DNA from: Histomonas meleagridis 2922-C6/04-290x
Lineage: Eukaryota; Protista; Parabasalia
Length of the DNA: 64,000 nucleotides
Assembly (NCBI GenBank): GCA_020184695.1
Contig: JAANOX010000275.1
Span: forward strand, 195,173 to 259,172
Direction: 5' to 3'
Below, in pieces: positions 1 through 64,000 of this stretch. A program made the position numbers and the translations under genes. The notes beneath the pieces are model-generated. The model saw only the letters and a program-made list of their open reading frames with translations. It made no database searches and was not told the origin of the DNA. Numbering within the stretch: position 1 is the first letter of the stretch; each line of letters starts with the position of its first letter.

Positions 1-912
1 CAAGTCACGCCAGTACCTAGACCTATTGATGTTCACAGGATTCCAATTGTTGATCCAAAGACAATATTATCTGATATTGAGCAAATTGGTTCAGGAGGCA
101 CTAGCACTGTTTTTCGTGCAAAGCTTAATTCCACTGGTCAAACAGTTGCTGTAAAAGCTATTGATCTTGCACATAATGAACGACCAATTATCGAGAATGA
201 AATTGAAGTTCAAAGAGCTCTTCGTAGCGAGAACATTGTTCAAATCCATAGTGTAGTAGAATCAAAAAACTGGCTTTACATTATCATGGAATATATTAAT
301 GGTGGTATGCTCACTGATGTACTAACAATTTGCAATCTTACTGAGCCTAACATTGCTTATTTTGTCCAGAAGGTTCTTAAAGCTCTTGTTGTCATTCATA
401 AGTCACACAAAATTCACCGTGACATAAAAAGTGACAACATTTTAGTATCGTTAGAAGGTGATGTGAAAATTGCAGATTTCGGTTATACTGCTCAATTGAA
501 CACCGATAACTCCAAACGCAAAACCGTTTGCGGCACCCCTTATTGGATGGCTCCAGAACTTATTCAAGGATTTGAATATGATTACAAGGTAGATATATGG
601 TCTCTCGGAATCATGTGCATTGAGATGGCAGATGGTGAACCTCCATATATCGATGAACCTCCAATGCGCGCATTATATCTTATTGTAGTTAATGGTGTTT
701 CAGGGTGTGCGGATAAGTCACAATGGTCTCCACAGTTTAATGACTTTTGTAGCAAATGTCTCGAAAGAAATCCAGATAGAAGGCCTTCGGCTGAGGAATT
801 ACTAAGGCATCCATTTCTTACAAGGGTGTCAACCAAAAAGGAAATATCTGATGTGATTAAGTTTGCATTAAATGAAAAGAAAAAGAGAGACGCGGAGGCA
901 GAGCCATTTTAA
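1..912 (+). CDS. STE20/PAK-family Ser/Thr kinase (5' partial; frame is open from base 1)
   Basis: Frame 1 reads IGSGGTSTVF, VAVK, HRDIKSDN, DFG, GTPYWMAPE, DIWSLG and GEPPY...P.RALYLI, the PAK/GCK signature. TAA ends at 912. Confidence 0.92.
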   Translation, partial: QVTPVPRPIDVHRIPIVDPKTILSDIEQIGSGGTSTVFRAKLNSTGQTVAVKAIDLAHNERPIIENEIEVQRALRSENIVQIHSVVESKNWLYIIMEYINGGMLTDVLTICNLTEPNIAYFVQKVLKALVVIHKSHKIHRDIKSDNILVSLEGDVKIADFGYTAQLNTDNSKRKTVCGTPYWMAPELIQGFEYDYKVDIWSLGIMCIEMADGEPPYIDEPPMRALYLIVVNGVSGCADKSQWSPQFNDFCSKCLERNPDRRPSAEELLRHPFLTRVSTKKEISDVIKFALNEKKKRDAEAEPF

Positions 913-980
913 TTACTTTGTGAGGAATGAGTAAATGAGTATTAAAATTATCGTAAAAATGATCGTTCGAAAATATATTT

Positions 981-2369
981 ATGAGATCAACTTTTAATAA
1001 AATTTGTTGTTCTAATGACGACGATTTGATTCAACCATTAAAATTATCAATAAATGAACAAGTGAATAAAATTGTTCAATTATCTGAAGAAAAAAAACAA
1101 TTGGAAAAAATAAATAAAAATTTGAATTCAGAAATTAATAAATTAAAAGCATCAAATGAAAATAATGGAACATTTAGTCCGCCAACACTCCCAAGTTCAA
1201 GTCGAAAGTATTATAATGCAATTAAATCTAATCAAAATGATACTGATGAAACACATTCGGAAGAAAACGTTCAAAGCAATGAAATAGAGATAAAAACATA
1301 AATGAAACTATATCAGAGGATAACAATGCAAACGAAATACAAATAAACAACAATAATGAAAATGTAACAGAAACTAAAAGTATTGATGATGAAACTCATA
1401 CAGAAGATAACGATGAAAAGGAAATAGAAACAAAAAATATTATCGAAAAAGAAAGTAAAGATAACGAAATAGAAACAAATACTTATAATAATGAATAAGA
1501 AAATAACACTCTTTATCCGAAAAGCGAATCGTTTAGATCAAATCATCACAACTACGAAGAAGAATCTTCAAATTCATGAAGAATATACTGATTCGCCATT
1601 AATTCCCATTCCAAACAATAATTTAGAAAGAACAACAACAACAAATGTTATATATGAACATTCGCCTGATCTCTTTGATTCACATATATTACAAATCGAA
1701 ACATTATTAAACGAAATCAAAAAGTTAAAAGAAGAAAAGAATTTACTTAAGACAAAATATAAAGCGCAAATTGATCATCACGTTTCATTTAATTAGCGTT
1801 TTCTTCACACCGAAAAAAGTTTATTCATGGGAAGAGTTTTCACAAGAAGATTTAAATGCTGCGAATAGTATAAACGAAGAAATAAAAGAAGAAAATGATA
1901 ATAACAATAACAATAGTAATAACGAAGATACTTTCGAAGAATATCAACAGAAAAAAATAAAAGAAAACACTGGAATTGCATTGACTAAGAATTTAAGGAA
2001 TTTCTCATTTCATTCGCTCGATGATTCACCTTCGCCTTTTTCGAATTTACTTAGCGGACATATCTTCGATAACAAAACAAATGATCTTTCGATTTCACCG
2101 ACTTAAACTTTGAAATATCTTTAATTACAAATAATTTGACATTAATAAACAATAACGAAAACATAAATATTAAACTAAATAACAAAGATAATGAAAACAT
2201 AAGCATTGATAATAATAATAATAGCGAAACTTATAGCGATAGTTTTAATGTTAATAACAACGAAATAATAAATTGCAATGAAATAATTTCATTAGAAGTA
2301 AATCTAAATGAAATCAACAAATATTTGCAAATCGAAAACAATTTTAATGATTTATTTCATGAAAACTAA
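981..2369 (+). pseudogene. Broken low-complexity (N/E-rich, coiled-coil) protein gene
   Basis: Four consecutive same-strand ORFs of similar composition. An unlisted frame (NETISEDNNANEIQ...TYNNE*) bridges about 1300-1495. The pieces are separated by frameshifts and stops. Confidence 0.4.
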
Positions 2370-2768
2370 ACATAAATTTCCATCATTGCTTGATATAGAT
2401 ATTAACCAAATTCTTATAGATGAGAATCGAATTTTATCATCATGACAAAAAGTAATCATAAGAGATCGGAAATTGGTCAAAGGACAGTTTCACTTATCAA
2501 AAGTCAATTTCTATCACTTTTTGTTTCAAAATAAATTTATCTCATCTTTACTCAAATATAATATAGCATTTATATTAAATTAAATCATCAATTATGTACA
2601 CAATAATATATTATATATACTTGATGGTTAGATTCAATATCTTTTATCGAGAAGTAATGTTTTTCAAATGTTGATGCGTCAAGAATATTCTGACGAATAT
2701 ATTTTGACAACACCTCACCTCACTGATGTAAAAATACTTTTATTATAGTAACAATTTTATAACAATCA

Positions 2769-3944
2769 CTAAATAAACTTCGATGGTGGCACAAGAGAAG
2801 CCAGCAATTTTTTCTGTGCGATATTAGCTGACATTGGTCTCAATATTAACTTTGATCGACATTCTCTTGCCCTTGCTTCTGGGGTTGGTATTCTTCCCAT
2901 ATCATGCTCAACAGGGTTCATATTTAGCATCTTACCAACTTGATACTTTCTTTTCATGATTCGATAAGATACAAGTTTATTTTCATCCATTCCTTCGGTA
3001 TTACTTTCTTGCATAGTTTTCAACGCCGCCAAGTGTATTCTATCCTTTTTTTGTGAGTTCTTTTGCATCAAATGAACCCTTCTTAACCATGGATGATTCG
3101 GAAGATCGACAACACGAAGCCTTTTTTCCGGATCATTGCATAAAAGACCATGTAAAATCTTTCTTGCGTCTTCGGAAATTCCATTCGGGATAACTATTTC
3201 TTCTCGAACGATTTGTCCAAGCGCTTCACAAACAGAGTTCCCGTTATACGGAAGTTTGTTAAAGAAGAGCGCATAGAGAATAATACCAAGTGCCCAAGAG
3301 TCAACTTTTGTGGCGTCATAGCTCTTGCAAAGAAGAATCTCAGGTGGTTCATATTGAACAGTTCCACATACAGATGATGTAAATTCACCTTCTTTGAACT
3401 CGCGTGAACATCCAAAATCGGCTAACATAACACGACCATTCTCATCTAGAAGAATATTTTCAAGTTTGAGATCACGGTGAACATAACCATTAATATGCAT
3501 AAAAGAAACAGTCTTAACAATGGAATAAAAAAAGCGCTTGATTTCATATTCTTGTAGATGTTTGTGTGTTGAAATGTATGAATATAAATCACCTCCTTCA
3601 GCATACTCAAGAATAAGATAAATTCCATCTATTACATCAAGAGCGTCGTAGAGTTCGGTTATATGTCTATTTTCGCCAAAAAATCTTAAGATTTTGATTT
3701 CACGCGCTAGTGCACAAACTTGCTTGGGATTTGTCAATTTAGACTTATATATGGTTTTCATAATTACACTTTGCCCTGTTTCAATATGTGTAGCAAGACG
3801 AACTGTTGAGTTTCGTGATTGATGAATTATTTTCACATAATGATATTGACTTTGAAATTCTTCAAATGACAACGTCCTTACAAGCCCATAGAGTTCACTA
3901 AATAATGGGTCAGCCTGTTCAATAGGACGCCACAGGTTCATCAA
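2769..3944 (-). CDS. SNF1/AMPK/MARK-like (CAMK group) Ser/Thr kinase
   Basis: 391 aa with HRDLKLEN, DFG, SSVCGTVQYEPPE, DSWALG and DPEKR; the gly-loop is degenerate (HQSRNS). Confidence 0.9.
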   Translation of the reverse strand: MMNLWRPIEQADPLFSELYGLVRTLSFEEFQSQYHYVKIIHQSRNSTVRLATHIETGQSVIMKTIYKSKLTNPKQVCALAREIKILRFFGENRHITELYDALDVIDGIYLILEYAEGGDLYSYISTHKHLQEYEIKRFFYSIVKTVSFMHINGYVHRDLKLENILLDENGRVMLADFGCSREFKEGEFTSSVCGTVQYEPPEILLCKSYDATKVDSWALGIILYALFFNKLPYNGNSVCEALGQIVREEIVIPNGISEDARKILHGLLCNDPEKRLRVVDLPNHPWLRRVHLMQKNSQKKDRIHLAALKTMQESNTEGMDENKLVSYRIMKRKYQVGKMLNMNPVEHDMGRIPTPEARARECRSKLILRPMSANIAQKKLLASLVPPSKFI

Positions 3945-4139
3945 AGGAAATATGGTGTAAAATTATCAATTTTTTGAGGATCTGCCACTTTTTATTACAA
4001 TTTCAAGAACAATAACGTTTTTTAACGTTCAGCAATTAAACGGATCAAGATTTATCTCTAGAATATTCTAAAATTTATTCTAAAATTTATTTCACTAATT
4101 GTATATAATTATATAATTATCTAATTATATAATACAGAG

Positions 4140-4430
4140 AAAGGAATAACATGAACCCAGATCAACCAATATTATTATTTTTATATTCCCATGTAGCAAG
4201 AAAGAATACAAAAGATATAAAAAATTTCCGAAAAAATAATATTATCGTATGCACTTTTCCAAGATATTTAACATTATCCAACTATTTGATCTTGTGATTG
4301 CAATGATAAAAGCAACTAAAAGGTTTTCATTGGCAAGCAAATTAATAACATCTGATGATGTTTATAATTTGCTTAAAGAAAGAAAATCAAAAGAGTCAAA
4401 AGCACTTCAAAATTTTGAAATTTAACATTT
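4140..4430 (+). mobile_element. pogo/DDE_1 transposase remnant
   Basis: Broken frames read PDQPILLF...HVARKN...NNIIVCTFPRYLT..., resembling the DDE_1 LLxxDxH...FPPHxTH region. Confidence 0.4.
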
Positions 4431-4599
4431 GAAAATTTGAAATAACAGCTGTTTCGTCACTGACGGTATACAAGAAAAGTGAAAATCGTATCTATCTCAA
4501 ACCATACTAAAAACAAATCACATCAAGAATAAGTCGTATGAAAAAAAAATCAAATACTAAATAAAACAATACATATTATAAATTCTGAAAAAATCTTGT

Positions 4600-5780
4600 T
4601 TATTTATTAAAAATCACTTTCTGCAACCCATGCCAATTCGATTGAAAATCGATACACAAAAATAGATTTTCCATTAAGGTTCCCGGTGAACCATTAATTG
4701 ATCCCCTATTAATATCTAAATTTTGTAGGAGCAAAATTCTACAATTTGGTGCTATATGAAGATGAAATGGAATAATAGATTTTATCAATCTCTTTTTCAT
4801 GACACCATATAAGATTCCAATTTTATTTATAAGCTTGATATATGCGAGCTGTTTGACTTTGAATTTCACGTTCGTGCTCCATTGGAACATCATAGTCATT
4901 CGGATAATATGAACATTTTTGATCGATGATAAATTTTGCTTGTATATTTTTGATTTGAATATGATCTCCATTTAATCTTCTTAATAGGATTGCATTATAA
5001 TATTCATTTCCATCTCTTCTCGATTAATAAAAGTGATGACCATTCCATCCATATTAATCCCCCCTACACTATTATCTATTGTATGAATTACAGTGTCAAT
5101 TGTTTCGGGTATAAATCTCTGTTCTAATAAATTCATTATATATTCATATAAAAATATGACCCAATATAAATTATTTCGAACATATGTTATATATTTAATT
5201 AATTAAATGAAAGTATGTTCATAAGGATTATGACGCATGACAATATTTAAATCGAATCTATTAAATTCTATAAAAAATTTGCTTTTGTAAAATAGTTCAA
5301 TCCATTCGGAATAATCATCATATGTCTTAGAAACTGCAGGGACTTGTGCACGGTCTTCAAAAAACAAAATACTTCTACCACCAAAAAAATAAATTTGGAT
5401 CATTTTTTTGTGACAGATGTCATTGTTACTTCGTCTATTGTGGTGAATTTATCCCAAATGCAGATTTAAACAGTTCTTCCACCACATATATCTTTCGAAA
5501 TCAAAAGTTTCTTGATAGCATTAATTAAAAAAGTTCTCCCTGTACCTGCTTTGCCACTTATAGAAGCTTCAATTTGAATTCAATTTTGTATTCGACTATT
5601 AATTTCATTAAAAACGAAACATTGATCATTATTAAATGCATTAATAATTGTAATAAGCTCGTTAGTTGCATTGATTTTTGTTGGGGGATCGAATGAAAAA
5701 TGAATATATTTATTGATAAAGGCACAGGTTCATGAGCAAGAGATGGAATAGAATTATTCATTATTTGATTATACAATTTA
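4600..5780 (-). mobile_element. Helitron-type PIF1 helicase remnant
   Basis: Minus strand has Walker A-like SGKAGTGRTF (about 5525-5555) and IAPNCRILLLQNLDINRGSINGS, matching the PIF1 2B LxxGxxVMLLRNLDxxRGLxNG motif. Confidence 0.7.
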
Positions 5781-6555
5781 ATACATCAATAACATTATCT
5801 ATTATTCTTTTTTGTTCTATTGATACTTCATCTTTCAAAGAAATTAAATAATTAGTCATATCTTCATTTATTTTTATTAAATGATGATATTTATTTATGA
5901 ATTTTCATTAATAAAAATAGTCGGGAGTGGAAATTTATTGCATTTTCGAAAGTTAATATAGTTATATATAAATTTTGATTTGATTTATATGAATTTCATG
6001 TAACTTATTTAAAGGGTTAACTATTCCAATGGTTCGATTCAATGATTCTATATTTTTTTGACTTTTTTTTACGGAATGCTTATTTTTTTTCATATTCTAA
6101 AAATAATAACAAAATAATTAGGTAAATCATAAAATGTTTGTAATTATTTGAATACTTGAATAAATAATGAAAATATTCTTATTTTTGTATTAAATAAATT
6201 CAATGACGATATGAAATTTGACAATAAATGCGAACAGACATAGGCAAAAAAATCATGTTGTGAGATGATAATTATATACAATTATACATTTTTACTGTTC
6301 ATATCATAATGTATTTTAATTTAGTTTGACATATTTATGATAAGGTAAAAATTATTATGGTTGTTATTTTTTTATAGAAAAATATTTTTAATATATTTAT
6401 GCATATTTTTTAAAATCATTTTTTTATTAACATTCAGATTACTCCAAAAAATTATACAATAATATCCTATTATTCGTTTTTCATTATTATAAAAATTCAG
6501 CATTAATTTATAAATATTACAATATGTATACTTTATTATTTTGAAACATTATTCA

Positions 6556-8450
6556 TTATTTAATACTCATTATTTTTTTATATGCTTTATATTTAAATTT
6601 TGCTTTGAAGTTCACATTATTTATATTTTCCTTATTGTTATTAGTTTCGACACCCCATAGTTTGGAAATCTCCATAAAAGTTTCTATCAAATTTAATAAG
6701 CATCCTTTAATGTGATATATATTTTTGACTAATTCATATATAAAATCACATTCTTTAATATTTTGTTTGGAATAATTATATTCATCATATGTTTTTTCAT
6801 ATAAGTATACAGGTGCTTTTGAAGAAAACGACCAAGAATCAAATGATGGATGTATTTCAACAAAATTTATGTCATTATTAAAGACTGGAAGTTCAAGATT
6901 TTCAAAATATAAACATGAGCATTTTATAGTATGTATGCAAGGAAAATCATTAATTCCGATTATATTTGAATATATATCACCCCACAATTCATATAACATG
7001 TTTCACATTGAACGATTGAAGATTGTTGTGCAACTATCTTTAAATTGCAAAGTAATCTATGAGTTTGTTTTTCTGAATTTATTTCAAAATTATTATAAAT
7101 ATCATAAATTGTATCTAAATCAATTTGTAATCTTCGATTAATTTTGTGAAATCGGAAAACATTCACATTCATTTTTTTGTGCAAACTTTCAATGTGATTT
7201 GAGCATGTTGAGATTCCTAATGTCTATTACATTAACTATTTCGATGATTACTACTTTTTGCAATAAGATTATTATTCAATATTTGTATATCAAATATTTT
7301 CCCAAATTTCATAATCGTTTTTGTATCGATTTCTTCATTAATAATGAGTTCATTAACATCTGCAATAGATTGAACTAATTAAATCTCATAACTATCAATA
7401 TTAGGTTGAGATAATAATCTTACCACAATTTGTGCGATAAAAGACCCCGAACCAATTTTCTCAATTAAATGCATATAACATAAAAATTGTTTCTAATCTA
7501 AATGATTAACAAAAGATTCAATAGCACTCCCTTCATCAGATAATACTGGTAAATTATTTATACGATCAGAATTAGTAATTATTTTTTATACATAGATAAG
7601 TGAATATAAATTTTTAGATTCCGATGGACCTAAAATAATTATCGAAGAAATCGATACATTATTGAATATTAAAAGTTGTATTGAATACACATATGGACGT
7701 AAAGCATAAAACGAAGCATCTATTCGAATATAAAGACAACCACCATCGATAGATAGAAATCCTGAATCTCCAGGTAAAATTCAAATGAAGCATTGAACTG
7801 GTTAATTTTCATATACTAATAATAAATTCTCGATATCTGATTTTTCTTCATATTTATATATGAAGAAAAAACCACTCCTCGAAAAAATAATTTTCTCCGA
7901 ACTTGAACATTTCGTTTTTTGATTCGAAAGTTTATAATACAAACAATTTGAAAAAATAATTTGCCTTAAAAAATGTTTTAAAATTACATTCGAAGTATTT
8001 TTATATATTATTTTGCCAATCATCCGAAGCGGATGAATTATTTGGAAATTTTTTTTATGATTGTTAATTATTTCTTAATCCAATGGAAACACAAATATAA
8101 ACTTTCTGGAAGAATTATCTGTTTCTTCATGAAGAAGGTCGATTACATGTTCGCATAAAATTCTGCAGCCTATTGTTCCTGTTTCAGAGGTTTTTTGTAA
8201 ATGCAATTTGAAAATTATTTGATCACATTTGGAACATGATATCGAAAAATTGATATCATTATTTCGTCTGATGGTGTGCTATTTACATGTAATAAATAAT
8301 GGTAAATTTTGAATAAATTTTGTAATATCGAAATATGTTAAATAAAGAGAACCTGGAAATTCTAAAATGAACAATTGCTTGTGAAATACAGTATTGTCAT
8401 AATTCTGTCTTAAACCTAATTGAAGGTAAATGCAGCCTTGTTCAAAGTTC
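6556..8450 (-). mobile_element. MULE/MuDR transposase remnant
   Basis: DASFYALRPY and LSDEGSAIES...HLIEKIG core at about 7430-7730. ECECFRF...PCIH SWIM-type finger at about 6900-7200. The core is an inverted homologue of 10920-11200. Confidence 0.6.
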
Positions 8451-8699
8451 ATATGATAAAACTAAAAATGTCAAAAAAAGTATGCCAATTGACTCGAACC
8501 TAGTTATCATTTTCTCATAATAAAGAAAGCCCATAATTGCTCAACGAAAGTCAAGTGAAAGTTTTTGATGAATGAGCAAATCGTTGCAAATGGGTTTTCG
8601 AACATGATGGATCCTATTTCATCAGTGATTAATAAAAAATCACTAATTTTAATTAAAATCTCATATTCATAAAAATTGCGCGAAATAACCGAACACCCT

Positions 8700-10250
8700 A
8701 TACCTCTTGCACCATTTATAAGGTTTTTTTTATTAATATTTTTTAGAAGCCTAACTCTAGCATTAATGCAAAGTGATAAAGATCTTTGAACTATACAATT
8801 TGTATACTATAATATTGAGGCTCCTGATAGGATTCTTATTTCAGAATCATAAGAAATTCTTGTTTCATATATTTCTCTATGTGTATCTAAATTATTTTTT
8901 GAGATCTTCAACAAAAGGATCTGCAATATAAGCATTTTTAACATTAGTTTTAAATGAGCATCAATAATTACTAATTCTTCAGCACTTGCTCTTTTGTGGA
9001 GAATTCGATTATTCTAATCATTAACTTCAATATTTTTATAACATATTACCATTCCATCAGGATCACCATTACCTACAAAATTATCAACTATATCATATTG
9101 ATCGACTGAATGAATATTTTTTAATTATCTTGATCTGGGAATATTTAATAATTTTTGACTTAATTTAGTATTCTCTTTATAAGTTCTTATTTGATCAAAT
9201 AATTGATAATAGTTGTATTTGATCAGAATCTTGTCTTACGACTTTTTCTGAAAAACAAATTTGAAAATAAATCGCAACATTAAATATTAAAAAATTGAAA
9301 TTGTGATTCTTGGAAATCATCATTTAAATTTGATACTGCAGGAACTTGTGACATGTCACCAAATAATAAAACATTACATCCACCAAAAGTATTATTAGGA
9401 TTAGGCTTTTTTACTACTAAAGCTAATGTTTTTGATAAATTTTCAATTAATTCTTAAGCTGATTTTGATAACATTGTTATCCGATCAATACTAATATATT
9501 TAATCATATAGATAATACAACACCTCTTTGGTTTTGAATTCTAATCCCAGAAAAACAATCATCATTAGTATTTAAATATTAAGCGAATGCAGAATGAGCT
9601 GTTTGTCCATCAATTAAGCTAGCAGCTATGCTAAATCAATTACCTTTTGCCTGTTTTAGTTTTATTTTGAACAAATAGTAATAAATGTAAGCCTTTATTA
9701 ATTGAAGTCATTCTTTTGGTAATTACATTTAATTGATCAAAATTACTTTGAATCATCGGCCGAGTATTTTCTAAGTTTTGAACAGCTAGATTATTTTCAT
9801 CCCATGTAAAATCACATGTAATGTAATTTTCATAATTTTGTTCTTCGATAGAATCCAAAGTATTTATAATCAAATTAGGTTTAACTCCTTGAGATATCAT
9901 TGATGTCAATATAATAGAAATTTCAACATCATTTTATCTAATTCGATTCAATATGAATTGGATGAATAAAGGAGAAATTACATCATCTTCTGGATCATGA
10001 GGAGGAATGATTACATGATATTCAAGAGCTCCAACCCATGCATTTGAAACTGATATAACTTGTTAGTTGTAAGTTTTTATATTTTTGAATTCATCATCTT
10101 CTATAAGAATTTCAGCACTGATTATATCATTCGGTGATAAGTGATCAAGATTGAGCTCTGATGCAAAAACTGGAGGCTTTAGATTGCTGAGCTCTTTTTT
10201 TGTGTATATAATGAAAAAAATTGAATGAACTCATAGAAAATATACACAAT
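8700..10250 (-). mobile_element. Helitron RepHel (PIF1 helicase) remnant
   Basis: KTGK...AASLIDGQTAHSAF and NTFGGCNVLLFGDMSQVPAV (about 9330-9660), which are PIF1 motifs I, Ia and III. Confidence 0.75.
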
Positions 10251-10774
10251 ATGAAAATTTTGACGATGCATGCTTTTTATTACTTAATGTGAAATTTACT
10301 CCAGTTTTTCGAAGGAACCCTTAAAGTCGTTTTATTGCGGCTTAAAGATATTATTCCCGGTACTCTATTTACATTAAATAACTTAATTTGTACACACTCT
10401 TCATTAATAAACTCTCTTTTTTCATCATCATATTCACTTGATATGTTCTCTTGTACTTTTAAAAATATGATGTCACTATCACAATCTTCAAATGATATTA
10501 TTTCGTTGTCATTACTAATCATTATGTTTGAATTCCAATCTGTACATTTAGAAATATAATATTTATATCAAAACTAACATAAAATGATATTTATTATATC
10601 AGATAGAAATTTAACGTTAATCATCCTCTGATGATGATCGGTAAAAAAATCACAACCTCACGGAAAATGACATTTTAAAGTATTTTCTATAAAAAATTAT
10701 TTACTCGAGATCGCATGAAAATAGGATATTAAGAAAAATCAATCATTGTAATATAATTTTAGAAAATTATTAAT

Positions 10775-11420
10775 TTGACTCGTAAATATTATTTTTATTA
10801 TTTATATGATAATATTATTTATAATAAATTATTTATATACCAAAATTGTTCTGTTCAATGCTTTGTCTGGATTTCATGTCGGGTTCAAGATGTAATTCAC
10901 ATTGGGTCATATATGCAATTAGATGCTTCTTTCTATGCGCTTAGACCATATGTCAATTCAGTTCCATTATTAATTTACAATAATGCTTCAATCCCATTAT
11001 ATGTCGTAATATTACATCAGAATCCAAAAATTATTATGAAATATTTTATTCATGCTTGGAAAAAGTTATTGGTTTTAATATCCTGACCGTAATCTCAATT
11101 TTTTCTGATGAAGGGAGAGCTATAGAATCTTTGTCTAAAAAAAGAAACTTAATACAATTTATATATTACAGGCACCTTTTGGAAAAGATTGGTTCTGGTA
11201 CATATATAGCTAAAATCGTTAAAAGGCTTTTATATATGCCAACACTTAAAAGTTATCAAAAAGAATTGCTTCAGGCTATTTCAGATGTTAATGAACTAAT
11301 TCAGAATGCTGAAATAAGTTCAAAAACAGCAAAGCAATTTGCAAAAATATTTGAGCTAAAATTTGAAAATGGTTAACTTATTGCTAATGAATCATGTGAT
11401 CATAAAAATGGAATATGGAA
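10775..11420 (+). mobile_element. MULE transposase remnant
   Basis: MQLDASFYALRPY...IPL and FSDEGRAIESL...YYRHLLEKIG lie in two frames; paralogue of 7430-7730. Confidence 0.6.
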
Positions 11421-11599
11421 TAGAGAAATGATAGGGATCTTATGGGCAAAATTAAAAATTATTTCCTAAATTTGAAAACCGAGCTTTCAGTTTGATTTTC
11501 GTTCGAAAATCAAAAAAATTGAATTTTTTTACGGTTAGATCGGATCATTTAAATACGTCATAATTATGATATAATACTCCAAATTCAATTTAAAGAAAT

Positions 11600-11900
11600 T
11601 TATAATTTTCCCAGTCAATCATGATATTTGGGGTAATTTCATGTGATTATGAGAGCAAACTCGTAATAACTGAAAAATTTGTGAATTTAAGCAAAATGGA
11701 TAAACCTGATTTCATCAATAGGATGAATGAACTTCATGGAAAATTAGATTGGGTGTGCCACACATCTGTTGTTTCTATTTATTAACTGAAAAAGAGACTC
11801 GATGTGATTACTGATTGGCCACCCAACTCCCCCGACTTAAATCCCATTAAATTATGATGGCGATAATTAAGCGTATTAAAAAATGCTGAGTACTGTGAAG
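11600..11900 (+). mobile_element. Tc1-like (DD34E) transposase remnant
   Basis: VITDWPPNSPDLNPI at about 11803-11848. Confidence 0.6.
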
Positions 11901-12403
11901 AGAGGTTTAATAATCTGTATCGTCATAATGCATTTATTATTGTGAATATTTTCTATTATGAGTCTATTCAATTTATAATATCGTAAGAAGAGAATAACAT
12001 CACAGATTCTAAAGCTTTCATTTATTTTATCAGATGAGATTTCGTTTAATAAAACGATTTCGACTGATTGTTTTTCAAGTTGCGGAAAAAAAGCAAAAAT
12101 TGAGGAACCTGCTTTTTAGTTAAAAATAAATATCATAATCAAATTCTCCATATGTTATAACATTATATTCGATAAATTTTTCTTTTTCGTTATGCCATTT
12201 TTGAATGAGTATTCAAATTATTAGGAATTGTGAAAAAATATTACCTATTCAATTGTTATATATACTTCCTATTTTCGTCGAGATAATCCTGATAAAATAT
12301 AAAATGTCAGATTAACAAAAAATGATATTTGAAATTTGTAGGCATATATTGATCAATTTTTAATTATGTGTGGGTAACTTTTGTTCATTAAATTCACTTT
12401 ATA

Positions 12404-12505
12404 AAATGCAATGTATAATAGATAATGTAATGCAATAAAAAATCGATAATGTAATGCAATGTAAAATAGATAATGTAATGCAATGTATGATAGTTAATGT
12501 AATCA
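12404..12505. repeat. ~24-bp minisatellite (gataatgtaatgcaatgtaaaata), about 4 units
   Basis: Directly visible imperfect tandem units with no unique spacers. Confidence 0.7.
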
Positions 12506-12879
12506 TCTAGACCAAAAGTCGTGCTGCTGATGACTTTGATTGCTTGAAGGAATGGATCACGACCACTTTTTCATATGTTATACATGTGATCTAAATATAT
12601 TAATAATTTGATTATGCTTGCAAATGATGTTTTGACATCTTAATATTGTATCTGAATGAAATATATGTCAAAATTAAACCATAATAATTTCCATCTATTG
12701 ACATTTCCTAATTACACTCATATTATTTTTGACGAAAAACATAAATTATTTAAATCCATATAGAATAAAAATATTTTCTCTGAATTTCTTTCTTCTTTCA
12801 ATTTTTTCAATATTAAACAAAAAGTCGTAAATAATTGTGTAACTTCCGACTTTTTGAATTCAAAATATCGTGAAAAATA

Positions 12880-14177
12880 TAGGGTGTTCCACCCCTACCG
12901 TAGTATCTCTTCATATATAATAGATACAATAATATTTTTTATATAAATAAAAACACTAAATTTAATGGGTTTCGTTTTTTATTTAAAAATAATTTTTGTC
13001 AAGTCTATCATTAACTAATAATCCAATTTTTTTTTATTGAATGCAAAAAAATGACGTTTAAAATTTTTATTCCTCTATTATGGAGCTTGATCAAAAATTA
13101 ATCACAATATATGTCGCGATGAAGGGAATGTCAGCAAAAGCGATTCATACCGAAATGGAGATCATATTGGGCGAAGAATGTATTTCATATTCAACAGTAT
13201 GTAAATACCTCAGACAAAGAAGTTTTGATCAAACAATGTCACCTAACATTAGTGAACCGATTACCCCTATTGACGAAAATGTTGATTTAAAAATTTTGAA
13301 AATTTTAGATAAATTTCCATATGCTTCAATAAGATAAATAGCTAAGTTAACAGAGATACCAAACACTACTGTATATAGGCATCTTACTGAAAAGCTTGGC
13401 TATGAAAATAAACTTTTAAAGTGGGTTCCACATTTACTGACGGAAGATATTAAAAAACAAAGAGTCACTAAATCAATTCAACTTTTAAAGACATTAGAGA
13501 TTGCAAGACATAACAGTAATAAATATTTTATAACAGGTGACGAGTCCTGGTTTTATTATGATCATTATTATGTTCGACAATGGATACCACGAGGAACACC
13601 ACGAGGTACAATAAACAAAAGGACTATTACGCAAAAAAAAGTAATGTTGACGGTTTTTTGGAATCCCCACGGATTTAAAGTTATTGACTTTCTTTCAAAG
13701 GGAGAAACATTTAATTCACAATATTATGTAAAATATATTTAATCAAAACTTTCCAAAAAAAATGGTACAAATCCTAAAAATTACACAAGAAAAATTACTG
13801 TACATGCCGACAATGCAAAACCGCATACGTCGAGATTCACAACTTTATATATGGACTCCAACAAGCTCAAAAGGGCACCTCATCCCCCTACTCCCCAGAT
13901 ATAGCTCCTTCAGACTTTTTCCTATCTGGATATGTAAAATAAAAAATGAAGGGATTTCAATACAAGAGTAGAGAAGAGGTTGAAGAAAAAGTGACTTCAA
14001 TATGATTAAATATACCGAAAGAAACTTTGCAAAGCGTTTTTGACGAATGGGAAAAAAGACTTAAAAAAGTTATCGAAACAAATGAAGAGTATATTTAATA
14101 AACATTACATTTTTATCAATAAATTTAAAAAAACTTAAAAAATGAGTGAGATACTACAGTTGGGGTGGAACACTTTA
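12880..14177 (+). mobile_element. Full-length mariner (DD34D) element with defective transposase
   Basis: TIRs tagggtgttccacccctaccgtagtatctc / gagatactacagttggggtggaacacttta with TA on both sides. Transposase (about 13080-14097) has an HTH, ITGDESW, HADNAKPH and APSDFFL, with internal stops and frameshifts. Confidence 0.92.
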
Positions 14178-14368
14178 TACAATGGCCAAGATTATTAACG
14201 AGTTTTCAGAATGATTCCCCAGTACGATAAGCTTTTGAATAGATATAACTTGAATACAACAAAAAACACTAAAGGATAAAGAAAACAGGAATGTTGATAA
14301 TGATGAGCTAAATTGAACAATAAATGTCGATTATAACATCAAACAATACACTAATGAATAACATAATA

Positions 14369-15161
14369 TAAGGGGTGGAAAAAGTGCGTTCGTCAGCCTT
14401 TTTTGTAATGAATAAAAAAGTAAAAGAAATTTTGTTTATTTATTATGATATGTATTCACCTTGAGTTTCAATTGTAATTAAAAGTCTGTTCATCCATTCA
14501 TTATATACATCTCTTAAGGTGTCTTTAGGAATATTATACAGTAATGTTTCAATTTTTTGAAAAAGTTGATCTTCATTTTCAAACTCCTCACCTTCGAGCA
14601 TTTTTTTTATATATCCGAACAGAAAAAAGTCAGAAGGTGCGAGGTCTGGCGAAAACGTGGGTTGCGGAAGTCTTTTAATCCCCAATTCATTCAATTTTTC
14701 ATGAACCAAATGAGGCCGGGCGTTATCCATATGCAAAAAATATCCCTTCGTTGAAATTCTTTTCGCCAAATCTCCAAATACACTATCAGAAAAAAAATTC
14801 GATTAAATTTTTGGCCTATCGAGAGCATTGTTATTGATTTGATACCAGTTATAGACCATATAACAGATATCATTACTTTTTTGGAGGCAATAGTTTGTTT
14901 GGGTTTGTATGGTTTTTGCACTCCAGATTCAATCCACATCGAGTTTCTCCCGGTTTGTTGTATTAAAATGATTAAACGTTCTCTTTCAGAGGTATCCTGA
15001 AAAAAAGTAGTTTTACTTCATGCATCATATTTACTTGAAAAAAAGTATTATAATAATAATGTTAATATATTTATTATAAATTTTATTTATATAATTTGAT
15101 TTCATTAATATCTAATATGAATCGAAGAAAAAGCTGACGAACGGACTTTTTCCACCCCCTA
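14369..15161 (-). mobile_element. Internally deleted mariner element
   Basis: TIRs taaggggtggaaaaagtgcgttcgtcagc / gctgacgaacggactttttccacccccta with TA flanks. HMDNARPH and FSPDLAPSDFFLFG motifs are present; the N-terminal HTH region is missing. Confidence 0.9.
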
Positions 15162-15162
15162 T

Positions 15163-15315
15163 ACAATACATTAATGAATAACAATATAAAAAACAGTATA
15201 CATTACATTATACAGTATATCATACAATACATTATACATTACATTAATGAATAACAATATAAATAACATTATACATTACAATATGAATTACATTAATGAA
15301 TAACATAAATACATG
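15163..15315. repeat. Degenerate tandem repeat (tacattaatgaataac / cattacatt); also present at about 14345-14366
   Basis: The same unit flanks both sides of the 14369-15161 mariner. Confidence 0.6.
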
Positions 15316-16199
15316 TAAAATACGCTCTCAGCGATTCTATTATCGACCTTTGACTTTTTTACGAATTTCTCTATGTGATTCCTGTTGGTTTATGGTTTAA
15401 ATTATAGCATTAAAATTGGAATGTATTAAATATAACTTGATTATTTCGTATATAGTTAATATCAGAAGAATCTTGTTGGTAATATTGATGATAATTGGTT
15501 TGTTGAGGTGGCTAATATACTGATGATGAATCATATTTAAAATTCATAAAGAATGAGCAGATAGACAATGGATTCTTTCAACGTATTTTACAACAGCGCA
15601 AATACTTATAAGCATTCAAACTTTTGTGAACTGGCTTCACAATAAAATTTTATTGTGTTAAGTTTTTCAGATATAACCCATGATATTACTGTTAGAATAC
15701 TATGTTGTACGGTAGCGGGGACGATACCATTCAAATTACGATATAAACCATTAAAAACGAAAAATATAAATTTTGCGAAACATGGTTTTTTACTGCTACG
15801 CCTCGATCCCCTTTGTTGTAATTGTTATAAGATATCCGTTATAAAACTATATTTACTTTACAAATGGTGTTACAAATTTGGATAAAAAAATATCAACCGA
15901 ATTTAAGGGTACTAACCCCTTTAGCACTTTTTCGAAAATTTACATAAAAAAATTAAAATATATTTTGATAGACTAAAAATAAGAAATAATGTTTGATAAA
16001 TATATAAAATATATGCAATTTAATTATTACAAATAACTTTTAAGCTTAAGAATCTAAGCAGGTGAAATGTTATGCGCACTTTTTCAAATTTTGTTTTTTT
16101 TCATTTTTTTTCATTAAATTTTATATATTTTTCAAATTTTTTATGTGTACTCAATTATACCTTTTGGGAAGTATTATTTGTTAATTTAACCCCAGTTCG

Positions 16200-17529
16200 T
16201 GTTTAATCTTATTTGTGATAAATTGTATTTTATCAAATTTATATTTCAGATCTCAGTAAACTCGAATGAATTTCGAACCTTTTCCTCATCAAAAATTATT
16301 CTCCTTATATCTTCATTAAGGCCAGTAGATATGCCAGCTTTTTCAAGACTAGGACGAACGTTAATACTGGTCGTAACTTGCCCATATGCTCTAAAAACCT
16401 TTTCAGCTAATGCTGCAACATCATTCAAGGTTCGTTTTGATGTGATAACTTTTTTAACATTTCTAAGTGCACCAAATATCACCAAATCAAGCATTTGAAA
16501 AATATCAGTGGTATGCGGAGGAAATGTGATAACAATAACTCGATTTTCGGCAAGAATTTTCAAAATTTCAGGATCCCAATGTGGAGAATGATTGTTTATG
16601 AATAAAACAGCAAACTCATCTGAAAACCCCTCAATACTTTGCTGATTATTAACATATAGAATAAATATATTTGTAATATAATCATAAAATATTTCTTTTT
16701 TCAAGTATGGAGGATTTGATATTGAAATTTTCAGGTCAATTCCATTTCTTATACCTGTACGACAGATATCATAAACTCTTAGGCTAGAAGCTATTGTCAT
16801 TGGAGAAAAATATATATTTCGAATATATATAAAAGTTATGGCATCACCTGCTGCGCTGATACAAGAAATTAATGTTTGATGCCTAATTGAACGTTTTACA
16901 GGTACCATAACATATGCTTAACACATATTTTTTGGTGCTATAACCGATTTTATCTTTTTATCTTCCAATTCGCTTGTACCCATTTCATCTATGTTAAAAA
17001 CCTATTCGGCTGCTTTCCCAACAACATATTTCTTTATATTTTCAATGTGCTTATCTAGAAATTCTCTAGGCACATTCACTCTTGTGTTCTCTTGAGGAAT
17101 AGCTTTGGTGAATCCAATTTGATCTTTGTAATTCTCAAAGAATCCAGCAAGCCATCCTTTTGTAACTTCTTCGCCGAATTTTGTCTTTATGTACAGCAAT
17201 AATTCTTGTTTCGTTAGGAATTCGTTTTTTTCTGCCATTTCAATTATATATCCAATTATTTGATTTTCTTCTTCATCATTAATAATTCTGGGGCGCCTTA
17301 ATTCATCTTTTGCATTTTTTTTAATATTTGCTATAACCCCATTACTTACATCGAATATTTTTTCAAGTTTTTTGTTGTTAAGCAAAATATGACACACATT
17401 TTCACAATATTCACGGAGAAAAAGTACTTGGTCATTTCGAAATTGTAATGATTGAAATTCCGGATTTCTTAATAATGCCCTTATATCTACATCGCTTAAA
17501 ATTCGGTTAGTATTCAAATCTGTATACAA
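16200..17529 (-). mobile_element. pogo/Fot1-like (HTH-CENPB + DDE_1) transposase, disrupted
   Basis: RPRII...LTKQEL...VTKGWLAGF CENPB-type HTH. INNHSPH and FPPHTTDIFQMLDLVIFG match DDE_1. Confidence 0.8.
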
Positions 17530-17899
17530 AGAGTGTAATGTTAAAAATCATTACCGTAAAAAAAACAAATATTTAATAGGCCACAAAGTGGACGTTTTTA
17601 AACATTTATCGTTAAATATATATACTATTAACACATGTAATGTGTAATGTAAGTAATGTAAAAATAAATTGCTATAGAAGTGAAAGTTATGAAGGAGTAG
17701 TGATAAATTACTAACATTACAACAATACATCATTATCAATGAAGAAGATTTCTTAAATCAAATCGATCATATTCTTATTAGATCGTCATAAAAAAAACTT
17801 AATTCCAATATTATATGCAAAGAAAAACTAATAATAATAAAAATTTTTTATTTATAGCATAAATTTGTCATTTTTCAATAAATAACGAACGTTAATTAA

Positions 17900-20800
17900 T
17901 CAACATGGATAAAAAGCTATTTGTCCAACTTCATTTAATGCTACGACAGAACCAATTTTTTCTATGTATTGTATATCCACCACTTTCCCATTAGATCCCA
18001 ATAAAAGACTTTTGTCATCCATTGATAAATCAGTTAAGAAACAGCATTCATCAGAATCGACCAACAATAAAAATTGCTTTTTACCTTTTAAAATTTTTTT
18101 CCACATTTTAATTTTTTTAAATATTTTAAATGTTTTATAAATTTCTCCATTTAAATTATGTAAATTAATTTCCAAATTTACTTCGACAATTACTAAAGGT
18201 TTTTTATCAGCAATTAAAATCTTTTTAATTTGATCTTTATCATAATTATATTTGCCAATTATTAACCCATTTGAAGCCGAAATTATTTTAAGTTTACCAT
18301 TTTGAGTATAATAAGAAATAATACCTAACGAAGCATTAAAATCGAAATCGACAATTGGACTATTTTCAGTATAAATAATTTTTTGATAATAAGGGAAAGT
18401 ATCAAATTTACAAATATTTATAATATGTGAATCGATAATATAAGAAATAAATTCTTTATCGATTTTAAAATGTGTAATTAAGAAATTATAAAGACCAAAT
18501 GTGAATAGTTTTGATGAAACAATTCGATAAATTGTATTATTATAAGAATTATATGAAATTATTCCAATTTCATTCGTTGAAAGTTTTAATGTTTTAGTAT
18601 TATGAATAAGAATTGTTTCTTTATCAATGATTTTTAATTGGTTCCAATCAATATGAATTATTCGAATATGATTTGGAGTTAAATAATATATCGAATTATT
18701 TAATCCAAAAAATCCTCCTCGAATATGTTTATGAGTTGAAATCAAAGAGAAAATAGAATTTGCATATTTATTATTATGCATATTATTATCAGAGAAAATT
18801 GGATCTTTAGTATCAATACCGAAATTAATTTCAATTAATTTATGAAGTTGAAACAAAATATTTTGATCTTCAATATCAAATATTTCATTTTTATTATCAT
18901 TATTATTAAAAAATTGTGGTGGAATCATTTTTAATTTTTTAAATGGTTTAATATCAAATTTTTTATTAGTAAACATCTGCTTAATTTGTTGTGAATATAA
19001 TTTATTATCATATATTATTATATTTATATCATTCGGTTTAATATAAGGGAAATATATATAATTATTATAATCATTAAATGATTTACCTTTAAGTATATTT
19101 AATGATAATATATAATCGAAATTTGATATTTCGGAATTATTCCATCGATTAGTTTCATTTTTTATTAATATATCTAAATCTTTAAGAATTAATAAATTAT
19201 TTTTTATTGCAAAATTTTCAAATTCGATTTTATCTTTAATTGAATTTATTTGTAATAAAACAGAAAAACATCCAAATAAATATATTTCAATGTTTAAATT
19301 ATTAATTATAATAAAATTAATTAATTTATATTCAATTATAAATGTTTTATAAGTCTTAAAATTAATAATCATTTTCGTAGATAATAATTCAAGTTCACAA
19401 TTTTCTTTTTTATCTTTTTTAAGTAAATTACATTTCATTTTAGTTATAAGTTTAGTTTTAGGCATTAAAAACTCATTTATATTAATCCAATCTTTAAATT
19501 TATTACTATTATATAAATGATTTATAGTTGTTTTAAGTGAACAATTTAAATATTTTTCAAAATGTTTTTCTTTTTTACTATCAAAATTAATTTTTTGTTT
19601 ACCAAATTCGATTAATGTATCAAAAGTTTTAATTTCTTTTGATATATAATAATTATTAATTTCAAATTTATTAATATTTGTTTTAAATATTTCTTTTATG
19701 TTTATTAATAATTTATTTAAAACTTTATTTACTTTTATGATATGATTAGTTTCGAAATTAGAAAAAATATTTAATGAAATTTGTGAGCTTATTTTATGAT
19801 CTCTTATATCAAGTCGAATAAAATTATATATTTGTGAATAAAATGTTGACTTTAATGGTTGTAAACTTTTTAAGAATTTATAAAAATCTTTTTTCAAATT
19901 TTTAGATTTATAAGGAATACATATTAAATTATAATCATTACAATTATTAAAAAATGAAATGAAATTATTTATATCAAATTCTTGTTTATGTTTTTTATGA
20001 TATTCGATTTTTATACCAAATAAATTTTCATTTTTATTTATTAATTCAAGAAGTTTTGAAGAAAAATTTTGATTTGAAAATCGATAATAAATAATTATTA
20101 AAGAATATAAAATTATTTGATAATTATTTGAATCTTTACTAAAGAATTTTAATATTAAATTATTATAATATTTATTTCTAATTATTTCAACATTAAACAT
20201 TTTTAATGATAATAATATTTGAAATAATAATAAAATATTTTCAAAATCTTTTGAATTGTTTGTTAAGAAATTAAAAATTTTATCATTTATTTCATTGTTT
20301 GGATGAGTTAATGAAAATATTATAGGCCAAAAATACCATAAATCAGTATAATCATTATTATTATCCATTAATTCAATAATTTTTTGAGTTTCTATAATAT
20401 CAATTGGTATAAATAATGATTTAATACATAATAAATCAAGTGAAGGATTTAATATTTTAATATTTGTTTTATATTTTCCAAAATAATATTTCACAAGATT
20501 AAAAATTCGTTTTTTAATTATCAATGAATTATTTGGAATTTGATATAAATCATTAATTGCATTAAAAATTTCTTCATTTTCTTTATCTTCAAATAATAAA
20601 TTTAATGAATCTAAAGAATTAAAATTAATAAATTCTGGATTTCGTTTAATTATTAATGAAAGAAAATTCAAATAATTTAATACTTGATAAGTTTTATTCG
20701 AAATTGTTAAAGTTAATGATATTATTATACTTATAGTTATTTCAGATTTAATATAAATTGTTAATTCATTTAATATCGAATAAATTATTGATTGAAATTC

Positions 20801-23800
20801 ATTAATGTTTTTATTCGTGGAATAATTTATAGCTAAAAAGAATTGTATAAATATTCGAATAAATGTATTTTCATTTAATTGTTTTAATTTTCTAGAAATT
20901 ATACATTGCCAATCATTAAATATTTTCTTAAGAGTAATTTTATCCGATTTCATCCAAAAGAATAAATTAAATATAAAATTATCAAATATTTCTTGAGATA
21001 ATTCGAAATTATTTAAAACATTTTCAAATAAATTATTAAAAGTTAAATATAATCGATAATCGATGAAATCATTTTTTATATTCATTAAAATAATATTAAA
21101 TAATTTTGATATATCTGTTACTTTGATTTTAAAATCAATGTTTAATATATTATCATTTATATCAATTCCAAGTAATTGTTTACTATATTCATTAAATATA
21201 TTTGTCGAAAATTCTTTTTGTAAAACGTCATTATAATTAATACAATTCGACATAACTATTAATATTTGACTTAAATAATATGATGAATTATTATTTTTAA
21301 TTTCTTTAAAATATTTCATAAAATCATTAATTGTACTATATGATAATAATGATTCTTGAATATTATAAAATTTTCGTTTATTTTTATCATTAATATTTAT
21401 AATATTAGAATCATTTTTAAATATTATTTGTGGTAAATTACCAAAATTTTCTAATTCTAATTCATCAAATACTTTTTCATCACGTATAGATCCTTCAATA
21501 AAACAAAAGTTTCCCATTAAAACAGGTGGAATTATATCAATTGGTATAATATTATTACAAAATCCAAATTCCATAATTGGATCTGTTAAAAAATTCATTT
21601 GAAGAAAATCACAACCAACTGAAATATTTTCACCATTTTTACAATAAACATAATAAATTCCATTTTGATCGATATCATAAGCAAATGTAAATAAAAACCA
21701 TTGATTTGATGGCAAATTTTTTTCGATAACTGCTAATGTACTTAAACCATTTGTTTTATATTTAGCACAAATATTATTATTATCTAAATATAAAATAAAA
21801 ATATTTTTTTTCTCTTTATCAGTAATTTGCATAAAGATAAAATTATTATTTGATGTTTGTGTATAAGGCACATCAATTTTAACATAAAAAGAAAATAAAA
21901 ATGGATTTATAACATATTTCTTATCAATTGATTTTATGAATAATTGTGGAGTTTCATTACATATTGGATAAATTGTAGAATTTCTTAATGACATAAAAAT
22001 AGGCGTTAATAAATTTATAGCTTTTTCTGCATGTTGATATAATTTTCCTTTATTTGGAGTAATTAATTTAAGAAATGCTTGATCAACATTATAACTTGAA
22101 ATCAAAGAAATAATTTTGATAATTAATTTTAATATACAATCAACAATAGTTTCATCATTTAAATCGAATTGAATTTTCCTTCTTTTATATTTAAATGATC
22201 CCATTAAAGATTTAATTAATAAATAATCAACATCACCTTTATGACAAGAATTAATATTCTCGATTGAATAATTACATAATGCATCAATCATTTCAATTAC
22301 ATCTTTAAAATTAGATGATTTTGAAAATGCAACTAAAATTATATTAATAAAACCTGGGTTTCTAATTAAAAATACATTTTCTAATGAAATGTTTGTAGAT
22401 TTATTTAATAAATTCCTTAAAAGAATTAATGTTGATTTTGATGGATTATTACCTTCGACTTTATATATTAAATCTAAAATTAAATTAAAACGTAATGATG
22501 TTATATCTAATTGTTGATTTTCATATGACATAAATGAAATAATTGTTAATATTGTTTCAAGCATTTCTTGTGATGAAAATATTTGTAAATATTGAAGTGC
22601 TGAATCTAAAACTATTTCAAATGATGGACCAATTAAATTATTATGTAATATTGCGCGTAATATTGTTTGTGCTAATTTATTAGCTATGTTTTCTAAGTTA
22701 TTTTTATCTTTACAATGACTACATTCATTAAAAATTGATATTAATAATAATGATGTAGATTCAGGTAATGTCGTAACAGATGATAAACCTTTAAATAATA
22801 AATCAGCTATATATGATGTTAATCCAGGTACAAATAATAATGAAAGAAAACCAGATGTAAATGTTTTGGATTCAAAACAAATTTGCATCGAATTAGAATC
22901 TTCTAAAATATTAAATAATAATGAAAATATTACTGAACGTGCACTTTGAATATTAATATATTTAATAGGAAAATCATGTTGCATTATAGATAAAAATACT
23001 TCTGTTAATGATGATAATATTCGATTAGTAATATAAAATGTATTTTCTAATGGAAATTTATATAATGAACGCATTATTAATTCAGAAAATATTAATGGTT
23101 TATGTGATAATGTTGCAAATAATTCGATAAGTAAATTTTGATTATTGTTTTTGATTATTTCAAAGATATAATTTCGAAGTAAATTTACTTCAGGTGAAAT
23201 TCCAAACTTTGTAAATAAATTACATTCGGAATAAAATGTTAAATCATTGACTAAAAAACTAAATATCTTTTCAAATGAAGTTTTTTGTGATATTTGTTGA
23301 AGTATTAATATAATAATAAACATAAAGTCAATCGAATATTGAGATTCAAGAATATTGTTTTTAAGTTCTGAAATGGAAAAAATTATTTGTTGAGCACAAT
23401 CATTGGAAATAATTTGTAACATTGGTAAAAAAATTGGTAATGTTTCTTTGAAAAATGGATTACAAAGTGTATAAATATCAATTTTGGATTCAATGATTTC
23501 AGGATCTGGCATAACAAATACTTCTTGTGGAGGATCTCCATGATGAATATGTTCTCGTTCTTTAGGAAGTTTGGTTTGAAACATATCTGGATTTGTTATA
23601 ACATCTGTTGATTGAACTTTTTCAAAAATGAAGATAGGTAATGTTAAAAATATCTCACAAATAGAATTCGCATTACAACGTTCAGAACATTTACAAAGAA
23701 TTAACAATGAATCTAAATCAAGAAGTTTGATATATGGTGAAAGAATACATGAAAGTGTACCAAGCCAGGGACCGTTTAGCCATTGACGATCACTTTTGAA

Positions 23801-24451
23801 TAGATTTGATAGAAATTTAACGTTCTCGTTTTGAATTTGATCGTCTTTGAGTTCAAAAATCCGTTTAAAAAATGGTAAATATCCAAATGAAAATGATTTA
23901 TCAAGAGTTGTAGTTTTGAGAATATGCTCATTGATTGGATTGATCAATATTTTAAATATTGAATCTCGAGGGATTTTAGTAGCATATCGTACAAATTCCA
24001 AAAAAATATGATTTGCATGCATATTAAAATCAATACAAGAAGCTTCTAAAAGATGCACTAAAGCAATAAATGAGTCAGCTGTTTGAAACGTATCCTGAAG
24101 TATAAACCATCCAAGACATTGAATAAGCATATAATACGATTCAAAATTACTTAATTTTTGCCCTCGTTCTACTTTGGATTGAAAAATTTTTATAATGTCA
24201 TTAGAATATTTAAATGAAAAAGAAATTGATTGAAGGGCTTCATTAAGAGGTGTAAAATCAAGGAGCATCTCGTTTAGTTTTTCAATTTTTAGATTCGTAA
24301 GTTCGGGGACATCAAAGAAAAAATGTTCTATTCTAAATTCTTTAGCAGCAGGAAATTTATATCCTGGGATACTTCGAATTAGAAAAAGTTCGGTAATTGG
24401 AGTTACTTTATTTCTTGAAAACAGGTACTTTTTTAGCTCTTGTGCATCCAT
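17900..24451 (-). CDS. Beige/BEACH-domain + WD40 protein (2183 aa), degenerate BEACH
   Basis: Uninterrupted 6.5-kb ORF. RWNNSEISNFDYILSLNILKGKSFNDYNNYIYFPY matches the BEACH start, followed by IPPQFF and LHKLIEINFG. There is a central ConA-like segment and a C-terminal beta-propeller-like region. Confidence 0.85.
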   Translation of the reverse strand: MDAQELKKYLFSRNKVTPITELFLIRSIPGYKFPAAKEFRIEHFFFDVPELTNLKIEKLNEMLLDFTPLNEALQSISFSFKYSNDIIKIFQSKVERGQKLSNFESYYMLIQCLGWFILQDTFQTADSFIALVHLLEASCIDFNMHANHIFLEFVRYATKIPRDSIFKILINPINEHILKTTTLDKSFSFGYLPFFKRIFELKDDQIQNENVKFLSNLFKSDRQWLNGPWLGTLSCILSPYIKLLDLDSLLILCKCSERCNANSICEIFLTLPIFIFEKVQSTDVITNPDMFQTKLPKEREHIHHGDPPQEVFVMPDPEIIESKIDIYTLCNPFFKETLPIFLPMLQIISNDCAQQIIFSISELKNNILESQYSIDFMFIIILILQQISQKTSFEKIFSFLVNDLTFYSECNLFTKFGISPEVNLLRNYIFEIIKNNNQNLLIELFATLSHKPLIFSELIMRSLYKFPLENTFYITNRILSSLTEVFLSIMQHDFPIKYINIQSARSVIFSLLFNILEDSNSMQICFESKTFTSGFLSLLFVPGLTSYIADLLFKGLSSVTTLPESTSLLLISIFNECSHCKDKNNLENIANKLAQTILRAILHNNLIGPSFEIVLDSALQYLQIFSSQEMLETILTIISFMSYENQQLDITSLRFNLILDLIYKVEGNNPSKSTLILLRNLLNKSTNISLENVFLIRNPGFINIILVAFSKSSNFKDVIEMIDALCNYSIENINSCHKGDVDYLLIKSLMGSFKYKRRKIQFDLNDETIVDCILKLIIKIISLISSYNVDQAFLKLITPNKGKLYQHAEKAINLLTPIFMSLRNSTIYPICNETPQLFIKSIDKKYVINPFLFSFYVKIDVPYTQTSNNNFIFMQITDKEKKNIFILYLDNNNICAKYKTNGLSTLAVIEKNLPSNQWFLFTFAYDIDQNGIYYVYCKNGENISVGCDFLQMNFLTDPIMEFGFCNNIIPIDIIPPVLMGNFCFIEGSIRDEKVFDELELENFGNLPQIIFKNDSNIININDKNKRKFYNIQESLLSYSTINDFMKYFKEIKNNNSSYYLSQILIVMSNCINYNDVLQKEFSTNIFNEYSKQLLGIDINDNILNIDFKIKVTDISKLFNIILMNIKNDFIDYRLYLTFNNLFENVLNNFELSQEIFDNFIFNLFFWMKSDKITLKKIFNDWQCIISRKLKQLNENTFIRIFIQFFLAINYSTNKNINEFQSIIYSILNELTIYIKSEITISIIISLTLTISNKTYQVLNYLNFLSLIIKRNPEFINFNSLDSLNLLFEDKENEEIFNAINDLYQIPNNSLIIKKRIFNLVKYYFGKYKTNIKILNPSLDLLCIKSLFIPIDIIETQKIIELMDNNNDYTDLWYFWPIIFSLTHPNNEINDKIFNFLTNNSKDFENILLLFQILLSLKMFNVEIIRNKYYNNLILKFFSKDSNNYQIILYSLIIIYYRFSNQNFSSKLLELINKNENLFGIKIEYHKKHKQEFDINNFISFFNNCNDYNLICIPYKSKNLKKDFYKFLKSLQPLKSTFYSQIYNFIRLDIRDHKISSQISLNIFSNFETNHIIKVNKVLNKLLINIKEIFKTNINKFEINNYYISKEIKTFDTLIEFGKQKINFDSKKEKHFEKYLNCSLKTTINHLYNSNKFKDWININEFLMPKTKLITKMKCNLLKKDKKENCELELLSTKMIINFKTYKTFIIEYKLINFIIINNLNIEIYLFGCFSVLLQINSIKDKIEFENFAIKNNLLILKDLDILIKNETNRWNNSEISNFDYILSLNILKGKSFNDYNNYIYFPYIKPNDINIIIYDNKLYSQQIKQMFTNKKFDIKPFKKLKMIPPQFFNNNDNKNEIFDIEDQNILFQLHKLIEINFGIDTKDPIFSDNNMHNNKYANSIFSLISTHKHIRGGFFGLNNSIYYLTPNHIRIIHIDWNQLKIIDKETILIHNTKTLKLSTNEIGIISYNSYNNTIYRIVSSKLFTFGLYNFLITHFKIDKEFISYIIDSHIINICKFDTFPYYQKIIYTENSPIVDFDFNASLGIISYYTQNGKLKIISASNGLIIGKYNYDKDQIKKILIADKKPLVIVEVNLEINLHNLNGEIYKTFKIFKKIKMWKKILKGKKQFLLLVDSDECCFLTDLSMDDKSLLLGSNGKVVDIQYIEKIGSVVALNEVGQIAFYPC

Positions 24452-24699
24452 TTAATGTTAGCAAACTTAGAAATTAAAAAAGACCCTGATTTTTAATAAT
24501 TAAAAATAATATATTTTTATTGAAATAAATTGACAAAATTAATTCCATTGAAACAAAACGGTTTCAAAATTTTTTTTTAAAAATAATTTAAGTGTAAATC
24601 TGCTAACAGAAAAACTGGGCAACATTAGAAAATGGGGTTAACGCAAACAGGCTATGTCAATGATTTATTTCTTTAAGTTCACAATTCCGATTTTACAAT

Positions 24700-25791
24700 A
24701 AAATTATAAAGTTCGATCAAAAAGGTTGTTCCACCAATTTGAAAGGGTACCGTTCATTATATCAATCATGGAATACAAGATGCCAGAATCTATGATAAAG
24801 AATCGTTTGGAAATCATTCAGCTAATATCTCAAATAAAAAACAATACTCAAATTTTCAGGGAAACTGGGCATTGTCGAAAATTTGTGATATAAGTTAGAA
24901 ATGATTTAAACAAATTTTCACAATAAAACTGTATTTACGAAAACTACTCCAATTCGAAGACCATCTATTGTAAATGATGCCACTATCGATAGAGTCAACA
25001 GCATGACGCTAAATAATAGAAGAATGGGAACAAGAACAATTTTCAATATCCTTTCAGAAACAAGTCCTATTAGTTATTAGACTGTTTACAACATTCGGAA
25101 GAGCCAAGGATTCAGCTATCTTCCACCCCGCAATACCTTTTTTCTAACTGATTCTCAAAAGCAAGATCGAATAAATTTTGCTCAATTTCATATCCAAAAT
25201 GGAACTGATTGGAAAAAGGTGTTGTTTGTCGATGAATCTTATTTTTATCTAAGCGATAGCCTTAGGTGGCTTTGGAGAGAGCGAGGGGAAGTCTGTGATG
25301 ATATTTTTAATCATCATAGAAAGTTCACCCCCAAAGTTATAATGTTTGATGGAATCAACTATGAGTACAAAACACCATTAATTGCTATCCAGAGTAGTGT
25401 CAACTCTGTTGTATACATTAATGATTGCATAATCAATACAGGTATGATTGAAGGTATGAACAAGCTATATGGAGAAAATGAATAATTTCTTATTCAGGAT
25501 GGAGCCACTTCACATACCAGCAAAAAAACAACTGAGTTTTCAAAGAATAAGTGCAAAGTCATCGAAAACTGGCCAGCGAACTCACCTGACTTTAACGTTA
25601 TCGAGAATATGTGGTCTATCTTGAAGAACAAGGTAGAAGCACTATCACCTGAATCTGTAGATCAATTAAGCGAAATTGCATTTTTTTCTTGGAATGAAAT
25701 TGATGGTAACACCATTAAGAACTTGGTGGATTCGATGACAAATAGGATTCAGGAAGTTATAAATCACCAAGGAGGGCCTAATGGTTACTGA
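24700..25791 (+). mobile_element. Tc1-like (DD34E) transposase, disrupted
   Basis: VLFVDESYF, QDGATSH and WPANSPDFNVIENMW. TIRs were not confidently located. Confidence 0.85.
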
Positions 25792-27289
25792 GTAAAGTTC
25801 TAAAACGATGTGGTTAACCACAAAATAGTGTTAAAAAAAAGATGTTTCACTATGCATTCAATATTTGAGAGGTTTGAGTGGGAAAGGTGGAACAACCTTT
25901 TTGATCAGGCTTTATTAAGATATTGTATGATTTAGTATGGAAAATGAAATTTTCATTTTTCTTATACATAAGAATTACACAAAGCTCTGAGCAGTTGGAG
26001 GGTATGGCTTTGATGTATTTGGTTAAAATAAATTTTAATGTGATTTGATTCTTAAATTTTCGAAAAATAAAATAAATAAATGTATCCTGTTTCAATATAT
26101 GTATGTGATGAATTAATATATGAAAATGTCCATGAATTTATTCGTGTATTCTATAATGATAATGTTTGTGTGATAAAATATATATGTTGAGATGCTTATA
26201 ATAGTAGATGGTGAATTTATTAAAAATGATTTTGCTAATGTATTACTTTAAATGAATGTAGATGATTTAGAATATGTATTTATTTGTAAAAATGCAAATT
26301 AATGATTGATTTATTACTTGATTTTCTATAATATTTAATGATCCAAATGTAGTATTTAAATATATTAATGGAACAATAACATCATTCGTTATAACATTAA
26401 AAAATCAATTACTTCCGATCATTGGCGATATTTCTTCTAAATGATGTATACATTTTAATAGTGGACAATTGTATTTCGAAATATTCGTAATATTTTCATT
26501 TATTATAATATATTCTAAATAAAAAATAAATGAAAATGAACATTTAGAAATATTTAATAACTATTTTGGATATAAAAATGTATTATTTTCTTGACCTGGC
26601 TGTATGATGATAATATTAATGTTTTTATCATAAACATTACCATCTTCTTGATAATTAGAATATTGTGCATTATTTTTGATTATATTCATTTCAATTGATT
26701 TTGTTGAATGTGCATAATATTAACACATATAAGATCAAACTTATTTTTTTCTTTTTTCATATATCATTAGATATGTCTAATTAATATATATTAATAAAAA
26801 TTATATAGACTATTTTTCATAATCAATTTAATGATATTTTCAGATAAATTAATATGTCAAGTTATTCATGAAATAGGGCATTTATTCAAATTATTCTCAA
26901 ATTGGTAATTATTCATATATGATAATTGATTTTTAAAACTATATAAATAATGAAAAATTATCAACTATTTATTTATTGTCAATATACACAAATATAAAAT
27001 TACAATTCCAAATATGTATATAATTATTGATTGAATAAAAATACAAATATTATTTGACATTTTTTCCAATAATATAATACATTTTGATATATTATGTAAT
27101 TAATATAAAAATTACAATAGTTATTTATATAAAAACATTTTAGAACTGATTCTAAGTAAATTGTTATAGTATTTCTAAACAATTCTTACAAATAGACATG
27201 TACGGCTGATGTATTCAATAATACTTATGTTTTAACATGTCTGACCAAAAAACCTTGAGACGATAAGTTACCTACTTGAAGTCTTCAAA

Positions 27290-27928
27290 ATGGAAGGGAG
27301 CCAATTTATCCAAGAACCACAAATAATTGACCACAAAAAAGCGTGTTTGGTTCGGTTTCCAGCACGAATTTATGATCAGTTGGAAAAAGGAAATTTTTCA
27401 ATTAAAATCATATCTGAAAAATCATTTGATCTTTTGGATGAATCTTGTAATAAAATCGGTTCTTTTTCTTGTACAAGCAGCGGTAATGAAGAAACAGCAA
27501 AACTACAAAGTTTTCCCTTAGATTCGATTTTGATGTCACAATTTAATTCATTTGTTCCAATTCTTTCGAATTTTCAAGATATAGATTTTAAGCCAGTAAA
27601 TATTCAACAGTTTGAAACTGCAAAGGTTAATAAATCTAAAGTTTTATTATCTGCACAAGAAATACAAGTTGGCAATAGTACTACATTGAGATGGGACTAT
27701 ACTAAGCCTTACAATATGCTTAAGGATGCAAAAAGGAGATTCTACGAATCGCACTCATCTGCTCAAAAGCTTCTAAATGAATTGAAAAAAGCAATCAACA
27801 AAAATCCCAGTATCCTCTCAGATGTTTCTACACTATCCAATGTCAGTCAAGATATTACTTCATGGATTAGAGACATGAAAAATACAACAGATACAATTGA
27901 AACACTAGCTAAATCCATTCCTTCTTAG
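27290..27928 (-). CDS. Hypothetical protein (212 aa)
   Basis: Intact ORF with host-like composition and no recognised motif. Confidence 0.7.
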
Positions 27929-28176
27929 GCTAAGTTTATAGAAAAATGTTTTTAAACCCTTAAAAGGTAAATTTTTTATAAATTGAATATGTTAATTTTC
28001 AATAAGATTATTATATAAGTAAATGTTAAAACTACAAAAAATGTAAATAATTTTAACCATATAATTTTTGATTATATTTTAAACTAAACAACAAATTTTT
28101 TTCTCATCACTGAAGCAAAAATATTGTATAGTTTACAAATCGATTTGTGAATACAGACATTTGATATGAAAAGCAA

Positions 28177-29181
28177 ATGTTTGGTTCACCAAACAAGATC
28201 ATCAAGATCATTATTAGATCTCTTAGAAAAAAAGGAAAAATCGAACTATTTGTACCAGAAACATACTCAATATCTAACATTAAGAAAGCTGTATGCGAAA
28301 AAAACAATTTTTCTATAGATAAAATTCGTCTTTTATATCAAGGAAAATTATTAATTTCAGGACGAACTTTATTAGATTATTCTATTGGTGACGGAGAAAC
28401 AATTTATGCAGTTCCTCAACCACGTGAACCACCACAATATCTTCCAATTTCTTTTCATGTCAATGTAACATCAATTTCACCACAAATATTCAATTACCGC
28501 CCTGAGACCAGAGACTTTGATCGTCAGCTTGGTAACATGCGATACAAAATCGCTATCATCCAAGAACGATTCCACAAAGTCTTGTCATTTATAGCACAAT
28601 CCCAAAAAGATCCACCTGAAAAACTGCAAGATAATGCAAGAACTATTGCCGGTATAATGAAGCATGTAATTGAAGAAACGAAGGAAGGGGTTACCAGTTT
28701 GAAGCAATATCATGTTATGGATAATCACGGGCACCCCGGCGCCACTTTTACAAGAACTGTTCCTCTTTTGGAGCCCCCCGAATTTACACCCAACGGCATC
28801 ATCGAACACATCACCGATGGACTAAGCGAACTATTCGGAGCAACTCCTGGATCAGGTCTTGTGCCAAGAACAGTGTTTACATTCCCAAATTTCCCACCTC
28901 CAAATGAAGCGGTTTCTGATAATATTGATCTTTCATTAATGGAAGGAACAAGACAATTCTATCAAACAGAGAGAAATGCGCCTATACCAACAGCACCAAT
29001 ACCAAACGAAACAGTTCAGCAAGGTGTTCCAGATGCATTATATATCAATAACGATTTCACTCAAGAGGAAAAAGACATTATGGACAAGGACCGCATGATG
29101 ATCGAAGAAGCTATTAAAGAAGGAAATATGCCACAGATAGCTCCTGACTATTTCAGAACTAGGATAAATATAAATGATTAA
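28177..29181 (+). CDS. N-terminal ubiquitin-like-domain protein (BAG6/ubiquilin-like layout)
   Basis: ISNIKKAV...IRLLYQGKLL..GRTLLDYSIGDGETIYAV is a Ubl fold, followed by helical and Pro-rich regions. Confidence 0.82.
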   Translation: MFGSPNKIIKIIIRSLRKKGKIELFVPETYSISNIKKAVCEKNNFSIDKIRLLYQGKLLISGRTLLDYSIGDGETIYAVPQPREPPQYLPISFHVNVTSISPQIFNYRPETRDFDRQLGNMRYKIAIIQERFHKVLSFIAQSQKDPPEKLQDNARTIAGIMKHVIEETKEGVTSLKQYHVMDNHGHPGATFTRTVPLLEPPEFTPNGIIEHITDGLSELFGATPGSGLVPRTVFTFPNFPPPNEAVSDNIDLSLMEGTRQFYQTERNAPIPTAPIPNETVQQGVPDALYINNDFTQEEKDIMDKDRMMIEEAIKEGNMPQIAPDYFRTRININD

Positions 29182-29422
29182 ATAATTCTTTTAAATATTT
29201 TGACCAATATCTAGATATTGTAAATTTTCTTTGGCAATTCATTAAAATAATTGGATATTTATGAATTGTACCAAAGGTTGGCAATGAAACATAATGTTCA
29301 AATATTTCGAACGATCATTAATTCAAAATATTATAATTGATTTCTTTGTTGAAGACAATATAAAAGGTATGGTCATAACTTTTACACATAAAAAAGCACA
29401 ACTCTATCATAAACTAATACTA

Positions 29423-30273
29423 TAGTGGTATCAAAAACAATTGAAATTTAATTCTTTGAATTTTGAAAATAGACCGTTTAATAATATGGACCAGAACAAC
29501 TGGATAAAAAATGTTCCTCTACAATATTTCTACCAGGCAATCTACAACATTTTCAACCTAATGGGACGAAACACCATGGCAACAGCAAATCATTTAGGTA
29601 TTTCATACAACACCGTTTCAACAGCTGTTGCATTTTGCCAAAACGGGAACAACCAACCACTACATTACAAGCAGGCAATTAGCTGATTTATTATTAAAAA
29701 AGTTTCCAGAAATCGAAACACCGTAGCAAACGCACTCAAAAGCATGGGATTTAAGTTTGTTAATCCGAGATGTTCGGTCAAAATTACCAAAAGTGAGAAA
29801 AAAGCACAAATAGATTGATGCAATTTTCACAAACAAAATGGGACAAACTTTAAAAATGTTTTATTTTTCGCTGAGAGTTGGACATTGCAAAACTTCACAT
29901 ATCGAATGAAACATACATGTTACTTGACTACTTTAGGGGTAAACTTCATGGAAGATTGGCCTCCATACTCTCCCGATTTAAACATAATCTAGAAACCATG
30001 CAAAACAATTCATGAGCTATAGATAATTATCCAAGATATCTGGAATAATCTTTCCTCTGAAACAATTGATAAGCTTGTTCAGACAATGCCATAGATAATC
30101 CAAGCCTGCATTCAAAATATTGGTTTCATTGTCCTTAATTATTAAGTAGACAGAATTCAATTTCACAAAATAGGTTCAAACAATATTCTCGAATTCGGAA
30201 TTTACATATAACGGTTAGCCGTTAATTTTTCTCTGTTCGTGTTCTATCGTTTCGACCGTTTTTGCTCTCACTA
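29423..30273 (+). mobile_element. Degraded Tc1-like element
   Basis: Imperfect TIRs (tagtggtatcaaaaacaattgaaa vs tagtgagagcaaaaacggtcgaaa, 18/24) with TA flanks. HTH fragment and EDWPPYSPDLNII present. Confidence 0.7.
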
Positions 30274-31023
30274 TATATGTCGATGTCGACACTTTTTATC
30301 ATTTTTTGACTAAATAACAATTCAAATTGAATACAGATTATATAAAATATAACGATTGAATGAATTATATAAAAGTAAAGTAAGAAAATACAGATCACAA
30401 ATAGAAATAGTATAAAGTAAGAATGCTAGTAATGCTTATCTAAATTCGAAATGAATAAAATCAGCAAAAGAAGTTGCTGAAAAAAAACAACAAACTATTA
30501 ATTTTATGAAAGAAAAAATAGTAGAGGAGCTTTAGAAAAGGCTGATCAACAATTAACATGAATTATTTATACTCATAATTTTGAGACGATCTGTATATAT
30601 AGTAGCGTGAGTAGTATCAGTTTGATTCATTTTACCAACGTTTCCATCTGAAGTTGATGTAGAATACGCATACTTTCATATAATTTCATATAATTTCCGA
30701 TAACTTATATGCTACATTTACTGCATTATACCAGTTTTCTAAATTTCCGCTCATTGCATCTATAACATTTGTTTGTTGATTCTATGGAGAAAACATTTAG
30801 ATAAGATAAAATAGTTAATCAACTTATAAGTTGTTATAATACATCATCAAAATATTGTAAATGAGTTATATCATATCTATCATAAGATAAATTAAAATTA
30901 TTATATTGAGGATACATTCTAATATCGTTTTTCCATCCATCTTCACCTTACATATTATGGTCAATATCATCTAGAAATATTAAAATCGAGAAAAGAGTTG
31001 CAGAATATAATCCACTTTTATTA

Positions 31024-32050
31024 TTGTTGTGTAGAGGTCACGTTCATTTAATATTATTTCAGACCGCGAAAAATTTAGATGCAATTTTTGCAACTGCACA
31101 CTATATTTTTAAATATAATATGAAACCGAAACCTGCATATGTAGCAAATTTATCAATAGATAATGCAGTGTTCGCCCAAATATATGCTCGTGTTCTTTCA
31201 GTTGAAGAATGTATATCAAGAATATTTGGTCTTGATTTTTGCGTCCACGATATCAAGTGCATTCATCAAAGTGGTGCTCCTCCAGAATTAAGAAATGCAA
31301 TGTACAATTACACTGGAAATCAAGTTCATATAAATCCAGTTGGAATCTCTTATCATCGTCTTTTGAAAAAAATTGACTCTGCAAAATTTGGTCTTGATAC
31401 AATATTGAAGTTGATGAAAATGGTATCAAACGACTCGATGATCCTCTTTATTATAATCGAATTTGTTTACCAAATACTATAAATCGAAATCACCCAAGTG
31501 ATAGTACTTTTGAAGATCAATTACAACTTCATGGAGATATATTATAATGCCAGAAGTAAAAAGACAGCAATTGTTGTTTCGAACGAATATTATTTCTATT
31601 CAAAAAGAGAACATTGTCGTTTTCATTTGACATTTTCATCTGGATGCTGGAGATCTGAATGAAATTTTAAGTAATTATGGAAGTTATGAAGCAACTGCTA
31701 AACATCATGGGGTATTCATTAATCACATTCATTCAGAGGCAGATCATTTATATCTAAGCTACATTAATTATAAGTTTCGTTCAATTGATTATTCACTTTA
31801 TGATATTGCAATATTGAGTACAGGAAAAAGTTTTTGATTCGAAAATTTTGTATTGTCAAAATACATAGTTTTATTACAACAGGTATTGCAGCTTCTTCAA
31901 TTAATTAAAAAATTTTTCGTATTGCATTTTCAATTTGGATGTCACCCATGGTCCAGTCTCAACTTCAAATATTAATGTTGAAATTTTATCATAGAATCGT
32001 GATTTGTTATTTATTTCAAATAATTCTATGAAATCTTGAGACAGCGATCA
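31024..32050 (+). mobile_element. Helitron RepHel remnant (Rep C-terminus to helicase start)
   Basis: HYIFKYNMK and ARVLSVEECISRIFGLDF (cf. KYLFKY, RYxSxxEAxWRIFGF), then STGKSF and ITTGIAAS. 31560-31760 is homologous to 61620-61830 in inverted orientation. Confidence 0.72.
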
Positions 32051-32472
32051 CAGGAAATGCAATAACAACAAATTGTCAAAGGAATAAACTCGTATTATAA
32101 TAATCGAAGAAACGCCAATTCATTCAAAGCATCAACGCACATCTAAAAAAGTAAACCATCATTCAAATCAGACATCAAAACAACATCAAATTAAAGAAGC
32201 GGCTGGAATGCAAATTTGCATGCCCAAATTAATTACAATCACATGACATCTCAAAATCTCCTCTTACTCAACTGAAACCTTCACCATTGATACCACAACA
32301 AAAGAATATACTCAATTGAGGAGATAACAAAATTGTTTTTTCGTATGATTTTTTGTTAATAAAGTTTACGGCTTTTTTTTTTTTTGTACTTCGTTGTCTT
32401 TGTTCTGTTGCGATTTTAGTAAACGATCACAAAATGGGGTGCCCCGACAGTTCGTTTGCAATTTTATACAAA

Positions 32473-33228
32473 ATGAGCCATGAAACAGTGCCTCGTTCGG
32501 CTAAGCCAATGTCATTAACAAATATGGCAAGCCAAGTATTTTCAATATTAAAAGAAAATGGCCAAACAACTTTTGATGAAGTAGCTGATAAAATCTTTGA
32601 AACTATTGGAGAAAAAACAATGGATACAACTAATGATCAAAGAACTCTAAAAAGAAGAGTTTATGACGTTTTGAACGTTTTATGCGCTGCTGGATTTGTA
32701 AACAAAGATAAAAAGACAATCACCTACCAAAAATTTAACACAGATTTAAAACTAGGAACTCCTGAACAAAGTCAAATTGCTGAAAGAATAGCTCAAAAAG
32801 AGCGAGAGCTTGTTGTCAAAACTAAATTGTTGATATATTATAAATTACTTATTGAAAGAAATAGAAAAACACAAAGACCTGCAACAGCAGTACAGCTTTC
32901 GTCTATTTTTGTCGGCTTCAGAGATGTTGGTAATGGACAAATTCAAAGATCTTTAAATGGCCATGAACTAGTGATTATTTCACGTTCACCTCCATTATTT
33001 TTTTCTCCATTGGACGTGTTTGAGGGGATATCTTTTCCACATCGTCTAAAAGTTGAATGTTTAAGAAGAATACCTGACTTGTCTTGTTTGGAATCTCTTG
33101 TTTTCAATAATCTCAGAGATAAACTTTCCTTGCATCAAGCAATGTCATTTGAACCATCAGACTTACAACAAAGCATACCGTTTGAGACCTTGGACATGCA
33201 ACAAGATGAAGCACAACAGACCGAGTGA
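32473..33228 (+). CDS. E2F/DP-family winged-helix transcription factor (DP-like); start codon uncertain (ORF open from 32353)
   Basis: TTFDEVADKI...QRTLKRRVYDVLNVL is the DEF box, followed by a coiled-coil dimerisation segment. Confidence 0.85.
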   Translation: MSHETVPRSAKPMSLTNMASQVFSILKENGQTTFDEVADKIFETIGEKTMDTTNDQRTLKRRVYDVLNVLCAAGFVNKDKKTITYQKFNTDLKLGTPEQSQIAERIAQKERELVVKTKLLIYYKLLIERNRKTQRPATAVQLSSIFVGFRDVGNGQIQRSLNGHELVIISRSPPLFFSPLDVFEGISFPHRLKVECLRRIPDLSCLESLVFNNLRDKLSLHQAMSFEPSDLQQSIPFETLDMQQDEAQQTE

Positions 33229-34479
33229 TAATGTTTATGTTTTAGCGCCATTGTTGTATCGACTAATTTAATTTTAATAAACTTTTCAAAAATGTAAGAC
33301 GATACAAAACTTTTCCCGCCTGAGAAGAAAACAATGAAAAGATAAATTATTCATTCGAAATTAATCAACTTTGTTTTAATAAACTTGTTCCTTTAAGTTT
33401 ATCTTTTGGAAGTTGTCAATAAAAACTTATTATTTTTGAAAATTTCTGGATAGTTTTTAATATAATCAATTGAGATCTTCATAAGTAATGCCACTAAAAC
33501 TCTTTTTTTAATGAAGACAGATATAAGTAAACAATAAAGTACATTAACCATAAAAATTTAATAGCACAATGAAAATAACAAATCCATTAACATATAAAAA
33601 TAAAAAGTATAATGGTTTTTATATACAAACAAATCACTTTTCTTTATCCATATTCATTTGCATCACTTTGCCAAATTCGTTTCCAATTAGTTATCATGAA
33701 ATGAAGCAGTGGAACATGCTCATTTTTAGAGCACCACAACGACTTAAGACAGTTACTGCCTTAAATAAACAAATGTGTTTCATTATCATCATCTAAAAAA
33801 ACAAATACCATTTTCAAAATTTTATGTGCGATAATATTTTTGATTTTATTTTTGGGCTTATAAAATTTTAAAATTTAATTTTTGGATTTAAAACATGAAC
33901 AATAATTTTTTCATTAATTATAAAATCAGAATTTATCGACTTTTCAAATCAAAACTTATTTTTTTATCTTCTTTCATATAATAATTTGGAATTGAATCTT
34001 TCGCATAAGTGACAAACTCTATCGGCCATCTGAAAATTTGAATTCCGGAAAGCGGTTAATTTCTGAGGTTTTAAAATTTTGTTAACAAAACAAAGTCTTT
34101 CAATAATTCATCAATTGCTTAAAATATATATTTAATATTTATTTCATTAATATGATAAACATTTGTTACAAAAGATGAATATGTATTATAATTGTTTTTA
34201 AGCTCAAAATTATTTCCAAAGTTAAATGACATTAAAAATTTTTTGATTAATAATAATTAAAATCGGACCAAGTTTGATGCATCTTGAATCAAGGGTAAAG
34301 CTAACATTATTAATTGACTTTTAATCTTTGATTCATATGGTTGAATAAATGATATCATATAACATTAATGTTGATATTGAAGCTGATCGTATTAAAAGGA
34401 TTTTTATCAAAAATTTTTATGCTGTCTTTTGATATAAGTTTTAGAAAAAATAGATTCAATAGAAAACAGACGAATTAGA

Positions 34480-35022
34480 TAACATCTTTGATGAGCAGCA
34501 TTGCTTATTGGCTGCGTATGGGATTGGGAATGCGTTCATGCTCCAGGATAGTATTTCCTTTTGGCACTTATCCTTATCCTTTGGATTCTTTGCGAAGAAT
34601 TTGAGGCATTTCATTGCAAAAGAATAATAGTAAAGTAAATAAGAAGATGATCAGCATCATTCTTGATCTTGAAATCGCGCATGAAAAAGTTTGTACGGAA
34701 GTGGTAAAGTTCATCAACAATATCAAAAGATGGTGTTGTTTGTCTCTTGGAAGTGCCACAGATTGGAAGAATTGGAATACCGGCAATAACTTGGGCACTA
34801 GTGTTTATAAAAACGATGCCTGGCATCAGTTCCGGCCACAAAAATTGTCCACTTTTTCACACAAAAATTTTTGTTGACAAAAAATAAATGTATTTTCGTT
34901 ATTGCGGGCCACCCTTGCTGAGCCGAATTCCAAAAAGGTCTGTTTTCAAAATTACAAGAATTTTTTTTAGCAAACAAAATTTTAATGTGATAAAATATGA
35001 TATAAAATATAAATTTCAGCAT
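34480..35022 (-). pseudogene. Frameshifted gene fragment, product not recognised
   Basis: Higher-GC stretch with three overlapping short ORFs in different frames. Confidence 0.3.
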
Positions 35023-35228
35023 TATTAATGATCTTATTTGAGATTCAATGATTAGATGTCAATCATAAAAATTCGAAAGAAAGAGAGGAAAAAGCAAAAA
35101 ATTAATTAGAAGAGAGACAAAAGTAGATTTTTAAGCAATATTTAAAGGTTATACTAATGTACGAATATTTATATATTTCGAAATTTGATCAAAGAATTAT
35201 TTCATTATTTTTTGATGATTAATACATA

Positions 35229-36300
35229 TAGGGGGTCAAAAAGTTCGTGTAATTCAACTTTTTCTCAATAAATGAACTAGATATAAAAAATTTTTTTATT
35301 AATTTGTGTAGTACTCCCCTTTGTTATTAATAACCCATTCTAGACGGCGGCACCATTCTTTATATACATCTTCAATTTCTTGTGTTGAAATTCCATTGAG
35401 AATTTCCGAAATTTTTATAATTAATTCGTTCTCGTTATTGAATGTGTAGCCTTTGATCCGTTCTTTTACAACACCGAATAGCCAAAAGTCACAAGGAGCA
35501 ATATCTGGTGAATAAGCAGGGTGAGACATTCTTCGAATGCCTAAATTTTGTATCTCGTCGGAAGTAACGGTCGCGTTGTGTGACGGTGCATTGTCGATAT
35601 GTAAAAAACAACCTGAAACTCCCAACCTTTTTCTTCTTTGTTTTACATTATTATTTAACTTTTGGAGTATACCTTGTATCATATACTGTGCACTAAATTT
35701 TATATTATTTAATAAAGGATCTATTAAGATAATCCCTGCCGTACTTAGGTATACGCTAATCATCGTTTTGTTAACCGTCATAATTCTTTTGAGAATTTCT
35801 GGCCTTTTGCTTCCAATTGGAAACCATTGACTTGTATTGTTGTTTTCCCAATATATCCATGTTTCATCACCTGTAATTATGTTGCACCAGAAGTTTTTAT
35901 TGTTTCTGAGAATTTCTAACATTTCGTGTGCAGCCTGAACCCTATTGGCTTTTTGAGTTGATGGGGGATCCATCGAAAATTCAACTTCACATTACCAATT
36001 TTATCATGTAAAACCTAAAGAATTGTTGTCTTAGGAGCTCCCAACATATTGGCAATAGCTTCTGCTGATAAAAATGGATAGTTCATTAAAAGATCCTGCA
36101 CTTGGAACTAATGAAGTATTTTTAGGTCTCCCTGTACGGTGTTCGTCATCAAGATATTCTGAGCCTTCTTCAAATCTTTTGAACCATTTTCTTATAGTAT
36201 TTTCATGAGTCATTTTTTGAATCATTTGAACATAATTTCATCCAATATCAATAAAAATAATCTCCATAGGAGTTGATACTAAAAATATCAAATGTATCAT
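35229..36300 (-). mobile_element. mariner (DD34D) element; only one TIR found
   Basis: TA then tagggggtcaaaaagttcg. ITGDETW, HIDNAPSH and HPAYSPDIAPCDFWLFG motifs, with an HTH fragment (IRKWFKRF) upstream. Confidence 0.85.
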
Positions 36301-36539
36301 GCGATATAGCAATTTTTCTCGAGGTTTGAAACATATTATGTTCCGAAAAGGATAAATCGATGAATTATATTATGAAGTAAAAATTAACATGTTCAAAATT
36401 GATTATTGTATTTGCTTTCATCTACTTGTAAGCGAAAACTTTTTCCTTCTGATCGATTTTGAGTATTATTCTTTTGAATCTTCCAATCAATCAATATCAT
36501 TATTTCCTGTATTTCACATCACATTTACCCGCGCACTTT

Positions 36540-38000
36540 TTTTGGGATGCCAAAAGATCCATATGCTGCTAGACATGCCAAGCAATTAAACAAGCAAAAA
36601 GGGGAAAAAAATAATAATCAAAGAATAATGGGTCGTCAGAATGCCCAAATCGAAAAATTAAAACAATCTCATATCGATTAAAGTCTTCTACAATTTTGGA
36701 CAAAGAATTGGACTGTAGAAAATAACAAACTAATCAGGAACTATTCTAAAACGATGCTTCGAACTAAATGATGAACGTTAATAAAAGTTACCACTTTTTA
36801 AATAGAAACCGATTATATCGAATACAATTTTTTGTAATTTTAAAATAATTTTTTTGCAAAATTGATCAGAAGATTCTTTTATTCCTATCCGTATATTGAT
36901 ATACAATGTAAATTTAATTCACTTATAGATTTTGAAAGCTTTTACAATAAAAATTGGTAGATTGCACTCCTCTGAAAATATTATCCGATTTTCGATAAAG
37001 AGATCATAATCATTTCAAAAAGTGAATGATAAGAAAATATATTATTGAATCTGATACACTTAGAACCTCATTATTCTACCCAGTTTTTCCATAGTTTTCA
37101 TTTATTGTAAACCATTTAACGTAGTCTGTTCTGACAAAAGTGCGGCCATTATGAACCAGTTCAAGTTATCACATCGTTTCAAAGCCAAAAGGCATTGGAC
37201 TCGTTATCACGAAGACAAAACATTGATAGAAGATATATTTCATGTTTTTGATTTGTACATGAAACTTAGATATTCAAAAGAGTACAGATGTCCCGTCCAG
37301 GCTTCTTTCAAAATAAAAAAAAAATTATCTCAAAGAGAAAAACTATCGTGCCGGACAGCAGAATGGTGTTTGAAGAAGGAGATTCACTCCAAAGAAAAAG
37401 CAGTTGCAGATTACATCAAAATCCAATATATTATTCCGGTAATTGTTGTGAAGATGAAACAACTACGACTTTTTCTTATATAATTATGGAAGTCTTTAGA
37501 TGTACAAGAACGCTCCAATATAAACATACCTTTCTCTTACCATTTTTGTTTCAGACTTTTGTGAACGAAATGGCCTTTCCTTCATAAAGATGAGAAAGAA
37601 GAAAAGAATGGAAATTTCTCAAGAAGAAGTTGATGAATTTGCCAATCTTCATTTGAATGCAATAGCAAATTATGAAGACGATGATATCATCAATATACAC
37701 AAGACTTCGTGGAACCATGTTTTTGTCAGAAGCCAAGTTCTTGCCCAAAGAGGTCAGGAAGAAGTCAATGCACAGCTCCCGGATGATCATAACAAAAACT
37801 TTTCAGTAATTGCTAATATTTCTTGTTCAGGCAAAAAATATCCGATGATATTTATTGCACACGGGAAAACGAACGCATGTCATGAACGATTTGTTGAAGT
37901 CAAACCCCTGCAAGTATGAAATATTGCATTCAAAAGGAGGAAATACTTCCGAGTCATGCATGATCGAATACTTGCGTTTACTTCGCAAGTGGAAATACAA
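36540..38000 (+). mobile_element. pogo/Tigger-like DDE_1 transposase remnant
   Basis: IINIHKTSW (degenerate NxDETSW) and FSVIANISCSGKKYPMIFIAHGKT. Confidence 0.62.
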
Positions 38001-38470
38001 TGATAAATGCGTTATTTGTGATTGAAAAAAGATCATCCAAAAAACCGCTAGGAATACGATCAAAATAATATCAATTACAAATAACAAGAAGACGAAAAGA
38101 AGGAAAAGAAATCTCAAAATAGGTCAGAAGAGATAACCTACGCAATAAAAATCAGATGATTTGATGGGTTGTGTGTGAAATTATGATTAATAAAAATTTA
38201 ATGATCTAAAACAAAGGTTTGTTTTAGTTTTTTAAAAAACCTGTTCAATTGAACAATGAATTACCCGTTGCTTTCTCTCATTAGGTATTCGAAGTGTTCT
38301 TTGTTATGTATTATTGAGCCAGATGTGGGTGGTGATTTTTGTTGACATAAAATAACGTATTTTGTATTTAATACAAAGAGAAACCGGTGGCGAAAAAGTA
38401 AAAAAAATGATAAAATCAAGTAAGTAAAATATTCAAAATTATAATTCAGTTAATCAAGAAATTTCACCAA

Positions 38471-39100
38471 TTATTGCTTTCCAGCATTTTTCGATTGTAT
38501 TTCCAATATTTCTTCTTTCGAAAGCAGCATACATGAATATATGATTCGAATCATATATGATAGAAATATGATAGAAATGAGCTCATTTCTATTTCTAAAT
38601 CCATTTTTTATAAAAAATCCTTTCATGAGATTCCATGTACCTTCTATTTTTCGAGTATTTGTATCAGTGATTCGATCTACGAATTTTTCTGAGTAATTTA
38701 CTGTTTTGTGTACAAAACCTAAATCACCAAGAGTATTATATGCCTTCCAATCAACAGACCAAATTTCTGAATTAGGTTCAACTGTTAAACAAATAAGTGG
38801 AATGAGAATCTCTTTCGATCTATTTTCGCAAATCTCTGCGACATCTCTCATTGTTTTACTGTCTATTTCGCCATAAACCCAAATTTCTTCTTATTCCTTT
38901 GTTGTATTTAGCACCGAAAAAATAACTTTCATCAATTTCGTCTATTCCATCACCAAGTAAATTTTGAGCTATATCTTTTCGATATCTTTTTATGCAATAA
39001 ATCGAAAAGTTTGAAACCTTGTTATTACTGATCGTTCACATACACCTTTAATTTTAGATGTAGTTCTTATATCAAAACCTTCTATTCAACATGCTGAAAT
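38471..39100 (-). mobile_element. Merlin / IS1595 (ISXO2-like) transposase remnant
   Basis: IDESYFFGAKYNKG...WVYG and LIPLI...VEPNSEIWSVDWKAYNTL...HKTVNYSEKFVD..T...T..IEGTW. Confidence 0.85.
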
Positions 39101-39259
39101 GTAAACAAATCCCCTTAATGAAAGTTTTGATTGTGATACCCATGAATCTAATCTGATTGATTTTGAATTTCTTCATTTATTTGAGCATCATTAATTTGTC
39201 GCTTTAATGCCCCTGATATTTTACCTGATCAATTATATAATATAATCAGATATTCAAAA

Positions 39260-40484
39260 AATTATCAATTTGAACAACAAATCCAAAAATTATTTGATTA
39301 TACTCAAGCTTTAAAAGATGAAAATTATAATGTTGTTTGGATAGATGATGAAGATAATAGATTTAAGAGTTTGTTAATAATGAATTCAATAATTAAAAAC
39401 TGTCCATTTGCAAATGATATTGTATTACTGGATGATACGGCATGTACTAATTATTTCGATTATTTATTCATTCCATTTTTAGTTTTTAACTAAAATAATA
39501 ATATACGCACACTTGAAGTTGGAATAATTATCAATATAGTATAAAAATGTTTTTGTGACATTTTACAATCACTAAAAATGTCAATATGTAATATTTGTAT
39601 TTTTATTGTTAATTGATTACGACGCCAAATTATTGCGATTAGAAAAATATATCCTGATTCGAATATAGTATTTTGCTGTTCACACATTTCACGCATTTTC
39701 GAAGACATAATGAAGAGAATTTATAAAATTCTCGATTTGTAATGGAAATTCATAAATAGAAGAATATCAGAAGATGATTATAGAAGTGAACTTGAAAACG
39801 AAATCAATAGAACTGGTTTCAAACATTTGAAAAATCCTTTAGATGATAATAAATACTATGCTCCATATCATCTGGAGAGTTTAGGACTTTGGAAACATTT
39901 TACAACTAATGGTGCTGAAGGTGAGCTTGGAAATCTAAAGAAATGGACAGATCACAGAATGCAACTTTTAGAATTATTTGTAAATGAATGTCTAATGTTA
40001 ATAAAGAAGCATATAAACTCAAAGTATAATCAATTGGATGTAAGTGTATACAATAATAAGAAACTTGGCATGTATACTGTAATAAAATTAAAAAAAAAAT
40101 TCCAAAAATGTAAAGATTTAATTGTTGCATCTGAAGATAAATATGAAAAAATCTTTCCAAATGCAAAAATAAAATTTAATGATTGTAATCGTGTCAGAAA
40201 TGATTTACCATTCCATATTGTATTTAATAAAAATGTACAGGGAGTTTATAAACTATCACCAAATTCAATTATCGAACATTCGAATCCAAAAATAATAACT
40301 CATTCAACAAATATTAGTGAATACATTAAGGAAGATATTATTAACATGATAAACATAGGTGTACCAAATTTTCATATTATACTTAGATCTAAAGAGAGTT
40401 AATTTTTAACTATATAGTGAAAAAATTGACTGCATGGTGACATGTCACCAGGAGACAGTCACCTGGTGACAACCAGTTAGGCCC
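39260..40484 (+). mobile_element. MULE remnant with right TIR ending ...cagttaggccc
   Basis: DIVLLDDTACTNYF and HFTTNGAEGE motifs. The terminal 60 bp is architecturally related to the TIR of 41052-43974. Confidence 0.72.
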
Positions 40485-40499
40485 TAATTAATGATTATT

Positions 40500-41051
40500 T
40501 TAATATTGTTTATTCATTTAAATTCTACGGTAATGTGAGACACCCTATAATTTCTTCATCTTGTTCAACCCATAGTAAATCATCTTAAATTAAGTCATTT
40601 AATAAAATTAATACTCAAACACAAAAGATTTGTAAAAAAGAAACCAAATTCAAGAAAAGTAATGTCTATTTTTCTTTAATTTAATCGATATATTAATTCA
40701 TATAGAAAAATATATTTTTGAGAATACATTTGTATTCTGATTCAAATTTGACTGTTATACGACATACGACATAACATAATTTAGATATCTGTTCGTTTCA
40801 AATAAAAATATTGTAGAGAAGAGAATATAAAGCAAAATACTTCATATAACTTTTACATTAGAGAACATTTTGAATGTCAATTTTTCAAATATGATTCGTA
40901 TTGAGTGACGGGTAGACACTTTACTAAATGAATAAGCATATAAATAGAATTTTCATAGTTGATATAGAATTATTATTACTTCGAAGCCATAAAAATATTA
41001 ATTAATAATTAATAAATTATGAATAATAAATTGCATTTGGTGAACAAATAT
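40500..41051 (-). mobile_element. Helitron Rep, downstream continuation of 43975-45350 (split by the MULE)
   Basis: Removing the MULE and one TSD copy rejoins the frame as ...ETGEHNICSPNAIYYS. Confidence 0.5.
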
Positions 41052-43974
41052 GGGTTTAATCAGATGTACCCCGGGGACTGTCCCCGGGGACATGTCCCCA
41101 GGTGTTCAATTTTTTAACACACACTGTGAAAATTCACGATGTTTTTAATTGCATTTTTTCATGATTTTCGAAAAAAAGAGTAAAAATTGAATATATCGGT
41201 AATACAAAAACTCAAAAATACGATTAAACCGAATTCAAAATTGACAAATTGATCCCCTACCCATGCTATTTTTGAAAAATTTTCAAACTTTTATTTTGAC
41301 TAAAATATTAAGATTAAGATATAACAATATATACAGTATAGAAAATTAAATCATGGACCTCACTTTAAAGGGTTCAAAAAATTGCTTAATTAAGTTAACA
41401 CAATAAAATTTCTTCGAAGTATCTTCTCGAATAAAATCAGCACTTTTAAATATTCCTATCAAAAAATTGATCATAAAAAAACTTACACAAACGAATGTAA
41501 AAATATGAGTTTATCTTAATATATTAGTAAAATGCATCATGAAAATTATATATGTGTTGATAAACCATAAAAAAAATTACAAGATTTAGTGTTATTTTTT
41601 GATATTGTTTGATAAAAATCCTTGGATTACAGAAAAAACTTATTAGTTTCATGTTTTTATTTTATTCGTGAATTATTGAATAATCTTCTCATTTTAGGTC
41701 TTCCCTTTTTTCTTCCTATTTTCTCTTTAACTTCTCCATATTGTGTTTTTTGTTTATACTTATCATATATTTAATTTAGATCCTTTTCAACTTCATTAAA
41801 AACATTTAAATTTTGTGATCCTATTGATGAAATTTTTTTATATATACTCATTAGTTTTTGATAAGAATTTATTGAATTTATTTTTGGCATTTTTTCTGAA
41901 GATTTGTCATTACATGCAAACGAAAAACCAAATTCATCAATAAATTCAATTGAATCACTAGAATCCTCTTCTTCCTCTTATTGTTCCTTTGGAACAAATT
42001 CTTGATCATCTTCTTCTTCGTATAAATAATCAGAAAATTTATCTATTTCATATTCTTCTGTTTCTTCTGGATATTCTGGATAATGTTCGTCTTCAGGCAT
42101 TTCGAGTGTTCCTAAGTGTTCTATATATTCAGGGTTTTCTTCAGTTTCATGTGATGCTATTTGTATTTCACTTAAATTTCCTATGAATCTTGAATTTATT
42201 AAATGAATAGGAAATGCATTACCTGTTATTTTGAATAAAGCTATTAAATGACAACAAGGTAATCCAGCATGTGCAGGATAATGGCATTCACAATCGAGAA
42301 AATTTGAATTAAATTCATTATTATTGTTATCAATAGCAATATAGTGATCATTATTAATGCGTTTGATATTAATTTGTAATAAAATCTGAATTTCAGCATC
42401 TATAATTGAACATTATTTTTTAGATATATCAAGTTTATAAACATCTATTAATGGATGATGAAAAGTAAAAGCGTTTTTTCGAATATTTTCTTCAAGATTT
42501 TTTTTTTTGATAAAATTTGATAGATATGTGATCACGGATCTCATAGAGATGCTTTATAGAATTTGTCAAATCTCTTTTAATCATACTATTATATGATTCA
42601 CCAAGTTGTGAAGAAGTATGATTAAAATGAAATACATTCGGTCTTAATGAGACCAAAAGTTTTGATCTAATTGGATATATATTGGTGTCAAAATAGTGAA
42701 TAATTTCAGGGAATTCCTTGTAAATATTATTTAAGGCTTCATTTGACTGAGCAGAAGAACGTGAATAAAAAAAATATTAAGTAACATTAAAAATCGTTCT
42801 CTATTTGGATGATTTTTCGATATCAAATTCTGGACTGTGGAAATTTTGTGTTTCAAGCATAAAAGATGACATAAATTCGGATATTCATCCATTGCTGAAC
42901 AAATACCAGGATCTTCATCACTTATTATGCATTTTAAGTTGGGTGCGATTGATAATATAATAAAAATCAATCAAAAATAAAATTCAAAATTCTTCGATGG
43001 AGAAAAAGCAACTCCCCCTGAAATTAATTCCATATTATTCCCTCGGAGTGAAATTGGTATTATTGTCCGATCACAAAAAATTGGCAATTGATGTACCATC
43101 GACGACTAAAAAATCACAATATTTGATTAAATTCTCTTTCTCTTCGTGTGTAACAGTATAAATATCTGCAATTAATCCATTTTTATCTTCAAATATATAA
43201 CAATCACCTTTTTCATACATGTATTGAGAAATCATTTCTGTTTCTGACTCATTTGTTTTTTCACTTTCAGATGAGAATTTTTTTATTTCTTCTCTTGTGA
43301 TTGAAATTGAATATTTTTGCTCAATATAATAAATTATATAATAATTTGGAATACCAATTTTCTTCATTGTTGCAATCTCTTCTTGCACTGAGTTGTCTAT
43401 TTGTTTTGGATTTTGAATCTCATGTAAATGTTTAAAATTAGAATTTTTTGATATAATATATATTCCACTGTTATTTTTGTTGAAAGTTAAACGAAAATCA
43501 CACCCTGTATTTCTCAAATTTTGTACATTTTTATGAGATTGATGCATAGTACAATAAAATCGTCGTAATCTATCCGAATGTTTTGAATCTTTTAGATTAA
43601 TATCGAATCCATTCCTATTTGCTAGTTCTTTAAGATAACAATTGAGATCTGACCCATTAGAAAAAGATAATTCGCTAAGTTGATCAAAGTTCATTCTTCA
43701 CAGAAAGTCCGACCAGGGAGCCGTTAATTATTAATTCCAAATCTAAATATGAATTCAAGAAATAATTTAATGAAAAATAATGAAAAATTAATATCTTAAT
43801 TCATATTTGGATCTTATATTTTATTTGAAATAGATGTTTTTATAATATAGTATGAGTAAAATCATAAAAAAATGCAATTAAAAACATCATGAATCTTCAC
43901 AGTGTGTGTTAAAAAATTGAACACCTAAGGACATGTCCCCGGGGACAGTCCCCGGGGTACATCTGATTAAACCC
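41052..43974 (-). mobile_element. Complete-ended MULE/MuDR element, 117-bp TIRs, 9-bp TSD aacaaatat, transposase disrupted
   Basis: TIRs start gggtttaatcagatgtacccc and have 5 mismatches in 117 bp. TSD at 41043-41051 and 43975-43983. VVDGT, IISDEDPG, LCLKH, SWIM CECHYPAHAGLPCCH and AT-hook KKGRPK. Confidence 0.95.
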
Positions 43975-45350
43975 AACAAATATTATGTTCTCCTGTTTCG
44001 ATAATGTGAACATGACAATGACCATTAAATCGAAGTAAAAAGAAAGGTGAATAATCCACTATGTAACGAGTTGTTATATCTTTTGGTAATAAAATTTCAC
44101 CCTCATCAGTTATATGTATTTCTTTGCGAATAGGGTTCGGAAATCCATACTTACAATTTGCTAAAGGATCATTTTCTCACATTCAGCAATATTACAATTA
44201 TGAAACATAGCTCCATTAACTAAATTGTGTAATTTAGGGGTTAAGTTGGAAATAATATCTTAAAAAACGTATTTGAAATAATATCAAGATAAGGTCTATT
44301 TTCCAACCATAAGAGAGCATGAACATGTGGAGCTCCACGTGCTTGAAATTTTGATCTCCACGTATAATTAATTACTTTCCCTAAATTCATATCACTAATT
44401 AAGCTCTGAAAACCATTTTTTTTCAAATTATCGATTACATCAAATAATCATTTTTTCAAGGTACCAGAATCGAATATCGATTTTATTAGAATATTGATGA
44501 ATTAATTTCATTTTCTGAAATTTCGCCTTCTTTTCATTCGCTAACTAAGGTGAAAATTAACATTAGGTCTGGATCCCCAAATTGCGAACACACCATTTAC
44601 CATTATCAATTGTTTTTGTTTTTAAATTATGATAAAACATGAATGAGCTTTTGCATAAGCATTAGATGTTTTTTCATCTATGACTTGCAAAAATATAACG
44701 TACTATGTGCAATGAACGTAATTAAATAATATTGTATATTATTTATTTTGTCCAAATAATGGAGGTTAGTATATTCGGCTTTCTTCCTGTCTGAGCAGTG
44801 ATATTTGCTGCTGCTGCAATCTATTAAATTCTGAGATCTCCTACATAGAATTTAGGCCATAATCTTATTCCTTGGAATATTTAACATAAAATTACTGAGA
44901 ATTCAATGATTAAAGATTTGTTCTGATGATATGTCAATAAAAAAATAACTGAAGATTAATATATCACTAAACGTCAAAATTTAATTCAATTTCATCATTC
45001 AAGACATCTTCATTATTTTCCTTGATGACATTCAACATTATAATCCATATTTGATAAAAAAAAATAAAATAGATACAAGAGGTCATTTTACGACATGCCG
45101 CTGAAGGTGGTCTTAGTTATTCGAAAAAGTGACAAATCATGAGTTGCTCCTACTAAAAGAAATTTAATCGATTTATACATAATTGAATTACAAATAATGA
45201 TGGAATATCGATGCAAATCAAAATACAATCAGTTGGACCAAAATTTAATGATAAGAAGAAGCTAGGATTATAAGCCATTAATAATATTTCAAAGAGGATG
45301 AAGAAATGTGAAAAATTAAATATTAACCACACATAAATGCAAGCATTGTA
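43975..45350 (-). mobile_element. Helitron Rep (HUH endonuclease) remnant
   Basis: FGDPDLMLIF (motif 1), KFQARGAPHVHALLWL (HUH motif 2), CKYGFP and GHCHVH. Confidence 0.85.
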
Positions 45351-45804
45351 CACAATCTGCATGTAATAAATTAGAAAAAGATTTACCATGCATTCACATG
45401 TGAATTAATAATATTAATTAAATACTTCATACAAAAAATGAAAATGATCCATTAATCAGAGAAAAATAAATTCAGGATGTAAGTATATACTTTTTTCATT
45501 ATATTTCTGAAGATAAACCATCAATAAATTTTACAATAACATCATAACCTAATAAAAAAAAAAAAAAATTGGAACTACAACTTTATCATGTCTAAAATGC
45601 AATCTTTAGTGAATGCAGCACGGTATATAATGCTGTCGTGACTGATTTTTGATTCAATAGTTCATATGATTCATAAGTTCAAAATGATCGACTTTTTCCA
45701 AATACATATGTAAATTTATTTAGATAGATATCTATCGGGTAATATGTTTTAATTACTCTGATTTCAATTACTATAATAATATCAAGTGCTGATATTTTTG
45801 GCTT

Positions 45805-45905
45805 ATCGTAAATCCAGGCCAAAAAAGTGCCCAACTTTTTGAATGGATCATATTAACTTTTTCATAACTAACCGTACCGATATAGGGCGAAAAAGTGACA
45901 GCAAT
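45805..45905 (+). repeat. Left arm of an inverted repeat pair (partner 51700-51785)
   Basis: atcgtaaatccaggccaaaaaagtgc matches the reverse complement of gtcacttttttgccctggatttacgat. Each arm carries a second agggc(g/a)aaaaagtg copy. Confidence 0.6.
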
Positions 45906-46523
45906 AATTTTCCATTCGATTTCTTAATTCAAAATTGAATTGCCGCGACAAATAAGGAAAACCCATTGAATAATTTTGGTTGTAAAATACATTTGAATGC
46001 ATTCAAATAATTTAATGTGTTAATACAATTTCTTGATGTAAAGTGTCAAAATATTTATGTCATCGTCGAATGTCATTATGCTCCGAGTATTTATGATCGA
46101 AAACTATTTTTCCATTCTCATCGAATTTTCAATGGTCGTGATCCCAGGGCAAAAAGTGTTATCCGAATCAATAGTAATAAATATTTTCTATTTGTATTTT
46201 TATGCCAACGAATTAAATATTGTCTTTTGATTGAGAATTTTGCACTTTTATTGATTTTCAAAAATAAATTATTTTGATAATTTATGCGAATCTATAATAG
46301 AGTTTGCTGTTTATGTTGTTGAGGTTTTTTAGAGTTCCATAAAACAAAATTAATGTTCACTAAGTTCTATTATTTATGATAATATTTTTTCATGGTGAAA
46401 CATTGCACACTTCAAATTTTTTTATACCCCAAAACTTGAACGTTTTATGGTATCTCTCAAAGCGTTGATTCACATTGGCTCAAACAAAAACACTCAAGTT
46501 TATATTAATCTATACAATCATAT

Positions 46524-46950
46524 TCATATCCAATCGTCCTCGGCCGCTTTCGCCATATCTTCGATGCTTCCACTGATCTCTTCGACAAGCTTTGTACTCG
46601 ACGTCGAGTGTGTCTTTGAATTCCATTTATGCCAATGACTCTTTCTTTTCCTTATTGCTCTGCACCAAGAAGACAACGATGCCGGCAACGATAGCCACAG
46701 CCGACTCGCAGACAATACCAGTCAAAGCTGGCGCCGTGATGCCGCCAGCGGATGGAGGGGAGGCCTGGAACACGACGGTGAAGAGTTGCGTGTAGAATCT
46801 GTAGTATGAAGAATACGCAACGACTCTGTGATCATAGACGAGCTCACTTCGAACGTTTGTAAGTGACGAGGTGACGACGGAAGAAGAAAGCGAATTTGTG
46901 TGCATGGCACATAGAGTTAGCGTGTACGTGAGCGACAAGGTGGCGTCGCT
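46524..46950 (-). pseudogene. Truncated, frameshifted surface-protein C-terminus (S/T-rich stalk, TM helix, acidic tail)
   Basis: LSLTYTLTLC..HTNSLS...VVAYSSYY.FYT..FTVV is paralogous to 47310-47897. TM IVCESAVAIVAGIVVFLV; the tail continues in another frame. Confidence 0.7.
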
Positions 46951-47309
46951 TCGAAACGATTCTATAAATGCTTTTTTTTTGTGTTACTTCATATTCAAAA
47001 TTTCTTTGGATGTAAAAACTGTATTCCCCAACATTACGTATTAAGTAAAATGTATGAGAGAAGAGTGATTTTAATCACGAGTCATAATTAAATATAGATG
47101 GAACTCGTTCCCAAAAATATCAATGGTTATTAAAAAATGTGAAAACTTCACGGTTTAAATCTAAACTTTATTATGTCATTCAAAACTCGCCCACACGATT
47201 GTGCTTTATATCAATTCAATATCAAACAGGAATCTAAATAACAAAAAAATAAAATAAAATCACAAAATAATAATCAAAATAGTAATGAGTTTATATAATG
47301 AAATGAAAA

Positions 47310-47897
47310 TTATATTTGATCGACGAATTTGTCTTCCTTGAAATCATCTGCAGATGAATCGACTTCGATGCTTGTGCTTGTCATCCCAATTGTGAAGGTG
47401 ATCCCAGTTTCGGAAACTTTTTCTTCAAAATTGGTTAAATCTTGTTCTTGTTCTTGATCGCTCCTCATTTGTTTATTGTTCCGAAAACGAATCAATACAA
47501 CGGCAAGCAGAGAGACTATAATGGCAGCAGCAACAGCAGCGCAAACCGAAGTGATAATTATCGCATTGTTGTCGCTCGCTTGTGACTCATTTGGATATAC
47601 GACAGTGAAGAAATTTGTGTAGTAGCTGTAGCACGAAGAATACACAACGACTGTGTGCTCGTGGTAGACGACCTCCGTCTGAATGTGAGTGAGCGACGTG
47701 CCAACAGCGGAAAGCGAAAATGAATTTGTTTGTGTATCACATATAGTTATTGTATGCGTGACTGACAGCGAATACGTCAATGTGAATGTAAATGATATTA
47801 TTGCATCACTTCGAAGCGATTCTGTGAATGTGTCTGATAGTATGAATGTATTTAATTCTATGAATGTGTTCGATTCTGTGAATGTGAGAGTTGGCAT
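47310..47897 (-). CDS. Orphan C-terminus of a Pmp/adhesin-like single-pass surface protein (FTES repeats, TM, acidic tail)
   Basis: TFTESNTF...SDTFTES repeats and TM AIIITSVCAAVAAAIIVSLLAVVLI followed by RFRNNK. No signal peptide; an in-frame stop lies about 11 codons upstream. Confidence 0.65.
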   Translation of the reverse strand: MPTLTFTESNTFIELNTFILSDTFTESLRSDAIISFTFTLTYSLSVTHTITICDTQTNSFSLSAVGTSLTHIQTEVVYHEHTVVVYSSCYSYYTNFFTVVYPNESQASDNNAIIITSVCAAVAAAIIVSLLAVVLIRFRNNKQMRSDQEQEQDLTNFEEKVSETGITFTIGMTSTSIEVDSSADDFKEDKFVDQI

Positions 47898-48759
47898 TGC
47901 TATTCTCGAGTTTCTAGAAAATTGAGTTGTTTAAGTTTGATCACTGATAAAAAAAAAAGAAAAGAACTATAAATAACGAATAAAATCAATTCACACTCAT
48001 GAATCGCAATCAATTGCTATAGTCAGCTAAAAAATTCATTCAAAACAAATATTGAAATGAATTTATATAAATATAAGTTGTGATTGTGCATTGATATTTT
48101 TTATTGCAAGTTCATCTAAATGTTTTCTTAAACCCCTATTTCAGTATGAAAATTTTGAAATTTAGAAAATAACACTCAAAGAAACAGTTAATGTAATGCT
48201 TATTGTTGCTCAAGCTTAACTTCTTGAAAAATTGGCAATATTATTAAAACAATTACTATTATGTATTTTATGAGCGTTTTGAAATTAAAATAAATAAATA
48301 TTAATGCAAGAGAATATTACTGAAATTAAAAATTATTGCAATATTCATCATGAGGTTTCCATTATTAGTTCAACATTATGAAGAGATGTTGTGATTGTCG
48401 AAACCAGATGCATAGACTTTCTAGATCAAAATTAAATATTATTATATTTGCTTAGTTATGTTGTTTTATTAATTTGAATATTATGAATCTTAAAACACAA
48501 CATTATTCAACGAGATATCGTATTGAAAATCTATTTTATAAATAATAACGAAAAACGTATGATATCTCTGTTTCTTATGTTAATTCATTAAAATATATTG
48601 TGAATACAAGAAATTTATATAATTTTTTAATTATATTCATTTAATATAATTTTTTATTTGTTTTTATTTTTCTCTTTTTCTTGTTCATATCTTATACGAT
48701 TTTTTATTAATTAATATATTATTATTTATGTGTATTTTCACTTAATTTCATTTTTATAG

Positions 48760-49140
48760 AGCAATCCTATCTATCTTTATTTTTTTTGTTTATCTTTTAT
48801 CATTTGTTTCGCTTTTTTATCATTCTTTTCTCATTTCATTTATCATCTTTTTTGCTTATCTTTCATCATTCTTTCTCTTTACTTTCATAATTCTTTCTGT
48901 TTATCTTTCATCATTCTTTTTATTTATCTTTCAGCATTCTTTTCTCTTTACTTTCATCATTCTTTGGGTTTATCTTTCATCATTCTTTTTGTTTATCTTT
49001 CGACATTCTTTTCTATTTACTTTCATTATTCTTTTTGTTTATCATTCAGCATTCTTTGCGTTTATCTTTCATCATTCTTTTTGCTTTTCTTTCAGCATTC
49101 TTTTCTATTTACTTTCATCATTCTTTTCTTTTTATTATTA
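48760..49140. repeat. Pyrimidine-rich ~21-bp minisatellite (gtttatctttcatcattcttt)
   Basis: Many degenerate tandem units. The hydrophobic ORFs at 48964 and 48989 are by-products of the repeat. Confidence 0.8.
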
Positions 49141-49362
49141 TTTCCCACTGCTTTATATGAGTCTAATTCTCTTATTATTATTTACATGTTGCTGAGTTAT
49201 GTCCTTCTTTCCCACATTTATGGCATCGATATGTTCTTTTTGTTTTATGTGCACCGCATTTTTTTTGGTGATCAACAAATAAAGATTGTTTTGTGATTGG
49301 TAGACCTCTCTGTGCAATAAATTCAGGCGATCCTGTGGAACATGTTTTTAAATTGTTAAATC

Positions 49363-51075
49363 CTATGAAAAGATTGTCAAATAATTTATGTATTTCTGGA
49401 TTTCTATTTGATCTGCTGCTATTGGAGATACCATATCCATAAGATTTGTATACTTATACATATTATAATTATTATTTACTTGCACGGTTTGAATTTCTGT
49501 TTCTTCTGTTTCATCAAAATGCTGTGTAAAATAAATGTCTGGAATATCTTCTTCTTTGACCAAAGGAAATAGACCAGCTTTATACCTATTAAACAATATG
49601 TGGCAACAAGGTAAACCAAATTCTGTTTTAACTTTACAATTACAATCTTCAGAATTAATACTATGTAATAATGGAGAAATCTGTACATATACTTTTATAA
49701 TATTATTCATTTTTTCGTATTCAGTATTTAGAATATTGAAACATAAATTACCAAGTTGCTTACCGTGATATAAATCTAAATTGATTTAAATTCTTATTGT
49801 TGCAATATTTTTTTTAATAAGCATTTCTGCATGTAATAAAAATGCATCAATGATATCTTTTAATGTAACAATTGTATGATCTATCCAATTTTTAATTGTA
49901 GAAAAATTTCCTTCTGCTAAATTCGAAGTATAATGATTTCTTAGTATATAATGAGCTAATATCTCCGGATCATAATACTAAAGATGTTTCAATAATGACT
50001 GCAAATGAGGTTTTTCTTTCATATTTTTTCGGATTTCATTATTAATCAGTGAAACGAAATCTGATGCTTTCATTTCTCCATGAAATAATTTTATTAGCGT
50101 TTGATATATTACTGAATTAACACCACAATGATCTGATACATTTCTCAATATATGAACTCTACAAAATACAATCTTTGGAGTTTTAAAAACATATTTAATT
50201 GCTTTTCTTTGAGATTCCAGTCGATCACATATAAATATTCTAAAATTAATATATTTGGAAAGAATAATTAAAAAATCAACAAAATCATTGAATGTTTTCC
50301 CCAATAAAATACCTAAAGCAATCATTTGAGCTTTGTCATTCTCGTCGTAGCAATAACATAAAATTATTGGATACCTGTACTTATTAGTACACATAGTATC
50401 GTCCATCACATAGATATCTTGTGCATAGGGTTTGAATATAATGGAGCTATTAATTAAAGTTAAATCATGGAATTCATCATCTTTTTTTTTGAAATGTCAC
50501 AATATACTTCTTACTCCATTCTTGAGATTCCGTTTCAAGTTGTTCGATTTCATTTATAAATGTTTTTGTCAAAGCATTTCGAATAGTTGTATAGTTGATT
50601 TGAAGAGATTGATAAATTCAAATTTTTTTTAATAAAATATGGCGAAGCATATTTAGAACGCAAATCATTAATTTCCTCTTTTTGTTTTGAAGTAATAAGG
50701 CAAAAAAAACTTTCAACGTATCTCTTATTCATAGAGTGATTGTGAATCCATTCACCAGAACAATTACATAGGATTGAATCTCTGAACTTCACACTGAAGT
50801 GGCTTGGGCAATCCTTGAACCTGCACTTATAACAAACATATGATGTAATGTCTCTTTTTTTGGACTCAACAATTGAATATGGACATCGATGGATCGCCAT
50901 TTGGTCTTTGATATCGATCTTGAAATCATCAAAAGCACTCATCCCAATTCTCCCTTCAATATAATCAATGAATTCAATGGGGGTGCCTTTTTTTATTTCC
51001 ATTTCTATCTGCAAATTTATAAATAAACGGTTTTATCCGGACGGTTATGTTGTTTTCCAATTTAACCTAACCCGT
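49363..51075 (-). mobile_element. MULE (FAR1-like) transposase, disrupted
   Basis: MMDDTMCTNKYRYP, FICDRLESQRKAI...FCRVHILRNV and SWIM CNCKVKTEFGLPCCH. A candidate terminus ...taacctaaccc lies at about 51073. Confidence 0.85.
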
Positions 51076-51699
51076 AACAAATGTAAAACCAAGAGTAGGA
51101 AATCAACAAATGTGATCGATACTTCATTGAAACGCAGACCTTTATAAAATCTGTTTAACCAGTGAATTTAAGTGGAAAAAATGGAATAATTAAAAAAATA
51201 GATATCAACAATTATTAGTTTGAAAAAACGAAAAAATGAGAGTTTTCGCTGGTCTTAAGGTCATTGCTGTTATTGTGTTTATAAAAAATGTGTTGTTTGA
51301 GTTTGATTACTGATCAATTATCAGAGAGAAAGAATATTAGGACATAGAATGAAACAAACCATTTAACACTTGTGCTTCGAAATCAATGATTGTGGTCGGA
51401 TGAAATGTTGGTGGACCTAAATTCAATATTCGAAAATGTCAAGACCATGACCAGTCCAAATGGCGAAATGGAGTAGTGATCATCTTCATATTGGCCCCCT
51501 TGAAAGGAAACACAAGATCAATCTTTGGTTGAACAACTTTCAGGAAGATGCATTGAGGCTCTGGCTTAAATAAACTTTTGGCGCCACGTTTATTTTGACA
51601 AAATCACGCGCCTTCTGATATTTTGCCACTGCTAGATAAAAATTCAATGGCTCACAGACGCATTTAATTTTTTTCTGAGATGATTGAGAGTGTTTTTTG

Positions 51700-51785
51700 G
51701 TTGGCACTTTTTTGCCCTGCGCATTATTGTTTTTCTCTCAAAAGTATTCAAAATGCTTGTCACTTTTTTGCCCTGGATTTACGAT
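51700..51785 (-). repeat. Right arm of the inverted repeat pair (partner 45805-45905)
   Basis: Two copies of cacttttttgccctg; the outer one extends to ...gatttacgat. Confidence 0.6.
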
Positions 51786-51901
51786 TTTCGATATTTTTAG
51801 TGTGACTATTAGCTATTAGTCTCATGCGTTATTCGTTTTGTTAAAATAAATTAATTAGTATAATATATCGTGTGCTAAATCATTAATATATATATAATGT
51901 T

Positions 51902-51961
51902 GTCGGGACGATCCCAGGGATTTCTGATCCCTGACCCTAGGGTCCCTGAGATCGTCCCGAC
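51902..51961. repeat. GC-rich branched hairpin
   Basis: 19-bp arms (18/19 complementary) enclose two alternative sub-hairpins. Confidence 0.85.
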
Positions 51962-52149
51962 CTTAGTAGTCAAAAAGCGACGGTTATTGTTTGGTCGCAT
52001 GGCAAACTTAATTTTCTATATATGCTTAAATCTGTGACTAAAAATTATTTCTGTATATCACAAAAAAATAAACGTCTTTCGCCTGAATTTGTTGACTGCA
52101 TTGATATATTATGAAAATTCAATTCGATTGGTCAAATTTTAAATATTAA

Positions 52150-52950
52150 GTGATCGCTAGTATACTTCGGAAAGTATATGTTCTATTTCGACTTGTTTTA
52201 ACTTATTATTAATATTATACATTTTGTATAGTTTATTGTAGTCTTCCTCTGATATTAACAAAGAAACTACTCTAAAATAATATATATATGATATTATTTT
52301 TCTAATATTATTCATATATATAATACAGATCTAAAAAATTGTGGAAAACTATAATGTTCGAAATAAGTTAATATTAATGTGATATTATTATCATAATCAT
52401 ATTTAATCATATAAGGTTTATATTCATTTATATATTTATCTAAATTTTTTACTTGTTTATTTATGAAATTTTCAGGTTTTTTGATATAAAACATGTATTC
52501 ATCATATATTTTAATGTTGTTGTCAACTCGTTGTTGTTGTTGTTATTTTTGAAAAATATTCTGATATTATATAGTTTTTCAATTAATTCTTTTATTTTAG
52601 TATTTGCATTAATAAAATTACCATTTTTCAAATTATCCGATAGGTATCGATATAACACTAGACATTAATGCTCCATTTATATCAATATAATAGTATTTCT
52701 CAATCAAATGTATATTTTTCCATATAGTTCATAAATATATACATTCTAATCGAATTTTATTAGCAATATCACCACTCAATTCATATATATTATCAAAACA
52801 ACCATATTCATACATAATTTTCTTCATTAAATCGCTTGCCTTATAATAGTTTTAAACATTAATATTTACATTCGATTTATTAATAATCTTTTACAGATCA
52901 TTTAATCTATAATCTATGTCAATATCTTGTTTATCATAACCAAATAACTT
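52150..52950 (-). pseudogene. Protein-primed family B DNA polymerase remnant (Polinton/PLV type)
   Basis: One frame reads GCFDNIYELSGDIANKIRLEC..*..KYYYIDINGALMS..SIPIG (motif A-like DxNxxY). Then LKYMMNTCF (motif B-like), HYSFPQFFRSVL and SLLISEEDYNKL. Confidence 0.6.
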
Positions 52951-52989
52951 TTTATTTTGTTTATATTTAACAGTATCTATATTTGGAAT

Positions 52990-53790
52990 ATATTTTTCAT
53001 AACAATCTTATTATATCATTTGTTTGAGGGCTTAACCCATCAGATTTACGTATGTTTGGCATTACTTTTTTTGCCAAAGAAAACAAAAGTAAGTCAAGTG
53101 GTTGCACTTGATCACTTGAATGGGATGGAATTACTACTGCAAGATCCACGTTAAATGCAAAACATTCATCCTCAAAATAATCTGTAAAATGTTGCTTCAA
53201 TCCATCTAGTATCAGCACTGCAGATCTATCGAAGTATGGATCTTCCTTTCGATGAGATTCTAATCTTTTTTCTATTTGGGGAAAAAAACATGGCGTACCC
53301 CTAAAAATGAAATTTATAAATCCATTTTCCTGGTTACAGATCATTACTTTTTTTCTGGCTTAATACCAATATCATAAAGTTCTTTGTCTATAGTTATCCT
53401 TGGAACAACAACAAGAGGTTTTAAATATGACCCATCCGCAAATATGCAGTGCAAAATCGTAATTCTTTTTTTCATTCTTTCTATTGGTATACTCCCTTCT
53501 TTCGCCCATTCAGGGATAACAATCGGATTTACTCTGCCTTGTGAAATTTCACCTTCCATTCTTTTGTGGGAGATATTGGTGATCGCCTGTAGAGAAACAG
53601 ATTTGCCATTTATGACCAAGTTACTGATTTTATAGATCTGTTCTCTCATCGAAGAAGACCTAATGGTGCATTCTCGTATATTAGATATTAAAATTTCTTT
53701 ATCTTTTAATTCTTCTGATACTGAAAGATCAAGGTTTTTCAGCTTTGAAGGTGGCTTCTCGACCACTTCCATTAAAATGACAAATTTATT
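52990..53790 (-). mobile_element. pogo/DDE_1 transposase remnant
   Basis: ITILHCIFADGSYLKPLVV, LILDGLKQH and IPSHSSDQVQPLDLLLF. Confidence 0.8.
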
Positions 53791-54099
53791 TCAAATTGTG
53801 ACGACCACAGACAAATCAGTAAAAGGCTATTTTACATCCTGGTCTACAGGTTTTTCACCGCAGTCTATATTTAATAGCAAACATTAATGCTTTCAACATA
53901 ATATTGTTTTTATTAGAGTTTAGGATATAAGTTGAATTATTTTGACATGTTAATTTGTTGATTAATTTTATTTATAGTTTTATTTTCAGATTGTTTGATT
54001 TTTAATGTGTGTCTCATTCTTTTATATATATTTGAAATCCTCATATGAACTATATCCATATTTCTCAAACATTTCTATAACTTGTTAGATTGATAGTTT

Positions 54100-54837
54100 C
54101 TTTGACATCTAATTACGTGCTTTTTGAGATTCTATAGAAGTCAACACTTTCAAACAACCTATTCCTACCTTAAATGATTCGTCTCAGCTAGATGATTTTA
54201 CGAAAACAAATAATTTTAAGTCGTACATGCTTGGCTTGAAAAGAATAATGAAGGGGGATATATTCCCAAATGCTAAAAAGTATGTCACAATACAACTTAT
54301 GATAGTTTTTTGCGAAAAGTACAAATCAGAATGTTAAAAATAAAATAGAATCTATAACAATAGAAAGTTTGCTTTTATGGCTTTTTACGAATTTCCGAGG
54401 CGTACAGATTAATGTGGAAAGAAATAACATATGATCAGGACGGACGTTTGGTATTACTCATTCCTTATTCTACAACAGATCAAACAGGGAGGAGAGTCAA
54501 TGTGTACATTTGTCGTTCGAACACAATATATTCCCCTTTTATATGGTTACCAAAATGGATAGAATTAAGTCATATAAATGAAGAATAATCGAATGTCTTT
54601 ACATTATGTGATAGAACATTTAGGAGAAAGTTTAAATTGCAATTTAAAAAAATTGGAGTGAATCCAGAGTGTTATTCAACACATTTTTTTCGTAAAAATG
54701 CCGCTCATGAACCATCATTGGCTGGAATTGCTGATTGCAAAATTATAGCCCAAGGAAGATGGATTTCTTCATGCTATCAGCGTTATACTTCTATCCAAAT
54801 GGTTGAGGCTGGAGATGCAATTACAGTTAAGACTTAA
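54100..54837 (+). pseudogene. Tyrosine recombinase (DIRS/Crypton/PLV type), disrupted
   Basis: FYGFLRISEA (catalytic R), IPYSTTDQTGRR (SKTDQ with K>T), HFFRKNAA and GRWISSCYQRY (W and catalytic Y). Confidence 0.85.
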
Positions 54838-55023
54838 TTCGAACTCAATTTATATTTGTCCATATAATTTTTTATATGAGATTGAAAAAGTTGTTAGACA
54901 ATATTATTATCAAAAAGTATCCTGTTAATTACATTATATGTTACATTATTTTTCTCAATATATATTTTACTAACATAATCATAAGTATCACTTTTACAAC
55001 AATGACTGTCAGTATCTGCTTTT

Positions 55024-55140
55024 ATGAGTTCTGAATCATTTGTATCTGTTAATAATTGTAATATTTTGATTAGCTCGTCTTCATCACCAATTATATATTT
55101 ATTTACAATTAAATTTCTTGAATTTCTTTTTACATTAGAT
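55024..55140 (+). mobile_element. Short Helitron fragment
   Basis: VSVNNCNILISSSSSPIIYLFTI is homologous to VSVDNCINFINTSSSAIIYFFTI in the Helitron frame at 61620-61994 (-). Confidence 0.5.
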
Positions 55141-55298
55141 TTCTATAATGATTATTTTAATAATTTTAACACTTCACCTAATAGCAATGCTCAAGACGAT
55201 ACGAAAAAGACAATTTATGTTACTAATGTTTTTTCTTCATTATGGTCAGTAGAACAAAATGTCAAAGAATTAAATAAACAAAAAAAATAATATTTATT

Positions 55299-55505
55299 TT
55301 ATTTATTTTTTTTTTCATAAGGTATAACATATATTTCACTATTTCGTCTTAAAGCTGAAAATGGTATTGGTTTCTCAAATATAATTGCATTCGTAAATGT
55401 CACCCTTCTCTGTTTTTCTATATCTTTTAAATTTGTAATTTCAGGAATATTTAACCTATTTTTGTTGTAATAGGTTTCTATAACTTCAGGTTTATAATTA
55501 GACAT
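55299..55505 (-). CDS. Small viral hypothetical protein (68 aa)
   Basis: Intact ORF with TCATT 8 nt upstream of the ATG. Confidence 0.55.
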   Translation of the reverse strand: MSNYKPEVIETYYNKNRLNIPEITNLKDIEKQRRVTFTNAIIFEKPIPFSALRRNSEIYVIPYEKKNK

Positions 55506-55535
55506 AAATAAAAATGATTTTTTTTAGTCAATTAT

Positions 55536-56106
55536 TTAGTTTGCCCTAGTTATTATGCTTTCTCTACGTGGACGTGGCCCTGGATATGGAGTAATTATTA
55601 AATACGGATCATAAATGCTTAAAGCTTGTTGACATCTTAAGTATTTTCTAATACAGAAAATCACTCGTGAAAACTCAAAAGTATGAAGCTTCCTGTAATG
55701 ATCACTCACCCATCTACCAGTGTCAGTTAATATCCTTATCTTATCTATATTCAACTTCACGTAACATATTGCGTGATATACACATACATCCTATAGTAAC
55801 ATATCTTCAGCGTTAAACGTAGGGTCATCCAAATCGAACTTTTCTATAGGAAGGTAATGTAAGTCACTAGGCTGTATTCGTCTTTCAGGTATAGCCCAAG
55901 TGTACATAAAATCAAAGTCCCCTAACTATATCTACATCAAACCAGACATTTATATTTGAAGGCCGCACTTTGCTAATAATGTAACTTTCTATAGAAATAG
56001 GACCAAAGTTTTCTTCAACCAAGTTCATCGGATCATAATATCCCTTTGAACTATACAACCTAACTTCTTCTTCCTCGTTGTCACTGTCGCTGCTGAACTG
56101 TTGCAT
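55536..56106 (-). pseudogene. Viral hypothetical protein (~190 aa reconstructed)
   Basis: The 56106 and 55760 ORFs join after removing one base from the G4 run (55919-55922) and reading through one TAG (55791-55793). Confidence 0.55.
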
Positions 56107-56179
56107 TTATCAAATTTAACTTATAAATAAATGATTAAAAATTATAAAAAAAACTCAGTGTCAGAAAAATGCTATAGCA

Positions 56180-56270
56180 TTGAATTTTTGAAACTAAAAT
56201 ATACCAAATTGGACGCAGGCGTCCTTTAAGGACGCCTGGGATTTGGTATATTTTAGTTTCAAAAATTCAA
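56180..56270. repeat. 91-bp palindrome: perfect 30-bp arms around a GC-rich 11-bp inner hairpin
   Basis: 56180-56209 is the exact reverse complement of 56241-56270. The core is caggcgtcctt-t-aaggacgcctg. Confidence 0.95.
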
Positions 56271-56299
56271 AAAAACATATATATATAAATAATATTTTA

Positions 56300-56569
56300 T
56301 TATTTCTTTTGTCCAACTAGTGCATTAGCTACACCATCTATCACAGGTGAGAATTTATCTGCTATTTTAATTCCTTTTGCAATAGCACCTGCATGACCAG
56401 GTAAATTTTCAATTCCAGGTATTTTACCTACTGTATTTACAACAGGTTTAGCTACTTTATTCCAAACATTTCCAATAAATCTACCGACTGGTTTAATAAT
56501 TTTATTTTTAATCCAAGCACCAGCTTTTTTAAATCCGTTTTTAATTTTGTTCCAAAAACCCCAAGCCAT
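56300..56569 (-). CDS. Cationic amphipathic protein (89 aa), adenovirus pVI-like N-terminus
   Basis: MAWGFWNKIKNGFKKAGAWIKNKIIKPVGRFIGNVWNKVAKPV shows W/F/I vs K helical periodicity. Confidence 0.75.
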   Translation of the reverse strand: MAWGFWNKIKNGFKKAGAWIKNKIIKPVGRFIGNVWNKVAKPVVNTVGKIPGIENLPGHAGAIAKGIKIADKFSPVIDGVANALVGQKK

Positions 56570-56599
56570 AAATAATAATAAAAATAAATATTTATTTCT

Positions 56600-56886
56600 T
56601 TATTTATAAAATGCAGGATGTAAATTAGAAAAGATCTTATCATTTGCTTCCATACCTACTGGTTTGAATATAGGAGCTATTCTATCACCTACTTCAAATA
56701 TTTTTATCTTCCGGTAATTTCTTTAGAGGGCCTATCTTTTTAATACCTTCTTTATGTTGTTTTGCAAATTCATAACCTTTGGCAATATGTGGACTAATAT
56801 TTGCGAAGCCTTCTATAATTTTTTTTAAGTAAAGGTCCTATTTTTTTTATACCTGATTTAAATTTATACCAAACATCCCAGCCCAT
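56600..56886 (-). pseudogene. Second amphipathic peptide gene (MGWDVWYKFKSGIKKIGPLLKK...), frameshifted; not in the ORF track
   Basis: ATG at 56886. Removing one base from the A8 run (56819-56826) gives ...KKIIEGFANISPHIAKGYEFAKQHKEGIKKIGP. Confidence 0.6.
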
Positions 56887-56920
56887 TTAAAAATTATGGA
56901 AAATATTTTCATTTTTATTA

Positions 56921-58552
56921 ATGCATTATAATAATACGCAATCTAAAAATGAACAAAATGATCAAGGTAATGTTGGAGCTTATTTTGATCGTCTTAAAGA
57001 TTTAATTGCTAAAAATGATGGTACTCGTTCTTTTATTTTAAGAACTGAAGATTGTCATGATCAAAATGCACATTTTAATCAATCACAAGAAACTAGATTA
57101 AGAATTACTCATGGTGATCATATGATTTCACAAATAACTGAAGGTTTTATTAATTTTAAACTTAGAATAACTGTACAATTATCAAAAAGCTATTTCATCC
57201 GGTAATTTCACATATCCAGAAAAATTAGCTAAAATATTGAAAGGTGCTAAGAGATCTAATCAATTATTAGATCAATTACAAATTATGTCTAATAATATTT
57301 CTACTGGTTATCAACAAAATGAATGTTGTCGTGAAGGTTATTGTTATTCTACAATTAAACCTTATGCTGAAAAGAAAACTAGAAAATATACACATTCTTT
57401 ATATGAAAATGTTTCAGAATATTCTCAATCTGTTTGTGGTACTTATGTTGATTTAAATACAATTGCAGATGGAAATAAACATGATATTGAATTTGAAATG
57501 AATTTACCATTTGAAGATATATTAGCTTTACAAGCATTTGATTTATATCCAAATAGATTAGTTGGTGATATTGAATTAAAGTTTTATGTTAAACAAAAAT
57601 GGTTTAGTATGGCGTCAAGTAGATCCACGTAAAATTAAAGAAGTGAAAAGAATTTTTTTAGAAGATTCTTCTATTAATGCTACATTTAATAATTTACCTT
57701 TATTTACTTATGGTTTTTACTCAAATAGGTAATTCTGCTAATATAACTACTACATTTAAATGTGATACTGAAACTAATCATACTATTGATACTGCAACTG
57801 AGAATGTTTCTTTATATTGTACAGGTTTAACTGTACTTTCATGTAAATCTAATATGTTTGGATTTGGAGTTAAAGAAGAAACTTTAAATCAAATAGCTCA
57901 AATACTTCAACAACCTGGAGGTTTAGTAATTCCTTCACAACAATTAGATTATAATGCATTTGCTTTAGCAGCTACTGAATCTGGGGTACAATCTACTATT
58001 AATATGCCATTATTTAATGTTACTACTATTACAGTTGTATTTCCAAAGCATGCTAATGATTATACTTGTTTCGATAATCCTATTTATAATAATGTTCAAT
58101 TAACTATTGCAGGTCAAAATTATCCTGATGAGCCTATATCTACATTAGGTGCTAGATTTTTACAATATCAATTAGTTGCTTCTGATTTAGATGGTGGTAT
58201 ACAATGTACTAAAGAATTTGAAGATTCTTTAACTATGGATAGAAATGCTTCAAATGGTACTAGATATAATAATACATTAAGTGATGCTACTTCATTTATG
58301 CTTAATATACAATGTGAACGTTCACGTGGTGGTTACGTATTTGATGGTTTAGATTCTAACGGTCAAAATATACCAATACAAATTAAAGGTCAACCTATAT
58401 TTACATACGCTAATGATACATACTATAATGTAGATGAAGCTGGAAATCATCCTCCACCACCACAATTATTCATTTGTCGCGATACTTATTTCACATTAGA
58501 CTTACAAAATGGTCTGAAATACCATACTAATGGTACACCAGAGGGTTATTAA
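56921..58552 (+). CDS. Putative double-jelly-roll major capsid protein (~542 aa after three single-base corrections)
   Basis: Three listed ORFs join into one frame with no internal stop after deleting one base from each of A5 (57184-88), A5 (57595-99) and T5 (57714-18). Size, beta-strand-rich composition and proximity to the A32 ATPase support MCP; the fold is inferred, not shown. Confidence 0.65.
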
Positions 58553-58614
58553 ATAAAAATTATTTTAAAATTAGATCTCAGATTTTTTTAAGATTAAAAA
58601 TTAGAATTGATTGT

Positions 58615-58857
58615 TTATTGATACGGATGAGTGATCGCGTAGTCAAGTGCTCTATCGAACTGCTCTAGGTATTCCGGCTTCAAGATGCGCCTGTAGCATT
58701 GACTCCAATTAAGTAAACTTTCAAGGCAGCCAGGGACTAGGTTTTTTTAAGAGGCTCACGAGTTTCTTCTCCTGTGCTCCAGTGCACCAGGAAAGAGACC
58801 GCCCCATCTTTTGAACTCGGGATCAGAGATATGATCGACTGCGTACTCTTGTTCCAT
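58615..58857 (-). pseudogene. Chromodomain-like micro-protein (~80 aa), two compensating homopolymer frameshifts; not in the ORF track
   Basis: MEQEYAVDHISDPEFK/DGAVSFLVHWSTGEETREPLK/NLVPGCLE... follows EYxVxxI...xLVxW...TxEPxxNL. TCACT lies 8 nt upstream. Confidence 0.6.
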
Positions 58858-59252
58858 TCCTGAAAGTGAAGTCATGCAAAAATATTGTCTCTCAATTAAA
58901 CTTTTTTTGATATATTTTTTTATTATTTTGAAACGAACACCCTTTCAAATATTGAGAAAATAGGTTAGGACTTTGTGTCATTTGACAAGTCATTTTTCGT
59001 CATTTTATCACAACATAATTGTATTGTGATAAAATATTTTTCAAAAGTTTATAATTCAGTAAACTTTTTATTTAGTTTATTTACGGTAAACACAAAAAAA
59101 ATTTGTTTAAATAGTTTACATATACTAAATAATTAGATTTTTTTATTTATAGATCATTTTGAGGTTGATTATTTTGTGGCATTAATGTATTAGCATAATT
59201 TTGTAATACATTCAATTTATTTACATAAGCATTATATTTATTAAAATCATCA

Positions 59253-59534
59253 TTAAATATTTGATTTAATAATTCCATTTTTAGATATTTGATAAGCTTG
59301 ATCCAATTGTTCAGGCGTTATATTTTGTAAAGGATTCTTTATAGTAGGATGATATTTTTCATCTATAAATTTATAAATTTGTTTTCTTAATAAATTATGA
59401 TATTTATTATACACAGTTACAGTTACTGTTATTACATTTTTATTATTTACTATAGACAAGGAAGGTTTAATATTTATGACACTAAAATCACAATCTTTAA
59501 GTTCTTGTGCGAAGCATGTATAAGGAGCTTCCAT
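59253..59534 (-). CDS. Small viral hypothetical protein (93 aa), divergent from the ATPase
   Basis: Intact ORF with TCACT and TCATT immediately upstream. Confidence 0.6.
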   Translation of the reverse strand: MEAPYTCFAQELKDCDFSVINIKPSLSIVNNKNVITVTVTVYNKYHNLLRKQIYKFIDEKYHPTIKNPLQNITPEQLDQAYQISKNGIIKSNI

Positions 59535-59585
59535 TAAAAATAATGAAGTGACAGAATGCTTTTTTTATGAAAATTATTTTAATTT

Positions 59586-60388
59586 ATGGAAAACGATATT
59601 AATATTGATGCATTAGATAATATGATTGATTATTGTTTATATAAAAATAAACCTAAATTAAATGAAGAATTAATAAGTGAAATTCATCCAGAAGTGAATG
59701 TACCTTATAATTCTTTAAATATAGCAGTAGGTAGACAAAGAAGTGGGAAAACTCAATGTATAATTAGAGAAATTATTAAAATTAGTAATATTAGTCCTAG
59801 AACTCATTTATTAATTTATATTAATAAAAATGGATTAGAAAATGATCCCACTTTTGAATCATTAAAACCTTTAATTAAAATCCCAATTTTATATGTAGCT
59901 GAAAATCAAGCAGAAGATATAGTTAAAGATATATTAAAATGGAAACAATTTTATAATGAAATTAAAAATAATCATTGGGAAAATAAAATAGTAGATAATC
60001 AAATAACTGAATTATTTGAAAAATTATATATTAATAATTTTTAATAATTTAACTTTACATACTATAATATTTTTTGAAGATTGTGCTAATAGTCCTTTAT
60101 TTAAAAAACCTACTAATTATTTTAATCAATTATTTACTAAATTAGCTCATATTCAATGTTCTGTATTTTTCGCTGTTCAATTTTGGAAATCTTTACCTGC
60201 TGAAGTTAAAGCTAATGTAAGTACTATATTTATATTTCCTAATTTCTCTAAACAACAATTAAGATATATGATTGAACAAATACCATTACCTTATACTAAA
60301 GATCAAATTTATTCAGTTTATCAAAAATTAACTGGTCATCAAAAAAATGATTATTGATGTTAATAATCAAAATATAAAAATTGAATAA
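59586..60388 (+). CDS. A32/FtsK-HerA-type DNA packaging ATPase (~266 aa after two single-base corrections)
   Basis: Walker A AVGRQRSGKT, Walker B IIFFEDC, FTKLAH..CSVFFAVQ...LPAEVKANVSTIFIF and a terminal MIID strand. Frameshifts fall in T5 (60038-42) and A7 (60341-47). Confidence 0.88.
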
Positions 60389-60418
60389 AAAAAATTTTTT
60401 TTAAAATCATTTTTTTTA

Positions 60419-60785
60419 ATGCAACAAGATGTGATATATGGAACACGTAGACCACGAAATAAAGATGGTACACGTATATATCCACCAATTATTAAAAAAG
60501 AACGTGAAAGATATGTTACAGAGGGTGATGCTAAATATATTTTTGATGATGATTTAAGTCATTATAAATATCATGGTGCTGATAGTACATTAATTGATGA
60601 GAATATGAAAGCTTTAGCACATCTAATTCTTGATTTAAAGAAAGATGTTAGAAAAGTTAGAGATGCACAAACATATAATGGTGCTTTGGAATATGTTAAC
60701 AAACATAATGATGGTAAAGATCCAAGATATCATTGGTCAGTAAAAAAAAAAAAGATGTTAATGGTGATAATATATTTGATCATAC
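60419..60785 (+). pseudogene. Viral hypothetical protein, 3'-truncated by Helitron DNA
   Basis: TCATT upstream. The frame shifts at the A12 run (60742-53) to KDVNGDNIFD, then the sequence switches to antisense helicase. Confidence 0.55.
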
Positions 60786-62060
60786 GCATAAATTGTTCTG
60801 CACATTCAGCCATATCATCATGTGCATTTGTTACAGCAGGAACTTGGGAAGGATCACATGGAAAATAACAGTATTACCTGCAAAAGGTATTTGAATGTGA
60901 TTTCCCGTGTAATCACACTATACAATTAATCTTTTTGATGCAGCATTAATCACAGATTTATCTAACATAGTGATTACATCAACAATAATTACATCAACCC
61001 TTTGAAAACGCAAGTCCATGATGATTAGTAATATTTAAAGTTGATATTGGACCATTGGGTGACATCCAAATTGAAAATGCATCATGAAAGGTTTTTTCAT
61101 TAATTAAAGGAGCTGCAATACCTGTTGAAGCAGTTGTAATTAAACTATATAGATCGGCAATTCAGAATTTTTATATTAAATTGATATAAAAACTTTTTCC
61201 TGTTTTGCCATTAATAAATAATCTTGAATCATTGCCATCATAATATTTAATAATTGCTACTTTAATTTCCGTAAATGCTAATAATTGTTCATTATTTAAT
61301 TTGTGAAAATCCTCATTTAATGAATTTTCTGCAATTGCGCGATATTCGTTAGTATAATCTGAATTAATTAATTCCAAACATTTGGAATTTCATTAATAGC
61401 ATTCGTTTGGGTATTTTCTGAATTAATCGTATTAAATTGATTTAAACACTGACGAATTTGCGTTAATCTTCGTAATAAGAAGAAAATTTATAATAAATAA
61501 TTATGATTGAATATTTCATTTATATCAATCACATTTGAATTTCGTAAAATCATTGAAATATTTCTGGCAATTTCATAAGGTGAATAACGATTTGAACGTA
61601 ACATATAATATATGTAACTTTAATAGAATTGATCTGCCTCTGAATGAATATGATTAATGAATACACCATGATATATAGCAGCTGCTACATAACTTCCATA
61701 ATCACTTAAAATTTCATTATCAGATCTCCAGCATCCAGATAAGAATGTTATGTGTGATAACAATAATGTTCTCTTTTTGAACCCAAATAGTATTTGTTTA
61801 AAACAACAATTGGCGGCTTTTTTGCTTGTGATAAGTTTTGGAAATATAATACAAGCATTAGCGTTATGTTTAGATATTATTGAAAATAATATATTAATAG
61901 TAAAAAAATATATAATTGCTGATGAAGATGTATTAATAAAATTAATACAATTATCAACAGATACTAATGATAGAGAATTAGTAATAGCATACACTGATGA
62001 TTATCGTTGTTGTAAAAGTAATATTATAATATTTAGAATTTTTTCATTTTTTATTCGATA
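60786..62060 (-). mobile_element. Helitron RepHel (PIF1) remnant
   Basis: LLLSH...SGCWRS...GSYVAAAIYHGV, LNNEQLLAF...LFINGKTGKSF, TTASTGIAAPL, VDVIIVDVITML and PFAGNTVIF..DPSQVPAV. Confidence 0.8.
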
Positions 62061-62520
62061 GTTTATGTAATATTTGCGTTTGAATTTCTATCAAATATAT
62101 TAGTTAATATAGGGAAAGATGTTTAAATTCTTTTAATTTTGATTATTACAATTTCAAGTAATGATGTGATTTTGAAATTATTATTATTATTAATAACCCT
62201 ATGGCTACATGTAGGATTTGAGTCATTTGTTGGTGCCTACGACCATTTTAAAAAGATCAACAATGGATTTTTCGATAAAAATTTCGATTCCAGTTCGTTA
62301 TTTACATTAAAAATGTTTTTTGGTTGATTTTTATTATTTTTTATTGAGAGCAGATAAAAAGTGACAAAAATTTAATTGAGTAGTTTATTCAAATGAGCCC
62401 CTTTAATGGTTTTCCATTCAAATCCAACTGTCACCCTCTACTAAGTTTTTCCTGCTTGTATATCCATTAAAATTTTTAATTTATGCGTGCAATTATTTAG
62501 TAATTGTGACATTTATGCCC

Positions 62521-63447
62521 TCATCCAGAGAAACTTAAAAATGCATATTGTTCTTTTCTGACGAATGCTAATGTTACAATTGGCAATGTTAGAGCTGGTG
62601 TTATGAACAGCAATGCTGGCTGACCTGATCCTGTTATATTGCACACAAAGTCGGTAAGGACCATTGCAGCAGCATATCCAACCATTGCTACAATCCAATA
62701 TGGCGATTTCTTCCCGACTACTTTTTTAATAAACGCATCAAACCTTGAGCAAACAGAAATGAATATCCCAGGGATTACGAGGTCTCCCAGTCCAAGAATT
62801 GATGTTCCACTTGGGAGATCAAATTGTAATTTTACGGGACCCTGAAGATTGGTTGCAACTGAGGACATAACGTCTGTGGAATATACAAAAAATGTATCAT
62901 ATATGAGGAGAGACCAAAGAAATGGTGCAGCTGCGGTAAATTTTTCAATGCGAATGCTTAAAATGGCAAAAAATGCAATGCAAAAAGCAATGATGTCATT
63001 AGCAACGCAGCTTCGTGTTTTGTAATACCAAATATTGATAGATATTCCGATTAAATAAAGGATAACATCAAATAAATAAAAGGGCACAGGTTGTGGAGGC
63101 AAAACAAATTCAGTTATAACAGTTTTGGATGCAGGGTATGTGAAAAGCTTCGGTGATTTGACATGAATAAATGTACGTAATAAAAACCATATACTATTTG
63201 TTCCAGCAATTCCAAAATAAAAGCTGAACATATAATTAACAGTTGATGGACTAAAATATTCAAAAAGAAGATTGACTGTAACAAGAGTTAAAGCTGCCAT
63301 AAAAGGATAAGACTTGATACGATTTTCTGTTAATACATCCTTTGGCGCTTCATCACTTTCTACTCCAGCAAAATATGATCCAAGTCCAACAGCCAAAACT
63401 GCTGTTCCACTCAGAACAAGTGAATCCATATTTTCGAAATGTGACAT
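62521..63447 (-). CDS. SPP: Signal peptide peptidase (presenilin-type GxGD aspartyl intramembrane protease, A22B)
   Basis: Multi-TM 308-aa ORF with LLIYDTFFV (YD), ILGLGDLVIPG (GxGD) and QPALL (PAL). Confidence 0.93.
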   Translation of the reverse strand: MSHFENMDSLVLSGTAVLAVGLGSYFAGVESDEAPKDVLTENRIKSYPFMAALTLVTVNLLFEYFSPSTVNYMFSFYFGIAGTNSIWFLLRTFIHVKSPKLFTYPASKTVITEFVLPPQPVPFYLFDVILYLIGISINIWYYKTRSCVANDIIAFCIAFFAILSIRIEKFTAAAPFLWSLLIYDTFFVYSTDVMSSVATNLQGPVKLQFDLPSGTSILGLGDLVIPGIFISVCSRFDAFIKKVVGKKSPYWIVAMVGYAAAMVLTDFVCNITGSGQPALLFITPALTLPIVTLAFVRKEQYAFLSFSG

Positions 63448-64000
63448 GAAATATTCTATCTGGTAATGTTTCTGACAGTAAAACGGTCAAAAAACACAGA
63501 ATAATTATTGATTCATACCTTCATATAGGGTTGACCTTCTCTTCAATGCTAAGAAAAAAGTTAGAGTGTTTCTTTCTCTTCAATGCTAAGAGCAATTTTA
63601 TGATAAACAGGGGTACACGCATACACACAATATTTCCCCAAGAAGTGGGGTGCCCCCACTTAATATTTCATATTTCTAACGAAATATGGTGGAATACTGT
63701 TGTGGCACTTTTGTTGAATAAATCATTTTTAAAAATGAAAGCTGGAAGAAAAGCATGCAATTTGATATGATTGGCTCATTCAAACTGCCGTTGACATAGA
63801 AAACCGAGTTACGACATTAATGGAAGGCTCCAAAAATGCCAATATAGTACAATAGGAGGGGATGCCGAGCGTGGCTTCCCCAATTTAGAGGAAACCTCTC
63901 GATTTTTCAATTAATTCAATTTTCAATAAACGATAACTATGAATTTTGAATGTTCCGAAATAAATTAATGTTATGACAAAATAAATTGAATGAATTCATT

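Follow-up and report, generated by a model that had tools for sequence, protein, structure and literature searches.

The window, a 64,000 nt stretch of the Histomonas meleagridis genome, contains genes of Maverick-family DNA elements in pieces, likely two remnants that differ in age (Table 1). The four genes proposed in an earlier note on this DNA, encoding a capsid protein, a packaging ATPase, a tyrosine recombinase (YR) and a PolB-like protein, are all real and all broken, and each is backed by the sequences of intact relatives. The region from ~55.1 to 62.0 kb is likely a younger capsid module, with amphipathic proteins, capsid, c11, ATPase and c3. The region from 52.1 to 55.1 kb is likely an older replication–integration module, with a shortened PolB, the YR and the conserved gene c24 (copy c24a), and likely comes from a second element. 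Every element copy in the window is dead.

Table 1. Features of the two element remnants and of the sequences around and within them
Feature	Position in window	Strand	Evidence
GC-rich hairpin just past the short PolB 3' end	51902..51961	.	19-bp arms, 1 mismatch
Short (exonuclease-less) PolB pseudogene, palm/fingers/thumb	52082..52998	-	57% to P0149, 3 frameshifts, 3 stops
pogo-type DDE transposase fragment in PolB gene	52997..53790	-	Pfam DDE_1 E 4.8e-6
Short PolB pseudogene, N-terminal part, start codon 54108	53870..54108	-	profile positions 1-37, 87-141
YR pseudogene lacking its first ~53 aa, directly next to PolB start codon	54112..54837	+	50% to P0145
c24a, mid/C-terminal part of conserved Maverick-family gene, convergent with YR	54894..55140	-	profile E 5e-11
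Two or three small ORFs	55299..56106	-	no Pfam match at cut-off, none in 47 loci
Long hairpin, 30-bp perfect arms and inner stem	56180..56270	.	z -13.2; 0/200 shuffles fold as well
c1, small basic amphipathic protein, intact ORF	56300..56569	-	47% to L036 homologue
Second c1 paralogue, broken	56600..56886	-	44% over 43 aa, 1 frameshift
Major capsid protein pseudogene, Metamonada (T. foetus-like) type	56921..58552	+	75% to P0010, 3 frameshifts, 0 stops
c11, conserved gene divergent from ATPase	59159..59534	-	profile E 3e-22; 42%, 1 frameshift
A32-type packaging ATPase pseudogene	59586..60385 (end approximate)	+	64% to intact relative, 2 frameshifts, 0 stops
c3 N-terminal quarter, cut off at Helitron	60419..60774	+	profile E 8e-7
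Helitron-type PIF1 helicase fragment, host transposon	60786..61822	-	Pfam PIF1 E 4.3e-6
c24b, second c24 copy	61825..62030	+	profile E 3e-8

The capsid pseudogene consists of four frame pieces that align with the intact protein P0010 over 535 aa. The 1.63 kb ORF, which the earlier note had repaired to ~542 aa, reads against P0010 as about 540 codons, and the intact relatives are 539 aa proteins. A motif search of the supplement to PMC10120064 found a 536 aa Tritrichomonas foetus capsid (Table S3), and over the first 400 aa shown there the T. foetus capsid, P0010 and the window capsid have long common sequence runs by eye. Judged in this way, the window capsid is homologous to published parabasalid and oxymonad capsids, and its top Atlas clusters were Preaxostyla and Parabasalia (score 0.98). 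Because a close T. foetus homologue is listed in that supplement, the capsid lineage appears to be one already known, the Metamonada Maverick group, and the suggestion of a divergent, unnamed capsid was not supported. In the structure model of P0010 (overall pLDDT 44.8), the first roll matched D13 (Z 8.2, rmsd 4.2, 173 aligned), as well as the ASFV, PBCV-1 and mavirus capsids. The C-terminal half of the model is unresolved, and support for the second roll comes from a paralogue of the T. foetus capsid, listed in PMC10120064 with a match to the PBCV-1 capsid at E 3.9e-10. The capsid homology and the first-roll matches support the proposal of an endogenous virus with a double-jelly-roll capsid, belonging to a parabasalid lineage.

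The neighbouring genes were compared with 47 capsid-bearing related loci (220 kb in total). The ATPase shows Walker A and Walker B motifs and, as proposed, is of the canonical Maverick–Polinton A32-like packaging type, with a Pfam Pox_A32 match (E 0.0086) that lies under the curated cut-off. Two small amphipathic genes, c11 and the start of c3 had previously been overlooked. The c1 family, which may resemble adenovirus protein VI, is found in 38 of the 47 loci and gave no significant PDB match; tandem c1 copies also occur in relatives (L018 has two). As in the window, c11 is divergent from the ATPase gene in L001, L003, L018 and L042, and c3, a gene of 410–520 aa, is present in 23 of the loci. 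A gene of 109–153 aa adjoins the capsid gene in 35 loci and is a minor-capsid candidate by position, with no PDB match; its sole match in the window covered 27 aa (E 0.012) and was not convincing. In agreement with the earlier note, a profile search of the window gave no match to an RVE integrase, and none of the proteins scanned with Pfam matched a protease. The long hairpin beside c1 has no equivalent at that position in the 47 loci.

In the left block, the PolB-like frame scored higher than any other of the 1266 window frames in a search with a profile of related full pPolBs (protein-primed PolBs), with an E-value of only 0.04–0.06 on its own; its identity is made firm by intact relatives, which match at 57–63% (short-family profile E 9e-65). 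The frame first reported was correct, but the gene is longer: the N-terminal part matches profile positions 1-37 (E 7e-6) and 87-141 (E 4e-4), with 64% identity to P0148 aa 1-31. Positions ~141-370 are missing where the pogo piece, itself confirmed by its Pfam match, replaces the middle of the gene. The motif C Asp kept in intact relatives is lost in the window copy. The window PolB belongs to the short family, so the canonical full pPolB with exonuclease is absent from the window.

The YR pseudogene carries two frameshifts and five stops relative to P0145, a Phage_integrase protein (E 2e-9), and the YR profile matches Cre/Tre at E 5e-4. Intact relatives are ~300 aa long, with an R-H-R-Y tetrad and N-terminal SAM-like and catalytic domains. 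The R-K-HxxR-W-Y recombinase of the earlier note was thus right as to the enzyme, but the window copy has Thr in place of the Lys and lacks its N-terminus.

The piece at 55024-55140 had been read as Helitron DNA; this was rejected, as it is part of c24a, whereas the same claim for the sequence from 60786 onward was borne out by its PIF1 match. A second PIF1 copy lies at 31558-31974 (80–83%). c24a is 35–39% identical to homologues in L027, L030 and L049, and carries no lesions in 195 nt. Each of these loci has one c24; the window has two diverged copies, of which c24b lies beyond the region covered by the earlier note and matches c24a at 78% of nucleotides over 138 nt only, with 20 of 39 codons differing. 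At ~55140, c24a is without its 5' part and meets the 3' end of a frame on the other strand. This break looks like a junction, and c24a could belong to either block. No terminal inverted repeats or target-site duplication were found in the window, where the ends may be deleted; the inverted c24 pair spans ~140 coding nt only. The GC-rich hairpin next to the PolB 3' end may mark where the old block starts on its left side; a MULE terminal repeat reaches as far as 51785.

The two blocks differ in decay. The PolB and YR block carries 17 lesions, including 10 in-frame stops, in 1978 aligned nt (~2.0 kb), compared with eight lesions and no stops in 3510 aligned nt (~3.5 kb) of capsid and ATPase sequence (p 0.001 for all lesions; p 4e-5 for stops). 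It should be noted that the block limits were drawn after the data had been seen and that lesion counts vary with alignment penalties; frameshift density alone did not differ (p 0.27). The contrast of 10 stops with none points to two insertions of different age. Lesion densities of PolB (9.3 per kb) and YR (9.9 per kb) are similar. The YR is packed between two Maverick-family genes, short PolB and c24, and we consider that it was probably the integrase of the short-PolB element, although the two were not seen together in any other locus examined.

The intact short PolBs, which are the new part of this locus, are proteins of 689–758 aa that are commonest in parabasalids; we found no such polymerase form described for these hosts. 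The family falls into three unnamed Atlas clusters (125, 131 and 59 members; Parabasalia commonest), with DNA_pol_B_2 ranking next. It keeps the pPolB N-terminus (homologous to that of related full pPolBs, E 6.5e-11), together with a Cys/His pair and the two catalytic Asp residues. Exo I, II and III are absent from seven of seven short PolBs, whilst all three occur in three full pPolBs that span the region. The distance from the His to motif A is 157–202 aa, against 390–424 aa in full pPolBs, and that from motif A to B is 48–59 aa, against 137–150 aa, with about 80–100 residues missing at the TPR1 position. The proteins end 74–81 aa past motif C (four measured; the other four are alike in length) and have no fused helicase. 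Model residues ~481–733 align with the palms of family B polymerases (Z 12.1, rmsd 4.2, 191 aligned), also by Foldseek; some structural alignments begin at residue ~380, and for this reason an exonuclease remnant may persist. The enzyme may be inactive, since a degenerate motif C lacks its first Asp and seven of eight proteins have no KxY motif. The Cys/His pattern, written after the sequences had been seen, is present in eight of eight proteins; the terminal-protein and vOTU labels are predictions from position, this pattern and PMC11161782, in a region modelled at pLDDT <50. In L049 (3.1 kb), short PolB and c24 converge in just the arrangement that full pPolB and c24 have in the capsid-bearing L027, which ties short PolB to the Maverick family. 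The YR is absent from L049, which ends 400 nt upstream of the short PolB; c24 faces the PolB 3' end there, but the PolB 5' side in the window.

Two remnants of different age, taken jointly with the following histories, represent a reading that we regard as evenly balanced between true and false. From its intact relatives, the source virus of the capsid module would have integrated via an RVE integrase, with a linear genome copied by full pPolB and a double-jelly-roll shell filled by the A32 ATPase, and integrase and polymerase would have been deleted later in the window. In the old module, short PolB is predicted to have been active and non-proofreading, with a terminal-protein-like N-terminus released by the Cys/His protease pair and a palm with both catalytic Asp residues. 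Without TPR1, classical protein priming would be poor, so the likely mobility would be a YR-excised circle and not RVE-joined linear ends. Helicase would be supplied by the host or a helper and, if the element was capsid-less, packaging by co-resident Mavericks, as for a transpoviron-like satellite. Replicase modules are reported to move apart from capsid modules in the available text of a preprint (10.64898/2026.10.13.758929).

Three sources, namely a capsid Maverick, an element with short PolB and an independent Crypton- or DIRS-like YR transposon that landed between c24a and PolB and was later trimmed by deletion, seem rather unlikely. Unrelated transposons are dense in the window (MULE, pogo by Pfam, PIF1, and mariner-like frames by eye), the YR relatives are two-domain proteins on small contigs (P0145 and P0146, 1.1–1.3 kb), nothing lies between short PolB and c24 in L049, and GC content sets the YR (32%) and the pogo piece (34%) apart from PolB and c24a (20–21%). 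However, the YR and c24a stops are at most ~57 nt apart, like tight convergent gaps in relatives, which leaves little room for a transposon end; YR and PolB are equally decayed, scans of ORFs and frames close to the YR gave no reverse transcriptase, and Trichomonas is not mentioned in the accessible part of a Crypton survey (PMC3212892).

The single YR-integrating virus first proposed, which would have carried all four genes (the PolB in its short form) before pogo and Helitron DNA interrupted it, is improbable: the gene packing and PolB-like decay of the YR fit it, the genes together fit into 10 kb and no host gene separates them, c24 of capsid-bearing elements adjoins the YR, gene order varies and tandem paralogues occur among relatives (which would allow two c24 copies), no RVE or full pPolB remnant was found in the window, and a PLV with pPolB and YR but no RVE is described in the portion of PMC12721341 available, but the stop counts and the junction-like end of c24a argue against it, as do the 47 capsid loci, none of which has a window-type YR or short PolB, whilst seven have an RVE-type integrase and four a full pPolB. 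Only those seven loci reach any integrase because most related contigs are short, and the RVE assignment is weak (Pfam rve E 0.001 in one of five, retroviral integrase match E 0.8, D-D-D triad present). The accessible preprint text also reports pPolB with DDE integrases, and YRs with PolA/AEP (10.64898/2026.10.13.758929).

Returning to the two remnants, the capsid block is a known kind of virus integrating into gut protist genomes. In the parts of the original description available (Bellas et al. 2023, PMC10120064), the Metamonada (MMN) Maverick–Polinton group has a similar capsid and is multi-copy, integrated and AT-rich, and relatives of the window element share its pPolB, RVE-type integrase and A32 ATPase. 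The window copy differs in being dead and without RVE and full pPolB, and a YR and shortened PolB adjoining such a capsid are not mentioned there. The mavirus pPolB (TP-vOTU-PALM; Krupovic et al. 2024, PMC11161782) has likewise lost the exonuclease and kept the N-terminal region and palm, and motifs, spacing and structure match in this respect; short PolB additionally lacks the ~80–100 aa at TPR1 and has a degenerate motif C, no S3H helicase gene was seen, and the neighbouring capsid is not of virophage type. Tlr1-like pPolB-S1H fusions of PLVs and transpovirons (PMC5499653, PMC11161782) resemble short PolB in having no exonuclease, altered catalytic motifs and loss of motif 4 in most members, but carry an SF1 helicase C-terminal to the palm that short PolB does not have. 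Crypton- and DIRS-type YRs, as far as the accessible text of PMC3212892 shows, share the ~300 aa length and R-H-R-Y tetrad of the intact relatives, whereas the window YR is wedged between Maverick-family genes, with terminal repeats and reverse transcriptase not seen.

More tentatively, and with considerable doubt, we suggest an undescribed parabasalid Maverick-derived lineage in which an active pPolB independently shed proofreading and TPR1, a YR replaced the RVE integrase, and mobility switched from linear and protein-primed to circular and YR-based. Such a lineage could be an independent virus or a satellite of Metamonada Mavericks that has no capsid. Taken by itself, the capsid module is unremarkable, in elements that, according to the available text of PMC10120064, make up as much as one third of the genome in some trichomonads; the polymerase matters more. 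Two independent exonuclease losses are recorded for pPolB, in mavirus and in the PLV fusions, with a helicase gained each time (PMC11161782). A ~700 aa family with hundreds of members, without the TPR1 stretch or a fused helicase, would be a further, more extreme case. It provides a small, expressible protein for probing minimal pPolB capability, and bears on the reason for the usual association of pPolB with DDE integrases and not YRs. The intact relatives give gene sets for a Metamonada group still without taxonomic placement in the accessible part of the 2026 framework (10.64898/2026.06.19.733378), and show that these elements occur in many human gut assemblies.

The capsid gene of the window was found in four frame pieces that together cover the whole protein, at 75% identity to an intact relative, with three frameshifts and no stops. 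A search with a 296-aa piece recovered 391 capsid relatives among 3336 candidates and, among the 120 matches listed, identity was 68–79% and the proteins were intact, mostly 538–539 aa in length. The earlier note had seen no nameable motif in this capsid and had suggested that it may be divergent, but Table S3 of PMC10120064 contains a 536-aa T. foetus capsid that, compared by eye, is a close homologue of the window type; a paralogue of the T. foetus protein matches PBCV-1 at E 3.9e-10 in the same source. This published evidence for capsid identity is firmer than that from structural models. Although the AlphaFold model of the intact relative P0010 was poor (pLDDT 44.8), all of its ten best PDB structure matches were double-jelly-roll capsid chains (best E 7.7e-4), and BFVD matches were similar but with tail fibres mixed in. 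Over residues ~31–320 the model aligned with the first jelly roll of capsids, D13 among them, with Z up to 8.2, only modestly above background. Pfam did not recognize P0010, PDB sequence searches returned nothing for the capsid, and IMG/VR scans gave no matches for the capsid, the ATPase or the short PolB described below. The breadth of the capsid and short PolB families is that seen in the Atlas, where the neighbours of P0010 were Preaxostyla and Parabasalia clusters, together with clusters bearing Capsid_N (24% of members) and DJR-like (10%) annotations. The window ATPase was 64% identical to an intact relative.

The capsid was encoded in 47 of 89 candidate metagenome stretches, with 'human gut' in 11 of the 47 record titles. 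These loci also encoded a small amphipathic protein (c1, 38 of 47), a 109–153 aa capsid neighbour (c2, 35), the conserved genes c3 (23), c11 (4) and c24 (2), the ATPase (7), an integrase-like protein (7) and pPolB (4). The two pPolBs scanned of these four matched Pfam DNA_pol_B_2 at E 7e-40 and 9e-32, and the integrase carried a D-D-D triad, with weak database support. Relatives of the window tyrosine recombinase (YR) had no match at E up to 1 anywhere in the 47 loci (220 kb), and the short PolB matched only their full pPolBs, at 23–30%. Because most related contigs are too short to reach the integrase, this comparison counts as 7 to 0, not 47 to 0.

Metamonada-type Mavericks recur intact across public assemblies (L001–L026, L028–L029, L036–L037, L042; capsids P0010, P0093, P0117), and individual capsid sequences occur on 438, 318 and 162 contigs. 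A pogo transposase is present in both L001 and L013, that of L001 being 33% identical to one in the window; some of these Mavericks would therefore be inserted in eukaryotic DNA, the likely host being a gut parabasalid, for example Dientamoeba. At L012:391–1800 and L019:3–1643, bacterial-looking genes (IS transposase, phosphomutase; by eye) directly adjoin the Maverick core, probably through chimeric assembly of low-coverage contigs. Variable cargo includes a deoxynucleotide monophosphate kinase (L003:3841–4464; 14 loci, Pfam E 4e-12), a DUF5906 protein (L007:6222–7631) and an 897-aa repeat protein (L003:5737–8427). The c2 protein (L019:3677–4027 and homologues) is beta-rich, adjoins the capsid and is a candidate minimal minor capsid protein. 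The c1 protein may resemble adenovirus protein VI; neither c1 nor c2 had a significant PDB sequence match.

The window was re-mapped with profiles built from the gene clusters of the 47 loci (see table). The c24 match nearest the YR, c24a, places viral-family DNA at 55024–55140, which had been read as Helitron. The Helitron-type assignment of PIF1 from 60786 onwards stands, and this PIF1 was rejected as the element's own helicase, a second copy at 31.5–32 kb having no viral neighbours. As had been reported for rve integrases, the integrase profile had no match in the window; the c2 profile gave a single 27-aa match (E 0.012). The two c24 copies were rejected as terminal inverted repeats, their likeness being confined to coding sequence and too low for the young capsid block.

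Features mapped in the window
Feature	Position	Basis or remark
c24 (c24a)	54930-55121	profile match
c24 (c24b)	61849-61980	profile match
c11	59256-59534	profile match
c3 start	60545-60742	profile match
Short PolB gene	54108 to 52082	interrupted by pogo
Long nested hairpins	56180-56270; 51902-51961	no coding role
GC-richer stretch	58615-58944	between capsid and c11
MULE element	45805-51785	40-bp inverted repeats at ends, transposase inside
23-bp tandem array	48758-49178	inside MULE element
Thr/Ser-rich membrane-protein fragments	46524-47930	inside MULE element
Decayed DNA transposons	41051-43975; 13338-13742; 14367-15163; 24694-25927; 35299-35991	include MULE-like with 118-bp inverted repeats and several Tc1/mariner-like frames (by eye)

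The window is AT-rich and combines long genes that are still intact with numerous decayed DNA transposons; the taxa of the closest protein clusters point to a parabasalid host. The GC-richer stretch between capsid and c11 holds a short broken frame on the minus strand and had no match in the loci or Pfam. The long nested hairpins, with another at L001:2341–2405, may represent one family of small foldback elements. For the hairpin at 56180–56270, a role as a conserved viral signal, either in stopping transcription or as a resolvase site, was rejected, as it is not conserved among relatives: hairpins with arms of at least 16 bp numbered only four in 220 kb of loci, none of them after c1.

The PolB-like frame proposed earlier was marginal against full pPolBs (E 0.04), yet the best of 1266 frames. 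Its identity was secured by relatives of a different kind: with X at stops, the window sequence found three among 59 candidates at 57–63% identity (seven with cluster members), all 715–758 aa in length, and a further 689-aa relative at 35% in the metagenome locus L049. The pogo insertion that had been said to cut the region replaces profile positions ~141–370 of this gene. Two parts of the short PolBs, a stretch at the N-terminus and the fingers/palm, match related full pPolBs. Exo I, II and III were absent from seven of seven, by patterns met in three of three full pPolBs spanning the region, and the distance from a conserved His to motif A was 157–202 aa, versus 390–424 in full pPolBs. Motifs A and B lie 48–59 aa apart (137–150 in full pPolBs), a spacing that implies removal of the TPR1 site. 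We take the position of TPR1 to be as in phi29. The position was also drawn from PMC11161782. A global alignment misaligned the N-termini and was used for motifs A–C only; the motif A Asp was kept in eight of eight short PolBs, as was the second motif C Asp, whereas the first motif C Asp was not, and KxY was kept only in L049. In a model with pLDDT 48.3, residues ~481–733 matched family B polymerases (Z 12.1; 55 Foldseek matches at E up to 0.001), and profile–profile comparison recovered the fingers/palm part alone (probability 96.4). Neither Pfam nor a PDB sequence search recognized the protein. The Atlas placed it with three unnamed clusters of 125, 131 and 59 members (697–750 aa), followed by a DNA_pol_B_2 cluster; Parabasalia was the commonest taxon in the three, among few recorded members.

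In L049 the short PolB is convergent with c24 (40% identical to that of L027), the same arrangement as the full pPolB and c24 of the capsid-bearing L027; the link between the short PolB and the Maverick family comes from this one locus. L049 is a 3.1-kb contig filed in a bacterial MAG, likely as mis-binned protist or viral DNA.

The YR had two relatives among 119 candidates (299–304 aa, 52–54% identity) with the full catalytic set. These upheld the identity claimed for the window copy; the claimed R-K-HxxR-W-Y order did not survive whole, the catalytic Lys being lost, and the first ~53 aa are missing. An IMG/VR scan gave only a 24% match, on a prophage-looking contig. The YR match and the PolB start codon are 4 nt apart, implying a deletion that removed the promoters of both genes, and at the other end no more than ~57 nt separate the stops of YR and c24a.

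The PolB, YR and c24a block carried 17 lesions in 1978 nt, including 10 stops, against eight in 3510 nt and no stops in the capsid block (all lesions, p 0.001; stops, p 4e-5; frameshifts alone, p 0.27), with the split chosen after the data were seen. The stop and lesion load, the integrase count, the presence of c24 in two copies and what looks like a junction at ~55140 make two remnants more likely than one. PolB and YR decay alike, at 9.3 and 9.9 lesions per kb, and we favour, with moderate confidence, two remnants in which YR and short PolB belong together. Separate origins for the capsid-bearing, short PolB and YR parts are a less likely reading, under which the YR would be a third arrival. 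Least likely is the single YR-integrating virus of the earlier note, against which stand the stops, the integrase count and the second c24.

Beyond the gene identities, breaks and motif content shown here, the capsid block would derive from a Metamonada Maverick that carried both RVE integrase and pPolB. Literature searches, with Repbase and subscription papers outside their scope, found no description of a short parabasalid PolB; PMC13215967 has no trichomonad term in its main text, and the short PolB could be among the pPolBs from 7041 genomes in its supplements. YR cleavage leaves a 5'-OH, and priming directly from the recombination nick is therefore not assumed. The capsid part is a decayed endogenous virus of a known kind, and the adjoining reduced polymerase appears undescribed in parabasalid hosts. 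The older block may have encoded a non-proofreading PolB, predicted to be active, that would be poor at terminal-protein priming; the element was likely mobile via a YR-made circle, with a helicase, and perhaps the capsid, supplied in trans.
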